From NCBI GenBank assembly GCA_016744705.1, contig JADGDU010000005.1, positions 3,762 through 67,761 on the forward strand: DNA of 64,000 nucleotides, written 5' to 3'. The translations under genes were made by a program, and so were the position numbers. Each line of letters starts with the position of its first letter. The stretch's first letter is position 1. This document shows, one piece after another, positions 1 through 64,000 of the stretch. The notes below the pieces were generated by a model. That model had not been told where the DNA came from. It made no database searches and was given only the letters and a program-made list of their open reading frames with translations. The DNA is from Candidatus Krumholzibacteriia bacterium (GTDB lineage: Bacteria > Krumholzibacteriota > Krumholzibacteriia > LZORAL124-64-63).

Positions 1-4
1 CAGC

Positions 5-3000
5 ATGTATGAAAGTGAAATCCTTGGCTATGAACGTAATGGCCAGGTCATGGATGGTCTTGGTTCCTACCTGATCATCCATCCCAACAACGCCACCGTT
101 TTGGCCAACCTGCAACCCTTGATCAACTGGCGCGCACGCCAGGGGTATAATGTTGTTGTGGCCAGCACCGCTGTGGCGGGAAGCAATACCACCAGCATCA
201 AAAACTATATTCAAGGTCAATACAACAGCTTGAGTATCCCTTTGGAATTTGTGGTTCTGGTGGGGGACGCCAATGGCAGTGTCTCTATTCCCACTTACCA
301 GGAAGGCCTTTCCGGATATCATGGTGAAGGTGATCATGAGTACACCATGCTTGAAGGCGGCGATCTGCTGGCCGATGTTCACCTGGGGCGTTTGTCCGTG
401 ACCAGCACTTCCATGCTGGCTGATGTCGTCTCCAAAATTGTGAAATACGAGAGTGAGCCTTACACCTCTGATTCGGGTTGGTTCACTAAAGCTGGTTTGG
501 CGGGGGACCCGGGTGCTTCGGGTTATTCCTGTATCTGGATCAGCCAATGGGTGAAACACCAGCTTTTGGACCTGAACTATACCCAGGTTGATACCATCTG
601 GAGTGGCAACTTCACCACCGCCATGATGAGCACTATCAACGCAGGTGAAAGTATCTTCACCTATCGTGGTTATTATGGCATGAGTGGCATGAACTCCAGC
701 CATATTGGTAGTCTTAGCAATGGCGAAAAGTTGCCTTTTGCCATGATTCCCACTTGTGATACGGGTAGTTTCTCTTCGGACACCGACTGTCGCTCAGAAG
801 CCTTTTTCCGCAACGCCAACGGTGGCGGTATCGCAGCCATCGGTACGGCCACTTCAGGAACGCACACCCGTTACAACAACTGTATGTTCCAAGGTGTGAT
901 GGAGGGTGTTCTCAACAGTGGAGATTCCCGGGTGGGCCCTGGCCTGACCCGTGGTAAGTTGCATCTGTACCGAAACTATATCGAACGTGAATCCGAAAAG
1001 GTAGAAATCTGGTCAACCTGGAATAACCTCATGGGTGATCCCGCCACCGCTCTTTGGTCCGGCGTACCTCGTTCTCCTTCAGTGGAATATCCCACAACCA
1101 TCACTTCAGGAGCCAATAGCCTGCCTGTTACGGTTCGCAATGGTGGTCTGGCCTGGGTTGGTGCCCGGGTGACTGTGTACCGCTCCAATCAAATCCAGGT
1201 CAGCGCCATCACTGACGCCAACGGTCAAGTCAACTTGCCTCTTTCGGGATTAGTTGATGGGGAATATTTGGTGACCGTCACCGGTCGCAACTTGAAACCT
1301 TATCTGGGTGGAGTGAATGTTGGCGACCTGCCCGCATTCGTAAATTTCTCCGCTTTGTCTGTGGATGATGATAATAATGGCGACAGCCAGGGTAATGGCG
1401 ACGGCCAAATTAACCCCGGCGAAATGCTTGAACTGGGCATTGACCTGATCAACACTGGTACCGGTGGTGTCAGCAATGTGACTGCCGAGCTGTCCAGCAT
1501 GAATGACATGGTCACCGTGACCAATGGTTCAGCCACATATGGCTACATCGGCAGTGGTGGGATAAGCAGCGGCCAGGACAATTTTCTGGTGAATGTGGAT
1601 CCTGCCATCCCCGGCGGGTCGGCCATTCCCATGGAATTGGAAGCCACCGATGGCTCAAGCACCTGGACCTCACTGGTTAATATGGTTGTCCAGGGGCCTG
1701 CTGCTGAAGCAGTGGCATATCGTTTGGGCAGTGTCACCATCAACCCCGGCCAGACTTCCACTCTGGAGGTCACCTTGGGCAATACCGGAAACCTGCCTGC
1801 AGGCGCTTTCCAGGCTACTTTAAGCTCTGACAGTCGTTGGGTCACCGTCACCGATGCCAGCGCCAACTTTGGCGCCATGGCTGTGGGTGCCCAGAGCACC
1901 AATACAGTTGATACTTTCGCCATCAACGCTGGTGTGGAATGTTATCCCGGTCATGTGGCCACTCTAACTTTGGACGTGGTCTTTGCCGAAGGCGGCACCG
2001 CCAGTGTGCCTGTACTTCTGACTGTGGGCAGCGCCACCAGCACTGATCCCGTGGGTCCGGACAGGCACGGCTATTATGCCTTCGACAATACCGATACCGA
2101 TTATGAGTTTGCTCCCCAATATAATTGGATTGAAACGGCACCTGAAAATGGTGGCCAGGGTGTGAGCGTGGGATTGTCTGATTTCGGTCGATACGATGAT
2201 GATGTGGTGATTGTTGATCTGCCTTTCGCCTTCAACTTCTACGGCCAATCATTTACAAAGATGTCCATCTGTTCCAACGGTTGGATCAGCTTTGGCGCCA
2301 CCAACATCCGCAGTTATCGTAACTGGACTTTGCCCAGCGCCGGTGCTCCGGATAATATGATCGCCGCTTTCTGGGACGATCTGTATGTCCGCAGTAATAA
2401 CAGTGGCATTTACTCCTGGTATGATGCAGCCAACCACCAGTTGATTCTCCAGTGGGAGAATGTGGGAACCGCCTACAGTCCTTCCGGTGATCAGGATGAA
2501 ACGTTCCAGATCATTTTACAGGATCCGGCCTTCAATGCTGGTGATACTGGCGATGGCATCATCACCATCAATTACAAAGACGTGAACCTCACCGACTCTG
2601 AAACTGGCTACCACTCTGTGGGGATCCAAAATGAAGACCGGGACGATGCGGTTCTCTACAGTTATTTCAATCTTCATCCAGGCGGAGCCGCTCCTTTGGT
2701 CGACGGCCGGAGTATCACTTTCCGCACGGTCATTCCTCAGGCTCAGGGTACCCTGAGCGGCGAGGTCACCAATGCCGGCAACGGTGTTGCTGTTGATGGC
2801 GCTGTGGTCAGTGTCGTTGGCACTGGCTTGAACCTGATGAGCACCGTTGATGGTCAATACCAGACGAACCTGACCATTGGCACTTACGACGTCGCCATCC
2901 ACCATCCATCATTTGCTCCCGACACCACTTTTGGCGTCGTGATCCTTGAAGATGTTGAGACTGTGGTCGATTTTGCTCTGGTTGATACCATGGGACCTGT

Positions 3001-4480
3001 CTTTGCTCTGCAAACCGCACCTGAAAGCACCGACAACACTGTTGGTCCTTATGATGTGGTCTTTGAAGTGAGCGATTTCAGTGGCATTGATGAGACTCAT
3101 TTCTACTACACGTCCAGTAGCACAGGCGGCCCTTTTGAATTGCCGATGCAAGCCGAGGGTCCTGCTGATACCTGGCGTGTTTCCATTCCTGGCCAGGCCA
3201 GTGGAACTCTGGTCCAGTACTGGATGACCAGTTTAGATTTACTGACCTTCAGTAGCAGCGAACCAGCTGGAGCACCTTTTGATGTGCACAGCTTTACGGT
3301 TTCTGAAACGATGGTTGTTTATTCCAGTGCTATGGAAAATGCAGGGGACTGGACTGGTGGCATCAGCGGTGATGACGCTTCTTCCGGTGTCTGGGTCAAC
3401 GTTGATCCCAATGCGGTTATTGAGGGCCAAATGGTCATCGTTCCTGAAGATGATCACAGTGTGCCGGGAACCATGTGCTGGATCACCGGTCAGGATCCTG
3501 TAGGCAGCGCCCAGGGAGCCAATGATATTGATGGTGGAACCACCACCCTCGAATCGCCTGTGATGGATATCAGCAGCTATGATGGCCTTGAAGTTCAGTA
3601 CCACCGCTGGTACACCAATGATACGGGCTTCAGTCCCAACGAAGATTATTGGGTTGTCCAAGCCAGGAACCAGAGTGGTGCTTGGGTTAATCTGGAAAAT
3701 ACATCATCCAGCAACCGCTCCTGGCAACAGATGAACTTTATGCTGAACGATCACCTGACTCTGGGCAATGAGACCCAGTTCCGTTTTGTGGCTTCAGACC
3801 TGGGTGGTGGCTCTGTTATTGAAGCTGGTGTGGATGATTTCATGCTGATCAATTCAGTGGTCATCACCGATGAGGCTGCTCCTGCAGTGAGCATGGTTGT
3901 TCCCAACGGTGGGGAGAGCTTTGGTATTGGTTCAACTATGGATATTGATTGGAACCAGAGCGATGATATCGGTGTGGTTCACGTGGAAATCCTGTTGAGC
4001 ACCGATGGTGGCGCCAGCTTCGATCAGGTCATCACAGAAGGAGCCTTGAATGGATCTTTCAACTGGACTGTGAACGCTTTGGCTGGTTCGACCAACCGGG
4101 TGAAGGTCATTTGCCACGATACCGCCGGCAATAGCACCGAAGCTATCTCGGCAGCCAACTTCACCATCGGTGGCGTCAGCGCTGCGGGTGATGTGCCTGC
4201 TGGCCGCGTGGTTCTGTCCCAGAACGCTCCCAACCCATTCAATCCTCGCACCGAGATCAAATTCTCAGTGCCCACGGATCAGGATGTCTCACTGCGCATC
4301 TACAACGTGGAAGGCCGTTTGGTTCGCACCCTGATTCAGGGACGCCAAATTGCCGGTGCCCACAGTATTATGTGGAGTGGACAGAATGACCAGGGTGGCA
4401 TGGTTGCATCCGGTCTGTACTTCTATCGTCTGAACACCGATAGTGGCACCTTGACCCGTAAGATGACTCTGTTAAAATAA
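5..4480 (+). CDS. Giant secreted gingipain-like (peptidase C25 family) multidomain protein with a T9SS/Por C-terminal sorting domain. The N-terminus lies upstream of the window.
   Basis: The ORF is open from the window edge. Candidate C25 catalytic His (…YHGEGDHEY…) and Cys (…MIPTCDTGSF…) regions are present. There are CARDB/Ig-like segments and a C-terminal NPFNPRTEIKF…LRIYNVEGRLVRTL…GLYFYRL…KMTLLK, typical of a type-A T9SS CTD. Confidence 0.75.
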   Translation: MYESEILGYERNGQVMDGLGSYLIIHPNNATVLANLQPLINWRARQGYNVVVASTAVAGSNTTSIKNYIQGQYNSLSIPLEFVVLVGDANGSVSIPTYQEGLSGYHGEGDHEYTMLEGGDLLADVHLGRLSVTSTSMLADVVSKIVKYESEPYTSDSGWFTKAGLAGDPGASGYSCIWISQWVKHQLLDLNYTQVDTIWSGNFTTAMMSTINAGESIFTYRGYYGMSGMNSSHIGSLSNGEKLPFAMIPTCDTGSFSSDTDCRSEAFFRNANGGGIAAIGTATSGTHTRYNNCMFQGVMEGVLNSGDSRVGPGLTRGKLHLYRNYIERESEKVEIWSTWNNLMGDPATALWSGVPRSPSVEYPTTITSGANSLPVTVRNGGLAWVGARVTVYRSNQIQVSAITDANGQVNLPLSGLVDGEYLVTVTGRNLKPYLGGVNVGDLPAFVNFSALSVDDDNNGDSQGNGDGQINPGEMLELGIDLINTGTGGVSNVTAELSSMNDMVTVTNGSATYGYIGSGGISSGQDNFLVNVDPAIPGGSAIPMELEATDGSSTWTSLVNMVVQGPAAEAVAYRLGSVTINPGQTSTLEVTLGNTGNLPAGAFQATLSSDSRWVTVTDASANFGAMAVGAQSTNTVDTFAINAGVECYPGHVATLTLDVVFAEGGTASVPVLLTVGSATSTDPVGPDRHGYYAFDNTDTDYEFAPQYNWIETAPENGGQGVSVGLSDFGRYDDDVVIVDLPFAFNFYGQSFTKMSICSNGWISFGATNIRSYRNWTLPSAGAPDNMIAAFWDDLYVRSNNSGIYSWYDAANHQLILQWENVGTAYSPSGDQDETFQIILQDPAFNAGDTGDGIITINYKDVNLTDSETGYHSVGIQNEDRDDAVLYSYFNLHPGGAAPLVDGRSITFRTVIPQAQGTLSGEVTNAGNGVAVDGAVVSVVGTGLNLMSTVDGQYQTNLTIGTYDVAIHHPSFAPDTTFGVVILEDVETVVDFALVDTMGPVFALQTAPESTDNTVGPYDVVFEVSDFSGIDETHFYYTSSSTGGPFELPMQAEGPADTWRVSIPGQASGTLVQYWMTSLDLLTFSSSEPAGAPFDVHSFTVSETMVVYSSAMENAGDWTGGISGDDASSGVWVNVDPNAVIEGQMVIVPEDDHSVPGTMCWITGQDPVGSAQGANDIDGGTTTLESPVMDISSYDGLEVQYHRWYTNDTGFSPNEDYWVVQARNQSGAWVNLENTSSSNRSWQQMNFMLNDHLTLGNETQFRFVASDLGGGSVIEAGVDDFMLINSVVITDEAAPAVSMVVPNGGESFGIGSTMDIDWNQSDDIGVVHVEILLSTDGGASFDQVITEGALNGSFNWTVNALAGSTNRVKVICHDTAGNSTEAISAANFTIGGVSAAGDVPAGRVVLSQNAPNPFNPRTEIKFSVPTDQDVSLRIYNVEGRLVRTLIQGRQIAGAHSIMWSGQNDQGGMVASGLYFYRLNTDSGTLTRKMTLLK

Positions 4481-4522
4481 GAGTTGGTAGTATAAAGGGT
4501 CTGGACCATCAGTTAGTCTCTG

Positions 4523-5158
4523 ATGGTCCAGACCGAACCTTTTTCCCTCAGGGAGAATTCTTTGAAATCCCGCCATCTGGTTCCTTTATTCCTGGTTGCT
4601 GCTGTTGTTTTGTTTTCCGGTTGCACCAGCGAGGAAGTACAGCAATTTGAGTCCAACCGTCTTTCCGATGAAAATTCGGCAGAGGATTTTGATGTGGAAA
4701 CCACCTTGTGCCGCAAGGTGAGCCGCAAAAGTGGCCGGCGCATAGGCGTGGGGCAGGAGTTCAAAGTTTCCATCAAATCTTATGTCCGGGCTTTTGTGGA
4801 TTTTGATAACGTCCAAGTGGACCGGCCCTATACCGTGCACTTGGTCTGGATTCGTCCTGACGGCAAAGAAATGTTCCGGAAATATGCCAACGTGCGCCTG
4901 GACCAAGTTCAGGATGACGAATACCGCACCATCATCTCCTGGCTCAGTGCCGAAGATCTGCACAAGGTGAAATCCGATACTCTGCTGACGGCCAAGCCCG
5001 AATTCACTTTGCAAACGCGCCTCAACATCTCGGAAAAAAAGGCCAGAGAGCCTGGTCTGCATCACTTCCGTGTCTATCTGGATCGCCGCTTCCTGTTGGA
5101 AGAGCCCTTCACTGTATTGGGTCCTCCGGTGGTCGCCGAGGCTGATTCCACCGCATAA
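4523..5158 (+). CDS. Hypothetical lipoprotein.
   Basis: The N-terminal hydrophobic stretch ends in a lipobox-like …LFSGC-TSEE. It has no recognisable domain. It overlaps a featureless antisense ORF (4586..5209) that I consider spurious. Confidence 0.45.
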   Translation: MVQTEPFSLRENSLKSRHLVPLFLVAAVVLFSGCTSEEVQQFESNRLSDENSAEDFDVETTLCRKVSRKSGRRIGVGQEFKVSIKSYVRAFVDFDNVQVDRPYTVHLVWIRPDGKEMFRKYANVRLDQVQDDEYRTIISWLSAEDLHKVKSDTLLTAKPEFTLQTRLNISEKKAREPGLHHFRVYLDRRFLLEEPFTVLGPPVVAEADSTA

Positions 5159-5264
5159 ATCTGCCTTTTTGTCAAAAAAACATGGCCTCCCCAAAGGGAG
5201 GTCTGTCATTTTGGCACCTCTGTCAGCCCTAACTCAGATATCCCATAATTTCCACGGTTTTCCC

Positions 5265-5292
5265 TTGCGAGCCTCGTGGGGTGGCGTATATT
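5265..5292 (+). promoter_or_regulatory. Sigma70-like promoter for groES-groEL (-35 TTGCGA, 16-nt spacer, -10 TATATT).
   Basis: The hexamers were read directly. The CIRCE operator lies just downstream, which is the classical arrangement. Confidence 0.4.
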
Positions 5293-5301
5293 GCCAAACG
5301 A

Positions 5302-5328
5302 TTAGCAATCGACAAGCGAGACTGCTAA
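5302..5328 (+). promoter_or_regulatory. CIRCE operator (HrcA binding site): TTAGCAATC-N9-GACTGCTAA.
   Basis: The 9-N9-9 inverted repeat is TTAGCAATC gacaagcga GACTGCTAA. It matches the CIRCE consensus TTAGCACTC-N9-GAGTGCTAA at 16 of 18 positions and sits 65 nt upstream of the groES start. Confidence 0.8.
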
Positions 5329-5393
5329 CGTGGTTTCGATTTCATAACGGCTGGGCTAAAAGTCTGGCCTGAACTAAAGGATGGAGAAATACC

Positions 5394-5684
5394 ATGGCTC
5401 TGAAAATCAAGCCTTTGGCTGACCGGGTAATCATCGAACCCTTGGCCCAGGAAACCATGAAGGGTGGCATCATTATCCCCGATACCGCCAAAGAAAAACC
5501 CCAGCAGGGTAAAGTTGTGGCCACCGGCCCCGGCAGCATCAGTGACAATGGCGACCGGGTGAACCTGGAAGTTAAAACTGGTGACATCGTTCTCTACGGC
5601 AAATATGCCGGCACCGAAGTGGCTGTTGATGGCAACGACTACCTCATCCTGCGCGAAAGTGACGTTCTGGCCATTTTGGGCTAG
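5394..5684 (+). CDS. groES: Co-chaperonin GroES.
   Basis: The 96-aa protein ([16 protein letters not shown]…[14 protein letters not shown]…) is unmistakable Cpn10. It lies directly upstream of groEL. Confidence 0.97.
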
Positions 5685-5732
5685 TGCGAACCAACTATAC
5701 TATGTCATTTCCCGGTTATCCGGGTTACATAA

Positions 5733-7403
<1,671 letters not shown>

Positions 7404-7435
7404 TCATTGTCGGTCACTTGACCATTTTGATGCAA

Positions 7436-7468
7436 ACGGCCCCTCTTTGGAGGGGCCGTTTTTTTTGG
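7436..7468 (+). terminator. Rho-independent terminator after groEL.
   Basis: A GC-rich hairpin, ggcccctctttggaggggcc, is followed by an 8-nt T-run. Confidence 0.7.
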
Positions 7469-7892
7469 TCAGAAGGGGGGCTGGAACAGAAATAGCGCTC
7501 TGAGTGAGCACGGGAGTTGCTCCCAGATAGTTTTGGGGAGTAGAAGGTTTGGGAGTCCAGCTCTGGCAATGGCTCCTGAGTACTATCGCCGAGTAATTGT
7601 GAGCACCCTCTTTGATGGTAACTCTTTTGTTCCCAATACTTAACGTTGTGTAGGCTACATTGGGATACTGTAAATACCTTTTAAAATATTTTCACAATAT
7701 TAGGGTGAGGCCATGATCGTCTCTTCTCTCTGCAGATGCGCTGCTTCTGAGCGGAACCTGAAAGTCTGAACACGCTTGCAAGCAGCGGAGTATCAGATCC
7801 AGGCTACGCAATAATAGAAGCCAAGGGTTTCAGATGGAATTATAGCGTTCGCTTGTACTAGCCCGCTAAAAAATGACCCGAAAGGCCAGAAA

Positions 7893-9317
7893 ATGAAAAA
7901 GCTTTATTTATTAGTTCTAATCTGTCTAGTCCTTGCTGTTTCGTCTTGCTCTTCCGAGCCAAGCTTAAGTTCAAAAGAAGCCAAAACCATTGCCAAAGAA
8001 GCTTATGTCTATGGTTTGCCTATGGTTCTAAATTACAAAACGATGCACAACTATGTGGTTGATAAAAATTCACCAGAATACAAAGGTGAATTGAATCATT
8101 TGGCCTGTATGGCAAGAGTATATACACCGGAAGACAAAGCTATCGTTACCCCAAATTCAGACACCCCTTACTGTATGGCATGGGGCGATTTGAGAGCAGA
8201 ACCTCTCGTACTAACTATTCCTGAAATAGAAAAAGCGCGGTTTTATGAGGTTCAGCTGATTGATCTCTTTACGCATAACTTCGCTTATGTCAGTACGGTC
8301 GCAACAGGTAATGTTCCTGGAAAATATTTGATATCCGGATCAGCCTGGGAGGGTGAGATTCCTGAGGAGATCAACGGGGTCATCCCTTGTGAAACAGACC
8401 TTCTTTTTACCATAATTCGGACGCAATTGTTTAATCCTGATGATTTGGATAATGTCGAAGCGATACAAAATGGATACCATCTTGAGCCATTGAGCTCCTA
8501 TCTTGGGGTTAAAAGTCCTGCTGCGGCACCTGCACTCGATTACCCAAAATGGAATGAAGGTGAGCAGTTTACAGCCGCTGCCTTCAATTATTTGGATTTT
8601 ATGCTCAATCTTGTAGATGCACCTCAAGAAGAGCAAGCCTTGATGAAGCGATTTGCAAAGATCGGATTGGGCACCGATAGTGATTTTGATTTCAATGCAT
8701 TCTCTCCTGAGATACAAAAGGCTATTGAGGAGGGAGTGCAAGAAGGCTTTGCCGAGGTAGAGGCATTTCTTGCAAAGGCAAGTACCGACCCACTGTCCAG
8801 TGCGAAAATATTTGGGACCAGAGAATTTCTCAACAAGAGTTCAAAAGAGAACTATAAGTCAGATGACCTGTTTATCTTGCGTGCCGCTGCAGCACATCAG
8901 GGTCTATATGGGAATTCGGGTGATGAAGCCATCTACCCTACATATTTAGTAGATGCTCAAGGTGCTCCATTTGATGCGTCAAAAAACAACTATACCTTAA
9001 CCTTTAAAAAAGGTGAGCTTCCTCCAGTAACAGCATTCTGGTCTCTCACAATGTATGATGGCAAAACACAACTGCTGATCGAAAATCCACTAAACAGGTA
9101 CCTGCTCAACTCTCCTATGATGGATCAACTCGTTGTGGCAGAAGATGGTTCTTTGACCATTTACATCCAAAAAGAGTCACCGGGGAAAGAGCAGGAACCC
9201 AACTGGTTACCAGCTCCTGATGGACCTTTTTATGCTGTGCTGAGGCTTTATGGACCTGAGCAAGAAGCACTTCAAGGCAAATGGATGAGTCCACCACTTG
9301 TTAAGGCTTCATCATGA
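7893..9317 (+). CDS. DUF1254/DUF1214-family lipoprotein in a sharply low-GC gene.
   Basis: The signal peptide ends in a lipobox (…LAVSSC-SSEP). The NSDTPYCMAWGDLRAEPLVLTIP…RFYEVQLIDLFTHNF block resembles the DUF1254 core. The length is right for DUF1254+DUF1214 proteins. The DNA is visibly AT-rich relative to its flanks. Confidence 0.6.
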   Translation: MKKLYLLVLICLVLAVSSCSSEPSLSSKEAKTIAKEAYVYGLPMVLNYKTMHNYVVDKNSPEYKGELNHLACMARVYTPEDKAIVTPNSDTPYCMAWGDLRAEPLVLTIPEIEKARFYEVQLIDLFTHNFAYVSTVATGNVPGKYLISGSAWEGEIPEEINGVIPCETDLLFTIIRTQLFNPDDLDNVEAIQNGYHLEPLSSYLGVKSPAAAPALDYPKWNEGEQFTAAAFNYLDFMLNLVDAPQEEQALMKRFAKIGLGTDSDFDFNAFSPEIQKAIEEGVQEGFAEVEAFLAKASTDPLSSAKIFGTREFLNKSSKENYKSDDLFILRAAAAHQGLYGNSGDEAIYPTYLVDAQGAPFDASKNNYTLTFKKGELPPVTAFWSLTMYDGKTQLLIENPLNRYLLNSPMMDQLVVAEDGSLTIYIQKESPGKEQEPNWLPAPDGPFYAVLRLYGPEQEALQGKWMSPPLVKASS

Positions 9318-10078
9318 AAAACAGGTGCCTCACATCTCCACTCATCCTTGTGGTACTGCTGCTTGCCTCAGGATGCGCAACCACAGTGGAACTCTCACGC
9401 CCGGCGGAGGTCGAAGAAGTCCATCCGGGACTCCTTGCCGGATACCTAAAAGAGGGCCCTGATAGCCTGAAACTGGTGGCGCAGCCACCCACTTCCGGAA
9501 GTGCTGCTTTTGCACGCGATGAAGAAGCCAGCAAAGAAAGCTTTGCTTTACGGGGAACGGAACGCTGGAATCAAGCCATCAAGGATGCCAACCTCCATTT
9601 CCCGGCCGCCGCCGATGCCTTTACCGACGTGCTCGGCTTTTCCATATCGGAAGAAAAAACCCCGTTCCTCTATCAACTCCTGCGCCGCACCTTGACCGAT
9701 GCAGGCCTTTCGACCTACACCGCGAAAAACCACTACCAACGCAAACGCCCCTTCATGACTAATGGCCAACCCATTGGTACGCCCGACGAAGAGGATGCGC
9801 TGCGTAAGGATGGTTCCTATCCCTCCGGCCATACCGCTATCGGTTGGGCATGGGCGCTCATCCTGACCGAAGTGGTTCCGGAAAAGACCGATGCCATCCT
9901 CAAGCGAGGATATGAATTTGGCCAAAGCCGTATCATCTGCAACGTTCATTGGCAGAGCGATGTAGACAGTGGGCGGCTCATGGGGTCGGCCACCGTGGCT
10001 CGGTTGCACGCCAACGCCGACTTTATCGCCGATCTCGCTCAAGCCAAGGCCGAGGTCAAAGCTATGAAAAACCCATAG
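9314..10078 (+). CDS. Class A non-specific acid phosphatase (PAP2 superfamily, PhoN/PhoC-like); lipoprotein.
   Basis: All three class-A signature blocks are present: K-x6-RP (KNHYQRKRP), PSGH (YPSGHT) and SR-x5-H-x3-D (SRIICNVHWQSD). The signal peptide ends …LLLASGC-ATT. The ATG overlaps the preceding stop (ATGA). Confidence 0.8.
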   Translation: MKNRCLTSPLILVVLLLASGCATTVELSRPAEVEEVHPGLLAGYLKEGPDSLKLVAQPPTSGSAAFARDEEASKESFALRGTERWNQAIKDANLHFPAAADAFTDVLGFSISEEKTPFLYQLLRRTLTDAGLSTYTAKNHYQRKRPFMTNGQPIGTPDEEDALRKDGSYPSGHTAIGWAWALILTEVVPEKTDAILKRGYEFGQSRIICNVHWQSDVDSGRLMGSATVARLHANADFIADLAQAKAEVKAMKNP

Positions 10079-10223
10079 CACATTGAAAACCGAGAGAACA
10101 TTTACTGAAGGATTAATTATGAGGATTGCACGCACAACTTGGCCAAATTGGGCCAACCTTGGTGGCGGCGTAAACACTTCTAAGCATTTTTAAAATGCTT
10201 TGGCTTTCATAAGGAGTACAGTG

Positions 10224-12080
10224 ATGAAGACTCTGAGGCAGAACAATTTTTTTCTTTTCCTGGCAGCTATGGTACTTCTTGGGGTGTCGGGCATGACTGT
10301 CCATTTGCACGCCACTGAATCCACTTCCACGCCATCGCGTTACATGGGGGGCCCCGTCGAACTGGTAACTGCACCAAACGGCGCGCGGGTGAATGCCGAA
10401 ATTCTTGAGGTCAGCAGCAAGATCAGCTATCTCGAACCAACTACGGAGAAGGTTGCCGCCGGGGTCTGGTGTATTGGCGGTTACTCCCTGGCAAATACAA
10501 CGGTGATTGAGGGTGATGACGGCTTGATCGTCTATGATACCGGTGACACAAAAGAAGAAGCCGAGCACATACGCAAGGCCATCGAAAAGATCAGCGACAA
10601 GCCGGTTAAAGTCATTATTTACAGCCACTCTCACTATGCCTTGGGCGCGGGCGCCTTGGTCGACAATCCAGAGGATGTGCTTATTATTGGCCATCCAAAA
10701 GTCAACGAAACGGTTGAAAGCAGTCTTCAGGGCGGAGGATCGCCATCCGCGATTCCGGAAGTCGGCCCGATAATGACAGCTCGCATAATGTCTCACTTCG
10801 GGTTGCTATTGCCTGACGAAGGGCCGGATGCCGGCGTGGCTCCCAAGCTTGATATGGGGAAACCCATTGCCTTTTTGCCGGCTACCAAGACCGTCGAAAA
10901 CGGCGAAGAACTCGAGGTGCTCGGGATTAAGCTACAGTTTTTCACGGAATACATGTCCGATGATTACAACCTGACGGTCTGGGTGCCGGAGAAAAAGGCT
11001 GTGCTGAATAACTTCTTGTGGCCCGGCACCCCCAATCTCTATACCCTTCGTGGCGGTGTATATCGGTCTCCTTTGATATGGCGCGATGGATTGAAGGTGA
11101 TGCGGGATCTGCAGCCTGAGATTCTTCTCAATACTCACGCACGTGCGGTTGTAGGCGAAGACAAAGTAACGGAAATATTAACCACCTACATGGATATGAT
11201 CACCCTTACCTACGATCAAACCTTGCGAGGGATTATGCGGGGTATGGGACCTGACGAGTTGCGCCATTTTGTAAAAATTCCGTCCTCTCTTAGTGAAATA
11301 CCTGAGAACTTTCAGGGATATGGGGAATCCGTTCATTTCCCGGAAGCCATCTATCAGTACGTGATTGGCTGGTTTGACTGGGACGGCACCAAGCTATTTA
11401 AAATTGCCCCTGAAGATGCGGCCTTGCGCACGGTGGAACTGATGGGCGGAAGAGAAAAGGTAATTGAGGCAACCCGGCTGGCATTCGAAAAAGAAGAATT
11501 TGCCTGGGCCGCGGAGCTTATTCAGTACGCCTACCTGTTGGACCCCATGGCTAAAGATGTGCGACAGCTAAAAGCCGATATATTGCGGCAACTGGGTTAT
11601 CGTACAACCGGCTCTATTGCCAGGGGCTTTCTTTTGTCCGAAGCCCTCGCGCTTGAAGGGAAAATCGAGTCCCCGCTAACCATTATGCCCAGTCCCGAGA
11701 TTGTCGCAGGCTCCCCGGCGGCCTTCGTGGATTATTATCGCATCAGGATCGATCCCGAAAAGAGCAAAGACACCGACACGGTTTTGGAGTTCGTATTTAG
11801 TGATCAGAAAGACCAATCGGTTGCCCTGCACATCAGAGGAGGCGTCGCCGAATTCGTTCCCGAACCTTCAAATTATCTGAAAAAGTCCGATTATATCCTA
11901 CAACTGGATAGAACAACGTGGGCATCGGTCTATTTGGGAACCGCGGATATGGCGGAAGAAATCCAGTCGCAAAAGGTGGAAGTAACGAAAGGCGATGAAA
12001 CAGAATTGGTCGCACTGTTTGAACTCTTCGATAAGTTCAACCCGGCCTCGAATTTCAAAATACTGCCGTTGGTTGAATAA
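10224..12080 (+). CDS. MBL-fold alkyl/aryl-sulfatase-like protein (SdsA1/Bds1 architecture).
   Basis: It has an N-terminal secretion signal, a metallo-beta-lactamase region (…IIYSHSHYALG…) and a C-terminal SCP2-like segment, and is about 620 aa as in alkylsulfatases. I prefer the ATG at 10224, which follows a strong RBS, AAGGAG-7nt-ATG. The ORF track begins at a TTG at 10200. The metal motif reads HSHYA rather than the canonical HxHxDH. Confidence 0.55.
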   Translation: MKTLRQNNFFLFLAAMVLLGVSGMTVHLHATESTSTPSRYMGGPVELVTAPNGARVNAEILEVSSKISYLEPTTEKVAAGVWCIGGYSLANTTVIEGDDGLIVYDTGDTKEEAEHIRKAIEKISDKPVKVIIYSHSHYALGAGALVDNPEDVLIIGHPKVNETVESSLQGGGSPSAIPEVGPIMTARIMSHFGLLLPDEGPDAGVAPKLDMGKPIAFLPATKTVENGEELEVLGIKLQFFTEYMSDDYNLTVWVPEKKAVLNNFLWPGTPNLYTLRGGVYRSPLIWRDGLKVMRDLQPEILLNTHARAVVGEDKVTEILTTYMDMITLTYDQTLRGIMRGMGPDELRHFVKIPSSLSEIPENFQGYGESVHFPEAIYQYVIGWFDWDGTKLFKIAPEDAALRTVELMGGREKVIEATRLAFEKEEFAWAAELIQYAYLLDPMAKDVRQLKADILRQLGYRTTGSIARGFLLSEALALEGKIESPLTIMPSPEIVAGSPAAFVDYYRIRIDPEKSKDTDTVLEFVFSDQKDQSVALHIRGGVAEFVPEPSNYLKKSDYILQLDRTTWASVYLGTADMAEEIQSQKVEVTKGDETELVALFELFDKFNPASNFKILPLVE

Positions 12081-12183
12081 GAATCGGCCTTTAAATCTGA
12101 GGCTTAGCGAATAGACGGACCGGAAGAAGTGTTTCAATACTACAAGTAGATAAATTGTTAACAAAACCTGAAGGATACCAATT

Positions 12184-13011
12184 GTGAAAAAACGAACTCT
12201 GCTTTACATGGCCATGATAACTTTGTTTTCCATGTCTGTCGCATATGCGGAAGATGTGCCAACACAATCCGATGCTGACCTTGCGCAGGAACTTACCAAT
12301 CCCGTGGCCGATCTCGTCACGGTTCCAATCCAGATGACTATGGATCCGAAGGTTGGACTCTTGGGCGATGGCAGGAAAACACAAACCAATATTCAGCCGG
12401 TCATCCCGTTTGATCTCTCCGAGAATTGGAACATCATCACTCGTACCATTATTCCGGTTATCAATCAGAAGGATATTTTTTCCGGATCAGGCTCTCAGAC
12501 GGGACTGGGAGATATCAGTATGAGCCTTTTTATTGCTCCGAAAGATTCGGGAAAATGGGTTTGGGGCGCAGGCCCTATTGTATTGATGCCGTCGGCGACA
12601 AATGAACTCCTGGGGGGCAAAAAATGGGGCGCAGGCCCCGCGGCGATTCTTCTGAGGATGCAGGGCCCATTCACGTACGGAGGGTTGACTAACCATGTCT
12701 GGTCTTTTGCCGGAGATAGTGAACGCTCCGACATCAGTAATACGTTTGTTCAACCGTTTGTAGCCTATACCACATCCAGTGCGTGGACAGCTTCTCTTCA
12801 GTCTGAAACAACCTATAACTGGGAGGCTGAGCAATGGGCTGTTCCGGTGAACCTGGCCATAGCCAAACTGGTTTATCTTGGAAAGCTCCCTGTGAGCCTG
12901 CAGGCCGGTGCTGGCTATTGGTTGACCGCGGCCGATTCGGCGGCTGAAGGTTGGCGCTTCCGATTACAGGCCAACTTTGTTTTCCCGAAATCAATGTTTA
13001 CCAGTTCGTAA
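12184..13011 (+). CDS. Outer-membrane beta-barrel protein (transporter-like, possibly of the phenol-degradation MetA-type OMP family).
   Basis: It has a GTG start with an RBS and a signal peptide ending …SVAYA-EDV. Alternating amphipathic beta-strand character continues to the C-terminus. It is about 275 aa. Confidence 0.45.
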   Translation: MKKRTLLYMAMITLFSMSVAYAEDVPTQSDADLAQELTNPVADLVTVPIQMTMDPKVGLLGDGRKTQTNIQPVIPFDLSENWNIITRTIIPVINQKDIFSGSGSQTGLGDISMSLFIAPKDSGKWVWGAGPIVLMPSATNELLGGKKWGAGPAAILLRMQGPFTYGGLTNHVWSFAGDSERSDISNTFVQPFVAYTTSSAWTASLQSETTYNWEAEQWAVPVNLAIAKLVYLGKLPVSLQAGAGYWLTAADSAAEGWRFRLQANFVFPKSMFTSS

Positions 13012-13030
13012 AATAAACAGTGGAGCAGTT

Positions 13031-13885
13031 ATGATACATCGACCATGGGCATCTCCCCATCTCCGTACGATCCTGACTGTTTGCAGTATCGTGATTCTTG
13101 CAATTTCATCTCTCCCCGGGAGGATCCAAGCTCAGGATCCTCTCGAGTTGGAGGGGGCTACGGGGCCCGTCAATAAGGAAGACTGGGGCCTCGCTATCAC
13201 GCCTTACGCCTGGTTTGCGGCCCAGGCCTCGGATGTGGACAATGCCACGCTCCGCCAGTCCTTCAACGATCTAGCTTCCATCACCAATATCGGCTTCCAG
13301 GCCCGCCTGCTCGCGCGATATAAATGGGTCACCTTCAATGCCGACTGGACCTACGCCGACCAGAGGTCCGGGGCCGGCATTGGTCGCACCAGCGTCGACA
13401 TCCAACTCAACCAACACATCCTGGATATGAAGGTGGGCGGCAAGGTTCACGACTCACGCACGTCGGCCCAAGACGGAGGGGTCGGGATTTGGGTCGCAGG
13501 CGGCGCTCGCTATTGGGATAACAACGTGGACCTCACCATTACTACCCAGCCGATCATCCCGAGCAACGACCCCAGCGTGGATACCGTTCAGACCGGACAA
13601 ACCTGGTGGGATCCTGTGCTGGGGCTCGCCTTCCACTGGCCGGTTACACCCAAAGTGAGCTTCGCAGTACGGGCCACAGGAGGCGGTCTCGGCATAGGCA
13701 ACGCCTCGACCTATATGTGGGACGCCGAGTTTACGGCACTATTCCAGCTATCCCGGCGATTCCTGCTGAGCGCTGGGTACCGATCCTTCAAGTACGATCG
13801 TAAGGACAGTGAAGGTGAGGAAGAAGTTCGGCAGAAGGTCACGGTGATGGGCCCGACCATCGGTCTTAGTTTTGGAATCTTTTGA
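13031..13885 (+). CDS. Outer-membrane beta-barrel protein (hypothetical).
   Basis: The ATG at 13031 is preceded by GGAG. The signal peptide ends …GRIQA-QDP. The protein is aromatic- and Gly-rich and ends in a C-terminal Phe (…LSFGIF), as is typical for OMP barrels. The gene is high in GC. Confidence 0.5.
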   Translation: MIHRPWASPHLRTILTVCSIVILAISSLPGRIQAQDPLELEGATGPVNKEDWGLAITPYAWFAAQASDVDNATLRQSFNDLASITNIGFQARLLARYKWVTFNADWTYADQRSGAGIGRTSVDIQLNQHILDMKVGGKVHDSRTSAQDGGVGIWVAGGARYWDNNVDLTITTQPIIPSNDPSVDTVQTGQTWWDPVLGLAFHWPVTPKVSFAVRATGGGLGIGNASTYMWDAEFTALFQLSRRFLLSAGYRSFKYDRKDSEGEEEVRQKVTVMGPTIGLSFGIF

Positions 13886-14154
13886 TTTCATGTGTTGTGC
13901 CCTTGAAATTGTCGCTGGGCTCTGCCTTGCATTGGGCTGTGTATGCAGTACTCTCAAAAACTACCCAAAGGCAGGCAACCACCACACTGCCCAAATCCTA
14001 CTTACTCGATGGACTGTGCAAGGGGTTTTCCGGGAGCGGATCCTTTTAACCACATAAAGTTACCGGAGCGTTGGTCCTAATTTTTATGACCGAAAGGTGG
14101 TGACACGGCCTTTGCCTAAACAAAACAGGAGCGACATTTTCCTGGGCACAACCC

Positions 14155-14877
14155 TCAACCTGCACCTAATTTCACCAATTTCTTTTCCGTGGCTTTCTGC
14201 TCCAGAAGCGTTTGCATCACTAGAGAAATCATGCTCTCCTGGGATAAGCGGGTCGAGTTCAACACCAGATCGTAATTGTCATCCTGGCCCGGCTCCTGGT
14301 GAAAAACCTGCCGTACGAAATCTGTCCTTTTGGCATCAGTTTTTCTCACCAGCATGCGGGCTTCGGCTTTGCTCAATTCCAATCTGCTACGAAGTCTATC
14401 AATTCGGATACGCTCCGAAGCCACCACACGTACTCTCAAGTCTGCCTTTTCTCCCAGAATGAGATTGGCGCCCCGGCCCAGAAAAACGACACCACCACGG
14501 GCAGCCAAGCTGCTGACAATTCGCACCAGATCGCCATAATATTGATCTTTCAGAAAAATCCTTTGGCTGAAAACCCCTTTCACCCAAAGGCGAGTCTGGC
14601 TGATGGTGTTTTCGTCCAGATCAGCCACCAAGCTATCTTCCAGTTGGCGGTCTTTGACAATTTTCTGCACCATGGATTGGTCATGAAGATCCAGGCTGAG
14701 TTTGTTGGCCAGATCTTCAGCCAGAAACCGGCCTCCACTGCCAGCCATGCGGGAAATTGTGATGACCGGTTGGCGGGGAGAATGGGGGGGACTGGCAGAA
14801 TCGGGAATCAGATCCCGCAAACTATTCCAGTGATTAATTTGGCGCAGAATGAGTTTTTCAGTGACTGGCAGTGACAT
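14155..14877 (-). CDS. Cytidylate-kinase-like family protein (P-loop NMP-kinase fold).
   Basis: The protein reads …ISRMAGSGGRFLAEDLANKLSL…VVFLGRGAN…RV…SERIRIDRL…, which resembles the cytidylate kinase-like family. I place the start at the internal Met (MSLPVT…), 35 codons into the tracked ORF. Confidence 0.6.
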   Translation of the reverse strand: MSLPVTEKLILRQINHWNSLRDLIPDSASPPHSPRQPVITISRMAGSGGRFLAEDLANKLSLDLHDQSMVQKIVKDRQLEDSLVADLDENTISQTRLWVKGVFSQRIFLKDQYYGDLVRIVSSLAARGGVVFLGRGANLILGEKADLRVRVVASERIRIDRLRSRLELSKAEARMLVRKTDAKRTDFVRQVFHQEPGQDDNYDLVLNSTRLSQESMISLVMQTLLEQKATEKKLVKLGAG

Positions 14878-15050
14878 GATCCAACTCCCTGGAAATTTCT
14901 CGGAAACGTCTTGCTGGGTTTCCGATGGCATGGGCACTTGGCAGTATGTCAATAAATTAACATTGATCCAGACCTGTGACAATGATTGCTATGGGAAATC
15001 TTTTCCCGAGTTTGTTGTGCAAATATCCCCGGAAGAGTTAAACTAGTTCC

Positions 15051-16199
15051 ATGAAAATTCTGCATATCGGCAAGTACTACCCTCCTTATCGGGGGGGAAT
15101 GGAAACAGTTCTGGAGAACCTGGTGGAAGGGCTTCTGGATGCCGATGTTTGTGTGAATACTTTGGTTTCAGGGCAGGATACTCAGGACCGAATTTCTACT
15201 GTCAAAGGGCCTCAGAGTGGCAAAACAGGCCAATTGGTCAGGGTCTCTCGTGCGGGTTTGTTCCAGTCCCAGCCGCTGAACACCACCTTGCTGTCTCAAC
15301 TGCGCAAACAACTTGAGTTATTCCAACCCGATCTGGCGCATCTGCATTTACCCAATCCCCTGGCGATTCTGGCCTGGTCTATCCTGGCCCGATGTTATGG
15401 TTCCCGCATGCCGGCATTGGCCGTCTGGTATCATGCAGATATCACGCGCCAGCGCCTGGGAGCCCGCCTTTTGAAGCCCCTGGTTCGCGGCCTTCTCAAT
15501 GAATGCGAAGGCATTTGTGTATCCACAGAATCCCTGGCCAGGAATTCCGAAATTCTGAGTGGTTTTCCCGAAAAAATTGAAGTCATTCCTTTTGGAATAT
15601 CGCCTGAACCCTGGACTAATATTGGACTCCGGCCGGGTGAGCGTTTTCTCTTTGTGGGGCGGTTGGTCCCGTATAAGGGATTGGAAGTTTTGATTGAGGC
15701 CATGGAAAAGGTACCTGGGGCCTTTCTGGATGTGGTGGGCAGCGGCCCTCTGGAAGATGCCCTTGAACATTCTATCCAGCAGAAAAATTTATCCTCCCGG
15801 ATCACTTTTCATGGGTCCTGCAGCCCTGAACAATTGGCCCAACTGATGGCGTGTGCCCGGGCCCTGGTATTGCCCAGCCTGGACCAAAGTGAAACCTTTG
15901 GATTGGTGCAGTTAGAGGCCATGGCTTCCGGTGTTCCCGTCATTGCCAGCGACTTGAAATCCGGAGTATCAGATGTGGGGGTAGCCGGTGAAACCTGCTT
16001 GCTGGTGCCGCCCGGTGATCCGGTGTCCTTGGCCCATGCCTTACATAACATCCAAAATGACGAAAACCTTGCCAGTCAGTTGGGCCGTGCTTCTCGGCAG
16101 CGATTCAACCAAGCCTACACCCGAGAGATCATGGTTGGCAAAGCTCTGACCTGGTACCGGAAACTGTTGAGCCCCGGTTATCCGAAAGGCCCCTCATGA
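15051..16199 (+). CDS. Glycosyltransferase family 4 (GT-B, retaining).
   Basis: It opens MKILHIGKYYPPYRGGME… and has the E-x7-E region …FGLVQLEAMASGVPVIASD…. It is first in an operon whose genes overlap by 4 nt. Confidence 0.85.
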   Translation: MKILHIGKYYPPYRGGMETVLENLVEGLLDADVCVNTLVSGQDTQDRISTVKGPQSGKTGQLVRVSRAGLFQSQPLNTTLLSQLRKQLELFQPDLAHLHLPNPLAILAWSILARCYGSRMPALAVWYHADITRQRLGARLLKPLVRGLLNECEGICVSTESLARNSEILSGFPEKIEVIPFGISPEPWTNIGLRPGERFLFVGRLVPYKGLEVLIEAMEKVPGAFLDVVGSGPLEDALEHSIQQKNLSSRITFHGSCSPEQLAQLMACARALVLPSLDQSETFGLVQLEAMASGVPVIASDLKSGVSDVGVAGETCLLVPPGDPVSLAHALHNIQNDENLASQLGRASRQRFNQAYTREIMVGKALTWYRKLLSPGYPKGPS

Positions 16200-16996
16200 A
16201 TTTTTCATTTGTCGATCCCTGGCACCTCTTTTTACCTCGTGACGGTGGGCATGTGGTAGCCCTGAGTGGCTCAGGAGGAAAGACCAGCCTGTTGCAGGTT
16301 TTTGCAGCCCAGTTGGTCAGCGAAGATGTGAAAGCCATATTCACCTGCACCACCCGGACCGAAGCCTTGCCAGGTTTTCCCGTTTACGATTTGGCGGATG
16401 TGGAAGCCTCGGACCCCGAACATTTACCCGCCCATTTTTATGTACGAGACAGCATCACAAAGGATGAAAAGTGGTTGGGTGTGGAAGCAGATGATGTGGA
16501 CCGATTGTCCTCAAAATTTTCCGACCGGGTTATTGTAGTGGAAGTGGATGGTTCGGCCTGCCTGCCCCTGAAGTTTTACCAACCAGAGGAACCCGTATGG
16601 CCTCGTCTGACCTCTCTGGCCGTCGTGGTTATGGGTACTTCTGCAGTGGGTGAAGCTGCCGGTGATGTTGTTCACCGTTTTGACAGACAAGAATTTCCTC
16701 CCTTGAAAGAATTGAAAGCCCATGACGTGTGGCAGTGGGATCATTCTTATACTCTGCTGACCGCCCCAGGCGGGTATTTGGAACAAGTGCCTGCAGATAT
16801 ACCCGTGGTCCTGGCCATGACCAGTTTGGCCCAGCAGGATGATAGCATTGGGATGTTTGAGTTTGTGGGCAAAGTCATGGAAAATGATCGAATGCCCTTG
16901 GTGGTTTTCTGTGAAACGACCGGTGAAAATCCTTCTTTTCGAACGTCATGCCGGCGGGATGAAGATGATGAACATCCTGTGGGAACGGAAGAATGA
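16196..16996 (+). CDS. yqeC: YqeC-like putative selenium-dependent molybdenum hydroxylase accessory protein (P-loop).
   Basis: It has an N-terminal …VVALSGSGGKTSLLQVF…FTCTTRTEA… P-loop followed by a TTT block, as in the YqeC family. It is about 265 aa. The call is from memory and I did not search it. Confidence 0.5.
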   Translation: MNFSFVDPWHLFLPRDGGHVVALSGSGGKTSLLQVFAAQLVSEDVKAIFTCTTRTEALPGFPVYDLADVEASDPEHLPAHFYVRDSITKDEKWLGVEADDVDRLSSKFSDRVIVVEVDGSACLPLKFYQPEEPVWPRLTSLAVVVMGTSAVGEAAGDVVHRFDRQEFPPLKELKAHDVWQWDHSYTLLTAPGGYLEQVPADIPVVLAMTSLAQQDDSIGMFEFVGKVMENDRMPLVVFCETTGENPSFRTSCRRDEDDEHPVGTEE

Positions 16997-17634
16997 ATCC
17001 AGTGAGCAAACAGTTGGCTGTGATCATGGCCCGGGGTGCAAGCCAGCGCATGGGGCAGCCCAAAGGGTTGTGCCGGTTGCCAGATCAGGATGATTGTTTT
17101 CTCACCCAGGTCGTGCGTTTGTACCGTGGCTTGGAAATTCCCGTACTCTTGGTTTTACGCCCTGAAGATGAAGCTGCTTACAGTGAAATTGTCCGCCATG
17201 AGGATGTTGAAATACTGGCCGCCGCTGGTGGTGGGGACACAGCCCAAACCATGAAGTTGGCCCTGGAGTGGGCCCAGGCCAAGGGGCTGACGCCGGATAT
17301 ATATTGGGCTCATCCGGTGGATATGCCTTTGGTGAGCGCCCAATCAATTTCCCTGCTGTTGGCAACTGCTGCCAAAAACGATATGGCAGCCTGGCGGCCT
17401 GAATTCCACCAGCAGCCTGGACATCCGGTTCTGTTTCCAGGGCCCCTGTTGGCTTTGGTTCTGACCGATGAAAATATTGAAACGTCCATGTCCAGAATTT
17501 GGAAAAAGGCCATGGCTCAATCTCTCGTTTTACCGATAAATTTATTGAAGGTGGCCGATCCCGGTGTTATTGCCGATTTTGATACACCTGATCAATTGCG
17601 TTTGACCTCCGAAAAGAAAGCCCCAGAATCATGA
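16993..17634 (+). CDS. MobA/MocA-like molybdenum-cofactor nucleotidyltransferase.
   Basis: …LAVIMARGASQRMGQPKGL… is the NTP-transferase glycine-rich loop. It is about 210 aa and lies between yqeC-like and xdhC genes. Confidence 0.7.
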   Translation: MNPVSKQLAVIMARGASQRMGQPKGLCRLPDQDDCFLTQVVRLYRGLEIPVLLVLRPEDEAAYSEIVRHEDVEILAAAGGGDTAQTMKLALEWAQAKGLTPDIYWAHPVDMPLVSAQSISLLLATAAKNDMAAWRPEFHQQPGHPVLFPGPLLALVLTDENIETSMSRIWKKAMAQSLVLPINLLKVADPGVIADFDTPDQLRLTSEKKAPES

Positions 17635-18509
17635 GCCAGAAAAAACAACCCATCACCGATCGTGACATCTACGAAACCCTGGCCCGGATGACCGCAGCCA
17701 ATGAAGAGGGTGTTCTGGTCACGGTGGTGCACACGCGCCTGTCCACGCCTCGTCATGAAGGCAGTAAAATGGTGGTTCATGCCAATGGCAGCATCACTGG
17801 TAGCGTGGGCGGAGGGCGTAGTGAAGCCAAAGTCATCGAAGAGGCCGCTAAAGTTTTTGGCGACCGGCAATGCCGCACACTTGAATTGGACCTGGCTAAA
17901 GGTTTGGGTGTTTGTGGTGGCAATATGAAAGTATTTCTGGAGCCGGTTCTGCGTTCGGCACCCTTCATTATTATTGGTGCTGGGCATGTGGGCCGGGCCG
18001 TGGTTGAAGTGGGCCAAACCTTGCCTTTCCATTTTATTCTGGTGGATGACCGTCCCGAATTTCTCGAACCCTGGCAGGATAATCCTGGGGTTAAAACCAT
18101 TTTGGCCGGCCCGGCAGACATTTGCGAAAAATTATCCGTGCCCGGCCATGGGGCCTTACTTTTGGCCAGCCGGAACCATAAATTGGATCGGGCCTACCTT
18201 GAGGCGTCCTTGAGAGCCGAAATGGAATCAGGCAAAACCTTTCCCTTTTTAGGTGTGTTGGGCAGCCAATCCAAAGCCGAGATCATCTACAATGAAATCT
18301 GCGCCAAGGGAGATGATTTTGCCCAACGAATGACTACTGTGCAAATGCCGGTAGGGTTGGATGTGGGGGCAGAAACCCCTGCAGAAATAGCCCTGAGTGT
18401 CTTCGCCGAAGCCCAGGCGGTGCTGCGGGGGGTAGAGCTTTTGCGCAACGAAGAGGGCACCATTGTGGGCGTCCCCTTGCACCGAACCCGTAAACCAAAA
18501 TTGAGTTAA
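17631..18509 (+). CDS. xdhC: XdhC/CoxI-family molybdenum-hydroxylase maturation factor.
   Basis: It has the N-terminal XdhC_CoxI region (…VLVTVVHTRLSTPRHEGSKMVV…GSVGGG…) and a Rossmann segment (PFIIIGAGHVGRAVVEVG). Confidence 0.8.
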   Translation: MSQKKQPITDRDIYETLARMTAANEEGVLVTVVHTRLSTPRHEGSKMVVHANGSITGSVGGGRSEAKVIEEAAKVFGDRQCRTLELDLAKGLGVCGGNMKVFLEPVLRSAPFIIIGAGHVGRAVVEVGQTLPFHFILVDDRPEFLEPWQDNPGVKTILAGPADICEKLSVPGHGALLLASRNHKLDRAYLEASLRAEMESGKTFPFLGVLGSQSKAEIIYNEICAKGDDFAQRMTTVQMPVGLDVGAETPAEIALSVFAEAQAVLRGVELLRNEEGTIVGVPLHRTRKPKLS

Positions 18510-18527
18510 GAAACAAAGGCGAAAGAG

Positions 18528-19328
18528 ATGAGAAATTCTGGAGTGATTTGGATCCAGGGTGCCGGTGAACTGGCCTCGGGTGTGGGAATGCGACTGGCCC
18601 GATGTGGGTATTGCATTGTGATGGCTGAAATAGAAAACCCTGTGGCTGTGAGGCGTCTGGTTGCGTTCAGTGAAGCGGTTTATACGGGCACAGCTAATGT
18701 TGAAGGTGTGCCGGGAGTTCTGGTGGATAAACTGGATTTCCAGTTGCATCATGGCAAGGTTCAGGTCCTTGTGGATCCGCAGGGTGAGCATTTGAAAGCT
18801 GCCGGGGCTGCGGCAGTCATTGACGGCCGCATGACCAAGAAAGCACCGCAACCATTGCCATTCTCCGGCGAACTCTCCATAGGCCTGGGGCCTGGTTTCC
18901 AGTGTGGGAGGGACGCCGATATAATCATCGAAACCCACCGTGGGGCTCGCCTGGGTGAAGTCATCCGTCAGGGTGAAGCGGCCTCCAACACCGGTACTCC
19001 AGGGGTTGTAGGTGGCCAATCGGCCAAGCGAGTGGTTTATGCTACTGCCGCCGGAAAACTGGTTTCAGAACTGAGCATTGGCGATTTGGTGGAAGAGGGC
19101 CAAATGCTAGGATCAGTGGGCGGCGAGGCTATTTACGCCCGCTTGACAGGTAAAGTGCGCGGTCTGGTCCATCCACAAGCGGAACTTTCAGACGGGGAAA
19201 AGGTTGGAGATATCGATCCCCGTGGTGCGCAGGTCAATCCCGCCCTGGTCACGGACAAAGCTCTGGCCATTGGTGGTGGCATTTTGGAGGCTTTGCTGGG
19301 ATCGGGAGTTCTTCCGGTTTCCGACTGA
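18528..19328 (+). CDS. yqeB: YqeB-like selenium-dependent molybdenum hydroxylase system protein (Rossmann).
   Basis: …VIWIQGAGELASGVGMRLARCGYCIVMAEIENPVAVRRLVAFSEAVYTG… fits my memory of the short YqeB (TIGR03309-type) family. The context with yqeC, mocA and xdhC supports it. Confidence 0.5.
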   Translation: MRNSGVIWIQGAGELASGVGMRLARCGYCIVMAEIENPVAVRRLVAFSEAVYTGTANVEGVPGVLVDKLDFQLHHGKVQVLVDPQGEHLKAAGAAAVIDGRMTKKAPQPLPFSGELSIGLGPGFQCGRDADIIIETHRGARLGEVIRQGEAASNTGTPGVVGGQSAKRVVYATAAGKLVSELSIGDLVEEGQMLGSVGGEAIYARLTGKVRGLVHPQAELSDGEKVGDIDPRGAQVNPALVTDKALAIGGGILEALLGSGVLPVSD

Positions 19329-19478
19329 TGATATCAGCCCTTCATTGACAAACATGGGGGGAAGCGGTTACTCTTAGTGAAGTCCCACCCGCTTTGGGAC
19401 ATTTCTGTGTAAAAAACAGGGGATCACCCCCTGAATTAAGGCTTACGGCCTTTTTAATCCCCTTGGGAGGTCCAATTC

Positions 19479-20657
19479 GTGTTGCGAATCAAGCTTAATA
19501 CTGGTGTATCCACTCTGTTCGTCCTGTTGCTCTTTATGGGATGTTTGGTGCCCATGGGATCTGCCCAGGCTGTTTGCCAGCCCGGTCAAATGAGTGAAGC
19601 CAATCTGGCTTATCAATCGGCTGCCCAATTCCTCTCCGCCCAGCAGTGGGATCAGGCCATCAGCCGTCTGAATTCCATCGTCAAGGTGTGTCCTGAGCAT
19701 GTGGACGCCACCCGTGGCCTGGGAACGGCCTTTGCCGGAAAAGCTGATTACGCCCAGGCTATTGGCTGGTTTAATAAAGTCGTGGCCCTGCGTGGGGACG
19801 AAGTCCAGGCTGGTGATTTTGCCAACTTGGGAAAATCTTACGCCAAACTAAAAAAATACAAAGAGGCTCGGGCAGAGTATATGAAAGCTCAGAATCTGGA
19901 GCCTGATGATTGTGGTGTGCTTTTCAACCTCGGTGTGATGCATTACGCGTCCAAGTACAACACCCAGTCCGTTGAAGTGCTGCAGCATGCTCTGGAAGTT
20001 TGCCCTCAGTACCGGGATAACATTCTCAAACAACTGAGCGTATCGGCCACCGCGGCAGCCAAACAACAAACCCAAAATGGTAATAACGAAAAGGCTGCAT
20101 ATTACACCAATCTGATGAACCAGTATGGTGGCCAAGCCGGTGGAGCCACCACCTACGACATGGTCAAAAAGAAGATGGCCTCCAAAAAATACAACGAAGC
20201 TGTTGTGCTGTTGAATCAGATGCTGGCCAAAAATCCCAACCAACCGGGCGCTGCGCTGACTTGGGCCCGGGCCTACGATGGAGCTGGTGATAAGGCCGGC
20301 AGCATTGGCGCCTATGAGAAGTATTTCCAACTCAAGCCTAATGATGTCAAAACTTATGGCACCTATGTTCAGGTTTTGGTTGAAGCAGGACAGTGCAGCA
20401 ATGCCGCAGCAAAAGCGGCTGCCGGTAGCAAGGGCTTTGCTTCCCAGGGCCGCAGCGCCTTGGCTGGCGTGCACTACTCATGGGGTTTGGCACTGGAATG
20501 TCAGGAAGATTTTGCTGGGGCCAAGGTTCAATTTCAGAAGGCCGCGTCCAGTGGCAACAGCAAATATTCGGGCCCTGCAAAAACCCAGGTTGCCCGCATG
20601 GACGACTTCATGAAGATGAACGATGCCCAGCGGAAGAAAGCCGCTCAAAACAAGTGA
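19479..20657 (+). CDS. Secreted TPR-repeat protein.
   Basis: It has a GTG start after GGGAGG and a signal peptide ending …GSAQA. Multiple 34-residue TPR-like units (A…Y…A…F) are visible. Confidence 0.7.
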   Translation: MLRIKLNTGVSTLFVLLLFMGCLVPMGSAQAVCQPGQMSEANLAYQSAAQFLSAQQWDQAISRLNSIVKVCPEHVDATRGLGTAFAGKADYAQAIGWFNKVVALRGDEVQAGDFANLGKSYAKLKKYKEARAEYMKAQNLEPDDCGVLFNLGVMHYASKYNTQSVEVLQHALEVCPQYRDNILKQLSVSATAAAKQQTQNGNNEKAAYYTNLMNQYGGQAGGATTYDMVKKKMASKKYNEAVVLLNQMLAKNPNQPGAALTWARAYDGAGDKAGSIGAYEKYFQLKPNDVKTYGTYVQVLVEAGQCSNAAAKAAAGSKGFASQGRSALAGVHYSWGLALECQEDFAGAKVQFQKAASSGNSKYSGPAKTQVARMDDFMKMNDAQRKKAAQNK

Positions 20658-20701
20658 TCATCTAACTTCTAGATGATCCTTCTTTGATGTGTCATATTAT
20701 G

Positions 20702-20736
20702 CCCGCGGATCCTTGCTGGATCTGCGGGTTTTTTTT
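20702..20736 (+). terminator. Rho-independent terminator.
   Basis: The hairpin cccgcggatcc…ggatctgcggg is followed by T8. Confidence 0.7.
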
Positions 20737-20756
20737 GAACAGGCGAAAATCGCCCA

Positions 20757-21926
20757 GTGAAAGGTATTGCCTTGGGACGTTTAGATAAATTGCCACCATA
20801 TTTGTTCTCCGCCATCGATCAGGCCAAGGCCGCAGCTCTGGCCAAAGGGGTCGATGTGGTGGATTTGGGTATTGGAGATCCGGACCGCCCAACACCCGCC
20901 TCCCTGGTGGAAGTCATGGCTGCTGCTGTGGCCGATCCCGCTTTTCATCGGTACCCGGCCCAGCGCGGCACACCTCGCCTGCGTCAGGCTATCGCCGCTT
21001 GGTTAAAGAGGCGGCATCACACTGTAGTGGACCCCAATACCCAGGTTTTGGTTCTCATTGGCAGCAAGGAAGGCCTTGGCCATTTGCCCACCACCTGCGT
21101 GGAAGAGGGCGATAATGTTCTCGTACCGGATTTGGGTTATCCCGTGTATGGCCAGGCTACATTGTTAGCCGGTGGCGAGCCCAGAGTTTTCTCTCTGGCT
21201 GCGGAGCGGGGTTTTCTGCCGGATTTTGCGGAACTGGAAAAATTGGCTGATGAAAAAACGCGAATGATTTTTCTCAACTATCCCAACAACCCCACCGGGG
21301 CTGTGGCGGATGAAGAGTTTTGGAAGCGGATGATTGCCTTTACGACCAAGCATAACATTCGCCTGGTTAATGACGCCGCCTACCTGGAAGTGGTGCCTGG
21401 TGGAGAGGCGGCCTTGAGCCTGCTGCAGGTTGCCAGCCCCAGCAAAGATCGGGTCATCGAATTGCACAGTCTTTCCAAGATGTTCAATATGACGGGCTGG
21501 CGCATTGCCTTTGCCGTGGGGCATCCTGAATTGGTGGGCGATCTGGGCCGTGTCAAAGAAAGCATGGACAGTGGTGTCTTCAATGCAGTCCAAGAAACAG
21601 CAACCTACGCTTTGGGAGAGGCTTTTGAGGGATTGCTGGCCGAGGTGATGGATGTATACCCTAAGCGCCGCCAGGTGATCAATGCTGCTTTGGCCAAAAT
21701 GGGAGTTGAGGTTTTCCCTTCGCCGGCCACCTTCTATGTTTGGGCCAAAGTTCCCACAGAAGAATCATCCATTGAATTTTGTGGAAGGGCCCTGGAAGAA
21801 ATTGGCACCGTCATCACGCCGGGGCTGGGTTTTGGCACCGGGGGCGATGGTTGGTTCCGTATCAGTCTGACGGCAAGTGATGAATCAATCGCCGAAGGGG
21901 CACGCCGCTTGGAGGGTTGGAAATGA
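20757..21926 (+). CDS. dapL: LL-diaminopimelate aminotransferase (DapL-type class I aminotransferase).
   Basis: The N-terminus …RLDKLPPYLFSAIDQAK…VDLGIGDPDRPTP… is characteristic of DapL. It is a 389-aa fold-type I aminotransferase with a GTG start. Confidence 0.75.
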   Translation: MKGIALGRLDKLPPYLFSAIDQAKAAALAKGVDVVDLGIGDPDRPTPASLVEVMAAAVADPAFHRYPAQRGTPRLRQAIAAWLKRRHHTVVDPNTQVLVLIGSKEGLGHLPTTCVEEGDNVLVPDLGYPVYGQATLLAGGEPRVFSLAAERGFLPDFAELEKLADEKTRMIFLNYPNNPTGAVADEEFWKRMIAFTTKHNIRLVNDAAYLEVVPGGEAALSLLQVASPSKDRVIELHSLSKMFNMTGWRIAFAVGHPELVGDLGRVKESMDSGVFNAVQETATYALGEAFEGLLAEVMDVYPKRRQVINAALAKMGVEVFPSPATFYVWAKVPTEESSIEFCGRALEEIGTVITPGLGFGTGGDGWFRISLTASDESIAEGARRLEGWK

Positions 21927-22297
21927 ATGATTGCATCGATTTGCGGGGGATACAAATTTATGCCTATCACGGAGTTCTGGATGCTGAAAAAAAGCTGGGC
22001 CAGCGCTTTGTTGTGGATGTCACTCTTTTTGGTGATTTTTCCCAGGCAGCCCGCACCGATGACTTGAAATATGCCATGGATTATTCCCAGGTTCACACCC
22101 TGGTTTGTGATGCCATGACCCAGAAAAACTTTGATTTGATTGAAGCTGCTGCGGGCCATTTGTGCACTGTGTTGCTGGACAAAACCATGGCTGAAAAGGT
22201 GGAAGTGGTTGTGGAAAAAACCACACCACCCATTCCCGGTTTCACAGGGCAGGCCCTGGTGAGACTGGTGAGGGATCGGCAATGGCTGAAGAGTTGA
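21917..22297 (+). CDS. folB: Dihydroneopterin aldolase.
   Basis: The 126-aa protein reads …IYAYHGVLDAEKKLGQRFVVDV… and is adjacent to folK. Confidence 0.88.
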   Translation: MEMNDCIDLRGIQIYAYHGVLDAEKKLGQRFVVDVTLFGDFSQAARTDDLKYAMDYSQVHTLVCDAMTQKNFDLIEAAAGHLCTVLLDKTMAEKVEVVVEKTTPPIPGFTGQALVRLVRDRQWLKS

Positions 22298-22836
22298 GAG
22301 TCCATAACATTTGGTTGGGATTGGGCAGCAATCAGGGGGACAGGCTGGCTCATCTGACCCGTGCGGTTACCTTTATCAGTCAGCATCCGCACATGCGGCT
22401 GGTGGGTTGCAGCGGTGTGTATGAAACAGACTACGTGGGGCCTGGACAGCAGGATCCCTACCTCAATGCTTGCCTGGAGGTTCATTCAGCCATGAGTCTT
22501 CTGGCCATGCTGGATGAGTTCCAGTCTCTGGAGAAGGATCTGGGCAGAGCTGCTGACGGGCACATGAAACCCCGACCTCTGGATGTGGATTTTCTTTTGG
22601 TGGATGAATTGGAAATGGTTCACGAGCGGTTGGTGGTGCCTCATCCTCGGCTTTCGGAACGTCTTTTTGTTTTGGAACCCCTGAACGAGTTGGCTCCAGG
22701 GAAAAAAATCCCAAATTCAGGGAAGACAGTGGCTGAGTTATGTGCGAAAATAAGGCGTAAAGACGGGCCGGCGGTGCTGCTGCGTCCCGATCTTATCTTG
22801 GTATCGGTGAAATCTGGCAGGAATTTGGAGGAATGA
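22282..22836 (+). CDS. folK: 6-hydroxymethyl-7,8-dihydropterin pyrophosphokinase.
   Basis: It reads …IWLGLGSNQGD…LDVDFLL…HPRLSERLFVLEPL…. Confidence 0.88.
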   Translation: MAEELRVHNIWLGLGSNQGDRLAHLTRAVTFISQHPHMRLVGCSGVYETDYVGPGQQDPYLNACLEVHSAMSLLAMLDEFQSLEKDLGRAADGHMKPRPLDVDFLLVDELEMVHERLVVPHPRLSERLFVLEPLNELAPGKKIPNSGKTVAELCAKIRRKDGPAVLLRPDLILVSVKSGRNLEE

Positions 22837-22837
22837 A

Positions 22838-23485
22838 GTGCTTCCCTGGCGATACATTGTGGTTGAAGGTGTCATTGGAGTGGGTAAAACCAGCCTGAGC
22901 AAACTTTTGTCCACCCGGACTGAAGGCCGCTTGAATCTGGAAGTGGTGGAAGAGAATCCTTTTCTTTCCAACTTCTATCTGGACCGGTCCACTTTTGCTT
23001 TTCAAACCCAAATTTTCTTTCTCCTGAGCCGTTTTCGCCAGCAACAGGAGTTATTTCAGAACGAGTTGTTCAGCAATACCCTGATCTCCGATTACCTCTT
23101 TGCCAAAGACAGAATTTTTGCCAATTTGAATCTCGGTGATGACGAATTGGCCCTGTATAACCAACTGGCCACCATCCTCGAACAGAGGGTGCGTAAACCT
23201 GATCTGGTCATCTATCTGCAGGCCCGAACAGATGTCTTGCTGCAACGCATCAACTGGCGTGGTCGCAGCTATGAGCAGAACATGGATGCCTCTTATTTAG
23301 ATGCGCTCAATGGCGCTTACAGTTATTTTTTCCATCACTACAAAGATGCGCCATTGCTGGTGGTCAACACTGACAATTTAGACTTTGTGAATGTGCCCCA
23401 GGATTTTGATCTCTTGTTTGACCAAATCCGTGAAGAATTCACCGGCACCCACTACTTTGCACCGGATTCCCGCGGCGGGTTATAA
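22838..23485 (+). CDS. Deoxynucleoside kinase (dAK/dGK family).
   Basis: It has a P-loop (IVVEGVIGVGKTSL) and the dNK-family ENPFL…FQ motif. Confidence 0.8.
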   Translation: MLPWRYIVVEGVIGVGKTSLSKLLSTRTEGRLNLEVVEENPFLSNFYLDRSTFAFQTQIFFLLSRFRQQQELFQNELFSNTLISDYLFAKDRIFANLNLGDDELALYNQLATILEQRVRKPDLVIYLQARTDVLLQRINWRGRSYEQNMDASYLDALNGAYSYFFHHYKDAPLLVVNTDNLDFVNVPQDFDLLFDQIREEFTGTHYFAPDSRGGL

Positions 23486-23520
23486 GAGCTCCGGTTTTCC
23501 AGGAATAGAAAGGCCCTCTT

Positions 23521-24414
23521 ATGCAGAGGTCAGACAAACCCCTGACACTTCGTGTCTTTGGCCGAAACAAACGACATGGCAAAAAGCTGGCCGTGGTGAC
23601 CGCCTATGACCTGACCAGTGCTCTGATTGTCTCCTCCGGTGGTGCCGATGCCATTCTGGTGGGAGATTCTCTGGGTATGGTTGTACTGGGCCATGAGAAT
23701 ACTTTGCCGGTGACCATGGAAGATATGCTTCATCATTGCAAGGCCGTGGTCCGGGCCAAACCCGATATTCCCGTCATTGCCGATCTGCCCTATGGCAGTT
23801 TCCACATCTCAGCTGAAGACACTGTTGGCAATGCTCTGCGCCTGGTTAAGGAAGCCGGAGTGAATGCCGTCAAAGTGGAAGGTGGCCGCCAGCGACTGGA
23901 AATTATTGAGGCGCTGGTCAAAGCAGAAATCCCGGTGATGGGACATCTGGGTTTGACTCCCCAGTCTGTCAATGCACTGGGGGGCTACCGTGTTCAGGGC
24001 CGGAGTAAAAAAGCGGCTGCCCGCATTATGGATGAAGCCAAGCTATTGGCCGATGCTGGATGTTTTGCCATTGTCCTGGAATGTGTTCCTTCTGAACTGG
24101 CTTCAGCCATCAGCGAATCTCTTTCCATTCCCACCATCGGCATCGGTGCTGGTCCTGGCTGCGATGGCCAAGTATTGGTTTTTCATGACATGCTGGGCCT
24201 CTTCGACAAGCTGAGCCCCAAATTTGTTAAGCAGTTTGCCAATTTGGGAGAACAGGCTTGCCAGGGTATTGCCCGTTATGTAGAAGAGGTGCGCCAGGGA
24301 GATTTCCCAAGCGCCGAACACAGTTATGATGCGGAGCCCCAGAGCCCGGACCGAAAATCTGAAATAGACTCAGGCAGTGGCTATTTGGCCGGCGTGGAAA
24401 ACGGGAAAGGCTAA
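23521..24414 (+). CDS. panB: 3-methyl-2-oxobutanoate hydroxymethyltransferase.
   Basis: It reads …VVTAYDLTSAL…ILVGDSLGMVVLGHENTLPVT…, with a short C-terminal extension. Confidence 0.9.
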   Translation: MQRSDKPLTLRVFGRNKRHGKKLAVVTAYDLTSALIVSSGGADAILVGDSLGMVVLGHENTLPVTMEDMLHHCKAVVRAKPDIPVIADLPYGSFHISAEDTVGNALRLVKEAGVNAVKVEGGRQRLEIIEALVKAEIPVMGHLGLTPQSVNALGGYRVQGRSKKAAARIMDEAKLLADAGCFAIVLECVPSELASAISESLSIPTIGIGAGPGCDGQVLVFHDMLGLFDKLSPKFVKQFANLGEQACQGIARYVEEVRQGDFPSAEHSYDAEPQSPDRKSEIDSGSGYLAGVENGKG

Positions 24415-24417
24415 CTC

Positions 24418-25302
24418 TTGGAATTGTGGCATACAAGGAACGATCTGAAGGCCATGGCGCCTTTGAAACAAGATGGTCCCTTGGTCTTGGTTCCGACCAT
24501 GGGAGCGCTTCACGAAGGCCATCTGGACCTGGTGAGGTTGGGCTCCCAATTAGGCCAAGTGGTGGTCACTGTATTTGTCAATCCCACCCAATTTGGACCC
24601 AACGAAGATTTTGGATCGTACCCGCGCACTTTGGAACGAGATCTGGAACTGCTTTCCCAGTTGCCTGTGGCCGGAGTTTTTTCCCCGGACACATCAGAGA
24701 TTTATGGGGCCGGTCTTGAAGTGACGGTTCAGCCCGGCCACCGTGGTCTGGGATTGTGCGGTGGCGATCGTCCCGGACATTTTGCCGGTGTCTTGACGGT
24801 GGTGGCTAAGCTTTTTGGCTTGATCCAACCCGACATTGCCATTTTTGGGCGCAAAGATGCCCAGCAGTGCCTGGTCATTGGTCAAATGGTGGAAGATCTC
24901 AAGATGCCCATCCAGCTGGTGGATGCGTCCACCCGACGCGAGCCCGATGGTTTGGCCATGTCTTCTCGGAATCGCTACCTCTCAGAAAGCCAACGACGCC
25001 AGGCTCTGTGTCTCTCGAAAGCGCTCCAAGCTGGGAAAGAAGCCATCGTTGATGGTTGCCGCAGCCGGTCCGAAATTCAAAACACCATGTTGGATCTGCT
25101 ACAGGAAGCTGACTTGGTGGAATACGCAGAAGTGCGCCAGGTGCCTGGTCTGGGTGATGATGAAATCATTTCCGGACGCACGCTGCTGGCTGTGGCCGCC
25201 AAAGTGGGGCCCGCCCGTTTGATTGATAATTTCGTTTTGGAAATCAACCCTGAAAATATGGTGACCGATAGCTATTTGCTGGGCACCGGGAGAGAATCAT
25301 GA
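24418..25302 (+). CDS. panC: Pantoate--beta-alanine ligase.
   Basis: It reads …LVPTMGALHEGHLDLV… with the HxGH motif. Confidence 0.9.
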   Translation: MELWHTRNDLKAMAPLKQDGPLVLVPTMGALHEGHLDLVRLGSQLGQVVVTVFVNPTQFGPNEDFGSYPRTLERDLELLSQLPVAGVFSPDTSEIYGAGLEVTVQPGHRGLGLCGGDRPGHFAGVLTVVAKLFGLIQPDIAIFGRKDAQQCLVIGQMVEDLKMPIQLVDASTRREPDGLAMSSRNRYLSESQRRQALCLSKALQAGKEAIVDGCRSRSEIQNTMLDLLQEADLVEYAEVRQVPGLGDDEIISGRTLLAVAAKVGPARLIDNFVLEINPENMVTDSYLLGTGRES

Positions 25303-26039
25303 GCAGGACTATCGATGCTGTTATTTTAGCGGCCGGCAAAGGCACCCGAATGAAATCAGACTTGCCCAAGGTGCTGCATGAATTGGAGGGACGCCCCCTT
25401 CTGGATCATGTGATGGATACCTCTGCAGCAGCGGGCATCGATCGGATGGTTGTTGTGGTGGGACATAAGTCTGCTCTGGTGGAAGAGACCTGCGGGCGAC
25501 CAGGAATTGAATTTGTTCTGCAGGAACCCCAGTTGGGCACCGGTCATGCTGTGCAAATGGCGGTGCCTGCTCTGCGCTCTGGTGGATACTGCGTCGTTCT
25601 GGCGGGTGATGTGCCTTTACTGCGAACCGAAACGTTGCAACGCCTGGTGGAAGGAACCATTTCTTCCGGGGCTTCTGCTGTGGTGCTGACTTGTGTGGTG
25701 GATGACGCGGCTGCTTATGGCCGGATCATCAAAGACGACCAGGGACAGGTTCTGAAAATTGTGGAAGCAGTTGATGCCACACCGGCCGAACTGGCCGTGG
25801 GGGAATACAACACTGGTGTTTTTTGTTTCAAAACTGAAAAGCTTATCGAAGCTTTGGGCAATTTGAAAACCGACAACAAACAGGGCGAGTATTATCTGAC
25901 CGATACGGTGGCCTGGCTGGTGGAGCAGGGACAACCTGTGGAAGCGGTCATCACCGAGGACCCCGATGAAGTCATCGGAATCAACACCGTGGACGAATTG
26001 GCTGGCGCCGCCACTCTGCTGGCCCGGCGCAACAGCTGA
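25299..26039 (+). CDS. Sugar-phosphate nucleotidyltransferase (GlmU N-terminal-domain-like, without the left-handed beta-helix acetyltransferase domain).
   Basis: It reads …AVILAAGKGTRMKSDLPKVLH… and …GTGHAV…. At only 246 aa it is the pyrophosphorylase domain alone. Confidence 0.7.
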   Translation: MSRTIDAVILAAGKGTRMKSDLPKVLHELEGRPLLDHVMDTSAAAGIDRMVVVVGHKSALVEETCGRPGIEFVLQEPQLGTGHAVQMAVPALRSGGYCVVLAGDVPLLRTETLQRLVEGTISSGASAVVLTCVVDDAAAYGRIIKDDQGQVLKIVEAVDATPAELAVGEYNTGVFCFKTEKLIEALGNLKTDNKQGEYYLTDTVAWLVEQGQPVEAVITEDPDEVIGINTVDELAGAATLLARRNS

Positions 26040-26058
26040 AAAAGGATGAGGTGATGGC

Positions 26059-26556
26059 ATGGACCGGCTCTGCACTCCCTGGAGGTTTGATTACGTGACT
26101 GGTAAGGACAAAGAAGAGGGATGCGTTTTCTGCAACCGTCTGGACTGTGATCCCAGGGAGCATTATGTGCTTCATCGGGGAAAATACTGGTATATGATGA
26201 TGAACCTCTATCCTTATAACAGTGGTCATCTCCTTTTGATCAGCAACCGCCACCAGCCTATGCTGGGCAATTGCACCAGCGAAGAGTTGGCTGAATTGGG
26301 CCCGCTCTTGAAAGTGATGGAAAAAACCCTCACTGAAGTTTTCCAACCAGACGGTATTAACAGTGGATATAATGGTGGTAAAAGTGCGGGGGCTGGCATT
26401 CCAGAACACCTTCACTTGCACATGTTGCCCCGCTGGGCTGGGGATACCAATTTCATGAGCACCATTGGCGAAACCAGAGTGATGCCTCAAACCCTGGACC
26501 AGAGTTATGAAAAACTTCTGCCAGTGGTGACGCGTTTGGCGGCAGAATTGAAATGA
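26059..26556 (+). CDS. HIT-family nucleotide hydrolase/transferase.
   Basis: It has a histidine triad, …EHLHLHMLPR…, and an upstream Cys/His cluster. Confidence 0.6.
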   Translation: MDRLCTPWRFDYVTGKDKEEGCVFCNRLDCDPREHYVLHRGKYWYMMMNLYPYNSGHLLLISNRHQPMLGNCTSEELAELGPLLKVMEKTLTEVFQPDGINSGYNGGKSAGAGIPEHLHLHMLPRWAGDTNFMSTIGETRVMPQTLDQSYEKLLPVVTRLAAELK

Positions 26557-26999
26557 TGAGGTCGTTGAATTTTTGGCTCTTCATGATGGTTGTTGTGTGT
26601 GGCATTTCGTTGGTGTTTGCTTCCGGGGTCACGTTACCAAAAATGGGGGAGCTACCGAAGGCATCGGTGCCAGAGGTGCAGAATTGGCAGACCGACCCTC
26701 AAGAGCAACCCGTTCACTTGATGATTCTGAATGGAACGGAGCACAATGGATTGGCTCGGCAATTCAGCCTATTGACCTCAGGTCATGGTTGTGTGGTGGA
26801 GACCATTGGCAATGCACCAGGCATCTGGTCGAAAAGTCTTCTCGTCAATCGCCATCTGGACCACGACGCCGCCAAGGATCTGGCCCGAATGATGGGGCAG
26901 TTGCCCATGATAAAGCAATGGGATGAACGCCAGACTGAAGATGCCGTTTTGATTCTGGGTGAAGATTTTGCAAAAGTGAAGGCTGCTCTGGCTCCCTGA
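26553..26999 (+). CDS. LytR_C-domain membrane-anchored protein (hypothetical).
   Basis: It has an N-terminal TM helix and a C-terminal …LMILNGTEHNGLARQF…VLILGEDF… segment that resembles the LytR C-terminal domain. Confidence 0.45.
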   Translation: MMRSLNFWLFMMVVVCGISLVFASGVTLPKMGELPKASVPEVQNWQTDPQEQPVHLMILNGTEHNGLARQFSLLTSGHGCVVETIGNAPGIWSKSLLVNRHLDHDAAKDLARMMGQLPMIKQWDERQTEDAVLILGEDFAKVKAALAP

Positions 27000-27134
27000 G
27001 GTCTTGCTGAACGGTCAAAGTTCCAGTTTGTTGGCATATTCTGAACAAAAGGTTGGTTCCGAGAGCGCTGGCTGGCTATAATACGAACAAGAATTAACCA
27101 GTTTGAAGACCGAATTCGGAAAGTTGCTTGATTC

Positions 27135-27398
27135 ATGAAAAAGTCCATGGGCACGGTGGTGCTCACGTTGGTTTTGGGAGTGTTGATCGGAGCCACGGTC
27201 AGCGAGGTCATTGGATTGTTCCTCAATGAGGGAACAGTCGCTGAGCAACTCTTTGTCCGGTATATTTCCTTTGGACCGGATGTTGTGCATTTGAATCTGG
27301 TGATTATCGACCTGACTTTCGGTTTCCAGATTCACTTCAACCTGATGAGCGTCATCGGTGTATTTGTGGCTTCGCAAATGCTCCGTTGGTATCGCTAA
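27135..27398 (+). CDS. Small membrane protein (DUF4321-like?), upstream of tatA.
   Basis: It is an 87-aa, two-helix hydrophobic protein. A TATAAT-like element lies about 55 nt upstream at 27076. Confidence 0.4.
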   Translation: MKKSMGTVVLTLVLGVLIGATVSEVIGLFLNEGTVAEQLFVRYISFGPDVVHLNLVIIDLTFGFQIHFNLMSVIGVFVASQMLRWYR

Positions 27399-27415
27399 GT
27401 ATTGTGGAGGTTTTC

Positions 27416-27646
27416 ATGAGTCCGTTCTTGGCTTTTGGTGTCGGCGGTTTCGGCTGGCAGGAAATGATTGTGCTGTTGGTTTTGGTCCTTATTTTTTTCG
27501 GACCCAAGCGGTTGCCTGAGTTGGCAGAAGCGTTGGGCAAATCCCTCAACAAATTCAAGTCTGCAACACGTGAAGCTTCTGATGAAGTCAAACGTGAACT
27601 CGATGATGTTAAACGGGATGTTGAGGAAGATCCTAACGGAAAGTGA
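27416..27646 (+). CDS. tatA: Sec-independent protein translocase TatA/E.
   Basis: It reads …FGWQEMIVLLVLVLIFFGPKRLPELAEALGKSLNKFK…. I prefer the ATG at 27416, which follows GGAGG-5nt. The tracked ORF begins at an upstream TTG. Confidence 0.85.
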   Translation: MSPFLAFGVGGFGWQEMIVLLVLVLIFFGPKRLPELAEALGKSLNKFKSATREASDEVKRELDDVKRDVEEDPNGK

Positions 27647-27697
27647 TGGCCCCGCTTTCCGGCAATTTGGCTTCAACCATGAGCCCGGGAGGCACTC

Positions 27698-29980
27698 TTG
27701 AATCTGGCCCAACTTCTACAACAGTTAAAAACTGAAGAGAAATTCACAAGGCATGTGACCCGTTGGCAAACGCTTCCTCCCGAGCCGGCCATCTCTGCTG
27801 CGTACCCCGAAAGCCTGGACCAGAGGCTGGTGGATGTGATGCGCGGCCGGGGTATCGAAGAACTTTACAGCCATCAGGCTGAAGCGGTTCAGTTGGCTGC
27901 AGGCGGACACTCTTTTGTGGTTCCTACACCCACCGCCAGTGGTAAAACCCTCTGCTATAATCTCCCGGTTCTGAACACCATCCTGAACGATCCCCAGGCT
28001 CGGGCCTTATACCTTTTCCCCACCAAAGCCCTGAGCCAGGATCAGATGCATGAAGTGCACGGCATCGTCGGCGATCTGGGTGTGGATATCAAAACGTTCA
28101 CCTTCGATGGCGACACTCCCGAAACGGCCCGCCGAGCCATCCGCAGCAGTGGGCATATCGTGGTGACAAATCCAGATATGTTACACCAGGGAATCCTGCC
28201 CCATCATACTTTATGGGTGAAACTTTTTGAGAACCTCAAGTACGTGGTGGTGGATGAGGTGCATCAGTACCGGGGTGTTTTTGGTAGCCACGTGTCTAAT
28301 GTGCTGCGGCGTTTGCGCCGGGTGGCTCAATTCTATGGTGCGGACCCCCAATTTATCTGCTGCTCCGCCACCATTGCCAACCCCAAGGAATTGGCCGGCC
28401 GCCTGACGGGCTTACCCATGGAGGAAATTTCCCGCAATGGTGCGCCCAGAGGTGAAAAACACTTCATCTTTTACAACCCGCCTGTGGTCAATCAGGAATT
28501 GGGAATTCGGCAATCGGTGATCAAAACCACACGCCGTATTTCTGAGCGTTTCATGTCCAGCGGCACCCAATTGATTGTTTTTGCCCGCAGCCGCATGCGA
28601 GTGGAGCTGTTGCTCACCTACCTGGAAAAAGCCGGCCGTCGTGTGGGCATTAAAAGCGGCGAAGTTCGAGGTTACCGTGGAGGGTATTTGCCGGGTGAGC
28701 GCAGGGCCATTGAACAGGGTTTGCGGGACGGTACTGTTTCCACCGTGGTCTCTACCAACGCCCTGGAGTTGGGTATTGATATCGGGCGGCTGGATGTGTG
28801 CGTCATGGCCGGTTACGCCGGCACCGTGGCCAGCACCTGGAAGCAGGCCGGTCGGGCCGGTCGGCGGCAAAATCTCAGTGCCGTGGTTCTGGTGGCATCC
28901 AGTAGTCCTGCCGATCAATATATCATCAACAACCCAGACTATTTTTTCGGCCGCTCCCCAGAACACGCCACCCTTGATCCGGACAACCTTATCATTCTCA
29001 TCAGCCATCTCAAATGTGCTGCTTTTGAATTGCCTTTCACCACGGATGAAAGGTATGGCGATCAAAAAATTGAGGAGATCCTCGATTACCTGACAGAACA
29101 GGGTGTGCTGCACCGTAGTGGGGGGCGGTACCACTGGATGGCCGACACTTACCCCGCCGAGGAAGTTAGCTTGCGTAGCGCCGCTCCTGATAATGTGGTG
29201 ATCATCGATCAAAGCGTTCCCGGTGGCCGAATCATTGGTGAGATGGATCTTTTCAGCGCCCAGGAAATGCTCCATGACGATGCCGTCTACATGCACGGGG
29301 CCCAGCAATACCATGTCGATCGTTTGGACTGGGACCGGCGGGAAGCCCATGTGCAGCCGGTGCAGGTTGACTACTACACCGACGCCCAGCGCAAATCTGA
29401 ACTCAAAACTCTGACGGCTGAAGAAACTTTACCCTTCACCATGGGCCAATTATTGGTGGGCGAAGTGGGGTTGGTGGCCAAGGTCACTGTTTATAAGAAA
29501 ATCAAACTGGGGACCCACGAAAATGTGGGAGCAGGGCGGGTGCATTTGCCGGAAATGGAAATGCACACCGTTAGTTTCTGGTGGGAATTGCCCGAGAATG
29601 TGGCCGAAGATCTCACCGCTGAAGGGTTTGATCTGGGTGACGGGTTGAAAGGTTTGTCCCACTTGCTGGGCAGAGTGGCTCCGGTTTTCATCATGGCCGA
29701 TCCTTCAGACTTGCATGCCCTGGCCATGGTGCGCTCGCCTTTCACCGGGAGTCCTACCCTGTATATCTACGATGCTTTCCCCGGTGGGGTTGGGTATGCC
29801 CGGCGCATCCATCAGCAGTTTGCAGAAATCTGCCAATCGGCTCAGGACCATTTGCATGCCTGCCCCTGTGAAAGGGGTTGTCCTTCCTGTGTTGGCCCCG
29901 CCACCGAAAGCGGAGATACGGCCCGCCAGGCCGCTGCCTGGATATTAGCCAGAGCGTGTAGCCCATCTGCCGAGGGTTGA
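27698..29980 (+). CDS. mrfA: MrfA-like DEXH-box DNA helicase with a C-terminal DUF1998 Zn-ribbon.
   Basis: It has motif I (VPTPTASGKT), motif II (DEVH) and motif VI (QAGRAGRR). The C-terminal four-Cys cluster is …CPCERGCPSCVGP…. Confidence 0.8.
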   Translation: MNLAQLLQQLKTEEKFTRHVTRWQTLPPEPAISAAYPESLDQRLVDVMRGRGIEELYSHQAEAVQLAAGGHSFVVPTPTASGKTLCYNLPVLNTILNDPQARALYLFPTKALSQDQMHEVHGIVGDLGVDIKTFTFDGDTPETARRAIRSSGHIVVTNPDMLHQGILPHHTLWVKLFENLKYVVVDEVHQYRGVFGSHVSNVLRRLRRVAQFYGADPQFICCSATIANPKELAGRLTGLPMEEISRNGAPRGEKHFIFYNPPVVNQELGIRQSVIKTTRRISERFMSSGTQLIVFARSRMRVELLLTYLEKAGRRVGIKSGEVRGYRGGYLPGERRAIEQGLRDGTVSTVVSTNALELGIDIGRLDVCVMAGYAGTVASTWKQAGRAGRRQNLSAVVLVASSSPADQYIINNPDYFFGRSPEHATLDPDNLIILISHLKCAAFELPFTTDERYGDQKIEEILDYLTEQGVLHRSGGRYHWMADTYPAEEVSLRSAAPDNVVIIDQSVPGGRIIGEMDLFSAQEMLHDDAVYMHGAQQYHVDRLDWDRREAHVQPVQVDYYTDAQRKSELKTLTAEETLPFTMGQLLVGEVGLVAKVTVYKKIKLGTHENVGAGRVHLPEMEMHTVSFWWELPENVAEDLTAEGFDLGDGLKGLSHLLGRVAPVFIMADPSDLHALAMVRSPFTGSPTLYIYDAFPGGVGYARRIHQQFAEICQSAQDHLHACPCERGCPSCVGPATESGDTARQAAAWILARACSPSAEG

Positions 29981-29981
29981 G

Positions 29982-31205
29982 ATGGATTTAAAAAAAAGAC
30001 TGGCCAACATGGACCGTCTCTCCCGCCAGAATGTTGCGCCATCTGCAGGGTCTCGACCTCAGCAGAAAGCCAATGCAACCACCTTAAAAAAATCTTTAAA
30101 TTGCTTGCAGCTTATAAGCTCACAGGGTCAAGAGGAAGAAATTTGGACCAGAGATTATACTGATGATTTTTCTTTGAGTATCACAGAATTACCCTCTTTG
30201 GTTGGCTTTTTCACACGGGCGCATGAAGCTTCACCCGGTTTGGAAGATATTCTTTTCCTGGACACGGAAACCACGGGACTGTCCGGGGGAACCGGTACCA
30301 TTGCTTTTCTGGTGGGGGTGGGCTGGGTCCGGAATAATATATTCCACAGTCGGCAATACTTTCTGCCTGATTTTCATCATGAACACGCCATGTTGAATGA
30401 ACTGGCCTCTCTGGCTCAGAAATTTGAAGTGGTGATGACCTTCAATGGCGCCTCTTTTGATTTGCCTCTTTTGCGCACGCGGGCTTTGATGAACAGGCTG
30501 AAAGATCCCTGCGCGGACTTGGTCAGTTGGGATTTGCTTGTGCCGGGACGCCGCTTGTGGGGACGCATTTTTCCCAATTGCAAACAGCAAACCCTTGAAA
30601 AAGGACTGCTACAAATGAGCCGCGATTCCCGGGATATTGAGGGTGCCCTGATTCCCCAGACCTGGTTCGACTTCCTGCAAACAGCAGAGCCGGATTTGAT
30701 GGGAAGAGTTTTGCATCATAACCAGCGCGACTTGCTGGGGATGGCGGGGATTTTTGCACAGGTTCTGGACAAGGCCCAGTGTCTGCATGATAATATACCA
30801 CAGGAAACGCCCTGGAAAGAGGCCTGGTCCCTGGGGCGTATTGCCGAAATTGCCCGGATCCAGGAGCAAGCAGCCACCTGGATACAATGTGCGGCTCTGG
30901 CCAACGGAAAAGACTCTGAATGTCGGTTTCTGGAAGCCCGTTTTGTGGCCGATGCAATCCGACTTTTGAAACGACAGGGCCATTGGGATGATGTGGAAAT
31001 GATCATCAAAAAAGCATTGGTGGCGGGTCAGGATGAGCCGTGGTTACACCGGGAAGCGGCGATTCTTTATGAACACAGAAGAGCCCATTTATCTAAAGCC
31101 CTGCTTCATGCCCGTCAGTGCCAGGAGCCTGGGCGTATTTTGCGTCTGGAAAAGAAAATCCTAAAAATTCAAGAGGTTAAAAATGGCCCTACCGACACGC
31201 ACTGA
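29982..31205 (+). CDS. mrfB: MrfB/YprB-like RNase-H-fold exonuclease with C-terminal TPR-like repeats.
   Basis: …ILFLDTETTGLSGGTGTIAFLVGVGW…MTFNGASFDLPLL… shows the DEDD-like acidic residues of a PolB-like exonuclease domain. The C-terminal half is helical repeats. The gene starts 2 nt after mrfA. Confidence 0.65.
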   Translation: MDLKKRLANMDRLSRQNVAPSAGSRPQQKANATTLKKSLNCLQLISSQGQEEEIWTRDYTDDFSLSITELPSLVGFFTRAHEASPGLEDILFLDTETTGLSGGTGTIAFLVGVGWVRNNIFHSRQYFLPDFHHEHAMLNELASLAQKFEVVMTFNGASFDLPLLRTRALMNRLKDPCADLVSWDLLVPGRRLWGRIFPNCKQQTLEKGLLQMSRDSRDIEGALIPQTWFDFLQTAEPDLMGRVLHHNQRDLLGMAGIFAQVLDKAQCLHDNIPQETPWKEAWSLGRIAEIARIQEQAATWIQCAALANGKDSECRFLEARFVADAIRLLKRQGHWDDVEMIIKKALVAGQDEPWLHREAAILYEHRRAHLSKALLHARQCQEPGRILRLEKKILKIQEVKNGPTDTH

Positions 31206-31614
31206 AGCCCATTTGATTGTGGCGGCCATCCGCGTGCTTGAGAATCGATTGAAGAAATTGCCTGTACCTGTGGAAATTGCCGACTTGCTGGAGATGAGTG
31301 AAAGCGCTGTACGTCTGCAATTGAACCATTTGTCAGACCTGGGCATTGTGGTTGTGGTGGAAAGTGCTTTTGAAACCCATGTGGAAATCAAACAGTATCT
31401 TTTGATAGAAGAGTTAGCTGCTGAGACGGGGCCGGAAATTGCTGATGATTTGGCTGCCTTCGACTTGAAGCAAGAGGAAGAGGCCCAAAAAATGGCCAAC
31501 CTTTTTGATTCTGGGGAACACGAGCAGAAGCGGCAGGATCGCATGGACAAAATGGATGAGGAACTTCAGAGTTTCAAAGGACGAAAGCCCAGGAATCCCT
31601 TTGGGGATGATTGA
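31183..31614 (+). CDS. Hypothetical acidic protein.
   Basis: The 143-aa protein has a highly acidic C-terminus. It overlaps the mrfB-like 3' end by 23 nt in another frame. It has no recognisable domain. Confidence 0.4.
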   Translation: MALPTRTEAHLIVAAIRVLENRLKKLPVPVEIADLLEMSESAVRLQLNHLSDLGIVVVVESAFETHVEIKQYLLIEELAAETGPEIADDLAAFDLKQEEEAQKMANLFDSGEHEQKRQDRMDKMDEELQSFKGRKPRNPFGDD

Positions 31615-31633
31615 TCCTGCCCAAAATTTAAAA

Positions 31634-31668
31634 GCCCGGAATCCCATTCAGGATCCCGGGCTTTTTTT
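31634..31668. terminator. Bidirectional rho-independent terminator between convergent genes.
   Basis: The hairpin gcccggaatcc…ggatcccgggc is flanked by a T-run on the + strand and an A-run, which is a T-run on the minus strand. Confidence 0.7.
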
Positions 31669-31696
31669 GTGCTTTCTCTAGGCCTCCGCCAAAGGT

Positions 31697-33505
31697 TTAG
31701 CGGTAGTCCTGAATGTCCGCCTCGTCCATGGCGTTCTGGAAGAATTCTTCCACCTTTACATTCTGGGCACGGCTCAGCAGGATACCCTGGATGCCATCCT
31801 TGCGGCCGTCAAAATCAGCCTGATCGAAGGGGGAAATCCAAAGAGGAACCATGGCGAAAAGGCCGCGCAGAGTTTCCACTTCAGAAACCATTTCACCAAC
31901 CTGGCCTTCGATGGCCTGCTTGTTGAAGTCGGTACCAAATCCTACGTCTGCCACATTGCCATTGTAAGTGAAGGTATCAGTGACGGCGTGTTTGAGACCG
32001 GAACCCTCAGCGACTTCCGTCATTGTGCGTCCCATTTGCACTTCACCTACAGCAGGACTGAGTTGGGCACTGGCCAATGTTTTGTTGTTCTCTTTTTTAA
32101 GAGCCAGAATGACCTGGCTTTTGACTTCTTCCAGGTCGGCGGTTCCAGCAGGGCTTTTATGAACCAAATTGACCACGTAGAAATAATCACGATTTTCAAA
32201 AACCGGGCTCACATCATTTTCGTTGGCGCGATGGGCCCAGAGGCTACCGCCCATGGAGATGGGCAGGCCAGGAATGTCGCGGCCTTTGATGAAGCCAACA
32301 GGAGAAAGGAGGTCACGGGCTTCAGCTTCGGCAGTGCTGACGAAATTGCTTCCGTCCACACGACTGGCAAAATCTTTGGCGCCATCGTTGAGTAGGGCCA
32401 AGGTGCTGTTTCCGGCCACTACTTTCAGCAGGATGTGGCGGGCTGTGACCTGGAAAAGTTCCTGGGTTTCATCATCCATGTGTTGTTCGGTCACTTCAAT
32501 GAGGTGATAACCGAATTTGGTTTTGACAGGTTGGCTGAGCTCGCCCACGGGCAGGTTGAAGGATGCTTCGGTAAATTCGGGCACCATGCGAGTGCGATCA
32601 AAAGTACCAAGATCGCCACCATTGGCGGCGCTGCCATCTTCACTGTAGCGGGCGGCGGCATTAACAAATGTGATGCTGCCACTTTCGATTTCAGCTCGGA
32701 TTTCATTGATTTCCTGAAGGGCGGCATTCCAGTCATCTTCACCGGCGTCTTTGGCAAAGCGGACAACCTTGCATTCCACTTTTTCCTGCCGTTGGTAATC
32801 ATCAGAATGGCTTTGGAAATAAGTGTTGATGGCATCGTCGGTGGGTGCGTAATCAGACTCCAGGTCCGCATACAGGACACCGAGGTATTCGGCCACGGCA
32901 CTGCCATTTTGCGTGAGATACTCCTTACGCACTTCTTCATCGCTGACGGCCACGTCACTGGCGAGAATGGCGCGAAGTTTTTCCTCTTGGATCACTTGCC
33001 GCACGTATGCTTCCGGGCCGGCCCAGTCATTGTCAGGATTTTGCAGCTCGGCATAGTACAGTTCCATGTTTACAACGCCGGTATTTGGGTCCCGGAAGTT
33101 GGCCAGCAGTGCTGGGGGAGGGTTCTGCTCAAAGCGAAGCTTGAGTTCGGTATCGGTGACTTCGATATCATGATCTTCGATAGCCTGGGTCAGGAGTGAC
33201 TGGCGGACCAACTGGTTCCAGGCCTGTTCACGGGCGCCGGCGTACTGGTTGGCATTCATTTCCCGGTTCTGGTTCTGACCTTTGGTATAAGAAAGAATTT
33301 GGCTATACATGTTTTCATACTGGGCAGCAGTCACAGCGGTTCCGTTGATTTCTCCCACCAAACCGTACTGGTCATTGGCTCCGGGTCCACTATCGTTGCA
33401 GCCGGTGTAGGAATTCCCGTAGGAGAAAACCACCCCGAAGAGGATGAAACTGGCTGCAATGACCCAGTAAAAGATTTTTGCCTTGGAACGAAGCATATTG
33501 AACAT
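31697..33505 (-). CDS. ppiD: Periplasmic chaperone / peptidyl-prolyl isomerase PpiD-like.
   Basis: An N-terminal TM anchor after MFNMLRSKAKIFYWVIAA… is followed by a SurA-like N-domain and a parvulin-like rotamase segment. It is about 600 aa. I chose the start at MFNM, 26 codons into the ORF. Confidence 0.75.
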   Translation of the reverse strand: MFNMLRSKAKIFYWVIAASFILFGVVFSYGNSYTGCNDSGPGANDQYGLVGEINGTAVTAAQYENMYSQILSYTKGQNQNREMNANQYAGAREQAWNQLVRQSLLTQAIEDHDIEVTDTELKLRFEQNPPPALLANFRDPNTGVVNMELYYAELQNPDNDWAGPEAYVRQVIQEEKLRAILASDVAVSDEEVRKEYLTQNGSAVAEYLGVLYADLESDYAPTDDAINTYFQSHSDDYQRQEKVECKVVRFAKDAGEDDWNAALQEINEIRAEIESGSITFVNAAARYSEDGSAANGGDLGTFDRTRMVPEFTEASFNLPVGELSQPVKTKFGYHLIEVTEQHMDDETQELFQVTARHILLKVVAGNSTLALLNDGAKDFASRVDGSNFVSTAEAEARDLLSPVGFIKGRDIPGLPISMGGSLWAHRANENDVSPVFENRDYFYVVNLVHKSPAGTADLEEVKSQVILALKKENNKTLASAQLSPAVGEVQMGRTMTEVAEGSGLKHAVTDTFTYNGNVADVGFGTDFNKQAIEGQVGEMVSEVETLRGLFAMVPLWISPFDQADFDGRKDGIQGILLSRAQNVKVEEFFQNAMDEADIQDYR

Positions 33506-33699
33506 GAGAATCCCCTTGGGTGGGAGGCGAACATAACAAAAGGACACGCCGGCAGTCCGGCGTTTCCCACAAATAGAAAGCACTGCAATAAAATGGTATG
33601 TGAGGGCTCATTTCACAAGTTACAGGTTTGAAGATAGCTGGAAAATTGTTACAGTGGCATTGAGACAATTCACTTAAAAACTGCAAGGAAGTCTTTTTT

Positions 33700-34116
33700 A
33701 TGATCAACCCCGGGGTTTTGGCCCTGCTGAGTGGCCTGTCTGCTCAGGCCTTCAAAGTTGTGTTGGAGCTCATAATCAGAAGGCGGTGGCGGCCTTCTCT
33801 CTTTATTTCCAATGGTGGTATGCCCAGTTCGCATTCTGCTACCGTGACCACTCTGACTTTAAAAATCGGCCAATTGGAAGGTTTCCATTCCTCCCTTTTC
33901 AGCCTGGTTTTGGTATTTGGCTTGTATGTGATCATGGAAGCCACAGGTCTGAGACAGGAAATTGGCCAACAGGCGCAATTGCTAAATGAAATGATGGATA
34001 ATGCACTCCATGGTGAAAAGGTAGATGGGAAGAGATTGCGGGAATTGGTTGGTCATACCTGGGCCGAGGTTTTTGGCGGGATACTTTTTGGAGTCCTTTT
34101 TTTCTGGTTGGTGTGA
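33700..34116 (+). CDS. Divergent PAP2 (YuiD/DUF212) family membrane protein.
   Basis: It reads …GGMPSSHSATVTTLT… and …EVFGGILFGVLF… and is 138 aa. Confidence 0.65.
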   Translation: MINPGVLALLSGLSAQAFKVVLELIIRRRWRPSLFISNGGMPSSHSATVTTLTLKIGQLEGFHSSLFSLVLVFGLYVIMEATGLRQEIGQQAQLLNEMMDNALHGEKVDGKRLRELVGHTWAEVFGGILFGVLFFWLV

Positions 34117-34143
34117 AAGGGTAAAGTAATCCTTAAAAAACTG

Positions 34144-34171
34144 TTGACACATGGTTTCCGGCGGGTATGAT
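34144..34171 (+). promoter_or_regulatory. Sigma70-like promoter (-35 TTGACA, 16-nt spacer, -10 TATGAT) upstream of the ParA-CBM48 gene.
   Basis: Both hexamers are near-consensus when read directly. The promoter lies about 130 nt upstream of the ATG at 34300. Confidence 0.45.
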
Positions 34172-34299
34172 TTGCAAAACAGTGAGGATGGCCCGCAGTG
34201 GGAGTACACACTTTCGCCTGAGATTCAGCGACAGTTAGACGGAATAAGGAGTATTCCAGATATAGGCGCCACCGGGACTTTTGGTCGAAAGGAATCGAG

Positions 34300-35373
34300 A
34301 TGAGAGTCATAGCTCTGGCCAATCAAAAAGGCGGCTGTGGGAAAACCACTACAGCGACAAATTTGGCTGCCACCCTCTCCAGCATGGGTAAAAAGGTCCT
34401 ACTCATTGATAATGATCCCCAGGGGCATGCCACTTTGGCTTTTGGTTTTCGGGAAAGAGATTTCACCCTCAGCACTTACGATCTTTATCTCACTTCAGAT
34501 ATTTTGATTGAAGATGCTTTCCTGGACATTAGTTCCAATTTGCACCTGGTACCTGCTGGCATTGAATTGAGCGCCGTGGAGCAAACTCTTGCTCGGGAGT
34601 CAGAAAAAGAGTACCGACTCCGCAATAATTTGCGCCGCTCTGCCATGCCCTATGACTATGTCCTTATCGATTGTCCTCCCAGTGTTAGCATCCTCACTTT
34701 TAACGCTTTGCTGGCTTCCAGTGAAATTCTTATTCCCGTGGACCCCAGTTATTACAGCTTGCAGGCTGTCAAGAAAATGCGCGAAACTCTGTCTGTTCTG
34801 CGGGAGAAAAAGGGCCATGATATTATCCCGCATGTGCTCATGTCGGATTTTGATACGCGGCCCCGTTTTGTGCGGAAACTGATGGCGGAACTGGACGACC
34901 TTTATGAAGGCGAACTCCTCGACACAGTGATCCATCATACGGTGCGCTTTAAGGAAGCCGCTGGCATGGGGGTGCCCATCATCCAGCACGATCCCAATTC
35001 TCGAGGAGCCCACGACTTCAGGGGGCTGGCCAGGGAATTATCGGAGCAGGAAGTGCAAGTCAGTGTGGCCGCTCTGGACCATTGGGTGGCTTTGCTACAC
35101 GGACCACAGGTGAGCCAGGCCGGTGTTGTTTTTGAAGCAGATTTCCCAAGGGCCAAAACCGTTCGCATCACCGGTTCATTCTGTAGTTGGTCTGCCAAAG
35201 GGCTACCTTTGAAATGCCGGGAAGATGGAATATGGGAATGCCATCTGGCTCTGGAAGAAGGGGATCACGAGTACCGCTTCATTGTGGACGGCTCCTGGTT
35301 GCCTGATCCCCACAACACAGAAACTACAGCCAATGAATTTGGGGGAGCCAACTCCCTGGTGGTGGTTCCCTGA
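34300..35373 (+). CDS. ParA/MinD-family P-loop ATPase fused to a C-terminal AMPK-beta-like CBM48 glycogen-binding domain.
   Basis: The N-terminus is the deviant Walker A, …IALANQKGGCGKTTTATNLA…LIDNDPQGH…. The C-terminal 90 aa, …VRITGSFCSWSAKGLPL…WECHLALEEGDHEYRFIVDGSWLPDPHN…FGGANSLVVV, matches the AMPK-beta GBD/CBM48 pattern. Confidence 0.8.
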   Translation: MRVIALANQKGGCGKTTTATNLAATLSSMGKKVLLIDNDPQGHATLAFGFRERDFTLSTYDLYLTSDILIEDAFLDISSNLHLVPAGIELSAVEQTLARESEKEYRLRNNLRRSAMPYDYVLIDCPPSVSILTFNALLASSEILIPVDPSYYSLQAVKKMRETLSVLREKKGHDIIPHVLMSDFDTRPRFVRKLMAELDDLYEGELLDTVIHHTVRFKEAAGMGVPIIQHDPNSRGAHDFRGLARELSEQEVQVSVAALDHWVALLHGPQVSQAGVVFEADFPRAKTVRITGSFCSWSAKGLPLKCREDGIWECHLALEEGDHEYRFIVDGSWLPDPHNTETTANEFGGANSLVVVP

Positions 35374-36197
35374 TGGAGGCCCGTCCCAGCCAGCATATTT
35401 CTTCCATTGCTCACTTGTTCTTTGACAACAGCACCGGTAAAGAACACTCCCCAGAAACCGCTTCTTCCAAGCAGGTGTTGGTTGTGGGTACGGGCCGGGA
35501 TACCTGCGCTCCGTACACGGCCGTAGGGTTGGGACAGCATTTCCTTGATCAGTCCATAACCGTGGGCGAAAGAGGGAACACGGAGTCCACCGTTCCCATC
35601 CGGCAGGTCTTTTTTGCGGAACCATCTCCTGTTTGTTTTTCTGGCGTTTCTCATTTGCCAAAGGGTAGTTATCGTTCCCCTGTTTCCGGTGAAACCACTC
35701 CCTGGGCAGTGCGACACGGGTCTTCGGCACCGGTGTTAAGGATTTATCCCGGCCAGGTGCCCAGTGAAGATGTATCTGGTGGAATGGTGGCAGGACGCTT
35801 TTATATCCGGCACCTGGACCTCCCGAGAGAGGCCGAACTGGGAGCCTTGGAAACGGTGGCCTCTTTAGGACAGAGCACTGATCTTGACCTGGGAGAAAAC
35901 GGTTCTCTGCTGTGGTGTGTTTCTATCCGTTCTGCTGTGAGTTTGTCCCTGGTGGGGCGTTTGGGCCGATTGCTGAAGGTTGTAAGCCCCAGTTCCATCC
36001 ATGTGTTGGTTTACTCTGATCGGGGGCGTATTAAGAAAGACAGCTTGCCGGGGGCCAAAGATGATTTGTTGCGACGCTGTGCCCGACTAGTCGAATATGT
36101 CGCCAATGGTACTCCGGTTCATCCTCTCTTGATGGGGGATTCTGCACAACAACAGAACATTCAGCTGGCGTCTTTATCCCGCCAAATATCTCTTTGA
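35373..36197 (+). CDS. Hypothetical protein, translationally coupled to the ParA-CBM48 gene (TGATG overlap).
   Basis: The 274-aa protein has no recognisable domain. Its start overlaps the upstream stop by 1 nt. Competing antisense ORFs at 35203..35730 were judged less likely. Confidence 0.4.
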   Translation: MEARPSQHISSIAHLFFDNSTGKEHSPETASSKQVLVVGTGRDTCAPYTAVGLGQHFLDQSITVGERGNTESTVPIRQVFFAEPSPVCFSGVSHLPKGSYRSPVSGETTPWAVRHGSSAPVLRIYPGQVPSEDVSGGMVAGRFYIRHLDLPREAELGALETVASLGQSTDLDLGENGSLLWCVSIRSAVSLSLVGRLGRLLKVVSPSSIHVLVYSDRGRIKKDSLPGAKDDLLRRCARLVEYVANGTPVHPLLMGDSAQQQNIQLASLSRQISL

Positions 36198-36275
36198 TTA
36201 ATTTTCGGTGGACCCACATCCCCTCATGCCTATAGTTTGGGATTCCATTTGGTCTCCGGGAGGAGTCCCGGCTCT

Positions 36276-36860
36276 ATGGACTTGAATCCCAAAAGGCGAG
36301 GCCCCATGCCCTTTAGAATATTGATGTTCTTGATGCTGACCACTTTCTCTGCACTGGTTGCCGCTCCGGCGTGGACCCAGGAGCCACTTCAGGAAGAACG
36401 ATTCAGCTTGAACCAACCAGGTATTTTGATCATCACCGCTGCCAGCGACACCACCGCTGGTTTCCAATGGCGCCCGGGACCTGGTGAAGGCCGAATCTCT
36501 CTGATTTGGGAGGGAGGGGTGCTCAGTATTCCCGATACACTAGCTATGGATGGGTTTCCTAATAATAATCTGGGTGTGCCTTTGCAGCCGGGGTTTTCCG
36601 GTAATGGCAATGAAGGTCCCCTTTTGTTGGATGACGGACTCTACTCCGTCAACGAAAACCTGATGATGGGCGATGGCGTGATCCAACTCATGGTCTCTGA
36701 TGGTGAGTTGGAAATTTTTGGGCCCCGCTTTAAGTACACCCGCCCTCAGATTGCTGAAGTTAACGATTCCACTAAAGCCAACTTTCTCCTCATCTGTGGT
36801 TTACTCATCTTGATAGCCGTGCTTTTGCGCCGGGCCCGTAAAATTTTGCGCAAGGGATAG
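36276..36860 (+). CDS. Hypothetical secreted, C-terminally membrane-anchored protein.
   Basis: It has an N-terminal signal-like region and a C-terminal TM helix plus basic tail (…LLICGLLILIAVLLRRARKILRKG). The start could also be 36237 or 36306. Confidence 0.4.
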   Translation: MDLNPKRRGPMPFRILMFLMLTTFSALVAAPAWTQEPLQEERFSLNQPGILIITAASDTTAGFQWRPGPGEGRISLIWEGGVLSIPDTLAMDGFPNNNLGVPLQPGFSGNGNEGPLLLDDGLYSVNENLMMGDGVIQLMVSDGELEIFGPRFKYTRPQIAEVNDSTKANFLLICGLLILIAVLLRRARKILRKG

Positions 36861-36865
36861 ACACA

Positions 36866-38284
36866 ATGAGGCTGAGATTTTCCACTGTAATGTTTCTGGG
36901 CTGCCTGCTGACTTTGCCCTGGGTTGGAGTGGGGCTGATTCATCTTCTCTCGGGCCGCGATGTTGGTGGGGGATTGCAGCCATCGTGGTCTTTTTTGGCC
37001 TTGGCTATCTTCTTCCTTTTCGGTGAAAAACTCAGGTCTGGACAATTAAAATCTTCATTCACCAACATTTTCAACCGACCGAGTCCTTTGCTTCTTATTT
37101 CAGGGGCCAGCCTTCTTGCCGTTGTACTCTCTGGAGTGGGGCTCTACCTGGTGCCCTCGGTGGAATCGATGGCCACAGGTCTTGGGCGATGGACACGGCA
37201 AATCATCCAATTGATAGTCATGTTCTCTTTTGTTTGGTGGGCTGCCCTTTGGGTCCGAGGCACCCGGCGTTGGCAGCTGACCATGGACTTTCTCTTTCTG
37301 GGAGTCATCGTTCAAGTTTTGTACAGCTTTGCTCAGGGGATTGACTTTTACTTTCCCAGTGTCTGGTTTTCATGGGCTGAAGGGGTGTTCACGTCAAATC
37401 CCAGCATTCTCTCGGGGTCCGAAAAACTGTATCTTAATAATGTCCTACAGGAAATTCCGCGCTTAAGAGGTACCGTCTGTGAACCGTTGTACCTGGGAAA
37501 TTTCATTCTCATGGTGTGGCCTTTTTTGATGGTTTGGCGGCGACCGGCGGCTCTTCGTCTGGCTCTCGGTTTCCTCCTGTTTTTACTTCTGGTGCTGACC
37601 TGGTCCCGAGGAGCATGGTTGGGTTTCTTAGCGCAACTGTTTTTGCTGGCCCTGGTATTTGTGATTATGAGAAGTGGTAGACAGGCCCTCTCCCCAAATC
37701 CCTCTCATGGTAAAAGACTCAAATATCTGCCCTGGCTGTTTTTCGGCTTCTTGGTGGTAGTTAGTTTGGTGGATAGGGTCACTGGTGGCTGGATTCTGCA
37801 GCGTCTTATGGCCACCTTCAACAATCAGGATTGGTCTAACCTTACCAGGCTCTATAGCATGAAGGCGGCTTGGCTCGGCTTTTTACAAAGCCCGATTGTG
37901 GGGCTTGGTTGGGGGCAGTTCGCGTTTCATTTCCCTCTTCTGGTTGATCCCATGGGCTTGCAAAGCCAGTTTTCCTGGCCTGTGGTCAATAATTTCCCCC
38001 TAAAAGTTTTGTGCGAAACTGGTTTAGTGGGGTTTGGTGGCCTGATGGCCACTGGATTATATCTTATCCGTAGAGTCTGGCTGGTTCAGGTCCAACAATC
38101 CCATTTTCTTTCTTCTCAAAACATGGTACTTCCTGCGGCTGTGGGAGTTTGGGGAGTATGGACACAATTATTTAGCTTTTCCCAATACAATTTGCCCCAC
38201 ATTTGGTTAGGGATTGGTCTCTTGCTGGGTGCTCTGGCCCAAGCCCAAAGCTTTCCTGAAAAGGGAAATAAGGAAATTTCATGA
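36866..38284 (+). CDS. O-antigen ligase / Wzy-type polymerase family membrane protein.
   Basis: It has about 10-12 TM helices. The …LVLTWSRGAWLGFL… motif fits the Wzy_C/O-antigen ligase family. Confidence 0.7.
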   Translation: MRLRFSTVMFLGCLLTLPWVGVGLIHLLSGRDVGGGLQPSWSFLALAIFFLFGEKLRSGQLKSSFTNIFNRPSPLLLISGASLLAVVLSGVGLYLVPSVESMATGLGRWTRQIIQLIVMFSFVWWAALWVRGTRRWQLTMDFLFLGVIVQVLYSFAQGIDFYFPSVWFSWAEGVFTSNPSILSGSEKLYLNNVLQEIPRLRGTVCEPLYLGNFILMVWPFLMVWRRPAALRLALGFLLFLLLVLTWSRGAWLGFLAQLFLLALVFVIMRSGRQALSPNPSHGKRLKYLPWLFFGFLVVVSLVDRVTGGWILQRLMATFNNQDWSNLTRLYSMKAAWLGFLQSPIVGLGWGQFAFHFPLLVDPMGLQSQFSWPVVNNFPLKVLCETGLVGFGGLMATGLYLIRRVWLVQVQQSHFLSSQNMVLPAAVGVWGVWTQLFSFSQYNLPHIWLGIGLLLGALAQAQSFPEKGNKEIS

Positions 38285-39420
38285 ATCGGAAGAATCCTCA
38301 TATTGTGCTGGATGCCCTGTTGGTGAACCAGCACCCCACTGGGGTGGGGCGTTCCATTTTGGAGTTGACCCGGGCTCTGGCAAGCGAAGACCGGTCCATG
38401 AAATTTACTGTGTTGGCCACTGATGGTGATTTGTTTTCCTGGTTGGATGGAAAACCGGGGTGGGATGTGGTGGAATGTTCAGGTGCCAAAGGCGGAACTT
38501 TACGCAAAGCCCTTTTCACCCAACTTAAAATTCCGAAACTATGCCTAAGCCTGAAGGCTGATCTTTTTCATAGTCTTCAATTTGTGGCTCCTATGAAGCT
38601 ATCGCTGCCCAACGTGGTGACGGTTCACGATCTGGCCTGGTTGCGCTTTCCACACACAGTGGAAGAGCCCCGCCGCACCTATTATCGGTTGATGGTTCCC
38701 CGAACTCTGAAAAGAGCAGCTGCAGTGGTGACCAACAGTGCGGCGACAGCAGCCGATGTGCAGCAATATTATCCTCACTGCCAGAATATTAAAGTGACAC
38801 CCTTTGGCACTCCCTCATGGGTGTGGGAGGGGGATACGCCAAACCTCGCAGACCCTCGTAAACGTCCTTTCTTTCTCTTTGTGGGCACTTTAGAGCCTCG
38901 CAAAAACTTGGAAAGAATTGTTGAGGCCTTCAGCAGACTGCAGGATAGGCCTCTTGAGGGGACAACAGATTGTTGGCCGTCTTTGGTTTTGGTGGGGGGC
39001 AAGGGCTGGAAGGATTCCAATCTGCGCCTTCTCATGGATCCTTTGGTGGCCTCCGGTGATCTGGAGGTTCTGGATTATTGTGATATCGGAAAATTACGGG
39101 ATCTGTATAGGGAGGCACAGGCATTGCTATTTCCTTCTCTGCATGAAGGCTTTGGGTTTCCTATTCTGGAAGCCATGGCTTTCGAATTGCCTGTGATTAC
39201 TTCGGGGCAGGGCGCGATGGCTGAGGTGGCCGGGCAGGACGCCCTGCTGGTGGACCCACTCAGCATTGATGAATTGTGTGATGCCATGAGCAAGCTGGCG
39301 AGCTCCGAAAAATTGCGGTCGCTTTTATCTTTTGGCGGTCCAGCCAGAGCACGCCACTGGTCTTGGGATAAAACGGCAGCCGAAACCGTGGCTGTTTATA
39401 CTGACGTTCTCAATAAATAA
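38281..39420 (+). CDS. Glycosyltransferase family 4.
   Basis: It has a …EGFGFPILEAMAFELPVITS… E-x7-E block and overlaps the neighbouring gene by 4 nt. Confidence 0.85.
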   Translation: MNRKNPHIVLDALLVNQHPTGVGRSILELTRALASEDRSMKFTVLATDGDLFSWLDGKPGWDVVECSGAKGGTLRKALFTQLKIPKLCLSLKADLFHSLQFVAPMKLSLPNVVTVHDLAWLRFPHTVEEPRRTYYRLMVPRTLKRAAAVVTNSAATAADVQQYYPHCQNIKVTPFGTPSWVWEGDTPNLADPRKRPFFLFVGTLEPRKNLERIVEAFSRLQDRPLEGTTDCWPSLVLVGGKGWKDSNLRLLMDPLVASGDLEVLDYCDIGKLRDLYREAQALLFPSLHEGFGFPILEAMAFELPVITSGQGAMAEVAGQDALLVDPLSIDELCDAMSKLASSEKLRSLLSFGGPARARHWSWDKTAAETVAVYTDVLNK

Positions 39421-39561
39421 GTGGCTCACGCGGACTTTGGGGCGGAACTCAATTGAGAATGAGAAGAAATAACAATTGCTCAACTAGAGGCATTGGAGTA
39501 AGTTCTTTTTCTATCATACTGTAGACGGGATTTCAAAGGTACTGAGTTTCAGGGAGGAACC

Positions 39562-40776
39562 ATGGACCTGGGAATTATAGCTGTGCTGAGTTTTGCCGTG
39601 GCATTTCTAATGTCATGGCTTGTCCAGCCCCATTTTAGAAACCTGGGTTTTCTCACTGATATAGTGGATCACCCTGGGCATCGCCGTCCCCACCGGGAAA
39701 CAGTGCCCCGTACCGGGGGCATGGCTATTTTTATCTCTTTTTTCTGTGCTCTCTTTTTCCTTGAAAAAGTATTACTGCGTACCGAATTGCCGTGGTCTTG
39801 GCTGGGCATCCTTATTGGGGCTGGTTTGGCCATCTTGGCTTTGGGTGTGGGCGATGACCGGTTTGATATTCATGCGGAGAAAAAGCTTTACGGACAATTG
39901 GCTGTGATTCTTTTGCTCATGGTTTTTGGCCAAAGACTTGATTTTGTCGTTTTGCCCCTTGTTGGAAAGATTGGCCTGGGGGGATGGGCTTGGCCTTTCA
40001 CACTCTTTTGGTACCTGGGTTTTATCAACTCCATGAATCTCATTGACGGGTTGGATGGCCTGGCCAGTGGCATCAGTATCCTGGCATCCTTAACCTTGGT
40101 CATCATTGCCATGGTGGTGGGAGAAATCTACAGCATGCTGTTTGCGGCCACCCTGTGTGGCGCCACAGTGGCTTTCTTCTACTGGAACCTGAGCAGTCGC
40201 AAAATTTTCCTGGGCGATTCGGGAAGCATGTGGATGGGCCTGGTTTTGGGTAGTTTGATCATGAATCTGGGGCAAAAGGCTGGCTTGAGCCTGCCGCTGA
40301 TGTTGGCCCCCATGGTGGTCCCCATTTGGGATACTGGCACCACAATCATCCGCCGTTATCGTCGCCGCACTTCCATTTTTCAGGCTGATGATTACCATTT
40401 GCACCATAGGCTCCTGCGCCTGGGCTTTTCGCCCCGGGGAGTTGTGCTGTGCCTGCTCTTAGTGACCTCCGGCACCATCCTGTTTGCTCTCAGTGATTTC
40501 CTGGGCTTGGCCTGGCTGGGTTTACCTGCCATGGGTGCCTGGTTGTGGGTTGCCCAACTTGGTGGCATGCATCATTTGCAGAATCGGGCCCAAGGCATTG
40601 ATCTTTTTTCGGAGCTTTCTTATGCTCTGGGCTTCAACGACAGCATGGACAGCCTCAACAACCAGGCTGGGACCAATGTGGCCGATATCATCGATCTGCA
40701 GAGTGAACGGCAAAAAGCGAACCGGAAACGGACCTTGGATGCAACCACGGGACGCCCTGTTTCAGAAGATGACTAA
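39562..40776 (+). CDS. Polyprenyl-phosphate sugar-1-phosphate transferase (WecA/MraY family).
   Basis: It has multiple TM helices and the …NSMNLIDGLDGLASG… DDxxD-like motif. Confidence 0.85.
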   Translation: MDLGIIAVLSFAVAFLMSWLVQPHFRNLGFLTDIVDHPGHRRPHRETVPRTGGMAIFISFFCALFFLEKVLLRTELPWSWLGILIGAGLAILALGVGDDRFDIHAEKKLYGQLAVILLLMVFGQRLDFVVLPLVGKIGLGGWAWPFTLFWYLGFINSMNLIDGLDGLASGISILASLTLVIIAMVVGEIYSMLFAATLCGATVAFFYWNLSSRKIFLGDSGSMWMGLVLGSLIMNLGQKAGLSLPLMLAPMVVPIWDTGTTIIRRYRRRTSIFQADDYHLHHRLLRLGFSPRGVVLCLLLVTSGTILFALSDFLGLAWLGLPAMGAWLWVAQLGGMHHLQNRAQGIDLFSELSYALGFNDSMDSLNNQAGTNVADIIDLQSERQKANRKRTLDATTGRPVSEDD

Positions 40777-40814
40777 ACCACTCTTTCTTTGAGTGGAGGC
40801 AGTCCCCTGGGGAG

Positions 40815-41495
40815 TTGATTTTTATGTCTTTCTCTCCATGGCCTGCTGAATTTGTCACTTTCCTTCAAGATCTCCAATCTCGCAAAGATCCCCGCATTCT
40901 GGACCTGGGTTCCGGCCAGGGAGATTTCTCTTTTTTGCTTAAGGATTTCAACTTGCAAATTTGGGGCTTGGATCGGTTGCCGAAAGTTGCCGGTGTGGTG
41001 GCTGATTTGCAGGCCGATGCCCTGGATCCACCCATTTTGCCTGGCAGTTTGGATTGCCTCCTGGCGGGGAACCTGGTGCGGCATTTGCTAACTCAAAATA
41101 AGAGCGGATCTTTTCTCTCTCGATGGTTGGAGCTTTTACGTCCTGGTGGGTGTTTGTTTCTGTTTGAAGACGAACCGGGGGAAAGCATCGAATCAGAGAA
41201 GAATTATTTTCTCCTTCAGGCTTTTTTGAGCCAAGTGATGCCCGCCACTAGAGGGCCTCTTTTATCCAGGAAGAAATTCTGTGATGTTGTGTCTGGGATC
41301 ACGCCCCAACAAGCATGGAATACAGGTTTTGTGGAAAATACGGAGAAGCCAGATTCTGTGGCGGTAATTTCCATGCTGAAGGGTGGGGCAAATGAGATTC
41401 CAGCATCAGGTCCAGTGGGACGATTGGTTTCTGACATTGAAAATCATGGATTGAGTTACGGATCCTATTGGTGGGCCCAGGCTCGCTTTCTTTGA
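40815..41495 (+). CDS. Class I SAM-dependent methyltransferase.
   Basis: Motif I is ILDLGSGQGD and the post-I region is …LRPGGCLFLFE…. Confidence 0.55.
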   Translation: MIFMSFSPWPAEFVTFLQDLQSRKDPRILDLGSGQGDFSFLLKDFNLQIWGLDRLPKVAGVVADLQADALDPPILPGSLDCLLAGNLVRHLLTQNKSGSFLSRWLELLRPGGCLFLFEDEPGESIESEKNYFLLQAFLSQVMPATRGPLLSRKKFCDVVSGITPQQAWNTGFVENTEKPDSVAVISMLKGGANEIPASGPVGRLVSDIENHGLSYGSYWWAQARFL

Positions 41496-41501
41496 ACCGG
41501 A

Positions 41502-42800
41502 GTGGTTATGACTTCTGGATTGAAAATATTTCAGGTGGTGGCAGGTCTTGCCGTTTTAGCACTGTTTTTTGGGGTCTGCTTTCTTACTACGGTGCATTCA
41601 GGAGTTATCGACTGGAGTTCTCAACGTGCCGTGGTTTTGGAAAGTGATGATTGGGGTCTAGCGGGCTTTGTCCCTTCTGCAAATGTGTGGCATGGCCATA
41701 ATAGGGACGACCTGGTTCCCGGAAAATTCCCTGCGGTATATTGGGGGTCAACCCTGGAAGATTCTTTGATGGTGGCGGATTTGTGTCAGATTATGGCTTC
41801 AGCCCAAGGTGCCGATGGCTTATCTGCGGTCTTTCAGCCTAACTACGTGATGAGTTCTCTGAGTTATGAATCCAGCGAGGCCGGATGGGTTTGGCAACGT
41901 TATAATCTGCCCCATTTTCCTCCTACGTATCCACGACCGGGGATGTGGTCTGCGGTGAAACAGGGTATTGACCAGGGCTTATGGTATCCAGAATTTCATG
42001 CTACCTGGCATTATGATCCGACCATGCGGTTGCAAAAGGCGTTGGAAACAGATTTTGCACGAGGTCTTACCCAGGCCGGAGTCATGCTTTTTCCTGGCAG
42101 TGAAAAAGCAAGAGAACTGGGCTCTTGGCGCTCATTGGCCGATTTAAGTTATGAACTGCTGGAATCCCAACAAATTTTTGAACATGTTTTTCAGCGACCC
42201 GTGGGATCCGTCATTGCACCGGATTATACCTGGAATGATAAAGTGGAGGATATGTGGGAACGGCATGGCGTTAAGGTTATTCAGGGAAAGAGGGAGCAGC
42301 GGGATCCCACTCTGGGGCCTGGCAAATGGGGCCGAGGTTTGAAATATATCAAAAAGCAATGGGCCTTGGTTGGCCAAAGACAGCGCACCTATTTGGAGCG
42401 CAATTGTCGTTTGGAACCTGTTCAAGCCCCAGACCCAGATTCCATTGTGCAAACCTGTCTTCAGGACACCCGCAACGCCTGGAAGCGTAGCCAACCCGCA
42501 GTGGTGGAGACCCACCGTGTGAATTTTGTTCATGATGATCCGGCCATCGTTCAAACGGGCCAAAATTCCATGCAGAAATATTTGGATGAATTATGCAACT
42601 CACCTGATAATCTGCCTACTTTCATGGTTGATACTGAAATTGCGCAGTTGCAGAGCCGAGGCGTGAGTTGGGTTATTCGGGGTGAAAACCTCATCATGCG
42701 CAATGGTTCCCACAGTCGCCGGTTGGTGGTTGTGCAGCACCAAAATACGGAAAAATGGTTCCTTTTGGGGCCGGAATCCGTGTCCAACATTCCATGGTGA
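41502..42800 (+). CDS. Hypothetical membrane-anchored protein in the polysaccharide locus.
   Basis: The 432-aa protein has an N-terminal TM and no recognisable domain. Confidence 0.45.
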   Translation: MVMTSGLKIFQVVAGLAVLALFFGVCFLTTVHSGVIDWSSQRAVVLESDDWGLAGFVPSANVWHGHNRDDLVPGKFPAVYWGSTLEDSLMVADLCQIMASAQGADGLSAVFQPNYVMSSLSYESSEAGWVWQRYNLPHFPPTYPRPGMWSAVKQGIDQGLWYPEFHATWHYDPTMRLQKALETDFARGLTQAGVMLFPGSEKARELGSWRSLADLSYELLESQQIFEHVFQRPVGSVIAPDYTWNDKVEDMWERHGVKVIQGKREQRDPTLGPGKWGRGLKYIKKQWALVGQRQRTYLERNCRLEPVQAPDPDSIVQTCLQDTRNAWKRSQPAVVETHRVNFVHDDPAIVQTGQNSMQKYLDELCNSPDNLPTFMVDTEIAQLQSRGVSWVIRGENLIMRNGSHSRRLVVVQHQNTEKWFLLGPESVSNIPW

Positions 42801-43205
42801 TACTTTTGTGAGGGAATATTACAAAAATTTAATAAACATCATTATGGCAAAATAACATAATATTGTGATGTAGGCCAGCGTTTCTTCGAGTTAAGACGTG
42901 AATTTGAGGCATTGAACTTTTTGTATGTTTGTGGTATAGTCATCTTTCGTATCCATTAGAAATCTCTGTGGGGGCGCCAATTGGCGAAAGAGGGCTTTTC
43001 TACGTATGCTTTCCCTTGTTTGATTCACGGAATATTGGATCCGTCAGAATTCTTAAGGGTTCCTGCGTTCCGGATTCGGTCCTGGGTCTGATTTTGGGGC
43101 CATTTAGACTGTAACAAAAACCTGAAGTTCATTCATAATACAATAATATGCCAACAGTAAACCTGGATCCTTTTCGAGGTGGTTCTGTTTCCATGGAGGA
43201 ATTGC

Positions 43206-46200
43206 ATGTCCGCATTTGGAATTAGCTCACGGTTGAAGCTTCCTTTGGCTTTTTTGGTCGTTTTGTTTGTGACCAATGTCGCTGGCTTCTCTAGCGCAAG
43301 ATCTGAAACAGTGATTTACGAGGGTGGTTTTGCACCTGATCTCTGGTCATGGGAGTATACCCCTGAAGGAGCCATCTACCCTTCTTTGGAGGGGCACCGA
43401 CAACTTTTGGAGCCGGGGCTGCCTATGGTTCCCGTACAGGACCTTGTCCTTCTGATTCCAGCTGGGTTGGACGTGGCCGAGGCTTGGGTTGAGCCGCTGT
43501 CCACCAGAACCGAAAAATTTTCGGATACACCCGCCCTTTCCCCTCCTCATATCACCGATACAGGGGAGATGATCTCCACTAGAAGGATGCAGCCTAGCGA
43601 AGGTGCCTTCCCTGCGGTCTGGGGAGAATTTTCCGGGACCCATACCTGGCGGGGATACAATCTTTTAACCCTGAGTGTTTATCCCGCTCAAATTGAAAAT
43701 CAGACGATCACGTTCCTGGACCAATACGCCGTGCAGGTCGTTTATGCTGATGGCCAACGCCAACGGTTGACCCTGGAACGCGAAAGATTTGTGGATGGGG
43801 AAGTCGCTTCCAATCAGGAAGTTCTTCGTGCTGTTGTGTCCAATACTCAGGCTCTGTCTGGCTACGCCCGTATCAATGGGGCCGTTGTTACAGAAGACAA
43901 GGGACAGTTCGTGCCTACGCGCACACCCAGCCTCAGTGGCAGTGCAGTGCAGTATCTCATCGTCACCAATGAGGACATGGCCCCTGAATTTCAGCGTCTG
44001 GCTGACTACAAAACCCGCCTCGGTATGCAAACTCTGGTGGTGACAAGGGAATACATTGCGGCCAATTTCCGTAACGGAGCCGACATTCAGGAAACCATCC
44101 GCATGTTCATCCAGGATGCTTATGCCAAGTGGGGTACTGAATATGTACTTCTGGGTGGGGATACCGATATCATTCCTCCCCGTTATGTGAACAATACTTT
44201 TTATCCAGCCACCAGTTTTACGGAAATTCCAGTGGACATGTATTTTGCCTGTCTGGATGGCAACTGGAACGCCAATGGCAATGCCCTCTTTGGTGAAGCT
44301 CTGTCCTCCACTGTGGAGGCGGATGATGTAGATTTCGCCGAAGAAGTTTATCTGGGGCGGGCCACCGTAAGTAACAGCACAGCAGCTCAGGTATTTGTGG
44401 ATAAAGTGATTTCCTATGAGACGACGCCTCAAGGATCTCAATGGCCCAACCGTATTCTCTATGCGGCGGAAGTGCTCTTTCCCTCATCCTATGAAGAGGG
44501 CATGAACATCATTCTGGATGGTGCTCAGTTCTCCGACCAGATGGTCAACGATTTGGTTGAGCCATGTACGGATATGGAATATGTCCGCATGCATGAGACC
44601 GATTCCCTCTTTCCCCGGGAAGAGGGTTTGACCCGTAGCGCTTTGATCGACAGTCTGAATACTGGGCACTATGGTATTTTTAACCAGATCGGCCATGGCT
44701 TTTATTTCAATATGTCCGTGGGAAATGAAAATTTCATGAACACGGATGCTGATGCCCTTGTCAATGGCGACCACCTCTTTGTGCTGTTCTCTCTGAACTG
44801 CGCGTCCGCCGCCTTTGATTACAGTTGCCTCATGGAACGTTTTCTGCAAAACCCTAATGGGGGATCCATCCTTTCCATTGGCTCTTCCCGGGCAGCATTT
44901 CCCAACAGCTCCAACAATTACCAACAGGGCTTCTTTGAGGCTCTGTATTGCACGGATGAAAACCGCAGTGGCAAACTCGTGGCCATCAGCCGGTTGCCTT
45001 ATCTTGGTAACACCGTATACAACTACGTTGATCGTTGGACCTTTGAAAATTACACACTTCTTGGTGATCCGACCTTGCCCATCTGGACAGGTGTTCCCCA
45101 GGGCCTTGGTGTGAGCTCATCGGATATGACTCTGGGACCTAACCAACTCAATTTGGTTGTTTCTGAAGGCGGCCAGCCTGCTCGCAATGCTCAGGTTTGT
45201 CTGTCACGGGATGGAGAAGATTTTGCTACTGGGCTGACTAATTTATCCGGTGCCGTCACCTTGGATTACCTGGCCAATATTGAAGGGGCCGTGGATCTGA
45301 GGGTTTCCGGAGTCAATTTGGCACAATTCCAGTCCACCGTGAATGTATTAGACGGAACATCCTATTTGGACCTGTCTTTTGTGGCCGTTACGGACAATGG
45401 ATCCAGTGGCTCTGCGGGTAATGGCAACACCGAAATTGAATCCGGAGAAGTGGTTAATCTCTCACCGATATTGCGTGAAACTGGAGGGGCTGGCCTTTCC
45501 AACCTAACTGGTATCTTGAGCACGACCAACCCCTTGGTAGATGTGTCTTCCAATGCGGCAAATTTTGCAAATGTTAGCGGTGGAGGCCTCACCGGCCCTC
45601 TGACGCCTTTTGTTGTTTCAGTGGACCCGGATATGGTTGATGGAACCCCGGTGACTTTCCAATTGATGCTGACAGATTCTCATGATGAATCTTTTGATGT
45701 TCAATGGACCACGGTGGTGAAAGCTCCCATGTTGGAAGTGGTCAGAATGGATTGGGAAGACGATACCTTTGGTAATGGAGATGGCTTCCTGGGCAACGGT
45801 GAAAGGGTCGTGCTGACCGTTGAAGTTAAAAACTTCGGAGCAGGGCAAGCAGACAATGCTGATCTTCGCATGCGTTCTTACAATGCCAATGTCTCTCTTT
45901 TTGATACCGTGGGAACCGTGGGCAGTCTTGAACTCATGGAAACTTCCGGAGATGTGAGCACGTTTTCTCTGGCTTTAAATGATGCCAGCCGGAAATCCCA
46001 AAGCTTCATATCCATCATTGATAATTACGGACGCTCGAGCCAGCATGCCTTCGTTTTGCAGCGGCCCGAAACACCCATGAATATTGAAACCGACACCAGT
46101 CTTGGCTCCGATGTTATTGCCTTGAACTGGGACCCTCTGGAAGCCGACGAATTGTTTGGGTATAACATTTTCCGAAGCCTTAGTCCGGACGGGCCTTTTG

Positions 46201-48041
46201 AACAAGTGAATCAGGATGTTGTGTTTGGCACTTCCTATTTCCGCAATGAAGGATTGTCCCAACTCACTAAGTATTATTACCAGGTTTGCAGTGTAGGTGA
46301 ATCTCTGGTTCCCAGTTCCGTCTCTGTGGTGGTGGAACAGGCGACGGCACCAGCGGAAGCCATCGGTTTCCCCGTGACCTTTATCAATGAAACCAGTGGC
46401 AGTCTGGCTGTGGGTGACGTTGATGGTGATGGCGATTATGAAGTTGTTTTGGGTAGTGATGAGCTCTATGTGTGGCATCATGATGGCACCGAATTATTTG
46501 ACGGTGATAACGATAGCCAAACCCTGGGGCCTGTGACCAATAACAATAGTAATGTGAGTCCTGCGGGCATCGCATTGGCTCAATTGGACGGACTTCCCGG
46601 GTTGGAAATGATTTACTGTGACCGCAGTAATCCCGAGTTGGTCAACGTGCTGGATCAGGCGGGGAACCCTCTTCCTGGATGGCCTCAAACCACCAACGGT
46701 GGATCGGGCACCCAGTGGGTGTGGGCCAGTCCTGCGGTTGGCGATATTGATGGCGACGGAGATTTGGAAGTAATCATCAATTCTCTCAATGGTCGCACCT
46801 GGGCCTGGCACCATGACGGGACTGAAGTGCGTGACGGGGATAACAATCCTGACACTAATGGACTGTTCATGATCCGCCCCGGCGCCCATGGAGAATGGGG
46901 GCTCAGTTCCCCTGTGTTATACGATCTGGACGATGATGGCGCCGATGATATCATCTTTGGAACCGGGGCCGATGATACGGGTGGCAACAAACTTGTGGCT
47001 TACAAAGTGGATGGAACAGATGTTCCCGGCTTCCCTTACTTTTCCGATAGCCGTATCAACAACAGTGCTGCCGTCGGCGATCTCAACAACGATGGCATGG
47101 TGGAAATTGTCTTTTATGACAGCACCGGACATCTTTATGCCGTCCAGCAGGACGGCACCGATTATCCCGGATTCCCTGCGGATTACGGATTCGGTACCAG
47201 AAGTGGTGGCTTGCCCAGCGTGGCCTTGGGTGACATGGATGAAGATGGTGAATTGGAAATCATCTTTGCCGGAAATGTTGATGGTGACTTGAGTAAGTTG
47301 GTCATCGTGGACACCGATGTTAATGGCGGCACCAGTGGGCTATCTCTGAATGGTTGGCCCATTGATTTGCCCGGTAGCTCCGAAGGCAGTCCCGTGGTGG
47401 GCGACATTGATGGAGACGCTGTTCCCGATATCATCTTCGGTATTGGTGGAGGCTCCGAAGATGCTCCCAACAACCTTTATGCCTTTAAAGCCAATGGCCA
47501 ATCCATTGATGGTTTTCCCATCACCTTGACTGGTCCCATCATGCCCACACCCGTGATCTGTGACCTGGATGGCGATCTGGATGTGGATATCATTCTCGGT
47601 GCCTGGGATCGTGAAGTTCATGTTTGGGATATGCCATTTGCTTTCGACCAGCGCCATTGCCCATGGCCCACGTACCAGGGCAATATGCAGCGGGACGGGG
47701 TCCTGATTTCTGTAGATCTGGTGGGCGTGGATGATGTCGCTGACCTTCCTGCGGCCACCTTCAAGGTGGAGGCTCCATACCCGAATCCATTCAACCCTTC
47801 CACCAGCATTCGGCTTCATGTGCCTGTGGTGAAGGGGGCCTCTAGTCTGGAACTAAATGTGTATGACCTGCAGGGCCGAAAGGTACGCACATTGCATAAT
47901 GGTCCCATCTCTTCCGGTTGGCATACCATGATCTGGGATGGACAGGACAACTCAGGACGGAATCAATCCAGTGGCATGTATTTCATGCGGGCCCGTAGTG
48001 GAGGCAGTTCGTCCATTCACAAAATGACTCTGGTGAAATAA
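43206..48041 (+). CDS. Giant secreted gingipain-like (peptidase C25) protein with a seven-blade FG-GAP/integrin-like repeat region and a T9SS C-terminal sorting domain.
   Basis: The ATG at 43206 follows GGAGGA-5nt. The tracked ORF begins at an upstream GTG. A signal peptide is present. The C25-like His and Cys regions are …IGHGFYFN… and …LNCASAAFDY…. Seven (V/L)GD(V/I)DGDGD…E(V/I)(V/I) repeats lie in 46411..47600. The C-terminus …PYPNPFNPSTSIRLH…LNVYDLQGRKVRTL…GMYFMRA…KMTLVK is paralogous to the CTD of the 5..4480 protein. Confidence 0.8.
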   Translation: MSAFGISSRLKLPLAFLVVLFVTNVAGFSSARSETVIYEGGFAPDLWSWEYTPEGAIYPSLEGHRQLLEPGLPMVPVQDLVLLIPAGLDVAEAWVEPLSTRTEKFSDTPALSPPHITDTGEMISTRRMQPSEGAFPAVWGEFSGTHTWRGYNLLTLSVYPAQIENQTITFLDQYAVQVVYADGQRQRLTLERERFVDGEVASNQEVLRAVVSNTQALSGYARINGAVVTEDKGQFVPTRTPSLSGSAVQYLIVTNEDMAPEFQRLADYKTRLGMQTLVVTREYIAANFRNGADIQETIRMFIQDAYAKWGTEYVLLGGDTDIIPPRYVNNTFYPATSFTEIPVDMYFACLDGNWNANGNALFGEALSSTVEADDVDFAEEVYLGRATVSNSTAAQVFVDKVISYETTPQGSQWPNRILYAAEVLFPSSYEEGMNIILDGAQFSDQMVNDLVEPCTDMEYVRMHETDSLFPREEGLTRSALIDSLNTGHYGIFNQIGHGFYFNMSVGNENFMNTDADALVNGDHLFVLFSLNCASAAFDYSCLMERFLQNPNGGSILSIGSSRAAFPNSSNNYQQGFFEALYCTDENRSGKLVAISRLPYLGNTVYNYVDRWTFENYTLLGDPTLPIWTGVPQGLGVSSSDMTLGPNQLNLVVSEGGQPARNAQVCLSRDGEDFATGLTNLSGAVTLDYLANIEGAVDLRVSGVNLAQFQSTVNVLDGTSYLDLSFVAVTDNGSSGSAGNGNTEIESGEVVNLSPILRETGGAGLSNLTGILSTTNPLVDVSSNAANFANVSGGGLTGPLTPFVVSVDPDMVDGTPVTFQLMLTDSHDESFDVQWTTVVKAPMLEVVRMDWEDDTFGNGDGFLGNGERVVLTVEVKNFGAGQADNADLRMRSYNANVSLFDTVGTVGSLELMETSGDVSTFSLALNDASRKSQSFISIIDNYGRSSQHAFVLQRPETPMNIETDTSLGSDVIALNWDPLEADELFGYNIFRSLSPDGPFEQVNQDVVFGTSYFRNEGLSQLTKYYYQVCSVGESLVPSSVSVVVEQATAPAEAIGFPVTFINETSGSLAVGDVDGDGDYEVVLGSDELYVWHHDGTELFDGDNDSQTLGPVTNNNSNVSPAGIALAQLDGLPGLEMIYCDRSNPELVNVLDQAGNPLPGWPQTTNGGSGTQWVWASPAVGDIDGDGDLEVIINSLNGRTWAWHHDGTEVRDGDNNPDTNGLFMIRPGAHGEWGLSSPVLYDLDDDGADDIIFGTGADDTGGNKLVAYKVDGTDVPGFPYFSDSRINNSAAVGDLNNDGMVEIVFYDSTGHLYAVQQDGTDYPGFPADYGFGTRSGGLPSVALGDMDEDGELEIIFAGNVDGDLSKLVIVDTDVNGGTSGLSLNGWPIDLPGSSEGSPVVGDIDGDAVPDIIFGIGGGSEDAPNNLYAFKANGQSIDGFPITLTGPIMPTPVICDLDGDLDVDIILGAWDREVHVWDMPFAFDQRHCPWPTYQGNMQRDGVLISVDLVGVDDVADLPAATFKVEAPYPNPFNPSTSIRLHVPVVKGASSLELNVYDLQGRKVRTLHNGPISSGWHTMIWDGQDNSGRNQSSGMYFMRARSGGSSSIHKMTLVK

Positions 48042-48158
48042 GAGTCCGGTGAAGGGATGATTTGACGGGATTTCCCCTCCCGGCGTATATTGAGGCGTGG
48101 TCCCATTGGGCCACGCCTTTTTTCGAGATTTAAGAATCCCACCCGATGAAATGAGATC

Positions 48159-49829
48159 TTGATGCTCCCTAATAATCATCCCAGTGCGAATCTTCATCGG
48201 GGCGGACTTCTCTTTGCAGTGGCGCTGTGGATTCTGGTGGCTGGTTGTGGACAGAACAATCAGTCCCAGGACGAGGCTGTCGATCAGACATTGGGGCAGC
48301 GGGAGCCGGTTTCAGGTGGCATGGCCGTCATTGCCATAGGGGGAGATCCGGACGGACTTAATCCCTTGACCAGACGCTCAGCCGTCGGAGGTCAGGTATT
48401 AGCAGAAATTCTGGAAAGTCTGACAGAAATGGAAATCGGCTTGGTTCATGAGCCCCGCATTGCCGAGAGTTGGACTCTTGGACCGGACAGTCTTTCCATC
48501 ACATATCATCTTCGCCCCTGGGTATGGGAAGACGGACACGCCCTGACGGCCAGAGATGTGGCCGCATCATTTGACCTTTTCAAAGACCCCGAGGTGGCCA
48601 GTTTGCGACGTGGCTTTTTCCGTGATGTGGAAAGAGCGGAAGTGGTGGATGAAGCCACCATTCGGTACCATTTATCTCGTGTGTTGCCTGATCCACTGTC
48701 CCGAACTCAACATTCCATTCTGCCTTTACACATCATCTCTTCTTTGGACAAAGGACAGGTTAATAGCTGGCCTCTTAATCAAAAACCGGTTGCTTCAGGA
48801 CCCTTTCGTTTGGTTTCCTGGGAACATTCCCATGAAATCATTTTGGCCAGAAATGAAAAATACCCTCTTGGGGCACCCCTTTTGGATCGGATCTCCTTCC
48901 GGATAATGAAAGAACCTGCTACCCGTATTTTAGGACTTGAAACCGGCGAAGTAGATTTTGTGGCAGGAGTCCCATCCCATGAAGCTAAGAGGCTGCAAAA
49001 GCGGGACGACCTTCTGGTCAAGGTCACCGAAGGCCGTCGCTTTTATTATCTGATGTGGAATTGCAGAAATCCTCGTTTCGAAGATGCTGCAACTCGGCGG
49101 GCCCTGAGCCTGGCTATTGACCGCCAGCGCATGAACCAAACCCTTTTGGATGGGTATGGCAGTTTGGCAGTTGGTCCCGTCGCCCAGGTGGTTTGGAATT
49201 TCAACAAGGACCTCAAAGCTGATCCTTATGATCCCGCAGCGGCTTCAAAGATGCTGGCTGCGGCCGGGTGGGTGGATGAAGATGGTGATGGTTTTTTGGA
49301 GCGGGATGGGCTGAGTCTGGAGTTTGAAATTCTCACTCGACAGGGAGATCCCATACGCTCCGGTGGTGTGGTCATTCTGCGAGAAAATCTTCAGGCCGTG
49401 GGGGCCAAAATCCAGGTTCGTGCCCTTGAGTTGGCATCGGGCTTGGCCTTGCTCCGATCAGGAGAATTTGATTCCTATTTTGGTGCTATGAACCCCAACC
49501 TTTTCGGAGATCCATCCAGTGCCGTGCATACCAGAGCTATTGACGAATTCAACAATGGTTTTTATTCTAATGCAGTGGTTGACTCGTTGCTGGATGTCGC
49601 CCTCAGACAACAGGATCGAGATTTGGCAAGACCTGTGTGGGATCGGTTGCAGGTAATATTGCAGGACGACCCTCCTGCCGCGTATCTGTTCTGTCCTCAG
49701 AGGTTGGATGTGGTTTCCACCCGACTCCAGGATGTCAGACCGGATATCCTGTCCCCGTTCAACAATATGGTCCAGTGGTGGATTGCCCCCGAAGACCGTA
49801 GGTATCAAACGGGAAATGGGTCACCATGA
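48159..49829 (+). CDS. ABC transporter substrate-binding lipoprotein, family 5 (peptide/nickel, DppA/OppA-like).
   Basis: The signal peptide ends in a lipobox, …LVAGC-GQNN. It has about 540 aa of SBP_bac_5-like sequence. Confidence 0.7.
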   Translation: MMLPNNHPSANLHRGGLLFAVALWILVAGCGQNNQSQDEAVDQTLGQREPVSGGMAVIAIGGDPDGLNPLTRRSAVGGQVLAEILESLTEMEIGLVHEPRIAESWTLGPDSLSITYHLRPWVWEDGHALTARDVAASFDLFKDPEVASLRRGFFRDVERAEVVDEATIRYHLSRVLPDPLSRTQHSILPLHIISSLDKGQVNSWPLNQKPVASGPFRLVSWEHSHEIILARNEKYPLGAPLLDRISFRIMKEPATRILGLETGEVDFVAGVPSHEAKRLQKRDDLLVKVTEGRRFYYLMWNCRNPRFEDAATRRALSLAIDRQRMNQTLLDGYGSLAVGPVAQVVWNFNKDLKADPYDPAAASKMLAAAGWVDEDGDGFLERDGLSLEFEILTRQGDPIRSGGVVILRENLQAVGAKIQVRALELASGLALLRSGEFDSYFGAMNPNLFGDPSSAVHTRAIDEFNNGFYSNAVVDSLLDVALRQQDRDLARPVWDRLQVILQDDPPAAYLFCPQRLDVVSTRLQDVRPDILSPFNNMVQWWIAPEDRRYQTGNGSP

Positions 49830-49866
49830 ATTTGAACATAACCCGGAACGGGGTCTATTTGTGAGT

Positions 49867-51489
49867 ATGCCCCAGGAAATGAGTCGTTTTTTGAAGTCCA
49901 GAATTTCTGTGATATGTGCGTTGGTTTTTCTGCTTTTTCTTTTCATTTTTGCGGCATGTTCCAGTTCCACTGAACCTGTTGTCTTACCAGAGGACCTTAC
50001 TTTTCAATATACGCCCACCTCTGGATTGGTGACTCTTTTTCATGGTGATAGTACCGATTTCTCCGTGGCAACCAACCCTTCGGTCACCTTCGCCAAACAA
50101 TGGAATCTGAATGCCAATGTGGTGGGCACAGAGCCTGCCTATCATTTTGAAGCCGTCCATATTGGTATTGATACTCTTCGTCTTGAATCCACCTATTCCG
50201 GTGTTCACTGGAATCGTACTTGGTATGTGAACATTGTGGAAAATTCCACGACCACTCCACCCGAAGTGGCTTCAGTTTCTCTGGATCACGGCAATGAGGC
50301 AGGAGATGTGGAGGTCTCCTGGCATATGATTCCTCAGTCCACTTATCCCATTGAAGAGTACCAGGTGGCCATGAGCTATGACGGGGCGATCACATCCGCT
50401 AACTGGACCGAAGCCACTTTGCTGGGATCTTATCCTCATTTGTACAACCAGGTGGGCTACAGTGTGGTATACAGCGAGGCTGAAGATGGAATGTTACCCG
50501 GTGAAGTGGCTTGGTTTGCTGTCCGGGCTCTTGATGAGGTAGGGCAGATGTCGGCACTTTCTTCATCCTACAACCACCTCATCAGTTCGCCTTGGTTTAT
50601 TGAAGGTTATGTTTTTGATGATAATGGTGAGGCTTTGTCCAACGTCATCATCAGCTATGGTTGTCCTTCCTGTCGGGTCAATTCAGATTCTGAAGGCCGC
50701 TATGTTATTGGTCCTTTGCCCAATGTTAATACTTATGATTTGACCTCTCTGACGAGCAACTCCTCATGCGACGGGGAACCTTGTGATTCGTTTTACGATT
50801 TCATCGCTCATGATGTTACTTACGACCCCGAGGGGAATTATGACATCATGTTGCTGGGTCGCTATGGTCTTGATGACAGTTGTGAAAACTATGATTTGAA
50901 TTTTATGACTTATTTCAGAGAAATGACCCGGACGGTCTTTCCTACTTCATTGCGGCCCACCTATGAGCTTTTTAAATGGGAATCCTATCCCGTAAAAGTA
51001 TATGTTCCCCCTTTCACCAGTGTTAATGGCTTGGATTATGAATCTCTGTGCAAAGAGGTTGTGGGTTTCTGGAATGTGGCCATGGGAGAGGAGTATCTCC
51101 AGCTGGTGGACTCCCCAGAGGAAGCCATGATTGAACTCTATTTTGGTGATGAAGGCACCTTGTATGCAGGACGCACATTTCTGGCACAACCCAACGACGA
51201 GGACTTCAGACTGGGAGATGTTATACCCGAAAAAGTTCTGGTTTATGTGTGGGATCAACTGCCAAATGCCACCAATGTCCAGGAAACGACCATGCATGAG
51301 TTGGGGCACTCTTTGGGACTATTTGCCCACACCGTGTGTTCAGGTGATGGCTTTATCATGTCAGCTAATCATGCGGGGATCTTGGCCAATGGACCCGAAA
51401 ATGCCGTGCATCCCGATGAGAAACGGGCTGTGCGCGCCATTAGAAATTTGCCCCAGGGCACAGATATTTCTGCCTTCGATTGGGAATAG
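49867..51489 (+). CDS. Lipoprotein with a C-terminal HExxH zinc-metallopeptidase motif.
   Basis: I placed the start at the ATG at 49867, after the upstream SBP gene's stop; the tracked start at 49708 overlaps that gene. The lipobox is …FAAC-SSST. The metallopeptidase motif is …TMHELGHSLGLFAH…. Confidence 0.5.
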   Translation: MPQEMSRFLKSRISVICALVFLLFLFIFAACSSSTEPVVLPEDLTFQYTPTSGLVTLFHGDSTDFSVATNPSVTFAKQWNLNANVVGTEPAYHFEAVHIGIDTLRLESTYSGVHWNRTWYVNIVENSTTTPPEVASVSLDHGNEAGDVEVSWHMIPQSTYPIEEYQVAMSYDGAITSANWTEATLLGSYPHLYNQVGYSVVYSEAEDGMLPGEVAWFAVRALDEVGQMSALSSSYNHLISSPWFIEGYVFDDNGEALSNVIISYGCPSCRVNSDSEGRYVIGPLPNVNTYDLTSLTSNSSCDGEPCDSFYDFIAHDVTYDPEGNYDIMLLGRYGLDDSCENYDLNFMTYFREMTRTVFPTSLRPTYELFKWESYPVKVYVPPFTSVNGLDYESLCKEVVGFWNVAMGEEYLQLVDSPEEAMIELYFGDEGTLYAGRTFLAQPNDEDFRLGDVIPEKVLVYVWDQLPNATNVQETTMHELGHSLGLFAHTVCSGDGFIMSANHAGILANGPENAVHPDEKRAVRAIRNLPQGTDISAFDWE

Positions 51490-51584
51490 TCGATTCCAGG
51501 ATATTACCGTGTTGACAACATAATGATTTTTTTTTAGGCTTTACGAACTCGTAAATATTACCAGGCTTCCTACCGGAGGTTATT

Positions 51585-52112
51585 ATGCCCAGCTCTCAAA
51601 AAGATTTTCTTACCAATCTCACCGCCAAAGAGATGAAAAGACTGTTGGTGGCTCGCGAGCGCATCGATGTCTTGATGGCTGAAAAAGGGAAACTGACCAC
51701 CGCCCTGGATAAAATTGATGATGAATTGTCCAGGCTGATGAATGACGCCCAGGGGACGCCCGCCAAGGCTCCGGACCGTGCGGTCAAAAAGAGCAGTGGT
51801 AAGAAAAAAGTGGCGGCCAGAAAAGCTGTAAAAAAGAAGGTTGCTGCAAAAAAAGTAACAAAGAAAAAGGTTACTAAAAAAGCTAAGTCCTCCGCTGCTA
51901 AATCTGGGGGGCGGGTCAAACTTGAAGATGTTGTGGTGAGCCTTATTAAAGCCAACCGCAAACCCATGACCTATAAGGAACTGATCGGTATCATTGTGGA
52001 GAAGAAACTCTTCACATCCAAGAGCAGTAATTTCGATAATGTTTTGCGTAGAACCCTGTCCACCAGCAAACTCGTGAAACGGGTCGGGCGCGGAGTCTAT
52101 TCAGTAGCCTGA
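51585..52112 (+). CDS. Histone H1-like lysine-rich nucleoid protein with a C-terminal winged-helix (HARE-HTH-like) domain.
   Basis: The central region has AKK/VKK repeats (…KKVAARKAVKKKVAAKKVTKKKVTKKAK…). The C-terminus, …VKLEDVVVSLIKANRKPMTYKELIGIIVEKKL…, looks like a HARE-type HTH. Confidence 0.55.
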   Translation: MPSSQKDFLTNLTAKEMKRLLVARERIDVLMAEKGKLTTALDKIDDELSRLMNDAQGTPAKAPDRAVKKSSGKKKVAARKAVKKKVAAKKVTKKKVTKKAKSSAAKSGGRVKLEDVVVSLIKANRKPMTYKELIGIIVEKKLFTSKSSNFDNVLRRTLSTSKLVKRVGRGVYSVA

Positions 52113-52125
52113 TGTGGGCTTTCCA

Positions 52126-52153
52126 CTAACCCCGGCTGGATGGTCGGGGTTAG
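52126..52153. terminator. Perfect 9-bp stem hairpin between convergent genes (possible bidirectional terminator).
   Basis: The hairpin is ctaaccccg-N10-cggggttag. No strong T-run follows. Confidence 0.35.
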
Positions 52154-52167
52154 TCTTGGTTCAAGGC

Positions 52168-52512
52168 TCATCCGGGGGGCCAGTCCAGGGATCTTCCACC
52201 CAGGATGTGCAAGTGCAGGTGGCCTACTGTTTGGCCGCCATCCTGCCCATTGTTGATCACAAAACGATATCCGTTGGAATTCAAGCCCTCATCGGCCGCA
52301 ATCTGTGTGGCGCGGGTCAGTAATTTTCCGGCCAGAAGACTGTCCTCAGTAGTAAGGTCTGAGAGGCCGGAAATGTGACGCCGCGGGATGACCAAAATGT
52401 GTGTTGGAGCCTGGGGATCAATGTCGCCGAAGGCTAGGAAATCGTCATCAGCGAAAATTTCGGTGCAGGGAATTTGGCCTGCGGCAATTTTGCAAAAAAG
52501 ACAATCACTCAT
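52168..52512 (-). CDS. HIT-family (Hint-like) histidine triad nucleotide-binding protein.
   Basis: It opens MSDCLFCKI… and has …VGHLHLHILGG…. I placed the start at the internal Met, 14 codons into the ORF. Confidence 0.85.
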   Translation of the reverse strand: MSDCLFCKIAAGQIPCTEIFADDDFLAFGDIDPQAPTHILVIPRRHISGLSDLTTEDSLLAGKLLTRATQIAADEGLNSNGYRFVINNGQDGGQTVGHLHLHILGGRSLDWPPG

Positions 52513-52587
52513 GCTGGAGTTTCCTTTTTTGGGGAATGGAAATGATGTCTGCAAACCTTAACACATGGCCGCCGGAGAGGAAACAGG

Positions 52588-53529
52588 ATGATGCCTGAGT
52601 CACCGCGGATTCTGGTGATCGGATACAATGCTTTTGACATCACTGTGCCTGTGGACCGTTTTCCCGTCCCAGATTCCAAAGCCGAAGTTCCCTTTGTCAA
52701 ATTGGGTGGAGGAGGCCCCGGAGCTACGGCTGCGGTGGCCATGTCCCGGTTGGGGGCCAAGGTTCAGTTGGTTACTCCGCTGACTCAGGATGCCGGTGGT
52801 TTGATCCAGCGTGATGAATTGATGGCCGCCGGTGTTGACCTCACTGGTAGTGTCGTTTTCCCCGAATATGCGTGCGCCAAGGCCGTGATTCTTGTTCAAC
52901 CTGCCACCGGTGAGCGAACCATTTTCTGGTCCCGGGGGGACTTGCCTCTTCTGGATGCGGCCTCCTGGGAGTCCCAATGGTTGGACGGAGTGGACTTGCT
53001 TTATCTTGATGGGCACGAACCGGACCTCAGTATGGTGGCCGCTCGGGAGGCTCGCGCCAGAGGGGTGCCCGTGGTTCTGGATGCCGGATCGGTGCGCTCA
53101 GGGAGCGAGGAGTTGGTGGCGCTATGCACTGACGTCATCTCCTCATCGGTTTTTGCACTGCAATTGGCAGGGTCTGAAGATCCTCTGGAGGCCTTGACCG
53201 AACTCCGCAAACGGGGCCCCAAGAATGTGGCCATGACCTTTGGGGCTGAAGGGGTCTTGGCCCTGGCTGAAGAGCCTTTTGCTATTCCAGCCTTCGAGGT
53301 TGAGGTTTGTGATACCACTGGGGCGGGCGATGTTTTTCATGCCGGGTATGCCTTTTCTCTGGCCTGTGGGGGGCAGTTCGAGTATAACCTCACATTTGGT
53401 GCTGCGGTGGCTGCGCTCAAATGTGCTCACTGGGGTGGCCGGGGTGGTTTGCCTCTTTTGGCTGATGTTCAGGAAATCCTTCGGTCTGGTCAGACCCTTC
53501 CTCTTTCTGCCCGATTCCATCTTTCTTAA
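52588..53529 (+). CDS. PfkB-family carbohydrate kinase (ribokinase-like).
   Basis: It has an N-terminal GG motif and the C-terminal anion-hole motif DTTGAGDVF. Confidence 0.8.
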   Translation: MMPESPRILVIGYNAFDITVPVDRFPVPDSKAEVPFVKLGGGGPGATAAVAMSRLGAKVQLVTPLTQDAGGLIQRDELMAAGVDLTGSVVFPEYACAKAVILVQPATGERTIFWSRGDLPLLDAASWESQWLDGVDLLYLDGHEPDLSMVAAREARARGVPVVLDAGSVRSGSEELVALCTDVISSSVFALQLAGSEDPLEALTELRKRGPKNVAMTFGAEGVLALAEEPFAIPAFEVEVCDTTGAGDVFHAGYAFSLACGGQFEYNLTFGAAVAALKCAHWGGRGGLPLLADVQEILRSGQTLPLSARFHLS

Positions 53530-53625
53530 AATTTCTCATGATTTTGTTGTTTTTTCGCTGGACTTTCGTCTTGGTTTCGCCTAGGTTGGGCCTACTATTA
53601 CCCGTTTACCTATGGGGAGGAAATC

Positions 53626-54234
53626 ATGGGACTCACGCGCCGACAGGCTGAAATTCTTGCATACATCACTCAATTTACGGAAGTCGAGGGTTTTGCACCC
53701 ACACTACAGGAAGTGGGTGAAAAGTTTGGCCTCTCATCGGTTGCCACGGTGCACAAGCACATCAGCAATCTGGTGGAGAAAGGGTATCTTCTGCGTTCCC
53801 GCCGCAATTCCAGCCGAGATTTGGAAGTGGTCAGCCAACATTCAGAAGAACCCAGCCTTGTGCGCATTCCCCTGCTGGGTACCGTCGCGGCCGGCTTGCC
53901 CGTGGAAGCCCTTGACGAGCACGAAGAGATCATTTTGCCCACGGAGTGGCTGGGGCGTGGCCGCACGTTTGCTTTGCGAGTCCGCGGCGATTCCATGATT
54001 GATGAACAGATTCGCGATGGGGATACAGTGGTGGTTGAGTCCCGAGAAATGGCTCGCAATGGAGAAACCGTCATTGCCCTGGTGGATGGGGATTCCGTCA
54101 CCGTCAAACAGTACTACCGTGAAGGGCCCAGCATTCGCCTGCAACCCGCCAACCCCACTGTGCCGGTGCTTGTTTTGCCTGAAGAGCGTGTCCAGGTGCA
54201 GGGTGTTGTCATTGGCGTCCTACGACGTTTCTAG
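53626..54234 (+). CDS. lexA: SOS repressor LexA.
   Basis: It has an N-terminal winged HTH, a cleavage-site region (…VAAGLP…) and the S24 peptidase Ser-Lys dyad region (…RVRGDSM…TVKQY…). Confidence 0.9.
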   Translation: MGLTRRQAEILAYITQFTEVEGFAPTLQEVGEKFGLSSVATVHKHISNLVEKGYLLRSRRNSSRDLEVVSQHSEEPSLVRIPLLGTVAAGLPVEALDEHEEIILPTEWLGRGRTFALRVRGDSMIDEQIRDGDTVVVESREMARNGETVIALVDGDSVTVKQYYREGPSIRLQPANPTVPVLVLPEERVQVQGVVIGVLRRF

Positions 54235-54236
54235 GT

Positions 54237-55277
54237 TTGGAGACCGGAGCAGAAAATCCGGTCCCGGGGCAGGCTGAAAATGCTTCTTGTCTGATTTTAC
54301 ACCTACGGCTGTGCGCTCCTGGAGGGGCGGTGCCTAATCCACAAGGTGATATCCTGCGGCGGGAATTCTATTCTCGCATCACCCCCGCCTGGGAAGTGAT
54401 ACCCGATGGTGTTCTCTTGGATCTGCGGGGGATGCAGCGGCTTCATGGACCGGGGGCTAATGGGGCGGAGAGCATATGCGCCTTGGCCCTAAGGGAGTTC
54501 CCCATTTGGTCTGCTGGCCTGGCTTCCTCACCTCTGGCCGCGCAGTTAGCCTCGTTGATGGGTGGGATGGGGAAAGGGCAAAAACTCTTTTCAGTACCCC
54601 GGGGGGCTGTGCCATCTTTTTTAGCTGGTTTTTCCATTAATGTATTGTCCCACCATTCCCGTGAGGTTCCCCGGTTGCATGCTTTAGGAGTCCACACCCT
54701 AGGGGATTTGCAGGTTCTACCCAAAAACTTGTTGTCGGCTGTTTTTGGTACCGTTGGGGATCAGTTGGCTCTGGATGCCTGGGGAATTCCTTCCGGAAAT
54801 CTGGGCACCAACGATTCCGGACCTCAATCTTTAACTGTGGCGGCCGTTCGTTTTGCGAAGCCGCTTGTTTCCCATGGGGGAGAAAAGGCATTGCGGAGGG
54901 CCTTGGCCATGAGGGCTTTGTGCAAAGTTTCGGCTCCTGGCCGCTGGTCTCTGTCGGTCTGCTGGTCCAGCGGGGCCAGTTCCACAGTGGAGATTTCAGG
55001 CCCCAGAGGAGAATCCTGGCCGGCTTGGTTGGTCCTGTTGGACGACCTGTGGGCGAAACTTCCTGCGCACCGGCAGGGCATTCGCCAGATCCGGTTGCTT
55101 TTTCGTGGCACTGATGATTCCTTTTCGTCCCAACTGAGTCTGTTCGAAAAATCGGGGGATGCCCAGGCTTTGGGTTTGGCCATGTTCCAAATCAGCCAGA
55201 AATTTGAGTCTTCTTTGGCTCCGGCCAGTGAGGCGCTGTTGGAAAAATGGGGTGCCCGTTGGGCAAAAAATCCCTGA
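54237..55277 (+). CDS. Catalytically degenerate Y-family DNA polymerase homolog (DinB-like / ImuB-like).
   Basis: Alignment by eye to E. coli DinB shows the following. HVDMD aligns with HLRLC, so both catalytic Asp are lost. SLDEAYLDV aligns with IPDGVLLDL, so Glu104 becomes Gly. SAGVAP aligns with SAGLAS. The HhH region GDVQ…LLKRFGKFG aligns with GDLQ…LLSAVFGTVG. The gene starts 3 nt after the lexA stop. Confidence 0.6.
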   Translation: METGAENPVPGQAENASCLILHLRLCAPGGAVPNPQGDILRREFYSRITPAWEVIPDGVLLDLRGMQRLHGPGANGAESICALALREFPIWSAGLASSPLAAQLASLMGGMGKGQKLFSVPRGAVPSFLAGFSINVLSHHSREVPRLHALGVHTLGDLQVLPKNLLSAVFGTVGDQLALDAWGIPSGNLGTNDSGPQSLTVAAVRFAKPLVSHGGEKALRRALAMRALCKVSAPGRWSLSVCWSSGASSTVEISGPRGESWPAWLVLLDDLWAKLPAHRQGIRQIRLLFRGTDDSFSSQLSLFEKSGDAQALGLAMFQISQKFESSLAPASEALLEKWGARWAKNP

Positions 55278-55316
55278 AAATGTAGTTATCTTTTACCGAT
55301 GAGTGCCACAGGCTTG

Positions 55317-55345
55317 TTGACGCTTATGGCCAAGGCGGGTAGCAT
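55317..55345 (+). promoter_or_regulatory. Possible sigma70-like promoter upstream of hsp20 (-35 TTGACG, 17 nt, -10 TAGCAT).
   Basis: The hexamers were read directly. The -10 is weak. Confidence 0.3.
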
Positions 55346-55395
55346 ACTAGGATCTTGTGTATTACCGTTCAGACTGCAGCTGGGGAGAAGCGCGA

Positions 55396-55830
55396 ATGGG
55401 AAAGAAAGCCCGGTCCGGGCAATTGGATGAAATTTTCGAAATTCTCGTTGCTTCGTATGCTCAAAAAGGCGGAGTTGTTCCCCCTGAGGGAGAGCTTTGT
55501 TGGCATCCGGCCACTGATGCGTATGAAACCAATGAGTCCTTTGTGGTCCAAATGGATCTTGCGGGGATGGACCCCAGTCGGATAGAAGTTTTGGCCGACC
55601 AGCACAGCCTGTTGGTCCGTGGCATTCGGCCAGAGGCGCCCGCTGAGGGCAAGAAGCATTACCATAAGATGGAAATTAGCATTGGTCCTTTTTCCCGACG
55701 TGTTCCCATCTCGGTGGATGTTGATCCCAACAGCGCTGTGGCTATATATCGGAACGGTTTCCTTGTGGTCACTTTTCAAAGAGGCGACACGGGCGAAGGA
55801 CAGAAACGCAGCATCAGCATTAATGGCTGA
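55396..55830 (+). CDS. Small heat-shock protein, Hsp20/alpha-crystallin family.
   Basis: It has an alpha-crystallin domain (…PATDAYETNESFVVQMDLAGMDPSRIEV…). I placed the start at the internal ATG at 55396. Confidence 0.85.
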   Translation: MGKKARSGQLDEIFEILVASYAQKGGVVPPEGELCWHPATDAYETNESFVVQMDLAGMDPSRIEVLADQHSLLVRGIRPEAPAEGKKHYHKMEISIGPFSRRVPISVDVDPNSAVAIYRNGFLVVTFQRGDTGEGQKRSISING

Positions 55831-55894
55831 TTTTTACAGAGATAAATGATCCGGATCATTCCGGAATATCAATCAATCGAAGGAGCGGGGCCCC

Positions 55895-58285
55895 ATGCCG
55901 GACAATGACCGGAACTTCATGGAAAATGATCAAGTGGAAGAGTTGTATTTGCCGGAAGAGATGCCCATTCTGCCCATCAGTGAGGCAGTCATCTTCCCGG
56001 CTATGATGGTGCCACTGGTTTTGAGCGATACCAACTTGGTACGGCTGGCGGATGATTGTCTGGCTGGCGACAAAATCCTGGGGACTTTTGCCCAAAGGGA
56101 ATTGGTGTCCGACGACGAGGAAGATGTGGATGAAAAAGATCTGATCTACCACGTGGGTACTGCTGTAAAAATCCAGAAGATGTTACGTTTTCCAGATGGA
56201 AGCATCCGCCTGCTGGGGCAAGGTGTGGCCAGGTGCCGTATCAAAAAATTCATTGAGGGCGAACCTTATATGAAGGCCCAGGTGGAGTTGATTGATGAAG
56301 ATGTTCAGGAAGATTCCCGCACCCTGGCCTATATGCGTGGGGTGGCCAATAATTTCCTGAAAATTATTGATACCAGTGAAACTCTTTCAGAAGAGTTGAA
56401 GGTTGTCGTCATGAACATTGACGACCCGGGCCGGTTGGCTGATCTCATCGCCACCAACCTGGACGTGGATGTGGCGGAGAAGCAATCCATGCTGGAGGAA
56501 AAATCCCCGCGCAAGCGCCTGCAAATGCTTTCCAAACTGGTCATGCGCGAATTGGACGTATTAGAGCTGGGGCAAAAACTTCAGACCACTGTGCGCAAGA
56601 GCATCGACAAAGACCAGCGTGAATATTATCTGCGCCAGCAATTGAAAGCCATCCAGCGAGAGCTGGGGGACACTGACGAGGGTTCCGTCGAATTGGACGA
56701 ATTGGCCGAGCGTATCGCCGATGCCGATTTGCCCGAAAAGGTGAAGGCCGCTGCCGAACGGGAATACGACCGTCTGAGCCGGATGTCACCAGGAGCCAGC
56801 GAATACACAGTGAGCAAAACCTATGTCGATTGGCTTTTGGAGCTGCCATGGAACGTCAGCAGTGAAGACAAACTGGATCTGGACCGGGCGCAGGAGATTC
56901 TGGAACGGGACCACTTCGGCCTGGAAGATGTCAAAGAACGCATCATCGAATATCTGGCCGTGCGTAAGCTGAAAGACAACCATCGTGGTCCCATCCTTTG
57001 CCTGGCCGGGCCTCCTGGCGTGGGTAAAACCAGCCTCGGGCGCAGCATTGCTGAAGCAGTGGGAAGAAAGTTCTTCCGTTTCAGTTTGGGTGGTATGCGT
57101 GATGAAGCGGAGATCCGTGGGCATCGCCGCACCTATGTGGGCTCTATGCCTGGGCGCATCATTGCCGGGCTCAAAGAATGCGAAACCAATAATCCTCTGA
57201 TCATGCTCGATGAAATTGATAAATTGGGCAATGATTTCCGAGGTGATCCGGCCAGTGCTTTGCTGGAAGTTTTGGATCCCGAGCAGAACAGTGATTTTAC
57301 GGATCACTATCTGACTCTTCCGTTTGATCTTTCCAAAGTGATGTTCATCACCACGGCTAATATGTTGGACACCATCCCGCGGCCCTTGTTGGACCGCATG
57401 GAGATGATCCACCTGGCTGGTTATACCAACTTGGAAAAACTTCAAATTGCCAAACGATATCTGGCACCACGCCAGATTGAAGAGAACGGATTGACCAACA
57501 AGCATATTCGTTTCACCGATGCGGGATTGATGAGCATCATCGAAGACCACACCCGGGAGGCCGGAGTGCGGCAACTGGAACGGGAAATTGGTGGTGTGTG
57601 CCGTAAGGTTGCTACCGCGGTGGCCAAAGGCAAACGGAAGAAACAAAGTGTTGGTGCCAAAAACCTTGAAGACTACCTCGGACCGCCAAGCTATTCTGGC
57701 GACCGGTTACGCAGTCGTCTGAAGGTTGGGGTTGTCACGGGCTTGGCCTGGACCCAGGTGGGCGGCAAAATCCTTTATATTGAAGGTTTGAATCTGCCAG
57801 GGGGACGTGGGGTTTTGAAACTCACGGGCCAGGTGGGCAGTGTGATGCAAGAATCCGCCAGTGCGGCCTATAGTTATTTGCGCCATCGATTCGGGGCCCG
57901 AGAGGAATACACGGAGTTTTTCACCAAGCGGGATATTCACATCCACTTGCCAGCTGGAGCCACTCCCAAGGATGGCCCCAGTGCAGGTATTGCCATGGCC
58001 TCTGTGCTGCTTTCCCTGATGCTCAAAAAACCTCTTAGCCGGTACACAGCCATGACCGGGGAAATCACACTCACTGGAGCAGTTCTGCCCATTGGTGGAT
58101 TGCTGGAAAAGGTGTTGGCGGCTCACCGTGTGGGGATCAAACAGATTATCATTCCAGCCACCAATGAGACTGACTTGGAAGAAATTCCGGAAGAAGTTCG
58201 TGAGGCCATTAAGTTTGTGCCTGTCAGCCATGTGGACGAAGTCTGGGAGACTATTTTTCCCGAAATTGCTGATGGGACTATCTGA
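55895..58285 (+). CDS. lon: ATP-dependent protease Lon.
   Basis: It has the LON N-domain, an AAA+ Walker A (GPPGVGKTS) and the C-terminal S16 protease with its catalytic Ser region (…PKDGPSAGIAMA…). Confidence 0.95.
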   Translation: MPDNDRNFMENDQVEELYLPEEMPILPISEAVIFPAMMVPLVLSDTNLVRLADDCLAGDKILGTFAQRELVSDDEEDVDEKDLIYHVGTAVKIQKMLRFPDGSIRLLGQGVARCRIKKFIEGEPYMKAQVELIDEDVQEDSRTLAYMRGVANNFLKIIDTSETLSEELKVVVMNIDDPGRLADLIATNLDVDVAEKQSMLEEKSPRKRLQMLSKLVMRELDVLELGQKLQTTVRKSIDKDQREYYLRQQLKAIQRELGDTDEGSVELDELAERIADADLPEKVKAAAEREYDRLSRMSPGASEYTVSKTYVDWLLELPWNVSSEDKLDLDRAQEILERDHFGLEDVKERIIEYLAVRKLKDNHRGPILCLAGPPGVGKTSLGRSIAEAVGRKFFRFSLGGMRDEAEIRGHRRTYVGSMPGRIIAGLKECETNNPLIMLDEIDKLGNDFRGDPASALLEVLDPEQNSDFTDHYLTLPFDLSKVMFITTANMLDTIPRPLLDRMEMIHLAGYTNLEKLQIAKRYLAPRQIEENGLTNKHIRFTDAGLMSIIEDHTREAGVRQLEREIGGVCRKVATAVAKGKRKKQSVGAKNLEDYLGPPSYSGDRLRSRLKVGVVTGLAWTQVGGKILYIEGLNLPGGRGVLKLTGQVGSVMQESASAAYSYLRHRFGAREEYTEFFTKRDIHIHLPAGATPKDGPSAGIAMASVLLSLMLKKPLSRYTAMTGEITLTGAVLPIGGLLEKVLAAHRVGIKQIIIPATNETDLEEIPEEVREAIKFVPVSHVDEVWETIFPEIADGTI

Positions 58286-58299
58286 GAAAGGCCTTCTGC

Positions 58300-59463
58300 G
58301 TGTCGGAACACCGATTGATTACATCCATGATGCGGCCTTTTTTCCGTAAGGGAAAGGAAGCGTCCTTTACCTTGCCAGGTGCTCTGAATGAGTCCAGTAA
58401 AATTCTCTGCATTGATTCGGGTGAGCTTTCGGAGGTTGTCTTTCACATTCCCTTACTTAAGGCCATTCGCAAAAATTACCCAGCGGCAAGAATTGATTTT
58501 CTGCTTCCTGAAAAGCACCAGGCTCTGATGGTCCCCAGTGGACTCGTCAAACAGTGCATGGTCTATAAAGACAGCCAACTCAATCCGTGGATGCCCGCTT
58601 TTAGCTCATTGCTGCGTCAATTGGGCAAAGGGAAATACGACATGGCTGTGGTCATGTCTCGGCAAGCCTCTCCACGGTTGGAATTGGCGGCTTTGGCCAG
58701 TGGAGCCCGGCTCCGGTTGGGACCTTCCCATGAGGAGTCATGGCCTGCTATCAATTTTGAAATTCGTCCCCCTTCGTCATCCTCCCAATATTATGGAGAT
58801 CGCATTTTCTCCGCAGGTCCTTTTCTGGGATTACCCAACCGGGACATGAACAGCCGCTGGCCATTGCCGATGGAATTGGTCCGGCAGATGGCCCAGCAGG
58901 TCCACTTCCATAAGCCCAACCCAGACCAAATGCTCATTGGCGTGGAACCGGGAATCAGCAAAACCGGCCATCGTATGAAATTGGAGGACATCCACTTTCT
59001 GGTGCGCCAACTATCCACCCAGTTTATTTGTCGGGTGGTGCCTCTCGGAAAACCGTCGGAGGCCGACTTTCTTCAGAAATTTGAAACAAAGTTAGCAGAT
59101 GTTCCCTTGGGATTGCCCCGGGAATCTTTGCTGGATATGATTTTACTTTTATCCCAATGCGACCTTTTTATTGCTGGAAATACCGATTTTTTCCATTTCT
59201 CTGTGGCTTTGGGTTTGCCCACCGTAGGGTTATTTTCAGCTAAGGACGACCAATCCTGGATACCCAAAAACCGCAAAAGAGTGCGGGTCCTGCAGCTTGA
59301 TAAGGCAGGGCGTGTGGATTTGGAAACACTCATGGAAGCGGTTGAGACGGTGACCGAAGGGCGCTCCACCAAGGTGGCCCAGATTATTGGTCCATCAGAC
59401 CCCAGAACTACCGACACTCCTGATAATTCAGATAATTCGGAAACCACGAATCCCCATGACTGA
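58300..59463 (+). CDS. Glycosyltransferase family 9 (ADP-heptose:LPS heptosyltransferase-like).
   Basis: The GT9 N-terminal pattern is …ILCIDSGELSEVVFHIPLLKAIRKNYPAARIDFL…. It is about 380 aa. Confidence 0.65.
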   Translation: MSEHRLITSMMRPFFRKGKEASFTLPGALNESSKILCIDSGELSEVVFHIPLLKAIRKNYPAARIDFLLPEKHQALMVPSGLVKQCMVYKDSQLNPWMPAFSSLLRQLGKGKYDMAVVMSRQASPRLELAALASGARLRLGPSHEESWPAINFEIRPPSSSSQYYGDRIFSAGPFLGLPNRDMNSRWPLPMELVRQMAQQVHFHKPNPDQMLIGVEPGISKTGHRMKLEDIHFLVRQLSTQFICRVVPLGKPSEADFLQKFETKLADVPLGLPRESLLDMILLLSQCDLFIAGNTDFFHFSVALGLPTVGLFSAKDDQSWIPKNRKRVRVLQLDKAGRVDLETLMEAVETVTEGRSTKVAQIIGPSDPRTTDTPDNSDNSETTNPHD

Positions 59464-60559
59464 GAACAGGCAGCCCGGACCTGAAGTGAAGGTTCTGCTG
59501 CTGGCGCCCAACTGGCTTGGGGATGCTGTCATGTTTTCGGCCTTGGTGGAATTTCTCCACCAAAACCGAGTTTTACCCGACGGCCGCAAAACGGAAATCC
59601 AATTGGCTGTGAGATCAGCTTGGGCTCCTGTTTTTGCTGAAGACCCACGACTCAGTCAAGTGTTCATTGTGCAACGTGACGGTCGCCACAGCGGCCTCAT
59701 GGGCGGCTTGAAATTAGGGCAGGACTTTCGACAATTGAACCCCCATGCCATCATTCTGGGCCCTCCTTCGCTACGAGCAGGAATTGCCGGTTGGCGCTCG
59801 GGTGCTGCCATGCGGGTTGGATATGGTGGGGATGGTCGAAATATTTTGCTGACTCACTCATTGGCCACTCCCACCCGGGGCATTTTTCACCACAGCGTTG
59901 AACTGGTGAAACTGGGAGAGTTGTTTTTGCAAGGCCTGGGGTCCCCAAATCATCACCATGAGAATGCCGAATTTTATCCCACTCTTCCAGGTTGCGACTC
60001 CATTGCTGCGGCTCTGCTCAAACCGACCACACCTTTATGGGTTCTGGCTCCCGGCGCTACCTACGGCTCTGCCAAAAGCTGGCCTCTGTCCCGATCCATG
60101 GATTTCGTGAAAACAGCGATACAGAAACATGGAAAAAGAGTGGTCCTTTTAGGTGACTCGGCAGCCTCTGCTTTTGCCAAGGGCTTAGCCGAGGGATTGG
60201 ATCTTTCACTGGAACAAAAGCTGGATGGGAAACCTGGTCTGGTGGATTTTACCGGCAGAACAGACTTGCAGAAGGTGGTTTCCATTCTTAAGTCGTGCCA
60301 AGTGTTTGTGGGAAATGATAGTGGTCTGATGCATTTGGCGGCTGCCCTGGAAGTTCCCACCGTTGGGGTTTTTGGTTCTTCCAATCCCCAATGGACTAGC
60401 CCCATGGGGCCTCGCACCCAAGTGGTCCATCCTGAAGGTTTTGATTGCCGTCCATGTTACCGAAAAAGCTGCAACCAGAAGGAATTTTGCCTCGACACCA
60501 TCACTGCAGAATCAGTGATGCATGCCGTCGATTTATTGATTTCATCCCACGGCTCGTAA
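59456..60559 (+). CDS. Glycosyltransferase family 9 heptosyltransferase (WaaF-like).
   Basis: It reads …VLLLAPNWLGDAVMFSALVEFL… and …GNDSGLMHLAAALEVPTVGVFG…. The ATG at 59456 overlaps the upstream stop. Confidence 0.75.
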   Translation: MTENRQPGPEVKVLLLAPNWLGDAVMFSALVEFLHQNRVLPDGRKTEIQLAVRSAWAPVFAEDPRLSQVFIVQRDGRHSGLMGGLKLGQDFRQLNPHAIILGPPSLRAGIAGWRSGAAMRVGYGGDGRNILLTHSLATPTRGIFHHSVELVKLGELFLQGLGSPNHHHENAEFYPTLPGCDSIAAALLKPTTPLWVLAPGATYGSAKSWPLSRSMDFVKTAIQKHGKRVVLLGDSAASAFAKGLAEGLDLSLEQKLDGKPGLVDFTGRTDLQKVVSILKSCQVFVGNDSGLMHLAAALEVPTVGVFGSSNPQWTSPMGPRTQVVHPEGFDCRPCYRKSCNQKEFCLDTITAESVMHAVDLLISSHGS

Positions 60560-60568
60560 AGGACTGCC

Positions 60569-61177
60569 ATGCCACTTTGGAAAAGCCATCCCAGCACCAC
60601 ATCGCAAGAGCCCAAGGATGCACTTTTTTTGGATCGCGACGGAGTCGTGAATGCTGACCGGCATTACCTGGCAGACCCTGATCAAGTGGAACTTTTGCCA
60701 GGGGTTGCTGAAGCCATGCTCAAAGCTCGCCAGGCGGGCTTTTGGTTGATTGGAGTTTCCAACCAATCAGGACTGGGACGCGGCATTTTCACTCATGATG
60801 ATTTTAAAGCTGTGATGCAGCGTTTGGAGGACCTCTTGGCTCAACAAGGTGTGTCCTTTGATGCCTTCTTTTATTGTCCCCATGCGCCCGGTGAAAGTTG
60901 TGACTGTCGGAAACCATTGCCGGGAATGTTAGACGAAGCGAAAAAAATCCTCCCTTACAAGGACAGTGGTTCCTGGGTTGTCGGCGACAAAAAAAGTGAT
61001 GTGGCCTTGGGACGACAGCGGGGGTTGGGCGGAATCCTGGTGCGCACTGGCTATGGAATTTCCCAGGAAGAAGATGTTCTGCGGACCTGGCCTGGTGATC
61101 CTACGGTCAGTGTGGTCGACGGATTGCCGGAGGCTGTGGACCTGATCCTTCGCCACCGGGAAGGGGAGGCATCTTGA
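60569..61177 (+). CDS. gmhB: D-glycero-D-manno-heptose 1,7-bisphosphate phosphatase (HAD-IIIA).
   Basis: It has HAD motif I (FLDRDGVVN) and the GmhB Zn-binding Cys cluster (…CPHAPGESCDCRKP…). Confidence 0.85.
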   Translation: MPLWKSHPSTTSQEPKDALFLDRDGVVNADRHYLADPDQVELLPGVAEAMLKARQAGFWLIGVSNQSGLGRGIFTHDDFKAVMQRLEDLLAQQGVSFDAFFYCPHAPGESCDCRKPLPGMLDEAKKILPYKDSGSWVVGDKKSDVALGRQRGLGGILVRTGYGISQEEDVLRTWPGDPTVSVVDGLPEAVDLILRHREGEAS

Positions 61178-62310
61178 GTTGGCAATTGGAGGGACGCACC
61201 TTGCGTTCCATTCTCATCTCAAGACTACGTTACCTGGGGGATGTGGTCATGGCAACCCCACTGCTGGAGGTGTTGCGGCGGGGAGATCCTGATGTCCATC
61301 TGGGTTTTTTGGCAGAAAAAGGCCACGGCATGGTCCTTCAGGGGCACCCACATCTGGATCAGTTGCACCTGCTGGAAACTCAACGCAGAGGCAGCGATGC
61401 CAAGGCCAGAATCGATAATGTCCAGGCCGTTTCCCTGCCCTCATATACTCCCGGAGAAATGGTATCGCAATTACAATCATGCCAATATGATTTGGCCGTA
61501 GATTTGTTTTTCAACCCGCGCAGTGCTTGGCTGCTGCGTTTGTCGGGCATTGGAAAACGCATTTCCGGTACAGCAGGTAGCCGCAGGTTACTCTATTCAC
61601 ACAATATTATTCCCTCCCAAAACCCGGAACAATTTCAGGGCCTTTTCCAATTGGCCAGTGGTGGTATGGGGGAGCACCTCGCCCGTTTGCAGCCACTGAT
61701 TCATGAAGAGAGTGGTTTGGGTTTTCTCCAGTGGTTTGAGTCCGAATTTGCAGATACTAACCCCAGTCCATTCCTACCACTGGATTACTGGAAGACCAAA
61801 GCTCCTGAAGATCTTCCTGGGGACTTGATAGTCATGGCACCAGGGGCCACCTGGCCAGTGAAAGAGTGGCCTTTTGAGCACTGGCAAAAATTGATTGGTT
61901 TAATTCTTTCACAAACCAAGCGTCCGGTTTTTGTTATCCAACCGCCGGGTGCGGAGAATCCCTGGGCTGAGCTGGCCAAAGAGATCCCATCCGGTAGAGG
62001 TGGAGTTCTGCCTCCCTTGGGTTTGTCTGCAGTTTTGGGTGTTATCAGTCATGCCAGTTTGATGGTCTCCGTTGATGGTGGAGTCATGCATGCTTCGGTG
62101 GGGCTCGGTATTCCCACAGTGGCCCTGTTTGGTCCCACCGATGATACTCTTTGGTTTCCGTATACCCGCTCTGGCCCTTACTGCGTCCTGACGAGCCAAG
62201 CTCCTTGTTCTCCCTGTGATCTTCATCAATGTGATGACTTCATCTGTCTGCCCCGATTATCACCCCAGCAGGTTTGGGAGAGTTGCCTTGAACTGCTCCC
62301 GGAAAGCTGA
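61174..62310 (+). CDS. Glycosyltransferase family 9 heptosyltransferase.
   Basis: It reads …ILISRLRYLGDVVMATPLLEVLRR… and …VDGGVMHASVGLGIPTVALFG…. Confidence 0.75.
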   Translation: MSWQLEGRTLRSILISRLRYLGDVVMATPLLEVLRRGDPDVHLGFLAEKGHGMVLQGHPHLDQLHLLETQRRGSDAKARIDNVQAVSLPSYTPGEMVSQLQSCQYDLAVDLFFNPRSAWLLRLSGIGKRISGTAGSRRLLYSHNIIPSQNPEQFQGLFQLASGGMGEHLARLQPLIHEESGLGFLQWFESEFADTNPSPFLPLDYWKTKAPEDLPGDLIVMAPGATWPVKEWPFEHWQKLIGLILSQTKRPVFVIQPPGAENPWAELAKEIPSGRGGVLPPLGLSAVLGVISHASLMVSVDGGVMHASVGLGIPTVALFGPTDDTLWFPYTRSGPYCVLTSQAPCSPCDLHQCDDFICLPRLSPQQVWESCLELLPES

Positions 62311-62322
62311 GGGAGAAGCGGT

Positions 62323-63390
62323 ATGGACCTGGGGAGCATAGATCACAATCTGCGCCGGGTGTTGTTGATCAGGCGCAAGGCCTTGGGGGACTGCCTGGTG
62401 ACATTGCCTGCGGTGAGACAATTGGCCCGGGCCTTGCCGCACGCCCAGCTGGACTTGGTCGTAGATAAACCATTTGCTGAGTTGATCTCCCTTTTGGTTC
62501 CCGAGGTGACGGTCATTCCTTGGGCTCCAGGAAAGAAGGAGCCCTGGGCTCGGTCTGTGTGGTATCGTCAGCTGCGGTCCAAAGGTTATGATATGGTCAT
62601 CGATTGGTTGGGAAACCCCCGGACGGCTCTCTGGACAGCTGCCACGGGAGCCCCATTGCGTGTGGGGTACGATCTGCCACGCCGTCGGTGGGCCTACAAT
62701 GTTCGGGTGCCCCAGAACCAACATGGGGACGTTCACTTGCGGGGATTTGCAGGGGAAGCTTTTCTTGACCCCTTGCGGGCCTTGGGCCTGGAGCCTGATC
62801 CTTGGGATACAAACCCCACGCCGGGTCCCGCTCTAAAGATATCAGAAGAAAAATTGAATTCCGGGTTCAGGCGGTGGCGAGATCAGTGTATAGTCAAAAG
62901 CAAAACGCCCATTGCTTTGATGATGAGTGCCACTTGGACTGCCAAGGCTTGGCCCAATAAACGAATTGTTGAGCTTTGGCAGGGGCTGAAGGCTGAAGGT
63001 CTCACGCCCATCCTCATTCCCGGCCCCGGAGACGAGGCCATGGAAAAGGTTTTACGGGAAAGTTTGCCCAGTGAGGCTTTTGCTCCCCCGACAAGCCTCC
63101 TGGAGCTGGCTGATCTCTTGCAACTTTGTGCTGCTTTTGTGGGCACCGACTGCGGAGGAAGGCATTTGGCAGCTGCGTTGGGTTTACCCACTGTCACACT
63201 TTTCGGACCCACGAATTCCGAAGGATGGAACCCAAATCACCCGTTCCATGTTTCCATAAAGATGGATCTAGACTGTTTGGGATGTGAATTTAAAACCTGC
63301 CCCTTACCCGACAGACCCTGTTTGGAAAACCTGCCTGCCTCAATAGTAAAGGCGGGACTGGAATGTGTGCTGGAAAATATGAGGAAGTAG
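62323..63390 (+). CDS. Glycosyltransferase family 9 heptosyltransferase.
   Basis: It reads …VLLIRRKALGDCLVTLPAVRQL… and …GTDCGGRHLAAALGLPTVTLFG…. Confidence 0.75.
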   Translation: MDLGSIDHNLRRVLLIRRKALGDCLVTLPAVRQLARALPHAQLDLVVDKPFAELISLLVPEVTVIPWAPGKKEPWARSVWYRQLRSKGYDMVIDWLGNPRTALWTAATGAPLRVGYDLPRRRWAYNVRVPQNQHGDVHLRGFAGEAFLDPLRALGLEPDPWDTNPTPGPALKISEEKLNSGFRRWRDQCIVKSKTPIALMMSATWTAKAWPNKRIVELWQGLKAEGLTPILIPGPGDEAMEKVLRESLPSEAFAPPTSLLELADLLQLCAAFVGTDCGGRHLAAALGLPTVTLFGPTNSEGWNPNHPFHVSIKMDLDCLGCEFKTCPLPDRPCLENLPASIVKAGLECVLENMRK

Positions 63391-63394
63391 AATT

Positions 63395-64000
63395 ATGAGA
63401 TTAAGCGTAGGGACTTCTCAATTTTTCCTTTGGGGATTTCTGCTGGCCTTGGCCCATATGCCTTTGCCGACTGAGGCCCAGGCTTCTGATTCCGAATCTC
63501 ATGCGGTTGCTGTAGTATTCGGTCCCGGTGAAAAGATGGTCTTTTCCATAGGCTATGGTGTGGTGGATGCGGGGGAGGCCATTGTGGAAGTCATCGGCCT
63601 GACAGAATACCAGGGCCATTCCTGTTACCAAATTCAAAGCAAAGCCAACAGCAACCGCTTCTTCTCATCCATCTATAAAGTTCGCGATAAAATCATCAGT
63701 TATATGGATGTGGAAACCTTATACAGTCGCTACTTCTACAAACGTCTGCGCGAAGGTGATTATAAAAAGTCGGTGGAAATCAGCTTTGATCATGAAAACG
63801 AAGTGGCCAATTATGCCAACGGCAAAAATTATCCCACCACTTTTGGTGTTCAGGATGTACTCTCGGCAGGTTATTTCGTGCGGACTCTGGATTTGGAAAA
63901 TGACACGGTTTTTGATGTACCGGCCCACAGCTCCCGAAAAACCTACGACCTCAAAGTTTTTGTTCGGGGGAAAGAAACAGTCTCTGTGGCCGCAGGAACT
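63395..64000 (+). CDS. DUF3108-like secreted protein (3' end beyond the window).
   Basis: An ATG at 63395 opens a frame that runs to the window end, so it is absent from the ORF track. It has a signal peptide. …GEKMVFSIGYGVVDAGEAIVEV…CYQIQSKANSNRFFSSIYKVRDK… resembles DUF3108. Confidence 0.5.
   Translation, partial: MRLSVGTSQFFLWGFLLALAHMPLPTEAQASDSESHAVAVVFGPGEKMVFSIGYGVVDAGEAIVEVIGLTEYQGHSCYQIQSKANSNRFFSSIYKVRDKIISYMDVETLYSRYFYKRLREGDYKKSVEISFDHENEVANYANGKNYPTTFGVQDVLSAGYFVRTLDLENDTVFDVPAHSSRKTYDLKVFVRGKETVSVAAGT

Follow-up and report, generated by a model that had tools for sequence, protein, structure and literature searches.

A five-gene unit in a 64-kb stretch of DNA (hereafter the window) from an uncultured member of the candidate phylum Krumholzibacteriota is, on the interpretation that we favour by a little, a selenium-cofactor accessory set for XDH-family molybdenum hydroxylases, fixed in this phylum as a compact transcription unit in which a leading GT4 glycosyltransferase gene is a passenger. 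A known accessory set would then be present in a different form: conserved throughout the phylum, led by a GT4, without hydroxylase genes nearby, and with protein signatures of its own (ARG in the transferase, a shifted His and Cys in YqeB).

A compact and conserved five-gene unit

The five open reading frames (ORFs) are all on the + strand (Table 1), and their arrangement with three ATGA overlaps and one short gap is confirmed. The ORF positions and the three 4-nt overlaps (...TCATGAAT, ...GAATGAAT, ...TCATGAGC) are as described in an earlier, sequence-only reading of this DNA, although the last spacing is 18 nt (18510-18527) rather than 19.

Table 1. Features of the five-gene unit and its immediate flanks.
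Feature	Coordinates	Strand	Remarks
Cytidylate-kinase-like gene (PF13189)	14155-14982	-	Pfam 5.1e-39; divergent from unit
Divergent intergenic region 5' of GT4	14983-15050		Presumed promoter region of unit; read from sequence
GT4 glycosyltransferase	15051-16199	+	382 aa; first gene of unit
YqeC-family P-loop protein	16196-16996	+	266 aa
MobA/MocA-like nucleotidyltransferase	16993-17634	+	213 aa
XdhC/CoxI-like protein	17631-18509	+	292 aa
YqeB (TIGR03309/EF2563 family)	18528-19328	+	266 aa
150-nt gap closing tightly packed unit	19329-19478		Weak hairpin at 19382-19400

Dense packing is normal across the window, where 13 of the 43 same-strand neighbour pairs overlap, seven of these by exactly 4 nt, and genes with no relation to each other, for example panC and a GlmU-type transferase gene, are among them; the overlaps of the unit alone are therefore not special. 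What goes beyond chance is that the five genes are kept together. The order GT4-yqeC-NTP transferase-xdhC-yqeB is found in 40/40 informative species-level Krumholzibacteriota genomes, so that the GT4-yqeC linkage, whose conservation the sequence-only reading had left to be checked, is general among these relatives. Four further contigs have the same gene order and neighbours. The clade unit always lies within a housekeeping block, with groESL upstream and TPR, dapL-like, folBK and panBC genes downstream, and this identity of order and neighbours argues for vertical inheritance. Across the related loci, neighbouring genes within the unit are spaced by a median of -4 nt (four junctions) whereas the gap between yqeB and the TPR gene is at least 90 nt in 42/42 of them (median 128), which marks out a discrete unit. 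A sigma-70 scan was uninformative (5 sites found against 4.9 expected). A strong terminator-like hairpin first appears past the TPR gene (20701-20729).

The divergent cytidylate-kinase-like gene probably has its true start near 14886, since its homologues are 242-244 aa long and the Pfam match starts at residue 73. It scores weakly on the (d)CMP kinase model TIGR02173 (34.6 bits, cutoff 102), and only one subclade (L001-3, L008-14, L017-18, L020, L033-34, L086-88) retains it at this place.

The four putative accessory proteins

The YqeC and YqeB assignments, which had been proposed from the sequence alone, both pass their curated models. YqeC scores 93.1 bits on TIGR03172 (cutoff 73.05) and 85.3 bits on PF19842 (6.5e-24; cutoff 27.6), and YqeB scores 261.8 bits on TIGR03309 (cutoff 220) over profile positions 2-254 of 256. 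The YqeC P-loop GSGGKTS is intact, with G25, G27, G28, K29 and the T conserved both inside and outside the clade, and the P-loop together with E116, D118, G119 and K126 is common to other phyla and E. coli. YqeC also bears a clade-specific N-terminal extension. The N-terminal part of YqeB is Rossmann-like, and a barrel-sandwich hybrid domain of ~70 aa forms the C-terminus; in a Foldseek search with its AF2 model (pLDDT 90.8) only the C-terminal part was matched, to BCCP/lipoyl-type domains.

The XdhC-like protein contains XdhC_CoxI (PF02625, 1.5e-20, 73.3 bits) and the Rossmann domain XdhC_C (PF13478, 4e-27, 95.6 bits), both above gathering score, and matches PDB 2we7 (E 5.7e-18). Its top model is NF045664 (XdhC_rel_AOR), an aldehyde-oxidoreductase maturation type, on which its 171.6 bits are far below the cutoff of 350; on TIGR02964 it reaches 112.4 against 161.6. 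The name XdhC insertase that it had been given is thus not sustained, and the protein is more aptly regarded as the N-terminal half of a YqeB of the E. coli type: it aligns with residues 2-246 of E. coli YqeB (33% identity, E 6e-32), and the window YqeB aligns with residues 270-524 (42% identity over 255 residues, E 6e-59). Judged by these alignments, the two genes together represent the 541-aa E. coli YqeB in split form, and the two halves are fused in one clade member (L025).

The clade YqeB departs from the ETxRGHxLG motif, the clade motif being ETHRGA and that of E. coli YqeB ETNRGH. The His of ETxRGH is present in 36/36 YqeB sequences outside the clade, whereas 40 of the 48 clade sequences have Ala there and a near-invariant His is found three residues earlier (ETHR). 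Cys126 is also clade-specific, at a different place than in other phyla. With the invariant His lost and the Cys elsewhere, the chemistry of YqeB in the clade may differ.

The transferase is a divergent, clade-specific MobA/MocA-like type with the motif IMARGASQRMGQPKGL. It matches PF12804 (NTP_transf_3, 7.6e-17) and falls below the equivalog cutoffs of both TIGR03310 (MocA; 71.3 against 186.45) and NF045665 (DVU_1551 family; 74.1 against 315); the unrelated GlmU-type gene of the window reaches 63.4 bits on TIGR03310, albeit over a shorter stretch. Where the (T/L)AAG motif is expected the window transferase has MARG, as compared with TAAG in E. coli MocA. The earlier MocA label accordingly holds at the superfamily level only, given a score below cutoff and near that of the GlmU-type protein, and ARG in place of AAG. 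The Arg (R14) is present in 43/43 clade transferases, and 16/19 MocA-like yqeB neighbours of other phyla have Ala. In MobA/MocA enzymes the Ala/Arg site motif is reported to set nucleotide choice.

Genomic setting and relation to known systems

Pfam scans of the five unit proteins and 40 other ORFs (all at least 150 aa), together with tblastn queries with E. coli XdhA/B/C, XdhD, YgfK, YgfM, SsnA, SelD, MoaA-E and MoeA/B, detected no gene in the window for a Mo-hydroxylase subunit, SelD or Moco biosynthesis. The window also has no tRNA and nothing from Rfam that reaches the gathering score, and a Moco riboswitch was not seen with the threshold relaxed to E≤1. Of 27 clade loci flanked by 6 kb or more of sequence (6-10 kb searched), none has a hydroxylase or selenium gene near the unit, and selD is absent from the window and the clade loci alike. 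The description of the set as an orphan is thus borne out, although the layout is not unprecedented: yqeB of C. difficile lies among pyrimidine genes (PMC11448449), and 4/16 yqeB loci of other phyla are without hydroxylase genes. The remaining 12/16 have hydroxylase or selenium genes nearby, with a large hydroxylase subunit within 10 kb of yqeB in nine of the 16.

The same four protein types are encoded by yqeB-yqeC-mocA(ygfJ) of the E. coli xdh/ygf region. The E. coli accessory genes belong to a purine and hydroxylase region of 23 genes whereas those of the window are in a housekeeping block, and the gene order differs, with the GT4 leading in the window. TIGR03309, TIGR03172 and TIGR03310 are the SDMH accessory families of Haft & Self 2008, and phylogenetic-profile evidence covers all three (PMC2276186). 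In C. difficile, yqeB (CD630_34780) and yqeC are selenium-trait markers apart from selD, and yqeB is apart from any xdh gene (PMC11448449); there yqeB and yqeC are separated, with yqeC near xdhA1 and mocA, whereas the four accessory genes of the window are contiguous with no hydroxylase near. At yqeB loci from Anaerolineae, Atribacterota, Bacillota and Thermincola (L049, L055, L056, L058-60, L067, L078, L082), YqeB is 40-46% identical and genes for YqeC and a MocA-like protein are adjacent; xdhA/xdhB/Fe-S subunit genes, ygfK, ssnA or selD are found no more than 10 kb away, and a GT4 is missing from these loci. In common with hydroxylase- or selD-linked loci elsewhere, which adjoin xdhA/B/C, ygfK, ssnA or selD, the clade has the P-loop of YqeC and 48 conserved positions of YqeB. 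Rhodobacter capsulatus XdhC and E. coli MocA have the same Pfam domains (XdhC_CoxI, XdhC_C, NTP_transf_3) as the window proteins. By family, the XdhC-like protein and the transferase, both below equivalog cutoffs, are presumed to have MCD-type cofactor making and insertion roles.

If the proteins act as their families do, the transferase would add a nucleotide (CMP in known cases) to Mo-molybdopterin, the XdhC-like protein would hold the finished cofactor and pass it to the apo-enzyme, and YqeB and the P-loop protein YqeC would supply the labile ligand of molybdenum, selenium (or sulphur), or put it in place. The XdhC-like half, with which YqeB is fused both in E. coli and in a single clade member, would be its working partner. 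The genes for the client hydroxylase, for SelD and for Moco synthesis would be located elsewhere in the genome. The GT4 would share the transcript only, like many unrelated housekeeping genes of the block.

Support for such an accessory role comes from the YqeC and YqeB scores above cutoffs, the XdhC_CoxI, XdhC_C and NTP_transf_3 domains, and the end-to-end alignment of the XdhC-like protein and YqeB with the halves of E. coli YqeB. According to genetic evidence, C. difficile needs its unlinked yqeB, as it needs selD, to use xanthine and urate in a selenium-dependent manner (PMC11448449). The Prokka label 'hcrA', which denotes an XDH-family large subunit and spans part of that family only, also lends support, being given to at least two Krumholzibacteriota MAGs in a published table; it is absent from most MAGs of the same table, including the unit-carrying BB39 (L040). 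The role is made less secure by the lack of any hydroxylase, selD or Moco gene in the window or near the 27 clade loci, by a deeply conserved housekeeping location that is unusual for catabolic accessory genes, by the transferase and XdhC-like scores below equivalog cutoffs, and by the Arg for Ala in the transferase and the His loss and Cys shift in YqeB.

The GT4 glycosyltransferase and competing explanations

The leading gene encodes a retaining GT4 enzyme of GT-B fold, with the EX7E motif read in translation as ETFGLVQLE and both GT-B domains (PF00534, 4.9e-36, 124.3 bits; PF13439, 1.4e-15, 58.2 bits). It reaches no NCBIfam equivalog (top EpsE, 90 bits against a cutoff of 400), and its PDB sequence matches are generic: SPS, BshA, PimA, MshA and a BH4 glucosyltransferase. 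It belongs to an orthogroup with at least 45% identity and at least 313 bits, beyond which scores fall to at most 235 bits; among the top 120 homologues identity never falls below 49%, and those that carry a name are either labelled Krumholzibacteria or come from a mislabelled MAG. The orthogroup appears to be restricted to the clade and always present with the cassette; at the loci examined, its members are without exception found with yqeC. The closest relatives outside the clade are GT4s of lipid-linked glycan synthesis, in tandem or fused to a Bac_transf sugar-phosphate transferase, which are 30-44% identical (at most 235 bits) and share the EX7E motif and GT-B domains. No related GT4 fused to YqeC, NTP transferase or XdhC was seen among these relatives.

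The GT4 is most probably a co-transcribed passenger, an envelope or lipid-linked glycan enzyme to judge from these relatives. The alternative, to which we give a modest chance well short of even, is that it is a working member and the five proteins cooperate, whether in glycosylation of a pterin or dinucleotide cofactor, in forming a sugar-linked selenium carrier, or in modification of a client enzyme. SenB, the GT-B selenosugar synthase of selenoneine synthesis, would be the analogy for such a carrier. The clade-restricted orthogroup that always accompanies the cassette fits a functional role as well and weakens the passenger interpretation. The GT4 is also the first gene in the 40 informative species and heads the unit in both of the additional loci (2/2) found by way of the GT4, and its junction to yqeC is an overlap in 65% of loci and at most 30 nt in 95%. 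The clade-specific changes in the transferase and YqeB could accompany an altered product, and the PDB matches include small-molecule GT4 glycosylators, among them one for tetrahydrobiopterin. However, while the overlap behind the translational coupling noted from the sequence is real, it does not establish membership, as unrelated housekeeping pairs of the block are as tight or tighter (the dapL-like and folB genes overlap in 37/37 clade loci). The fusions of related GT4s are to glycan-synthesis partners and never to cassette proteins, and what the GT4 matches in PDB and NCBIfam is generic; SenB is not named among 25 listed of 39 NCBIfam matches or among 57 PDB chains (E≤1e-5), names only being compared. 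A GT4 is carried by 0/16 yqeB loci of other phyla, in keeping with the earlier view that it is not an expected member of a selenium system.

It is rather unlikely, in our estimate, that the cassette has been re-purposed in the phylum for a housekeeping role without a purine-type selenium-dependent hydroxylase, for example sulphuration or insertion of the cofactor of another Mo/W enzyme, or synthesis of some other nucleotide-linked cofactor; selenium may then play no part. All clade genomes examined have the cassette at one fixed site, with groESL on one side and dapL/folBK/panBC on the other, which would suit this, as would hydroxylase or selenium genes nearby in 0/27 clade loci against 12/16 elsewhere, the Ala-to-Arg change in all 43 clade transferases, and an XdhC-like protein that scores best on an aldehyde-oxidoreductase-type model, not on xanthine XdhC. 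The scarcity of 'hcrA' in the published table points the same way, although the partial coverage of that label blunts the argument, and YqeB/YqeC homologues may act selenium-independently in some organisms (Peng et al., PMC5029168). The relocated Cys and lost His of YqeB can also be counted here, but the His may merely have shifted three residues, and YqeB and YqeC still pass equivalog cutoffs with the 48 conserved YqeB positions retained. An ordinary xdh or purine-catabolism locus, with its hydroxylase genes just beyond the examined region, is very improbable. Elsewhere yqeB is usually within 10 kb of xdhA/B/C-type genes, but no such gene lies in the 15 kb upstream or 45 kb downstream in the window, which contradicts this possibility, raised at the outset, over that span; clade genomes with other upstream neighbours (che genes, coaX, nadC, birA) have none within 10 kb either. 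Still less credible is that YqeB and YqeC are generic Rossmann and P-loop proteins. Neither has a solved homologue and YqeB has no Pfam family, but the TIGR03172 and TIGR03309 cutoffs passed and the 42% identity to E. coli YqeB refute a generic identity. For the selenium-cofactor accessory set, which we prefer to re-purposing, it also counts that TIGR03309 has so far been found in selD-positive genomes only (PMC2276186), and that the unlinked yqeB of C. difficile still serves selenium-dependent purine use (PMC11448449).

The five-gene unit and its conservation

The arrangement is phylum-wide, fixed in a housekeeping block, led by a GT4 glycosyltransferase gene, built with a split YqeB and marked by sequence signatures of its own; otherwise it is the known accessory set for selenium-dependent molybdenum hydroxylases. 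The five open reading frames lie on the forward strand at exactly the coordinates proposed from the sequence alone. The overlaps proposed with them are also present, as ATGA at three junctions, although the final gap, between the xdhC-like gene and yqeB, measures 18 nt rather than 19 nt.

Coordinates of the features discussed, in window positions
Feature	Position	Strand	Remark
C25 peptidase, 1491 aa	5-4480		large secreted protein
Cytidylate-kinase-like gene	14155-14982	-	275 aa, TTG start
GT4 glycosyltransferase	15051-16199	+	ORF read from sequence
yqeC	16196-16996	+	ORF read from sequence
MobA/MocA-like transferase	16993-17634	+	ORF read from sequence
xdhC-like gene	17631-18509	+	ORF read from sequence
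yqeB	18528-19328	+	ORF read from sequence
dapL-like/folB pair	20757-22297		overlapping genes
folB	21917-22297		126 aa
GlmU-N-type transferase	25299-26039		246 aa
Helicase pair	27698-31205		760 and 407 aa
ParA/BcsQ-type ATPase	34300-35373		heads exopolysaccharide cluster
Exopolysaccharide cluster	34300-42800
C25 peptidase, 1620 aa	43179-48041		large secreted protein
Heptosyltransferase (GT9) paralogues	58300-63390		four, consecutive

Overlaps of 4 nt say little by themselves, because tight packing is normal throughout the window: of 43 adjacent gene pairs on the same strand, 13 overlap, seven by 4 nt exactly, and the overlapping pairs include genes with no relation to each other. A scan of one genome per species recovered 80 yqeB loci, 45 of which (L003-L047, YqeB 79-47% identical) belong to the window's Krumholzibacteriota clade. 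Across the clade loci the four internal junctions of the unit have a median of -4 nt, and the gap after yqeB is at least 90 nt in 42/42; the five genes therefore form a discrete unit, and their co-transcription is well supported. A sigma-70 promoter scan returned sites at chance level. The divergent cytidylate-kinase-like ORF exceeds its homologues, which have 242-244 aa, by some 30 codons. Translation probably begins near 14886, which would lengthen the divergent promoter region accordingly.

The linkage of the GT4 gene to yqeC is kept in related genomes. The order GT4-yqeC-transferase-xdhC-like-yqeB is seen in every one of the 40 clade loci long enough to show it (contig ends truncate the remaining five), and in four further contigs reached through YqeB or GT4, two of them 3.8 and 4.7 Mb in length. 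Conserved neighbours in the clade are groES-groEL upstream, with the kinase-like gene in one subclade, and the TPR gene, dapL-like, folB, folK, dNK, panB, panC, GlmU-N and HIT genes downstream. YqeB and GT4 have their best homologues in genomes labelled Candidatus Krumholzibacteria or Krumholzibacteriota, or in MAGs. The complete Krumholzibacteriota-type block also stands in ten MAGs titled "uncultured Fibrobacteraceae" (loci L015, L019, L021, L025, L027, L028, L031, L041, L043 and L045) and in another under the title "Gemmatimonadales" (L018); these titles are probably taxonomic mislabels.

Family assignments and clade-specific sequence features

Scores against curated models bear out the YqeC and YqeB assignments (TIGR03172, 93.1 bits against a cutoff of 73.05; TIGR03309, 261.8 bits against 220). 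The other two names proposed for the cassette, by which we mean the last four genes, fall short of their cutoffs. The "MocA" gene reaches 71.3 bits on TIGR03310 (cutoff 186.45); it encodes a MobA-like NTP_transf_3 protein by Pfam and aligns across the full length of the MocA model, but the score alone is unspecific because the GlmU-type gene elsewhere in the window also obtains 63.4 bits. The "XdhC" gene is below cutoff on both TIGR02964 (112.4 against 161.6 bits) and the AOR-type factor model NF045664 (171.6 against 350 bits), and both XdhC Pfam domains are present. E. coli YqeB is a single fusion chain of 541 aa, whereas the window has two genes: the XdhC-like protein aligns with E. coli YqeB residues 2-246 (33% identity, E 6e-32) and the window YqeB with residues 270-524 (42% identity, E 6e-59). 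Since each aligns with one half, the pair represents a split YqeB; the halves are fused again in one relative (L025). The GT4 protein has both GT-B domains and the EX7E motif, and no specific equivalog was reached.

Several features distinguish the clade proteins. The transferase motif reads (I/V)(M/L)ARGxSxRMGxPKGL, with the Arg in 43/43 clade members; Ala occupies that position in 16 of 19 MocA-like yqeB neighbours from other phyla, and E. coli MocA has TAAG. YqeB has 48 positions conserved in the clade and other phyla alike. All 36 YqeB sequences from outside the clade have the His of the ETxRGHxLG motif; clade members read ETHR(G/E)A instead, which looks like a shift of the His by three residues. 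Cys126 occurs in 83% of the clade and is absent elsewhere, and a Cys at window YqeB position 238 occurs in 61% of non-clade sequences and in none of the clade. YqeC keeps the P-loop and acidic motif and has an N-terminal extension specific to the clade. A corresponding comparison of the XdhC-like proteins was discarded, since the non-clade set had taken in YqeB domains from fusion proteins.

The AF2 model of YqeB is confident (pLDDT 90.8). Foldseek found no whole-chain analogue among solved structures (TM ~0.25), and the last ~70 residues match biotinyl/lipoyl-type barrel-sandwich domains (BCCP/lipoyl-like). This C-terminal part (residues ~175-235) forms a barrel-sandwich hybrid domain of the biotinyl/lipoyl type that lacks the modified lysine, in agreement with the weak similarity to AccB described for the YqeB of C. 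difficile (PMC11448449).

Hydroxylase linkage and the role of the unit

The sequence-only reading placed neither a hydroxylase large subunit nor selD near the unit, and within the window this holds: Pfam (40 other ORFs of at least 150 aa) and tblastn with E. coli proteins found no hydroxylase subunit, selD or Moco-synthesis gene, and searches of the window returned no tRNA, Rfam family or Moco riboswitch. For loci whose flanks extend 6 kb or more in both directions, a neighbouring hydroxylase gene, ygfK, ssnA or selD occurs in 0/27 clade loci against 12/16 in other phyla, and a hydroxylase large subunit in 0/27 against 9/16. The GT4 gene, which had been judged unexpected for this system, is in all 27 clade loci and in none of the 16. 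The clade counts reflect one shared ancestry and are not independent, so that Fisher tests overstate significance.

Missing linkage is not unprecedented, because four loci outside the clade likewise have no hydroxylase genes, and because C. difficile yqeB, unlinked as in the window's clade, lies between upp and comEB yet is required for selenium-dependent use of xanthine and urate (PMC11448449). The non-clade loci L051, L071, L076 and L077 (Desulfarculia and Anaerolineae) have yqeB, with yqeC in three, and lack hydroxylase genes within 10 kb; beyond Krumholzibacteriota, too, the accessory genes occur unlinked. The Prokka name "hcrA", given to XDH-family large subunits, occurs once in each of two Krumholzibacteriota MAGs and in most others not at all (mBio 2024, Table S4b); BB39 (L040) carries the operon, yet has no Prokka "hcrA". 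A literature search found no paper linking Krumholzibacter* with xanthine dehydrogenase; the papers on the phylum that mention "selen*" do not concern this subject, and the metabolic papers do not mention molybdenum or selenium.

The explanation we favour, with somewhat better than even confidence, is a four-step maturation pathway suggested by the named families. The transferase would make the dinucleotide form of Mo-molybdopterin, the XdhC-like half would bind this cofactor and hand it over to the client, and YqeB and YqeC would supply the labile chalcogen ligand; the client enzyme, selD and Moco synthesis would be encoded elsewhere. That a hydroxylase lies just beyond the region examined is very improbable, the window having none over 15 kb upstream and 45 kb downstream of the unit, and an error in the family calls, with YqeB and YqeC both above cutoff, is more improbable still. 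Re-purposing of the cassette for a housekeeping role, perhaps a selenium-independent one, would suit its place in the conserved block; C. difficile yqeB, unlinked yet required for selenium-dependent use of xanthine and urate, speaks against it, and we think re-purposing improbable.

Participation of the GT4 protein as a working member of the system is unlikely, albeit a little less so than re-purposing. Besides the junction spacing described for the unit, the distance from GT4 to yqeC does not exceed 30 nt in 95% of clade loci, and a gap in scores separates the GT4 orthogroup (at least 313 bits, at least 45% identity) from all other GT4s. However, unrelated housekeeping neighbours in the same block are equally or more tightly coupled (dapL-like/folB overlap in 37/37 loci; folB-folK at most 30 nt in 37/37; GlmU-N-HIT at most 30 nt in 96%), so the coupling does not show membership. 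Moreover, where the nearest non-clade GT4 relatives have additional domains, they are tandem GT4s or fusions of GT4 with a Bac_transf sugar-phosphate transferase, which is the architecture of lipid-linked glycan synthesis, and none of them is fused to a cassette protein. Functional membership is not well supported, and the GT4 is more likely a passenger. A 548-aa "GT4" (P0192) was rejected as a fusion, its tail being an Arg-rich out-of-frame read-through.

A more speculative proposal, which we rate slightly below re-purposing, joins the cassette and a dedicated GT4 in a core housekeeping pathway for a modified cofactor (a pterin that is glycosylated or carries a different nucleotide, or a chalcogen donor borne on a sugar) whose client is not a purine-type hydroxylase, in genomes possibly without selD. 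If true, the rule by which TIGR03309 accompanies selenophosphate synthetase would have its first exception.

YqeB and YqeC mark a third bacterial way of selenium use, and their biochemical roles are not established (PMC11448449; bioRxiv 10.1101/2025.04.24.650524). The lineage is a natural experiment in which the four accessory genes stay together in a fixed place, at phylum depth and apart from any client enzyme. Its systematic changes, the relocated His and Cys of YqeB and the Arg of the transferase motif, suggest which residues may be catalytic, and a cassette of this small size could be transferred to a model organism. Should the clade turn out to lack either selD or XDH-family enzymes, what the YqeB/YqeC marker is taken to mean would have to be revised; should it have both, a phylum that has been little studied would simply show a known system in a neat new order.

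Other genes of the window

The Pfam inventory of 40 ORFs of at least 150 aa comprises two large C25 peptidases, GroEL, an alkyl sulfatase, the cytidylate-kinase-like gene divergent from GT4, a TPR lipoprotein, the dapL-like aminotransferase, folK, a deoxynucleoside kinase, panB, panC, a GlmU-N-type transferase, a HIT protein, the helicase pair, the exopolysaccharide cluster, LexA, Lon and four heptosyltransferases. FolB is below the size of the Pfam scan and was named from its annotated counterpart in related loci. The dapL-like/folB overlap, conserved in the related genomes (L001-L047), is a translational coupling of apparently unrelated pathways; the best NCBIfam match of the aminotransferase is LL-diaminopimelate aminotransferase, at 466 bits and below cutoff.

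Both C25 (gingipain-type) peptidases carry an FlgD-Ig C-terminal sorting domain. The 1491-aa protein also has a Por_Secre_tail match and a CarboxypepD_reg domain, and is syntenic upstream of groESL in several relatives; the 1620-aa protein has FG-GAP repeats. The GlmU-N-type protein corresponds to the N-terminal uridyltransferase half of GlmU alone (270 bits, 447-position model), with no acetyltransferase domain; its gene shares 4 nt with panC and precedes the HIT gene, an arrangement kept in relatives. The DEAD/Helicase_C/WHD_HRQ1/MZB helicase (760 aa), whose MZB model takes its name from the Zn-binding domain of MrfA, is followed 1 nt on by an RNase_H_2-superfamily protein (407 aa), and the pair presumably resembles the MrfA/MrfB DNA-repair couple. 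The ParA/BcsQ-type ATPase (AAA_31) has a C-terminal AMPK1_CBM/CBM48 glycogen-binding module, an unusual combination, and the cluster that it heads includes Wzy_C, a second GT4, a WecA-type Glycos_transf_4 and a methyltransferase. A HAD-like hydrolase lies between the second and third heptosyltransferase paralogues.

Follow-up and report, generated by a model that had tools for sequence, protein, structure and literature searches.

A two-gene ParA-type module whose ATPase carries a predicted glycogen-binding domain: a candidate system for positioning glycogen particles on the nucleoid

ATPases of the ParA/MinD superfamily serve in bacteria as general placers of chromosomes, plasmids, carboxysomes, chemoreceptor arrays, flagella, and the divisome. 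To our knowledge, the cargo is recognized in every known case by a separate adaptor protein, and we know of no polysaccharide cargo of these ATPases. A related arrangement is that of the MinD-like FlhG, which stimulates the NTPase of another protein, FlhF, by means of an N-terminal helix, short and conserved, that is carried by a flexible arm. Storage inclusions can be inherited through coupling to the nucleoid, as is the case for PHB granules via PhaM and for polyphosphate granules in Caulobacter (PMC3806658), and no glycogen equivalent of these systems was reported in the searched literature. As a general rule, the partners of ParA/MinD proteins engage the ATPase via a basic, disordered N-terminus (PMC10241942). 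The word glycogen is absent from this survey of the superfamily, and a literature search for ParA together with glycogen, CBM48, AMPK1_CBM, or granules retrieved nothing relevant.

The locus described here encodes a two-gene ParA-type module, the ATPase of which carries its own putative cargo-binding domain; it would position glycogen particles on the nucleoid, a reading to which we assign a probability of about 0.45. Within the window, i.e., the whole 64-kb stretch of DNA that was analyzed, the module and its immediate neighbors are arranged as follows:

33700..34116, + strand: DUF212 (divergent PAP2) gene, directly upstream of the fusion; candidate member of the system
34144..34171, + strand: sigma-70-like promoter TTGACA-16 nt-TATGAT upstream of the two-gene unit, 11/12 consensus matches
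34290..34293, + strand: AGGA Shine-Dalgarno-like element, as read from the sequence, 6 nt before the ATG at 34300
34300..35373, + strand: ParA-CBM48 fusion gene, 357 aa, stop codon included
35373..36197, + strand: gene of the 274-aa partner, a predicted ParA/MinD-fold pseudo-ATPase, coupled via TGATG
36237..36860, + strand: gene of a 207-aa protein predicted to have a signal peptide and, at its C-terminus, a TM helix; candidate member of the system

Position 34144 is non-coding and belongs to the -35 hexamer of the promoter, which is a consensus match only, promoter-like sites being no commoner in the region as a whole than in its shuffles (3 vs. a mean of 2.6). The stop codon of the fusion overlaps the start of the partner in the TGATG at 35371-35375, through which the partner is predicted to be translationally coupled to the fusion. 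The window represents ordinary chromosome devoid of origin-region or plasmid genes. Glycogen genes and carboxysome genes were not found in its 64 kb.

The fusion protein itself is divided into the following parts:

34300..35049, + strand: Soj-type ParA ATPase domain, residues 1-250, assigned by AAA_31, structures, and conserved residues
34327-34350, + strand: deviant Walker A KGGCGKTT, residues 10-17, within the ATPase domain
35050..35100, + strand: putative flexible tether, residues 251-267, judged by low AF2 pLDDT and length variation
35101..35370, + strand: CBM48/AMPK-beta-type domain, residues 268-357, predicted to bind glycogen, assigned by Pfam, PDB, and conserved residues

By its Walker A, profile matches, and fold, the fusion is a member of the ParA/MinD (deviant Walker A) superfamily. 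Its residues 1-171 match Pfam AAA_31 (E 9e-50, 169 bits); this match and those to CbiA (68 bits), ParA (42.5 bits), and MipZ (44 bits) all exceed the cut-offs. The nearest solved structures are ParA 8ray (E 4e-49) and Soj of T. thermophilus (E 3e-39), and Foldseek comparison with Soj/ParA yields TM-scores of 0.90-0.93, the chromosomal Soj/ParA proteins being structurally the closest. The domain possesses D37/D39 and D124 as well as R187, a putative non-specific DNA-binding arginine. In the representatives of the fusion family (clusters at 50% identity), K10, K15, T16, D37, D39, and D124 are invariant (130/130), and R187, the equivalent of Soj R189 aligning with the arginine of the DGRT motif in T. 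thermophilus Soj, is retained in 108 of 130 (83%). Judged by its invariant catalytic residues, the first part of the fusion appears to be a catalytically intact Soj-like ParA. At the same time, the MinD-type C-terminal amphipathic membrane-targeting helix is absent, since the C-terminus is occupied by the beta-sandwich of the CBM48; the NCBIfam model minD_bact scores 59 bits vs. a cut-off of 213, and neither minC nor minE lies nearby. The scores of the RepA, SopA, and PrgP models of NCBIfam are all far under their cut-offs.

In the AF2 model of the fusion, built, like that of the partner, on a shallow alignment of 16 sequences, residues 252-264 have a pLDDT <50 and no fixed contact between the ATPase and CBM48 is predicted (pTM 0.70, linker disordered). 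The tether ranges from near zero to ~350 residues, and this variation accounts for the spread of the family from 337 to 698 aa. The domain beyond the tether is recognized by two Pfam models, AMPK1_CBM at residues 285-356 (E 4.6e-13, 49.6 bits, cut-off 26.8) and CBM_48 at residues 268-333 (29.3 bits, cut-off 22.4), and by phmmer against PDB, where residues 284-355 align with the glycogen-binding domains of AMPK beta1/beta2 (E 3e-10). Its W297, R326, W333, G348, and N351 correspond to W100, K126, W133, G147, and N150 of AMPK beta1, where the W100G and K126Q substitutions abolish glycogen binding and W133L and G147R weaken it (PMC6274970). In the 130 representatives, conservation amounts to 100% for W297, 97% for R/K326, 97% for W333, 95% for G348, and 91% for N/D351, suggesting a strong constraint on the sugar-contact residues across the family. 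The domain thus retains the residues that AMPK-beta uses for glycogen and is a predicted glycogen-binding module. The first-pass annotation, which had read KGGCGKTT as the deviant Walker A of a ParA ATPase and the C-terminal segment as CBM48 and had proposed to check the latter by an HMM search, is borne out by these matches.

Two features of the partner deserve separate listing:

35382..35423, + strand: partner peptide R4-PSQHISSIAHLFF-17, invariant within the phylum and disordered in the model; proposed ParA-contact/activator peptide
35487..35519, + strand: degenerate P-loop GTGRDTCAPYT, partner residues 39-49, without the signature and catalytic lysines

The 274-aa partner has no match in Pfam or NCBIfam and contains no HTH and no ParB/Srx domain. 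Its AF2 model displays a confident alpha/beta fold of the SIMIBI/ParA-MinD type, with FlhG as a top structural match and McdA among the structural matches of both the partner and the fusion ATPase. hhalign pairs the P-loop segment of the partner exactly with GCGKTTTATNL of the fusion, but the profile-profile comparison with the fusion ATPase aligned the P-loop alone and was not significant (probability 2.4%); hence, the homology of the partner to ParA rests on structure and on an orthologue from locus L006. This orthologue retains GGDRTPGKST, with an intact GKST, and passes the Pfam thresholds of ParA (38.2 bits) and CbiA; in addition, one source independently labels a partner orthologue as a 'MinD/ParA family ATP-binding protein'. 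Since the P-loop in the window lacks the lysine while the L006 orthologue keeps GKST, the partner of the window is likely a pseudo-ATPase derivative and not an active member of the superfamily. As modeled, this pseudo-ATPase has a degenerate ParA/MinD fold, with an invariant insertion (residues 83-137) in a large lineage-conserved body. The profiles of the Krumholzibacteria partners and of the distant ones match each other (E 2.8e-6). The antisense ORFs 35203-35730 and 35265-35717 were considered as real genes and rejected: the products of the + strand are conserved and fold confidently, and the ParA/MinD-like fold of the 274-aa product argues that the antisense frame is not the gene.

Residues 1-29 of the partner have a pLDDT <50, and on this disordered arm lies a conserved peptide, preceded by Arg/Lys, with a basic and then hydrophobic pattern. 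A class-based regular expression of this pattern, generalized partly after the distant sequences had been seen, gave seven matches when applied to the six-frame ORFs of 17 distant loci (135,000 aa; 0.17 matches in shuffles). All seven were situated at the N-terminus of the ORF directly downstream of the fusion, and loci added later provided three more matches of the same kind, N-terminal and next to the fusion. In a control of 68 ordinary ParA loci (437,000 aa), there were two matches, neither of them N-terminal or beside ParA. The canonical ParB N-terminus was found in 21 of these 68 control loci vs. 0 of 24 fusion loci, and certain variants of the partner peptide, such as KKLGRGLEEVSHLFLS, resemble the LGRGLxALL peptide of ParB. 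We infer from this pattern a ParA-contact function and propose the peptide as a contact or activator peptide. An HMM of 16 residues built from the Krumholzibacteria peptides only was discarded as too narrow (the adjacent partners ranked 2nd, 3rd, and 7th of 1,057 ORFs, E 0.3-4).

The fusion is found in Krumholzibacteriota, Myxococcota, Omnitrophota, Planctomycetota, and a gammaproteobacterium, with at least 130 clusters at 50% identity; its close relatives form >120 clusters (66-94% identity), nearly all of exactly 357 aa. It is, hence, a large family and no curiosity of one genome. Conservation extends to the partner, whose gene shows a specific pairing with that of the fusion and is syntenic next to homologous fusions in several phyla. 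What the first-pass annotation had stated about the partner, i.e., an ORF without a known domain that starts on an overlapping TGATG, agrees with these observations. The conserved pairing that it had proposed to test is seen, and none of the refuting conditions it had set, among them an antisense gene, overturned the fusion/partner reading. It had also cast the partner as an McdB/ParB-like stimulator; the likeness does not extend to the fold, which is that of a degenerate ParA/MinD protein, while the stimulator role fits the basic, disordered N-terminal peptide.

The gene neighborhoods differ between the lineages. In two distant ones, genes of a glycogen synthase and a GH57 branching enzyme apparently share an operon with the pair. 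In locus L085, the order is fusion, partner, a 108-aa ORF, a free AMPK1_CBM protein, a GlgA-like protein (Glyco_transf_5 + GT1), and GH57 BE_C; in L094, fusion, partner, a 205-aa ORF, GH57, DUF4912, and GH57 + BE_C follow each other on one strand. In Krumholzibacteria, the order is DUF212 (PAP2-like), fusion, partner, secreted protein, Wzy_C, GT4, and Glycos_transf_4 (WecA-like). Here, the gene of the 207-aa protein, for which no Pfam match was obtained, is next in line at all loci examined, with homologues occupying the corresponding place in L003 and L005 (E 4e-26 to 5e-36); in other lineages, the third gene of the unit is different. The DUF212 gene is a conserved neighbor of the fusion in Krumholzibacteria and in the L010/L088 lineage (PMT_2, DUF212, fusion). 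In Omnitrophota/Planctomycetia, the fusion lacks the MinD-like partner and has an Alginate_exp porin and a membrane protein for neighbors (Alginate_exp barrel, single-pass membrane protein, fusion, DUF4870). In this single-pass protein, which has a beta-sandwich on the periplasmic side, the cytoplasmic N-terminus is conserved (EIYEHLAKVYL); this N-terminus was considered as a shared ParA-binding tag and kept as a lead only, its alignment with the partner peptide needing a 3-residue gap. Glycogen genes were located nearby in only two of the ~24 sampled loci, which, together with the envelope-polysaccharide neighbors in several lineages, counts against glycogen positioning.

The proposed sequence of events would be as follows. 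The ATP-bound ParA dimer would sit on the nucleoid through the Soj-type arginine R187, and its two tethered CBM48 domains would hold alpha-glucan (glycogen) particles. The N-terminal peptide of the partner might then dock on the dimer and stimulate or gate ATP hydrolysis, by analogy with the N-termini of ParB, MinE, and McdB and with the activator helix of FlhG, and the stimulated hydrolysis would release ParA from DNA. Cycles of binding and release would spread the particles along the nucleoid instead of their exclusion to the poles, so both daughter cells would inherit them. For this module, we infer carbohydrate binding, DNA binding, and ATPase stimulation. Classical ParA ratchets have their stimulator attached to the cargo; if the partner does not bind glycogen, the system would be a regulated tether and not a ratchet. 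It is also not obvious why glycogen particles, which in bacteria tend to be small and numerous, would have to be partitioned actively. The broader proposal is a tentative one, somewhat below an even chance: ParA-CBM48 and its pseudo-ATPase partner may constitute a dedicated system of glycogen-particle partition or positioning in at least five bacterial phyla. Glycogen would then be the first carbohydrate cargo of a ParA/MinD protein, and the system the first with a cargo-binding module on the ATPase and a dead paralogue providing a ParB-like activating peptide.

The reading closest to the available names is that of an ordinary chromosome or plasmid partition ParA with an incidental beta-sandwich, the downstream ORF being a fast-evolving substitute of ParB. 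Indeed, many chromosomal Soj proteins share 35-40% identity with the ATPase, these proteins are structurally the nearest to it, and other sources annotate the fusion as a 'chromosome partitioning protein'. We regard this as highly improbable, since the C-terminal domain scores as CBM48 with its sugar-contact residues 91-100% conserved, the fusion stays under the cut-off of NCBIfam ParA_partition (NF041546; 132.3 vs. 180 bits), and no ParB-type domain or N-terminus was encountered at any fusion locus. The ParA/MinD fold of the partner, devoid of HTH or ParB/Srx domains, the ordinary chromosomal setting of the window without origin-region or plasmid genes, and the family's own signature residues C13 (124/130) and H43 (128/130) point in the same direction. 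Improbable, to a lesser degree, is also a BcsQ-like organizer that would localize or gate a membrane complex making or exporting glucan or another polysaccharide, with CBM48 holding a cytoplasmic primer, polymer, or glycosylated component. The genes around the pair invite this reading, i.e., the PAP2-like and the Wzy_C/GT4/WecA-like genes flanking it in Krumholzibacteria, PMT_2 and DUF212 upstream of the fusion in L010/L088, and the Alginate_exp barrel with the single-pass membrane protein in Omnitrophota/Planctomycetia, as does a Pfam CBP_BcsQ match (59 bits). Still, the envelope genes vary by lineage and none is universal, and adjacency in Krumholzibacteria carries little information because the whole region is syntenic there. 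The NCBIfam BcsQ score is under the cut-off (TIGR03371; 93.5 vs. 157.85 bits), BcsQ falls well below Soj in structural similarity, and the window harbors no bcs genes. A membrane-targeting helix is absent, as the CBM takes up the C-terminus, the conserved Soj-type arginine argues for DNA and not membrane, and the conserved CBM48 residues are those specific for alpha-1,4/1,6-glucan.

A glycogen sensor, with CBM48 reporting the state of the glycogen store as in AMPK, is likewise unlikely but has to be taken more seriously. Glycogen binding would sequester the ParA-type ATPase or alter its activity and thereby couple another ParA task to carbon reserves, e.g., chromosome segregation, division-site placement, or the positioning of other cargo bound by the partner body. 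Chromosomal Soj proteins are the closest to the ATPase domain, most loci lack glycogen genes nearby, and the large lineage-conserved body of the partner (e.g., the insertion 83-137) could bind a different cargo. The CBM belongs to the AMPK-beta subtype, the documented role of which is regulatory glycogen sensing (PMC6274970, PMC2642990). Against this, none of 24 loci has a ParB, parS-associated, or division gene in linkage with the fusion, the hugely variable tether is easier to reconcile with a domain that reaches out and grabs than with an allosteric domain packed on the ATPase, the AF2 model shows a disordered linker and no fixed interdomain contact, and the two operons with glycogen-synthesis genes fit a direct role at the granule.

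Returning to glycogen positioning, the findings suggest an undescribed and widespread system tying glycogen stores to the chromosome-based positioning machinery. If true, storage carbohydrate would join the actively organized contents of the cell, and the architecture would be a different one, in which the motor itself recognizes the cargo and the regulator is a pseudo-enzyme paralogue. The module would also offer a simple, testable entry to the inheritance or sensing of glycogen in bacteria, which is largely unexplored. If the CBM is a sensor instead, the family would be equally new, a bacterial counterpart of the glycogen sensing of AMPK in which the sensor is wired to a positioning ATPase. 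The small modular parts of the system (ATPase, CBM, and a peptide of ~15 residues) may serve as a synthetic "luggage tag" for polysaccharide granules.

Among the described systems, those of polyphosphate and PHB granules resemble the module in that the spacing and inheritance of storage inclusions rely on a coupling to the chromosome, but they possess no dedicated ParA with a cargo-binding domain. BcsQ likewise links a ParA/MinD ATPase to polysaccharide biology; the fusion matches its Pfam family, and some fusion neighborhoods hold polysaccharide export or assembly genes. However, the fusion is under the NCBIfam cut-off and structurally farther from BcsQ than from Soj, with no bcs operon and no BcsR-type partner. 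FlhF/FlhG are two paralogous SIMIBI-class proteins encoded together, and FlhG is a top structural match of the partner; here, the partner lacks the nucleotide-binding lysines, there is no flagellar context, and the enzyme proposed to be stimulated is ParA and not an SRP-type GTPase. In both Pfam and PDB, the C-terminal domain is matched best by the AMPK/SNF1 beta CBM48, which shares with it the tested glycogen-binding residues and is also used in a cytoplasmic, non-catalytic way. It sits on a kinase scaffold, whereas that of the fusion sits on a bacterial P-loop positioning ATPase, with Arg/Lys at the position of K126 and Phe/Tyr/Leu at that of L146 in the fusion family.

The Soj/ParA-Spo0J/ParB systems are the nearest to the fusion ATPase by both sequence and structure. 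They share with it the putative DNA-binding arginine and a deviant Walker A that includes the signature lysine, and the partner peptide, which reads LGRGLEEVSHLFLS in some lineages, resembles the LGRGLxALL activator peptide of ParB. Unlike ParABS, the fusion loci lack ParB, ParB/Srx, and HTH domains, the fusion remains under the ParA_partition cut-off and bears an additional CBM48, and its KGGCGKT and DPQGH motifs replace KGGVGKT and DPQGN of Soj. With McdA/McdB, the module has in common a two-gene unit, a nucleoid-type ParA ATPase for a (here predicted) non-DNA metabolic cargo, a disordered and charged N-terminus of the partner, and the structural match of McdA to both proteins. It differs in that the cargo module, CBM48, is carried by the ATPase and not by the partner, and in that the partner is a predicted folded ParA/MinD pseudo-ATPase, whereas McdB is intrinsically disordered or coiled-coil. 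Carboxysome genes are absent here, and the predicted cargo is a polysaccharide in place of a protein shell.

The fusion of a ParA ATPase with a C-terminal, putatively glycogen-binding CBM48 domain (ORF A) and its partner (ORF B) are encoded in tandem, with the following features:

-35 box beginning at 34144, promoter-like site TTGACA-16 nt-TATGAT, 11/12 consensus positions
6 nt upstream of the ORF A ATG, AGGA element
34300..35373, forward strand, ORF A, 357 aa, N-terminus MRVIALANQKGGCGKTT
35373..36197, forward strand, ORF B, 274 aa, start overlapping the ORF A stop

The A of the ORF A TGA stop is the first base of the ORF B start (TGATG at 35371-35375). Translation and Pfam searches bore out the two-ORF description in the first-pass annotation, including overlap and domains; the stretch it had drawn from 34144 does contain both ORFs, position 34144 itself being the promoter-like -35 box.

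Residues 1-171 of the fusion match AAA_31 in Pfam (E 9e-50), and the nearest solved sequences are ParA 8ray (E 4e-49), T. thermophilus Soj (E 3e-39) and H. pylori Soj. Soj/ParA structures superpose with TM-scores of 0.90-0.93 on the AF2 model of the fusion (pLDDT 88), which, like the other AF2 models used here, was built from a shallow alignment. An exhaustive search followed by clustering at 50% identity yielded 130 representatives, each with a ParA N-terminus and a CBM. In their alignment, the residues predicted to serve catalysis, DNA contact and sugar contact are conserved: K10, K15, T16, D37, D39 and D124 are invariant, and R187 is retained in 83%, falling in the alignment on the DGRT arginine, the non-specific DNA-binding residue of T. 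thermophilus Soj. Accordingly, the fusion is predicted to be an active, Soj-like ATPase, probably binding the nucleoid. Its signature residues are C13 (KGGCGKT; window 34336-34338; 124/130 representatives) and H43 (DPQGH; window 34426-34428; 128/130), replaced in Soj by V and N, respectively. For a ParA, it is uncommon to find a cysteine conserved within the P-loop.

The CBM48 claimed for the C-terminus is real by Pfam standards: AMPK1_CBM (residues 285-356, 49.6 bits vs. a cut-off of 26.8) and CBM_48 (residues 268-333, 29.3 vs. 22.4) both score above threshold, and the glycogen-binding domains of AMPK beta1 and beta2 align with this region (phmmer, E 3e-10). In AMPK beta1, glycogen binding is abolished by W100G and K126Q and weakened by W133L and G147R (PMC6274970). 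The putative equivalents of the glycogen contacts are retained by most of the 130 representatives (W297 in 100%, R/K326 in 97%, W333 in 97%, G348 in 95%, N/D351 in 91%), and the domain would be expected to bind glycogen. In the AF2 model, residues 270-356 form a confident beta-sandwich preceded by a disordered stretch (residues 252-264). Variation in the tether between the ATPase and the CBM makes family members as short as 337 aa and as long as 698 aa; in one of them, the linker is acidic and spans roughly 350 residues. A capture domain would be expected to look like this, with a conserved binding site carried on a flexible arm of any length. The homologue search also returned very large proteins harboring 7-18 tandem CBM48-like stretches each: P0138 (1812 aa), P0174 (1436 aa), P0201 (1337 aa) and P0267 (1409 aa).

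ORF B has no match in Pfam or NCBIfam, as the first-pass annotation had anticipated, and its conservation beside homologous fusions was confirmed by 17 homologous clusters with 38-65% identity (66-94% for the ATPase homologues) and by positional orthologues, 23-26% identical, in remoter Krumholzibacteria-type loci. Its P-loop position reads GTGRDTCAPYT, without the lysine; the orthologue from another fusion locus, L006, keeps GGDRTPGKST followed by IVDAD and passes the Pfam thresholds for ParA (38.2 bits) and CbiA, and one orthologue is labelled by NCBI as "MinD/ParA family ATP-binding protein". On these grounds, the partner is a degenerate, unnamed paralogue of the ParA/MinD family lacking a Pfam family of its own, and not the McdB/ParB-like protein suggested initially. 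The partner profiles from Krumholzibacteria and from distant loci match each other (E 2.8e-6) over the N-terminal peptide and the P-loop region.

This peptide, R-P-S-Q-H-I-S-S-I-A-H-L-F-F, is essentially invariant within the phylum. In other phyla, the ORF directly 3' of the fusion starts with a similar peptide, the variants being KTLADVSHLFFS; FEDISHYFLS; HIRSIGHYFLS; RHIRDIAHLYLS; LREVSHYFLS; SLEDISHLFLS; RLEKISHHFLT; KIDDVGHLFLS; KKLGRGLEEVSHLFLS; and SLNDFAHLFLT. The pairing is specific: a class-based regex, partly post hoc, was run on the six-frame ORFs of 17 distant loci (135,000 aa) and matched 7 times (shuffle mean 0.17), always at the N-terminus of the ORF downstream of the fusion; three more matches, likewise placed, came from loci obtained later. 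The control set of 68 ordinary Soj/ParA loci gave two matches in 437,000 aa, neither of which was N-terminal or adjoined ParA. Similarity to the ParB peptide is seen in the variants LGRGLEEV and LGRSLDDV. Partner proteins of ParA/MinD ATPases reportedly engage the ATPase via a positively charged, disordered N-terminus (PMC10241942), and the partner peptide may contact or stimulate ParA-CBM48.

The fusion is always 357 aa long in its own clade. Relatives at 69-78% identity come from sources labelled Krumholzibacteriota; a MAG with an 80% identical fusion and the same partner downstream (L005, JAHOYV010000098.1) is labelled Gemmatimonadales, which may reflect a binning or labelling conflict. More distant full-length relatives (34-44% identity) come from Myxococcota, Omnitrophota, Planctomycetota and a Thiogranum MAG. 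Within a small neighbourhood sample of about 24 fusion loci, only the ATPase and its CBM48 are universal; the partner with its peptide is found in most lineages.

In Krumholzibacteria, the gene order is MrfA-like helicase, RNase_H_2, HTH protein, PpiD (opposite strand), DUF212, fusion, partner, secreted protein, Wzy_C, GT4, WecA-like GT and methyltransferase. The rest of the window includes:

27698-31614, DEAD/Helicase_C/WHD_HRQ1/MZB helicase, then RNase_H_2-superfamily exonuclease with TPR-like tail
43179-48041, 1620-aa protein with Peptidase_C25 (gingipain-type), FG-GAP repeats and C-terminal FlgD_ig, probably a large protease that is secreted or located at the surface
58300-63390, four consecutive Glyco_transf_9 (heptosyltransferase-type) paralogues with a HAD-type phosphatase between (60569-61177), looking like an LPS-core-type cluster

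The helicase and exonuclease are arranged as in the MrfA/MrfB repair pair; the gene after them encodes a 143-aa protein that matches HTH domains weakly, and synteny of the three genes holds in every Krumholzibacteria locus examined.

A link between the fusion-partner pair and glycogen is seen at two distant loci. At L085, the pair is followed by a 108-aa ORF, a free AMPK1_CBM protein, a GlgA-type synthase and a GH57 branching enzyme; at L094, a single strand encodes the fusion, partner, a 205-aa ORF, GH57, DUF4912 and GH57 with BE_C. The public gene call for L085 chose an antisense ORF, 6959-7555 (-), in place of the partner at 7166-8101 (+), which starts RRHIRDIAHLYLSG. The synthase-like gene of the same locus is split into two ORFs, 9265-10143 (Glyco_transf_5 N-terminus) and 10807-11820 (remainder and GT1), probably by a frameshift or assembly break. 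The DUF4912 protein between the two GH57 genes (L094 12228-12914) may be an uncharacterised protein tied to glycogen metabolism.

The Omnitrophota and Planctomycetia loci are devoid of the MinD-like partner. Their fusion genes are flanked by genes for an Alginate_exp barrel and a single-pass membrane protein on the upstream side and by a DUF4870 gene on the downstream side:

L009 334-930, L012 4409-4981, L015 1677-2258, L014 4256-4996, single-pass membrane protein
L012 2886-4232 (Alginate_exp outer-membrane barrel), L015 30-1457, genes farther upstream

The membrane protein (~190 aa) has its N-terminus in the cytoplasm; a basic stretch and a TM helix lead from there to a beta-sandwich in the periplasm. 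Its conserved N-terminus (EIYEHLAKVYL / EVSEHLARVFF) is loosely like the partner peptide; the two could be one ParA-binding tag carried by different scaffolds. Elsewhere, PMT_2 and DUF212 precede the fusion (L010, L088), or its neighbours are a sigma-54 activator and PilZ (L086) or MerR and UvrC (L091). The gene 3' of the partner is kept within lineages, not across them, and has no Pfam match in any:

L090 2667-3230, L091 10929-11495, L013 6802-7395, family of ~190 aa (E 1e-14, L091 vs. L013)
L085 7983-8309, L088 5872-6198, L010 6488-7171, family of ~108 aa (E 1e-8)
window 36237-36860, Krumholzibacteria third gene, signal peptide and C-terminal TM helix

These genes may be lineage-specific third components.

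The reading we favor, with a probability of about 0.45, is that ParA-ATP dimers bound to the nucleoid would grip alpha-glucan particles with their two tethered CBM48s, that the partner peptide would set off ATP hydrolysis and hence release, and that glycogen particles would consequently be spread along the nucleoid. The analysis establishes the domain identities, the conserved residues, a ParA/MinD-type fold for the partner, the specific pairing and both glycogen operons, whereas the binding of glycogen and DNA, the stimulation of ATP hydrolysis and the positioning are deduced from these. The weak point of this model is that nothing puts the partner on the cargo; therefore, the system may act as a regulated tether and not as a ratchet. 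The 64-kb window contains no glycogen genes. A glycogen-sensing regulator of some other ParA task is, next to the glycogen operons of L085 and L094, an unlikely explanation.

That the fusion organises an envelope-polysaccharide machine in the manner of BcsQ, as one might argue from the Wzy_C and glycosyltransferase genes nearby, seems improbable; in the AF2 model comparison, BcsQ, as well as McdA and MinD, is structurally farther from the fusion than Soj/ParA. It is this proximity to Soj that would speak for an ordinary partition ParA, which we consider very improbable: the fusion stays under the NCBIfam equivalog cut-offs for partition ParA, RepA, SopA, MinD and BcsQ, ParB is absent from the 64-kb window, and the ParB-type N-terminus (GLGRGLxxLL) is present in 21/68 control loci vs. 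0/24 fusion loci.

The searched literature, in which subscription papers are thinly covered, describes neither a ParA-type protein that carries a glycogen-binding domain nor a positioning of glycogen that depends on ParA. Overall, the fusion-partner pair belongs with the systems composed of a ParA/MinD ATPase and a partner but departs from the known ones by carrying its cargo module on the ATPase itself, by having a pseudo-ATPase paralogue for a partner, and by being predicted to handle a carbohydrate cargo.

Follow-up and report, generated by a model that had tools for sequence, protein, structure and literature searches.

A lexA-linked, fingerless inactive Y-family polymerase homologue and a candidate direct-repeat LexA operator in Krumholzibacteriota

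Introduction

ImuB-like inactive Y-family proteins organise the mutasomes that stand behind damage-induced mutagenesis and the evolution of drug resistance. In the published models the ImuB-C domain is the main contact to DnaE2 and ImuA, and drastically reduced ImuBs that retain the thumb and the little finger are on record (PMC6511836, PMC12926913). Timinskas and Venclovas described groups of inactive Y-family polymerases (iPolYs), namely the scDinB2-like, gbDinB2-like and Kyrpidia types, in the DnaE2-iPolY-RecA systems, and PolY operons containing lexA are known as well (PMC6511836, PMC12926913). The lexA-imuB-C-polY genes of Geobacter sulfurreducens are described as a single autoregulated transcription unit (Jara et al. 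2003, as cited in PMC6511836). On the operator side, LexA of the Balneolaeota, an FCB phylum, binds the direct repeat TTACACATATTTTWTACATA (PMC7739468).

Krumholzibacteriota are mentioned in neither of the two papers on PolY systems (PMC6511836, PMC12926913). We analysed a lexA locus of this phylum in a 64-kb stretch of DNA (the window), in which lexA is followed by a gene for a degenerate Y-family protein. The pair is a variant of the known SOS mutagenesis systems and not a new kind of system, and the product of the second gene is ImuB-like in its logic.

Results

The lexA gene and the ORF that follows it

The first gene of the pair (Table 1) encodes a canonical LexA, in which an N-terminal winged HTH domain is joined to a C-terminal S24 peptidase domain; its score exceeds the curated cutoff (TIGR00498, 177.1 bits, cutoff 110.95; PF01726, LexA_DNA_bind, 54 bits; PF00717, Peptidase_S24, 103 bits). 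Its translation carries the VAAG cleavage site and the protease dyad of the S24 family (Ser in GDSM, Lys in VTVK), at positions that we take to correspond to those of E. coli LexA. All 15 species compared have the recognition helix SS[V/A/M]ATVHKH. In the LexA homologue search all of the matches listed (at least 120) were at least 73% identical, and those that were named all belonged to Krumholzibacteriota.

The second ORF starts with TTG, 2 nt after the lexA stop. The public gene call for it (P0001, 315 aa) begins at an internal GTG at 54330; we favour the longer ORF because the LHLR motif, encoded upstream of 54330, is kept in 16 of 17 species, its codons lying 28-121 nt past the lexA stop. 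The pairing was present at every locus examined, with the second gene directly 3' of lexA. Across species the candidate starts of the second gene lie anywhere between 46 nt before and 85 nt after the lexA stop, and no conserved promoter or terminator was found between the two genes in the species compared, which suggests that lexA and the second gene are co-transcribed.

Table 1. Positions of the promoter elements, genes and protein segments of the lexA locus (window coordinates).
Feature	Position	Strand	Remarks
TTTCG direct-repeat array, 11-bp period	53542..53579	+	candidate LexA operator; read from the sequence
R0, degenerate repeat TTTTG	53542-53546	+	start of the array
R1, TTTCG	53553-53557	+	11-nt phasing
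R2, TTTCG	53564-53568	+	conserved core, with R3
R3, TTTCG	53575-53579	+	conserved core, with R2
Putative sigma-70-type lexA promoter	53559..53587	+	-35 TGGACT 53559-53564; 17-bp spacer with R2 and R3; -10 TAGGTT 53582-53587
Shine-Dalgarno GGAGG	53616..53620	+	5 nt 5' of the lexA ATG; GGAGG or GGAGA at the equivalent place in other loci
lexA	53626..54234	+	LexA repressor, 202 aa; TIGR00498, PF01726, PF00717
Fingerless inactive Y-family polymerase homologue (iPolY) gene	54237..55277	+	346 aa; AF2, Foldseek, hhalign, family alignments
Palm strand beta1 ILHLR, aa 20-24	54294..54308	+	counterpart of DinB IIHVD; MAFFT alignment; strand in both AF2 models
D57-G58	54405..54410	+	position of DinB Asp103-Glu104; phmmer against PDB DinB, hhalign, family alignments
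Thumb, aa 122-182	54600..54782	+	block RL..LGVRTLGDLQ..P..LL.AVFG strongly conserved; AF2 helices; weak Pfam IMS_HHH_1
Little finger, aa 198-291	54828..55109	+	beta-alpha-beta-beta-alpha-beta; AF2 pLDDT around 90; hhalign to P0114, P0188, P0189
QLSLF, aa 299-303	55131..55145	+	match to the QxxLF beta-clamp-binding consensus in a disordered linker
C-terminal tail	55158..55262	+	helix aa 308-322, then family-specific ASExLLxxWGxxW, aa 330-342

Phased TTTCG repeats at the lexA promoter

The initial annotation had pointed to three TTTCG pentamers in exact 11-nt phasing upstream of lexA (starting at 53553, 53564 and 53575), had found none of the known LexA boxes there, and had proposed a lineage-specific operator or promoter element. 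The first two points were borne out. The phased triple occurs once in the window and was reached in 0 of 100 shuffles, and the region 53480-53640 fits none of the 15 published LexA-box consensus patterns compared. The closest architecture was the direct repeat GTTC-N7-GTTC, the LexA box of Alphaproteobacteria, with 2 mismatches (TTTC-N7-TTTC), one base in each half-site. Written on the other strand, the candidate half-site CGAAA is one base off CGAAC, which we take to be that of the Gram-positive LexA box. A cyanobacterial-type LexA box at 53597-53610 was rejected (2 mismatches, absent from the promoters of the other species).

Eighteen distinct Krumholzibacteriota lexA promoters share the pattern TTTTCGC-TGGAC-TTTCGY-N5-TTTCGY-CTAnnnT. 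R2 and R3 are present in 18/18, in contrast to the sequence around them and the 6 nt that separate them, which vary; the two most divergent species retain R2 and R3 alone, within the promoter spacer. The TTTCG repeats are a lineage-specific, strongly conserved cis-element that overlaps the lexA promoter. The promoter was assigned to the sigma-70 type by conservation and geometry, with CTGGAC and TAnnnT standing at fixed spacing in the 18 sequences, and the assignment is putative; the promoter consensus scan had missed it because each hexamer has 4/6 matches. An ECF-sigma reading of GGAC...CGTCTA was rejected, the spacing of 14 nt being too short, whereas the 17 nt of the sigma-70 reading fits exactly.

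The search for the repeats at other promoters gave the following picture. Pairs of TTTCG-N6-TTTCG with at most 1 mismatch were found 12 times in the window (4.5 expected), and all the matches beyond the lexA promoter lie within genes or on the wrong strand. Exact pairs in 16 related loci (about 210 kb) were found solely at lexA promoters, so that no second repeat-bearing promoter was detected in the window or in the related loci. In a metagenome scan for TTTCGY-N5-TTTCGY-N5-TTTCGY, nearly all of the matches listed (at least 120) were 11-bp tandem repeats and one was a further lexA promoter (L121); in L096 a look-alike element precedes the gene for an unrelated secreted protein.

Being tied to lexA only, the repeats could belong to another factor. 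They would then be phased T-tracts or an UP-like element shaping the promoter, or the site of another direct-repeat binder (for instance, a winged-helix response regulator), with LexA binding elsewhere or acting without autoregulation. We consider this reading rather unlikely. It draws on the repeats being found at lexA alone, with no regulon linking them to LexA, and on the L096 look-alike, but autoregulation of lexA is the rule in the characterised SOS systems, and the interval from pfkB to lexA holds no other conserved block able to serve as an operator. In favour of the reading, phased T-rich tracts run upstream of the -35 element as a degenerate fourth repeat, and sites of the OmpR/PhoB type typically have direct repeats 11 bp apart as well. 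Against it, each T-tract is followed by an invariant CG, and two of the repeats stand in the spacer beside the -10 element, features that fit a repressor and not curvature or an activator. The missing known LexA boxes and the similarity of the half-site to CGAAC also argue for LexA. The TTTCG repeats are most likely a direct-repeat LexA operator, as judged from promoter comparison.

A Y-family fold without fingers and catalytic carboxylates

The AF2 model of the second-gene product, built on 40 sequences (pLDDT 85.3), has the palm/thumb/little-finger fold of the Y-family. Its best structural match in the PDB is the E. coli DinB-DNA complex 4r8u (Foldseek, E 5.5e-13, TM 0.53, 271 aligned columns), and E. 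coli DinB is also the best sequence match among the solved structures (phmmer). The Pol IV and IMS models do not recognise the protein: the best NCBIfam Pol IV score is 28.3 bits (cutoff 381; the Pol IV cutoffs span 256-381) and the Pfam IMS score is 12.4 bits (cutoff 23.2).

The catalytic register proposed by the initial annotation was reproduced with phmmer, hhalign and MAFFT. R24 sits at the position of the DinB catalytic Asp8 and C26 at that of Asp10 (ILHLR against IIHVDMD), and G58 sits at that of Glu104 (PDGVL against LDEAY); the alignments did not restore the D/D/E triad. H22 of the ILHLR strand is invariant in the MAFFT alignment and G58 is invariant or nearly so across the family. The claimed loss of the catalytic residues stands for Asp8, Asp10 and Glu104, but D57 remains at the position of Asp103 in the window protein and is variable in the family. 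By these alignments the product of the second gene is catalytically dead and should be unable to polymerise.

Other parts of that description needed revision. The likeness to DinB does not extend along the whole length. The entire fingers subdomain, some 70 aa in size (DinB residues 11 to about 82), has no counterpart, and a variable linker, 10-25 aa long, takes its place; in ordinary PolY proteins the residue paired with position 34 of the family profile is about number 84. That the protein, at 346 aa, has the size of a DinB is coincidental: it has an N-terminal extension of 18 aa, has lost about 70 aa and ends in a tail of about 45 aa. The HhH and thumb motifs had been described as kept: the thumb block LGVRTLGDLQ is conserved, but in the alignment the HhH motif has lost its PGVG hairpin. 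Without the GxG hairpin and the fingers, the protein may bind DNA less well. The long ImuB C-terminal extension is missing, as had been noted, with about 45 residues following the little finger. As for the assignment to the ImuB-type inactive scaffolds, the dead Y-family fold is there, but the protein is not a member of the ImuB family because two defining ImuB features did not hold.

The segment after the little finger holds the QLSLF motif, whose counterparts in other PolY proteins read QLELF and QMRLF. In alignments of 25 and 40 sequences Q299 never varies, and L302 and F303 vary little or not at all. The residues 295-301 have a pLDDT below 50 in the AF2 model. QxxLF is the beta-clamp-binding consensus (PMC12926913), so QLSLF is a putative, though short, beta-clamp-binding motif.

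The tail forms two helices (308-322 and 330-336) and a strand (340-342) in the AF2 model, with L335 and W342 invariant or nearly so. The helix 308-322 is placed like the start of the RecA-NT/DUF4113 motif and aligns with a stretch of P0114 that weakly matches DUF4113; Pfam gave no DUF4113 match in the second-gene product itself. The hhalign probability of the tail to the RecA N-terminus was 0.2% (not significant), and the motif is degenerate. The hhalign overlap with ImuB stops at LLxxWG, and the ImuB-C beta-barrel domain (about 100-150 aa) is absent from the protein.

The best profile matches were the inactive PolYs P0114 and P0043 (hhalign, 99% probability; P0114, 99.0%). The ImuB proteins matched with 97.5-97.9% over the palm, thumb, little finger and clamp motif.

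Gene neighbourhood

The initial annotation had found neither imuA nor dnaE2 beside the pair, and this holds for the whole window, in which no dnaE2- or imuA-type ORF was detected. The window and about 20 syntenic loci yielded none of dnaE2, imuA and imuB-C. A further 10 kb beyond one side of the window contain cell-envelope genes only.

This neighbourhood, with no dnaE2, imuA or imuB-C in the operon or around it, raises a different reading of the second gene. The dead polymerase alone would be a damage-induced brake or gatekeeper, which would use QxxLF to occupy the beta clamp, might also occupy the primer terminus or RecA, and would slow or remodel the replisome in the SOS response, recruiting no mutagenic polymerase. 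A brake would agree with the slowing of replication by overproduced Pol IV and UmuDC in E. coli, with the clamp motif being better conserved than any other linear motif of the family, and with the absence of the ImuB-C domain. The strong conservation of the thumb and of the C-terminal tail suggests, on the contrary, a specific protein partner, whose gene may sit elsewhere in the genome, and every inactive PolY group described so far is linked to DnaE2 (PMC12926913). We regard a brake as unlikely.

Spread and conservation of the family

The iPolY family comprises about 46 sequence clusters and was seen solely in Krumholzibacteriota; it is a separate sequence family, the members scoring at least 165 bits and everything else at most 111. 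The second gene is under purifying selection with dN/dS about 0.3. In the sole unsaturated pair dN/dS was 0.30 (0.10 for lexA), and four pairs gave about 0.16-0.34, rough values with dS at or near saturation. The values for lexA range from 0.03 to 0.10.

That the second ORF is a decaying dinB or imuB remnant, a functionless pseudogene in progress, might be read from the combined loss of fingers, catalytic residues and HhH hairpin, from its evolution being much faster than that of lexA (34-60% identity between species against 64-96% for LexA) and from its annotation as 'hypothetical' with no Pfam domain, but this is highly improbable and essentially refuted by a reading frame unbroken in every species examined, by 23-33 invariant positions across the clusters (e.g., W52, W264, W342 and Q299), by the dN/dS of 0.30, obtained between 92%-identical orthologues, and by the confident AF2 model.

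Discussion

We suggest that lexA and the iPolY gene form a two-gene, self-repressed SOS operon specific to Krumholzibacteriota, in which LexA acts on the TTTCG repeats and the iPolY is a clamp-docking adaptor; this is the reading that we consider probable. LexA would bind direct TTTCG(Y) half-sites 11 bp apart. Two half-sites would fill the 17-bp spacer between -35 and -10, and one or two more would flank the -35 element; with half-sites inside the promoter spacer, bound LexA would keep RNA polymerase out. After DNA damage, RecA would stimulate LexA to cleave itself, and lexA and the coupled gene would be transcribed. The second protein would then dock on the beta clamp via QxxLF, like ImuB and the inactive PolYs, as a damage-induced adaptor, and its thumb and C-terminal tail would recruit a partner, potentially RecA and/or a C-family polymerase (e.g., a DnaE2 encoded elsewhere). 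The protein would thus be a reduced mutasome scaffold.

With ImuB the Krumholzibacteriota protein shares the Y-family fold without the catalytic carboxylates, the clamp motif directly after the little finger and the link to LexA. It differs in having neither ImuB-C nor fingers nor adjacent imuA and dnaE2, in the degenerate RecA-NT motif and in forming a separate sequence family. The described iPolY groups too are a dead PolY core without ImuB-C, nearer to the PolY core than ImuB is, in operons that often contain lexA. Those groups, however, keep the fingers and adjoin dnaE2 and/or imuB-C, whereas the Krumholzibacteriota family is fingerless, has no dnaE2 or imuB-C neighbour and carries a C-terminal motif of its own. 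E. coli DinB (Pol IV; 4r8u, 4ir1) has the palm, thumb, little finger and C-terminal clamp motif in common with the protein, which lacks Asp8, Glu104, the fingers and the PGVG hairpin and is, as predicted from these losses, not a polymerase.

The Geobacter sulfurreducens operon resembles the pair in combining lexA with a Y-family gene, the co-transcription being probable in Krumholzibacteriota. The Geobacter PolY, by contrast, seems to be active, and its gene is separated from lexA by a standalone imuB-C; the Krumholzibacteriota locus has a dead PolY and lacks imuB-C.

The candidate operator shares with the direct-repeat LexA operators the direct, not inverted, half-sites and a period of about 11 bp. 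It differs from them in the half-site TTTCGY and in having up to three or four phased copies. It would be a further case of LexA switching to direct-repeat recognition. A whole uncultured phylum gains a candidate LexA operator, with which the SOS regulon could be mapped by simple genome scans.

A bolder hypothesis takes this pair alone as the SOS core of Krumholzibacteriota. LexA would act on three or four phased TTTCG repeats as a new operator type, and the sole co-transcribed effector would be the fingerless dead Y-family protein, serving without a partner polymerase as a damage-induced checkpoint or gatekeeper that binds the beta clamp and RecA. A polymerase fold would thereby have been turned wholly into a regulator. 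We hold this to be improbable.

The family demonstrates how far such a scaffold can shrink and stay conserved, with no fingers, no ImuB-C and no neighbouring polymerase gene. This points to a minimal functional core made of the thumb, the little finger, the clamp motif and a short tail. The annotation is itself new, all 46 clusters being currently listed as 'hypothetical protein' with no domain.

lexA and the adjoining open reading frame

We found that the pairing of lexA with a fingerless, dead homologue of the Y-family polymerases is real and conserved phylum-wide, and the finding corrects the present public annotation of the second protein (346 aa). The lexA product scores 177 bits against TIGR00498 (cutoff 111), also matches both Pfam LexA domains, and in translation contains a VAAG cleavage site together with the protease-dyad Ser and Lys; by these sequence features it is a canonical LexA.

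Features of the lexA region and of other genes in the window
Feature	Position	Strand	Remarks
TTTCG pentamers R1, R2, R3	53553, 53564, 53575		sequence read
lexA	53626-54234	+	TIGR00498; Pfam LexA_DNA_bind and Peptidase_S24
Second ORF	54237-55277	+	TTG start, 2 nt past the lexA stop
Promoter, sigma-70-like	55317-55345	+	TTGACG, 17 nt, TAGCAT; between second ORF and hsp20
hsp20	55357-55830		heat-shock gene downstream of the lexA operon in every species
lon	55895-58285		heat-shock gene downstream of the lexA operon in every species
Peptidase_C25 protein	5-4480	+	1491 aa
Pair resembling mrfA/mrfB (yprA/yprB)	27698-31205	+	760 and 407 aa
Peptidase_C25 protein	43179-48041	+	1620 aa
Lysine-rich protein	51585-52112	+	175 aa

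TTG 54237 is the farthest upstream start open to the second ORF in the window. In the public annotation the gene (P0001, 315 aa) begins at the in-frame GTG 54330, a start that leaves the protein without the conserved beta1 strand ILHLR. Within 54315-54332, a strong Shine-Dalgarno-like GGAGG sits 4 nt ahead of this GTG and is either a chance match within the variable linker or a second initiation site. The distance from the lexA stop to the conserved LHLR codon is 28-121 nt in 16 of 17 species, and candidate starts span -46 to +85 nt relative to that stop among the 17. In the window, a consensus scan gave no promoter between lexA and the second ORF, and the terminator-like hairpins of the interval were weak, with 5-bp stems. 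We infer that the two genes are likely co-transcribed and translationally coupled.

TTTCG repeats in the lexA promoter

The TTTCG pentamers stand exactly where the initial annotation had placed them, and the window has a single copy of the phased triple, which none of 100 shuffles reproduced. The consensus of 18 distinct Krumholzibacteriota lexA promoters is tTTTt..t.t.TTTTCGCTGGACTTTCGyc....TTTCGycTA...Tg; the surrounding sequence is not conserved, and the 6 nt separating R2 and R3 are variable. The repeats are very probably a functional cis-element. The geometry is that of a putative sigma-70-like promoter (TGGACT, 17-bp spacer, TAnnnT), R1 abutting the upstream edge of the -35 element and R2 and R3 filling the spacer. 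Several species have a degenerate fourth repeat 11 bp farther upstream, and the two most divergent (L015 and L021) have R2 and R3 only. That the repeats are an element of promoter architecture or the site of another factor is the main rival reading, which we hold to be rather unlikely: the conserved spacer sequence has the look of a repressor site, and the comparison of lexA promoters gave no other conserved block suited as an operator.

The absence of a known LexA box, claimed earlier, was borne out by 15 known consensus patterns, none of which fits; the nearest, the direct repeat GTTC-N7-GTTC, differs by one G-to-T change per half-site. The half-site CGAAA differs by a single base from CGAAC, the half-site of the Gram-positive box. 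The LexA recognition helix, SS[V/A/M]ATVHKH, is invariant among the Krumholzibacteriota species compared and presumably resembles that of B. subtilis LexA, which is a lead and not a test. LexA proteins binding direct repeats have been shown experimentally, one of them in the FCB phylum Balneolaeota (PMC7739468). Because of the spacer conservation, the lack of another block or a known box, the half-site, the helix and these precedents, we regard the repeats as a fairly probable candidate LexA operator.

Neither further TTTCG repeats nor a second regulon member carrying them was found in the rest of the window or in ~210 kb of related loci, and the matches listed from a metagenome scan were mostly tandem-repeat noise. 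One look-alike of the promoter block, TTTTCGCCGGACTTTCGCTCAAATTTCGCC, in a metagenome contig (L096, reverse strand, ~115-160) sits ~70 nt ahead of a gene that encodes a signal-peptide protein and is not a repair gene; it could reflect either coincidence or use of the element for an unrelated purpose. With two mismatches, ATTACCCGTTTACC (53597-53610, in the lexA 5' leader) fits the cyanobacterial LexA box RGTAC-N3-DGTWCB; it is not conserved in other species and is thus probably a chance match. Two of the species carry short tandem repeats between the promoter block and the lexA start, and these insertions stretch the leader to 110-200 nt: GAAATCTAGAAA-type and GATTCAG-type repeats in L009 (~5165-5355) and about four copies of ACGGTTGTCGACACTGAA in L017 (~5265-5385).

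A catalytically dead, fingerless protein

Similarity of the second protein to Y-family models is weak (NCBIfam Pol IV, 28 bits against cutoffs of 256-381; Pfam IMS, 12 bits), and among solved structures the top sequence match is E. coli DinB (E 8e-5). We aligned the family with E. coli DinB, a pair of inactive PolYs and a pair of canonical Pol IV database entries; the DinB sequence was checked against the PDB alignment. N-terminal ILHLR pairs with the palm strand IIHVDMD, with H22 invariant and R24 at the Asp8 position; PDGVL pairs with LDEAY, with the variable D57 at the Asp103 position and G58, invariant in the larger family alignment, at that of Glu104. The initial annotation had this register right. 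Its whole-length alignment with DinB was wrong, since 10-25 variable residues separate ILHLR and PDGVL where polymerases have a fingers subdomain of ~70 residues. Its claim of retained HhH and thumb motifs holds for the thumb, whose remaining part (LGVRTLGDLQ..P..LL.AVFG) is the best-conserved stretch of the protein; the HhH claim does not stand, the thumb PGVG hairpin being absent from the family.

AlphaFold2, given 40 sequences of the family, yielded a confident model (pLDDT 85.3) in which the palm with strand beta1, the helices of the thumb and a little finger of beta-alpha-beta-beta-alpha-beta topology are all present. The structures most similar to it are DinB-DNA complexes of E. coli (TM 0.53, rmsd 5 A), aligned over 271 columns, the length of DinB minus the fingers.

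Past the little finger, a low-confidence linker carries QLSLF, which fits the clamp-binding consensus QxxLF stated for PolY proteins (PMC12926913). Across alignments of 25 and 40 sequences, Q299 never varies, and L302 and F303 vary rarely if at all. Helix 308-322 aligns with the part of P0114, an inactive PolY, in which a weak DUF4113 (RecA-NT) match lies; similarity of the tail to the RecA N-terminus itself was not significant. The tail finishes with the family-specific ASExLLxxWGxxW. Four relatives (P0009, P0014, P0015, P0026) extend past WGxxW with an additional tail that bears the short conserved motif GRGLVD or G(I/L)VD (columns 420-445 of the family alignment A3). This motif, which the window protein lacks, might mediate another linear interaction. 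In the hhalign comparison of A3 with the actinobacterial ImuB P0189, LLxxWGxxW (aa 333-343) aligns, over a short stretch, with VLTPWGERS, just past the RecA-NT region at the start of ImuB-C; judged by sequence, it might be what is left of an interaction segment common to both.

Distribution and synteny

Searched against 1.8 billion representative proteins, the family profile gave ~32 clusters at 50% identity (E <1e-43, at least 165 bits), everything else scoring at most 111 bits; in the ordinary PolY proteins among the non-family matches, profile position 34 falls at about residue 84. At 90% clustering none of the 46 family clusters has a Pfam domain, and those named are all "hypothetical protein" except for one generic JGI label. 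The relatives come from metagenome-assembled genomes only, mostly labelled Candidatus Krumholzibacteriota, Krumholzibacteriia or "bacterium"; the few off-phylum labels are probably binning or naming errors.

Every locus examined has the same order: SBP_bac_5, a hypothetical gene, the lysine-rich winged-helix gene, HIT (minus strand), PfkB, lexA, the second ORF, hsp20, lon and several GT9 glycosyltransferases. The adjacency of lexA and the second ORF is therefore fixed across the lineage, and since the whole neighbourhood is vertically inherited, the loci do not represent separate origins of the pair.

Relationship to ImuB and the proposed function

In hhalign comparisons the family matches the inactive PolY P0114 (99.0% probability, 267 columns), the ImuB proteins P0188 (97.9%, 273 columns) and P0189 (97.5%, 284 columns), and the active Pol IV P0047 (98.5%, 143 columns). 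The dead core, the clamp motif and the link to LexA are common to ImuB and the second protein. This much of the proposed ImuB-type inactive scaffold stands; membership in ImuB does not. The second protein lacks the ImuB-C domain, in keeping with the long C-terminal extension reported missing, and its gene lacks the company of imuA and dnaE2 that defines ImuB: neither occurs beside it, in the window or in the related loci. Failing these two defining features, it is not classed as ImuB. Several inactive PolY groups, PolY operons with lexA, and "drastically reduced" ImuBs retaining the thumb and little finger have been described (PMC6511836, PMC12926913). These cases are all tied to DnaE2 and/or ImuB-C, and Krumholzibacteriota are not covered in either study. 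The family is a new fingerless variant among the known inactive PolY/ImuB-like proteins.

In the account towards which we lean, LexA would repress its own promoter via the TTTCG direct repeats, and DNA damage would lift this repression and induce the dead polymerase homologue as well. The second protein would dock on the beta clamp by QxxLF and serve, much as ImuB does, as adaptor to a partner encoded elsewhere, possibly RecA and/or a C-family polymerase. Its main rival for the protein, a stand-alone brake that occupies the clamp, appears unlikely. The second gene is under purifying selection (dN/dS 0.30 between orthologues 92% identical, against 0.10 for lexA), and a decaying pseudogene is essentially excluded.

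Other genes in the window

No plus-strand terminator was detected past 55277, and transcription from the lexA promoter may therefore continue into the heat-shock genes. The mrfA/mrfB-like pair consists of a helicase of the DEAD/Helicase_C type that ends in an MrfA Zn-binding domain and, encoded immediately downstream, a protein with an RNase_H_2 (PF13482) domain; the pair is a candidate mitomycin-type repair module, with no TTTCG repeat pair upstream. The lysine-rich protein, whose gene is syntenic three genes upstream of lexA, combines a region of KKKVAAKK repeats with a C-terminal domain that is winged-helix- or HARE-HTH-like by weak Pfam matches, and is possibly a histone-like or nucleoid protein. 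Both very large Peptidase_C25 (gingipain-like) proteins carry C-terminal FlgD-Ig domains, the 1491-aa one with a Por_Secre_tail sorting domain and the 1620-aa one with FG-GAP repeats, and this domain content suggests type IX secretion cargo; in other species (L144, L145) the gene for the latter is likewise part of the conserved neighbourhood.
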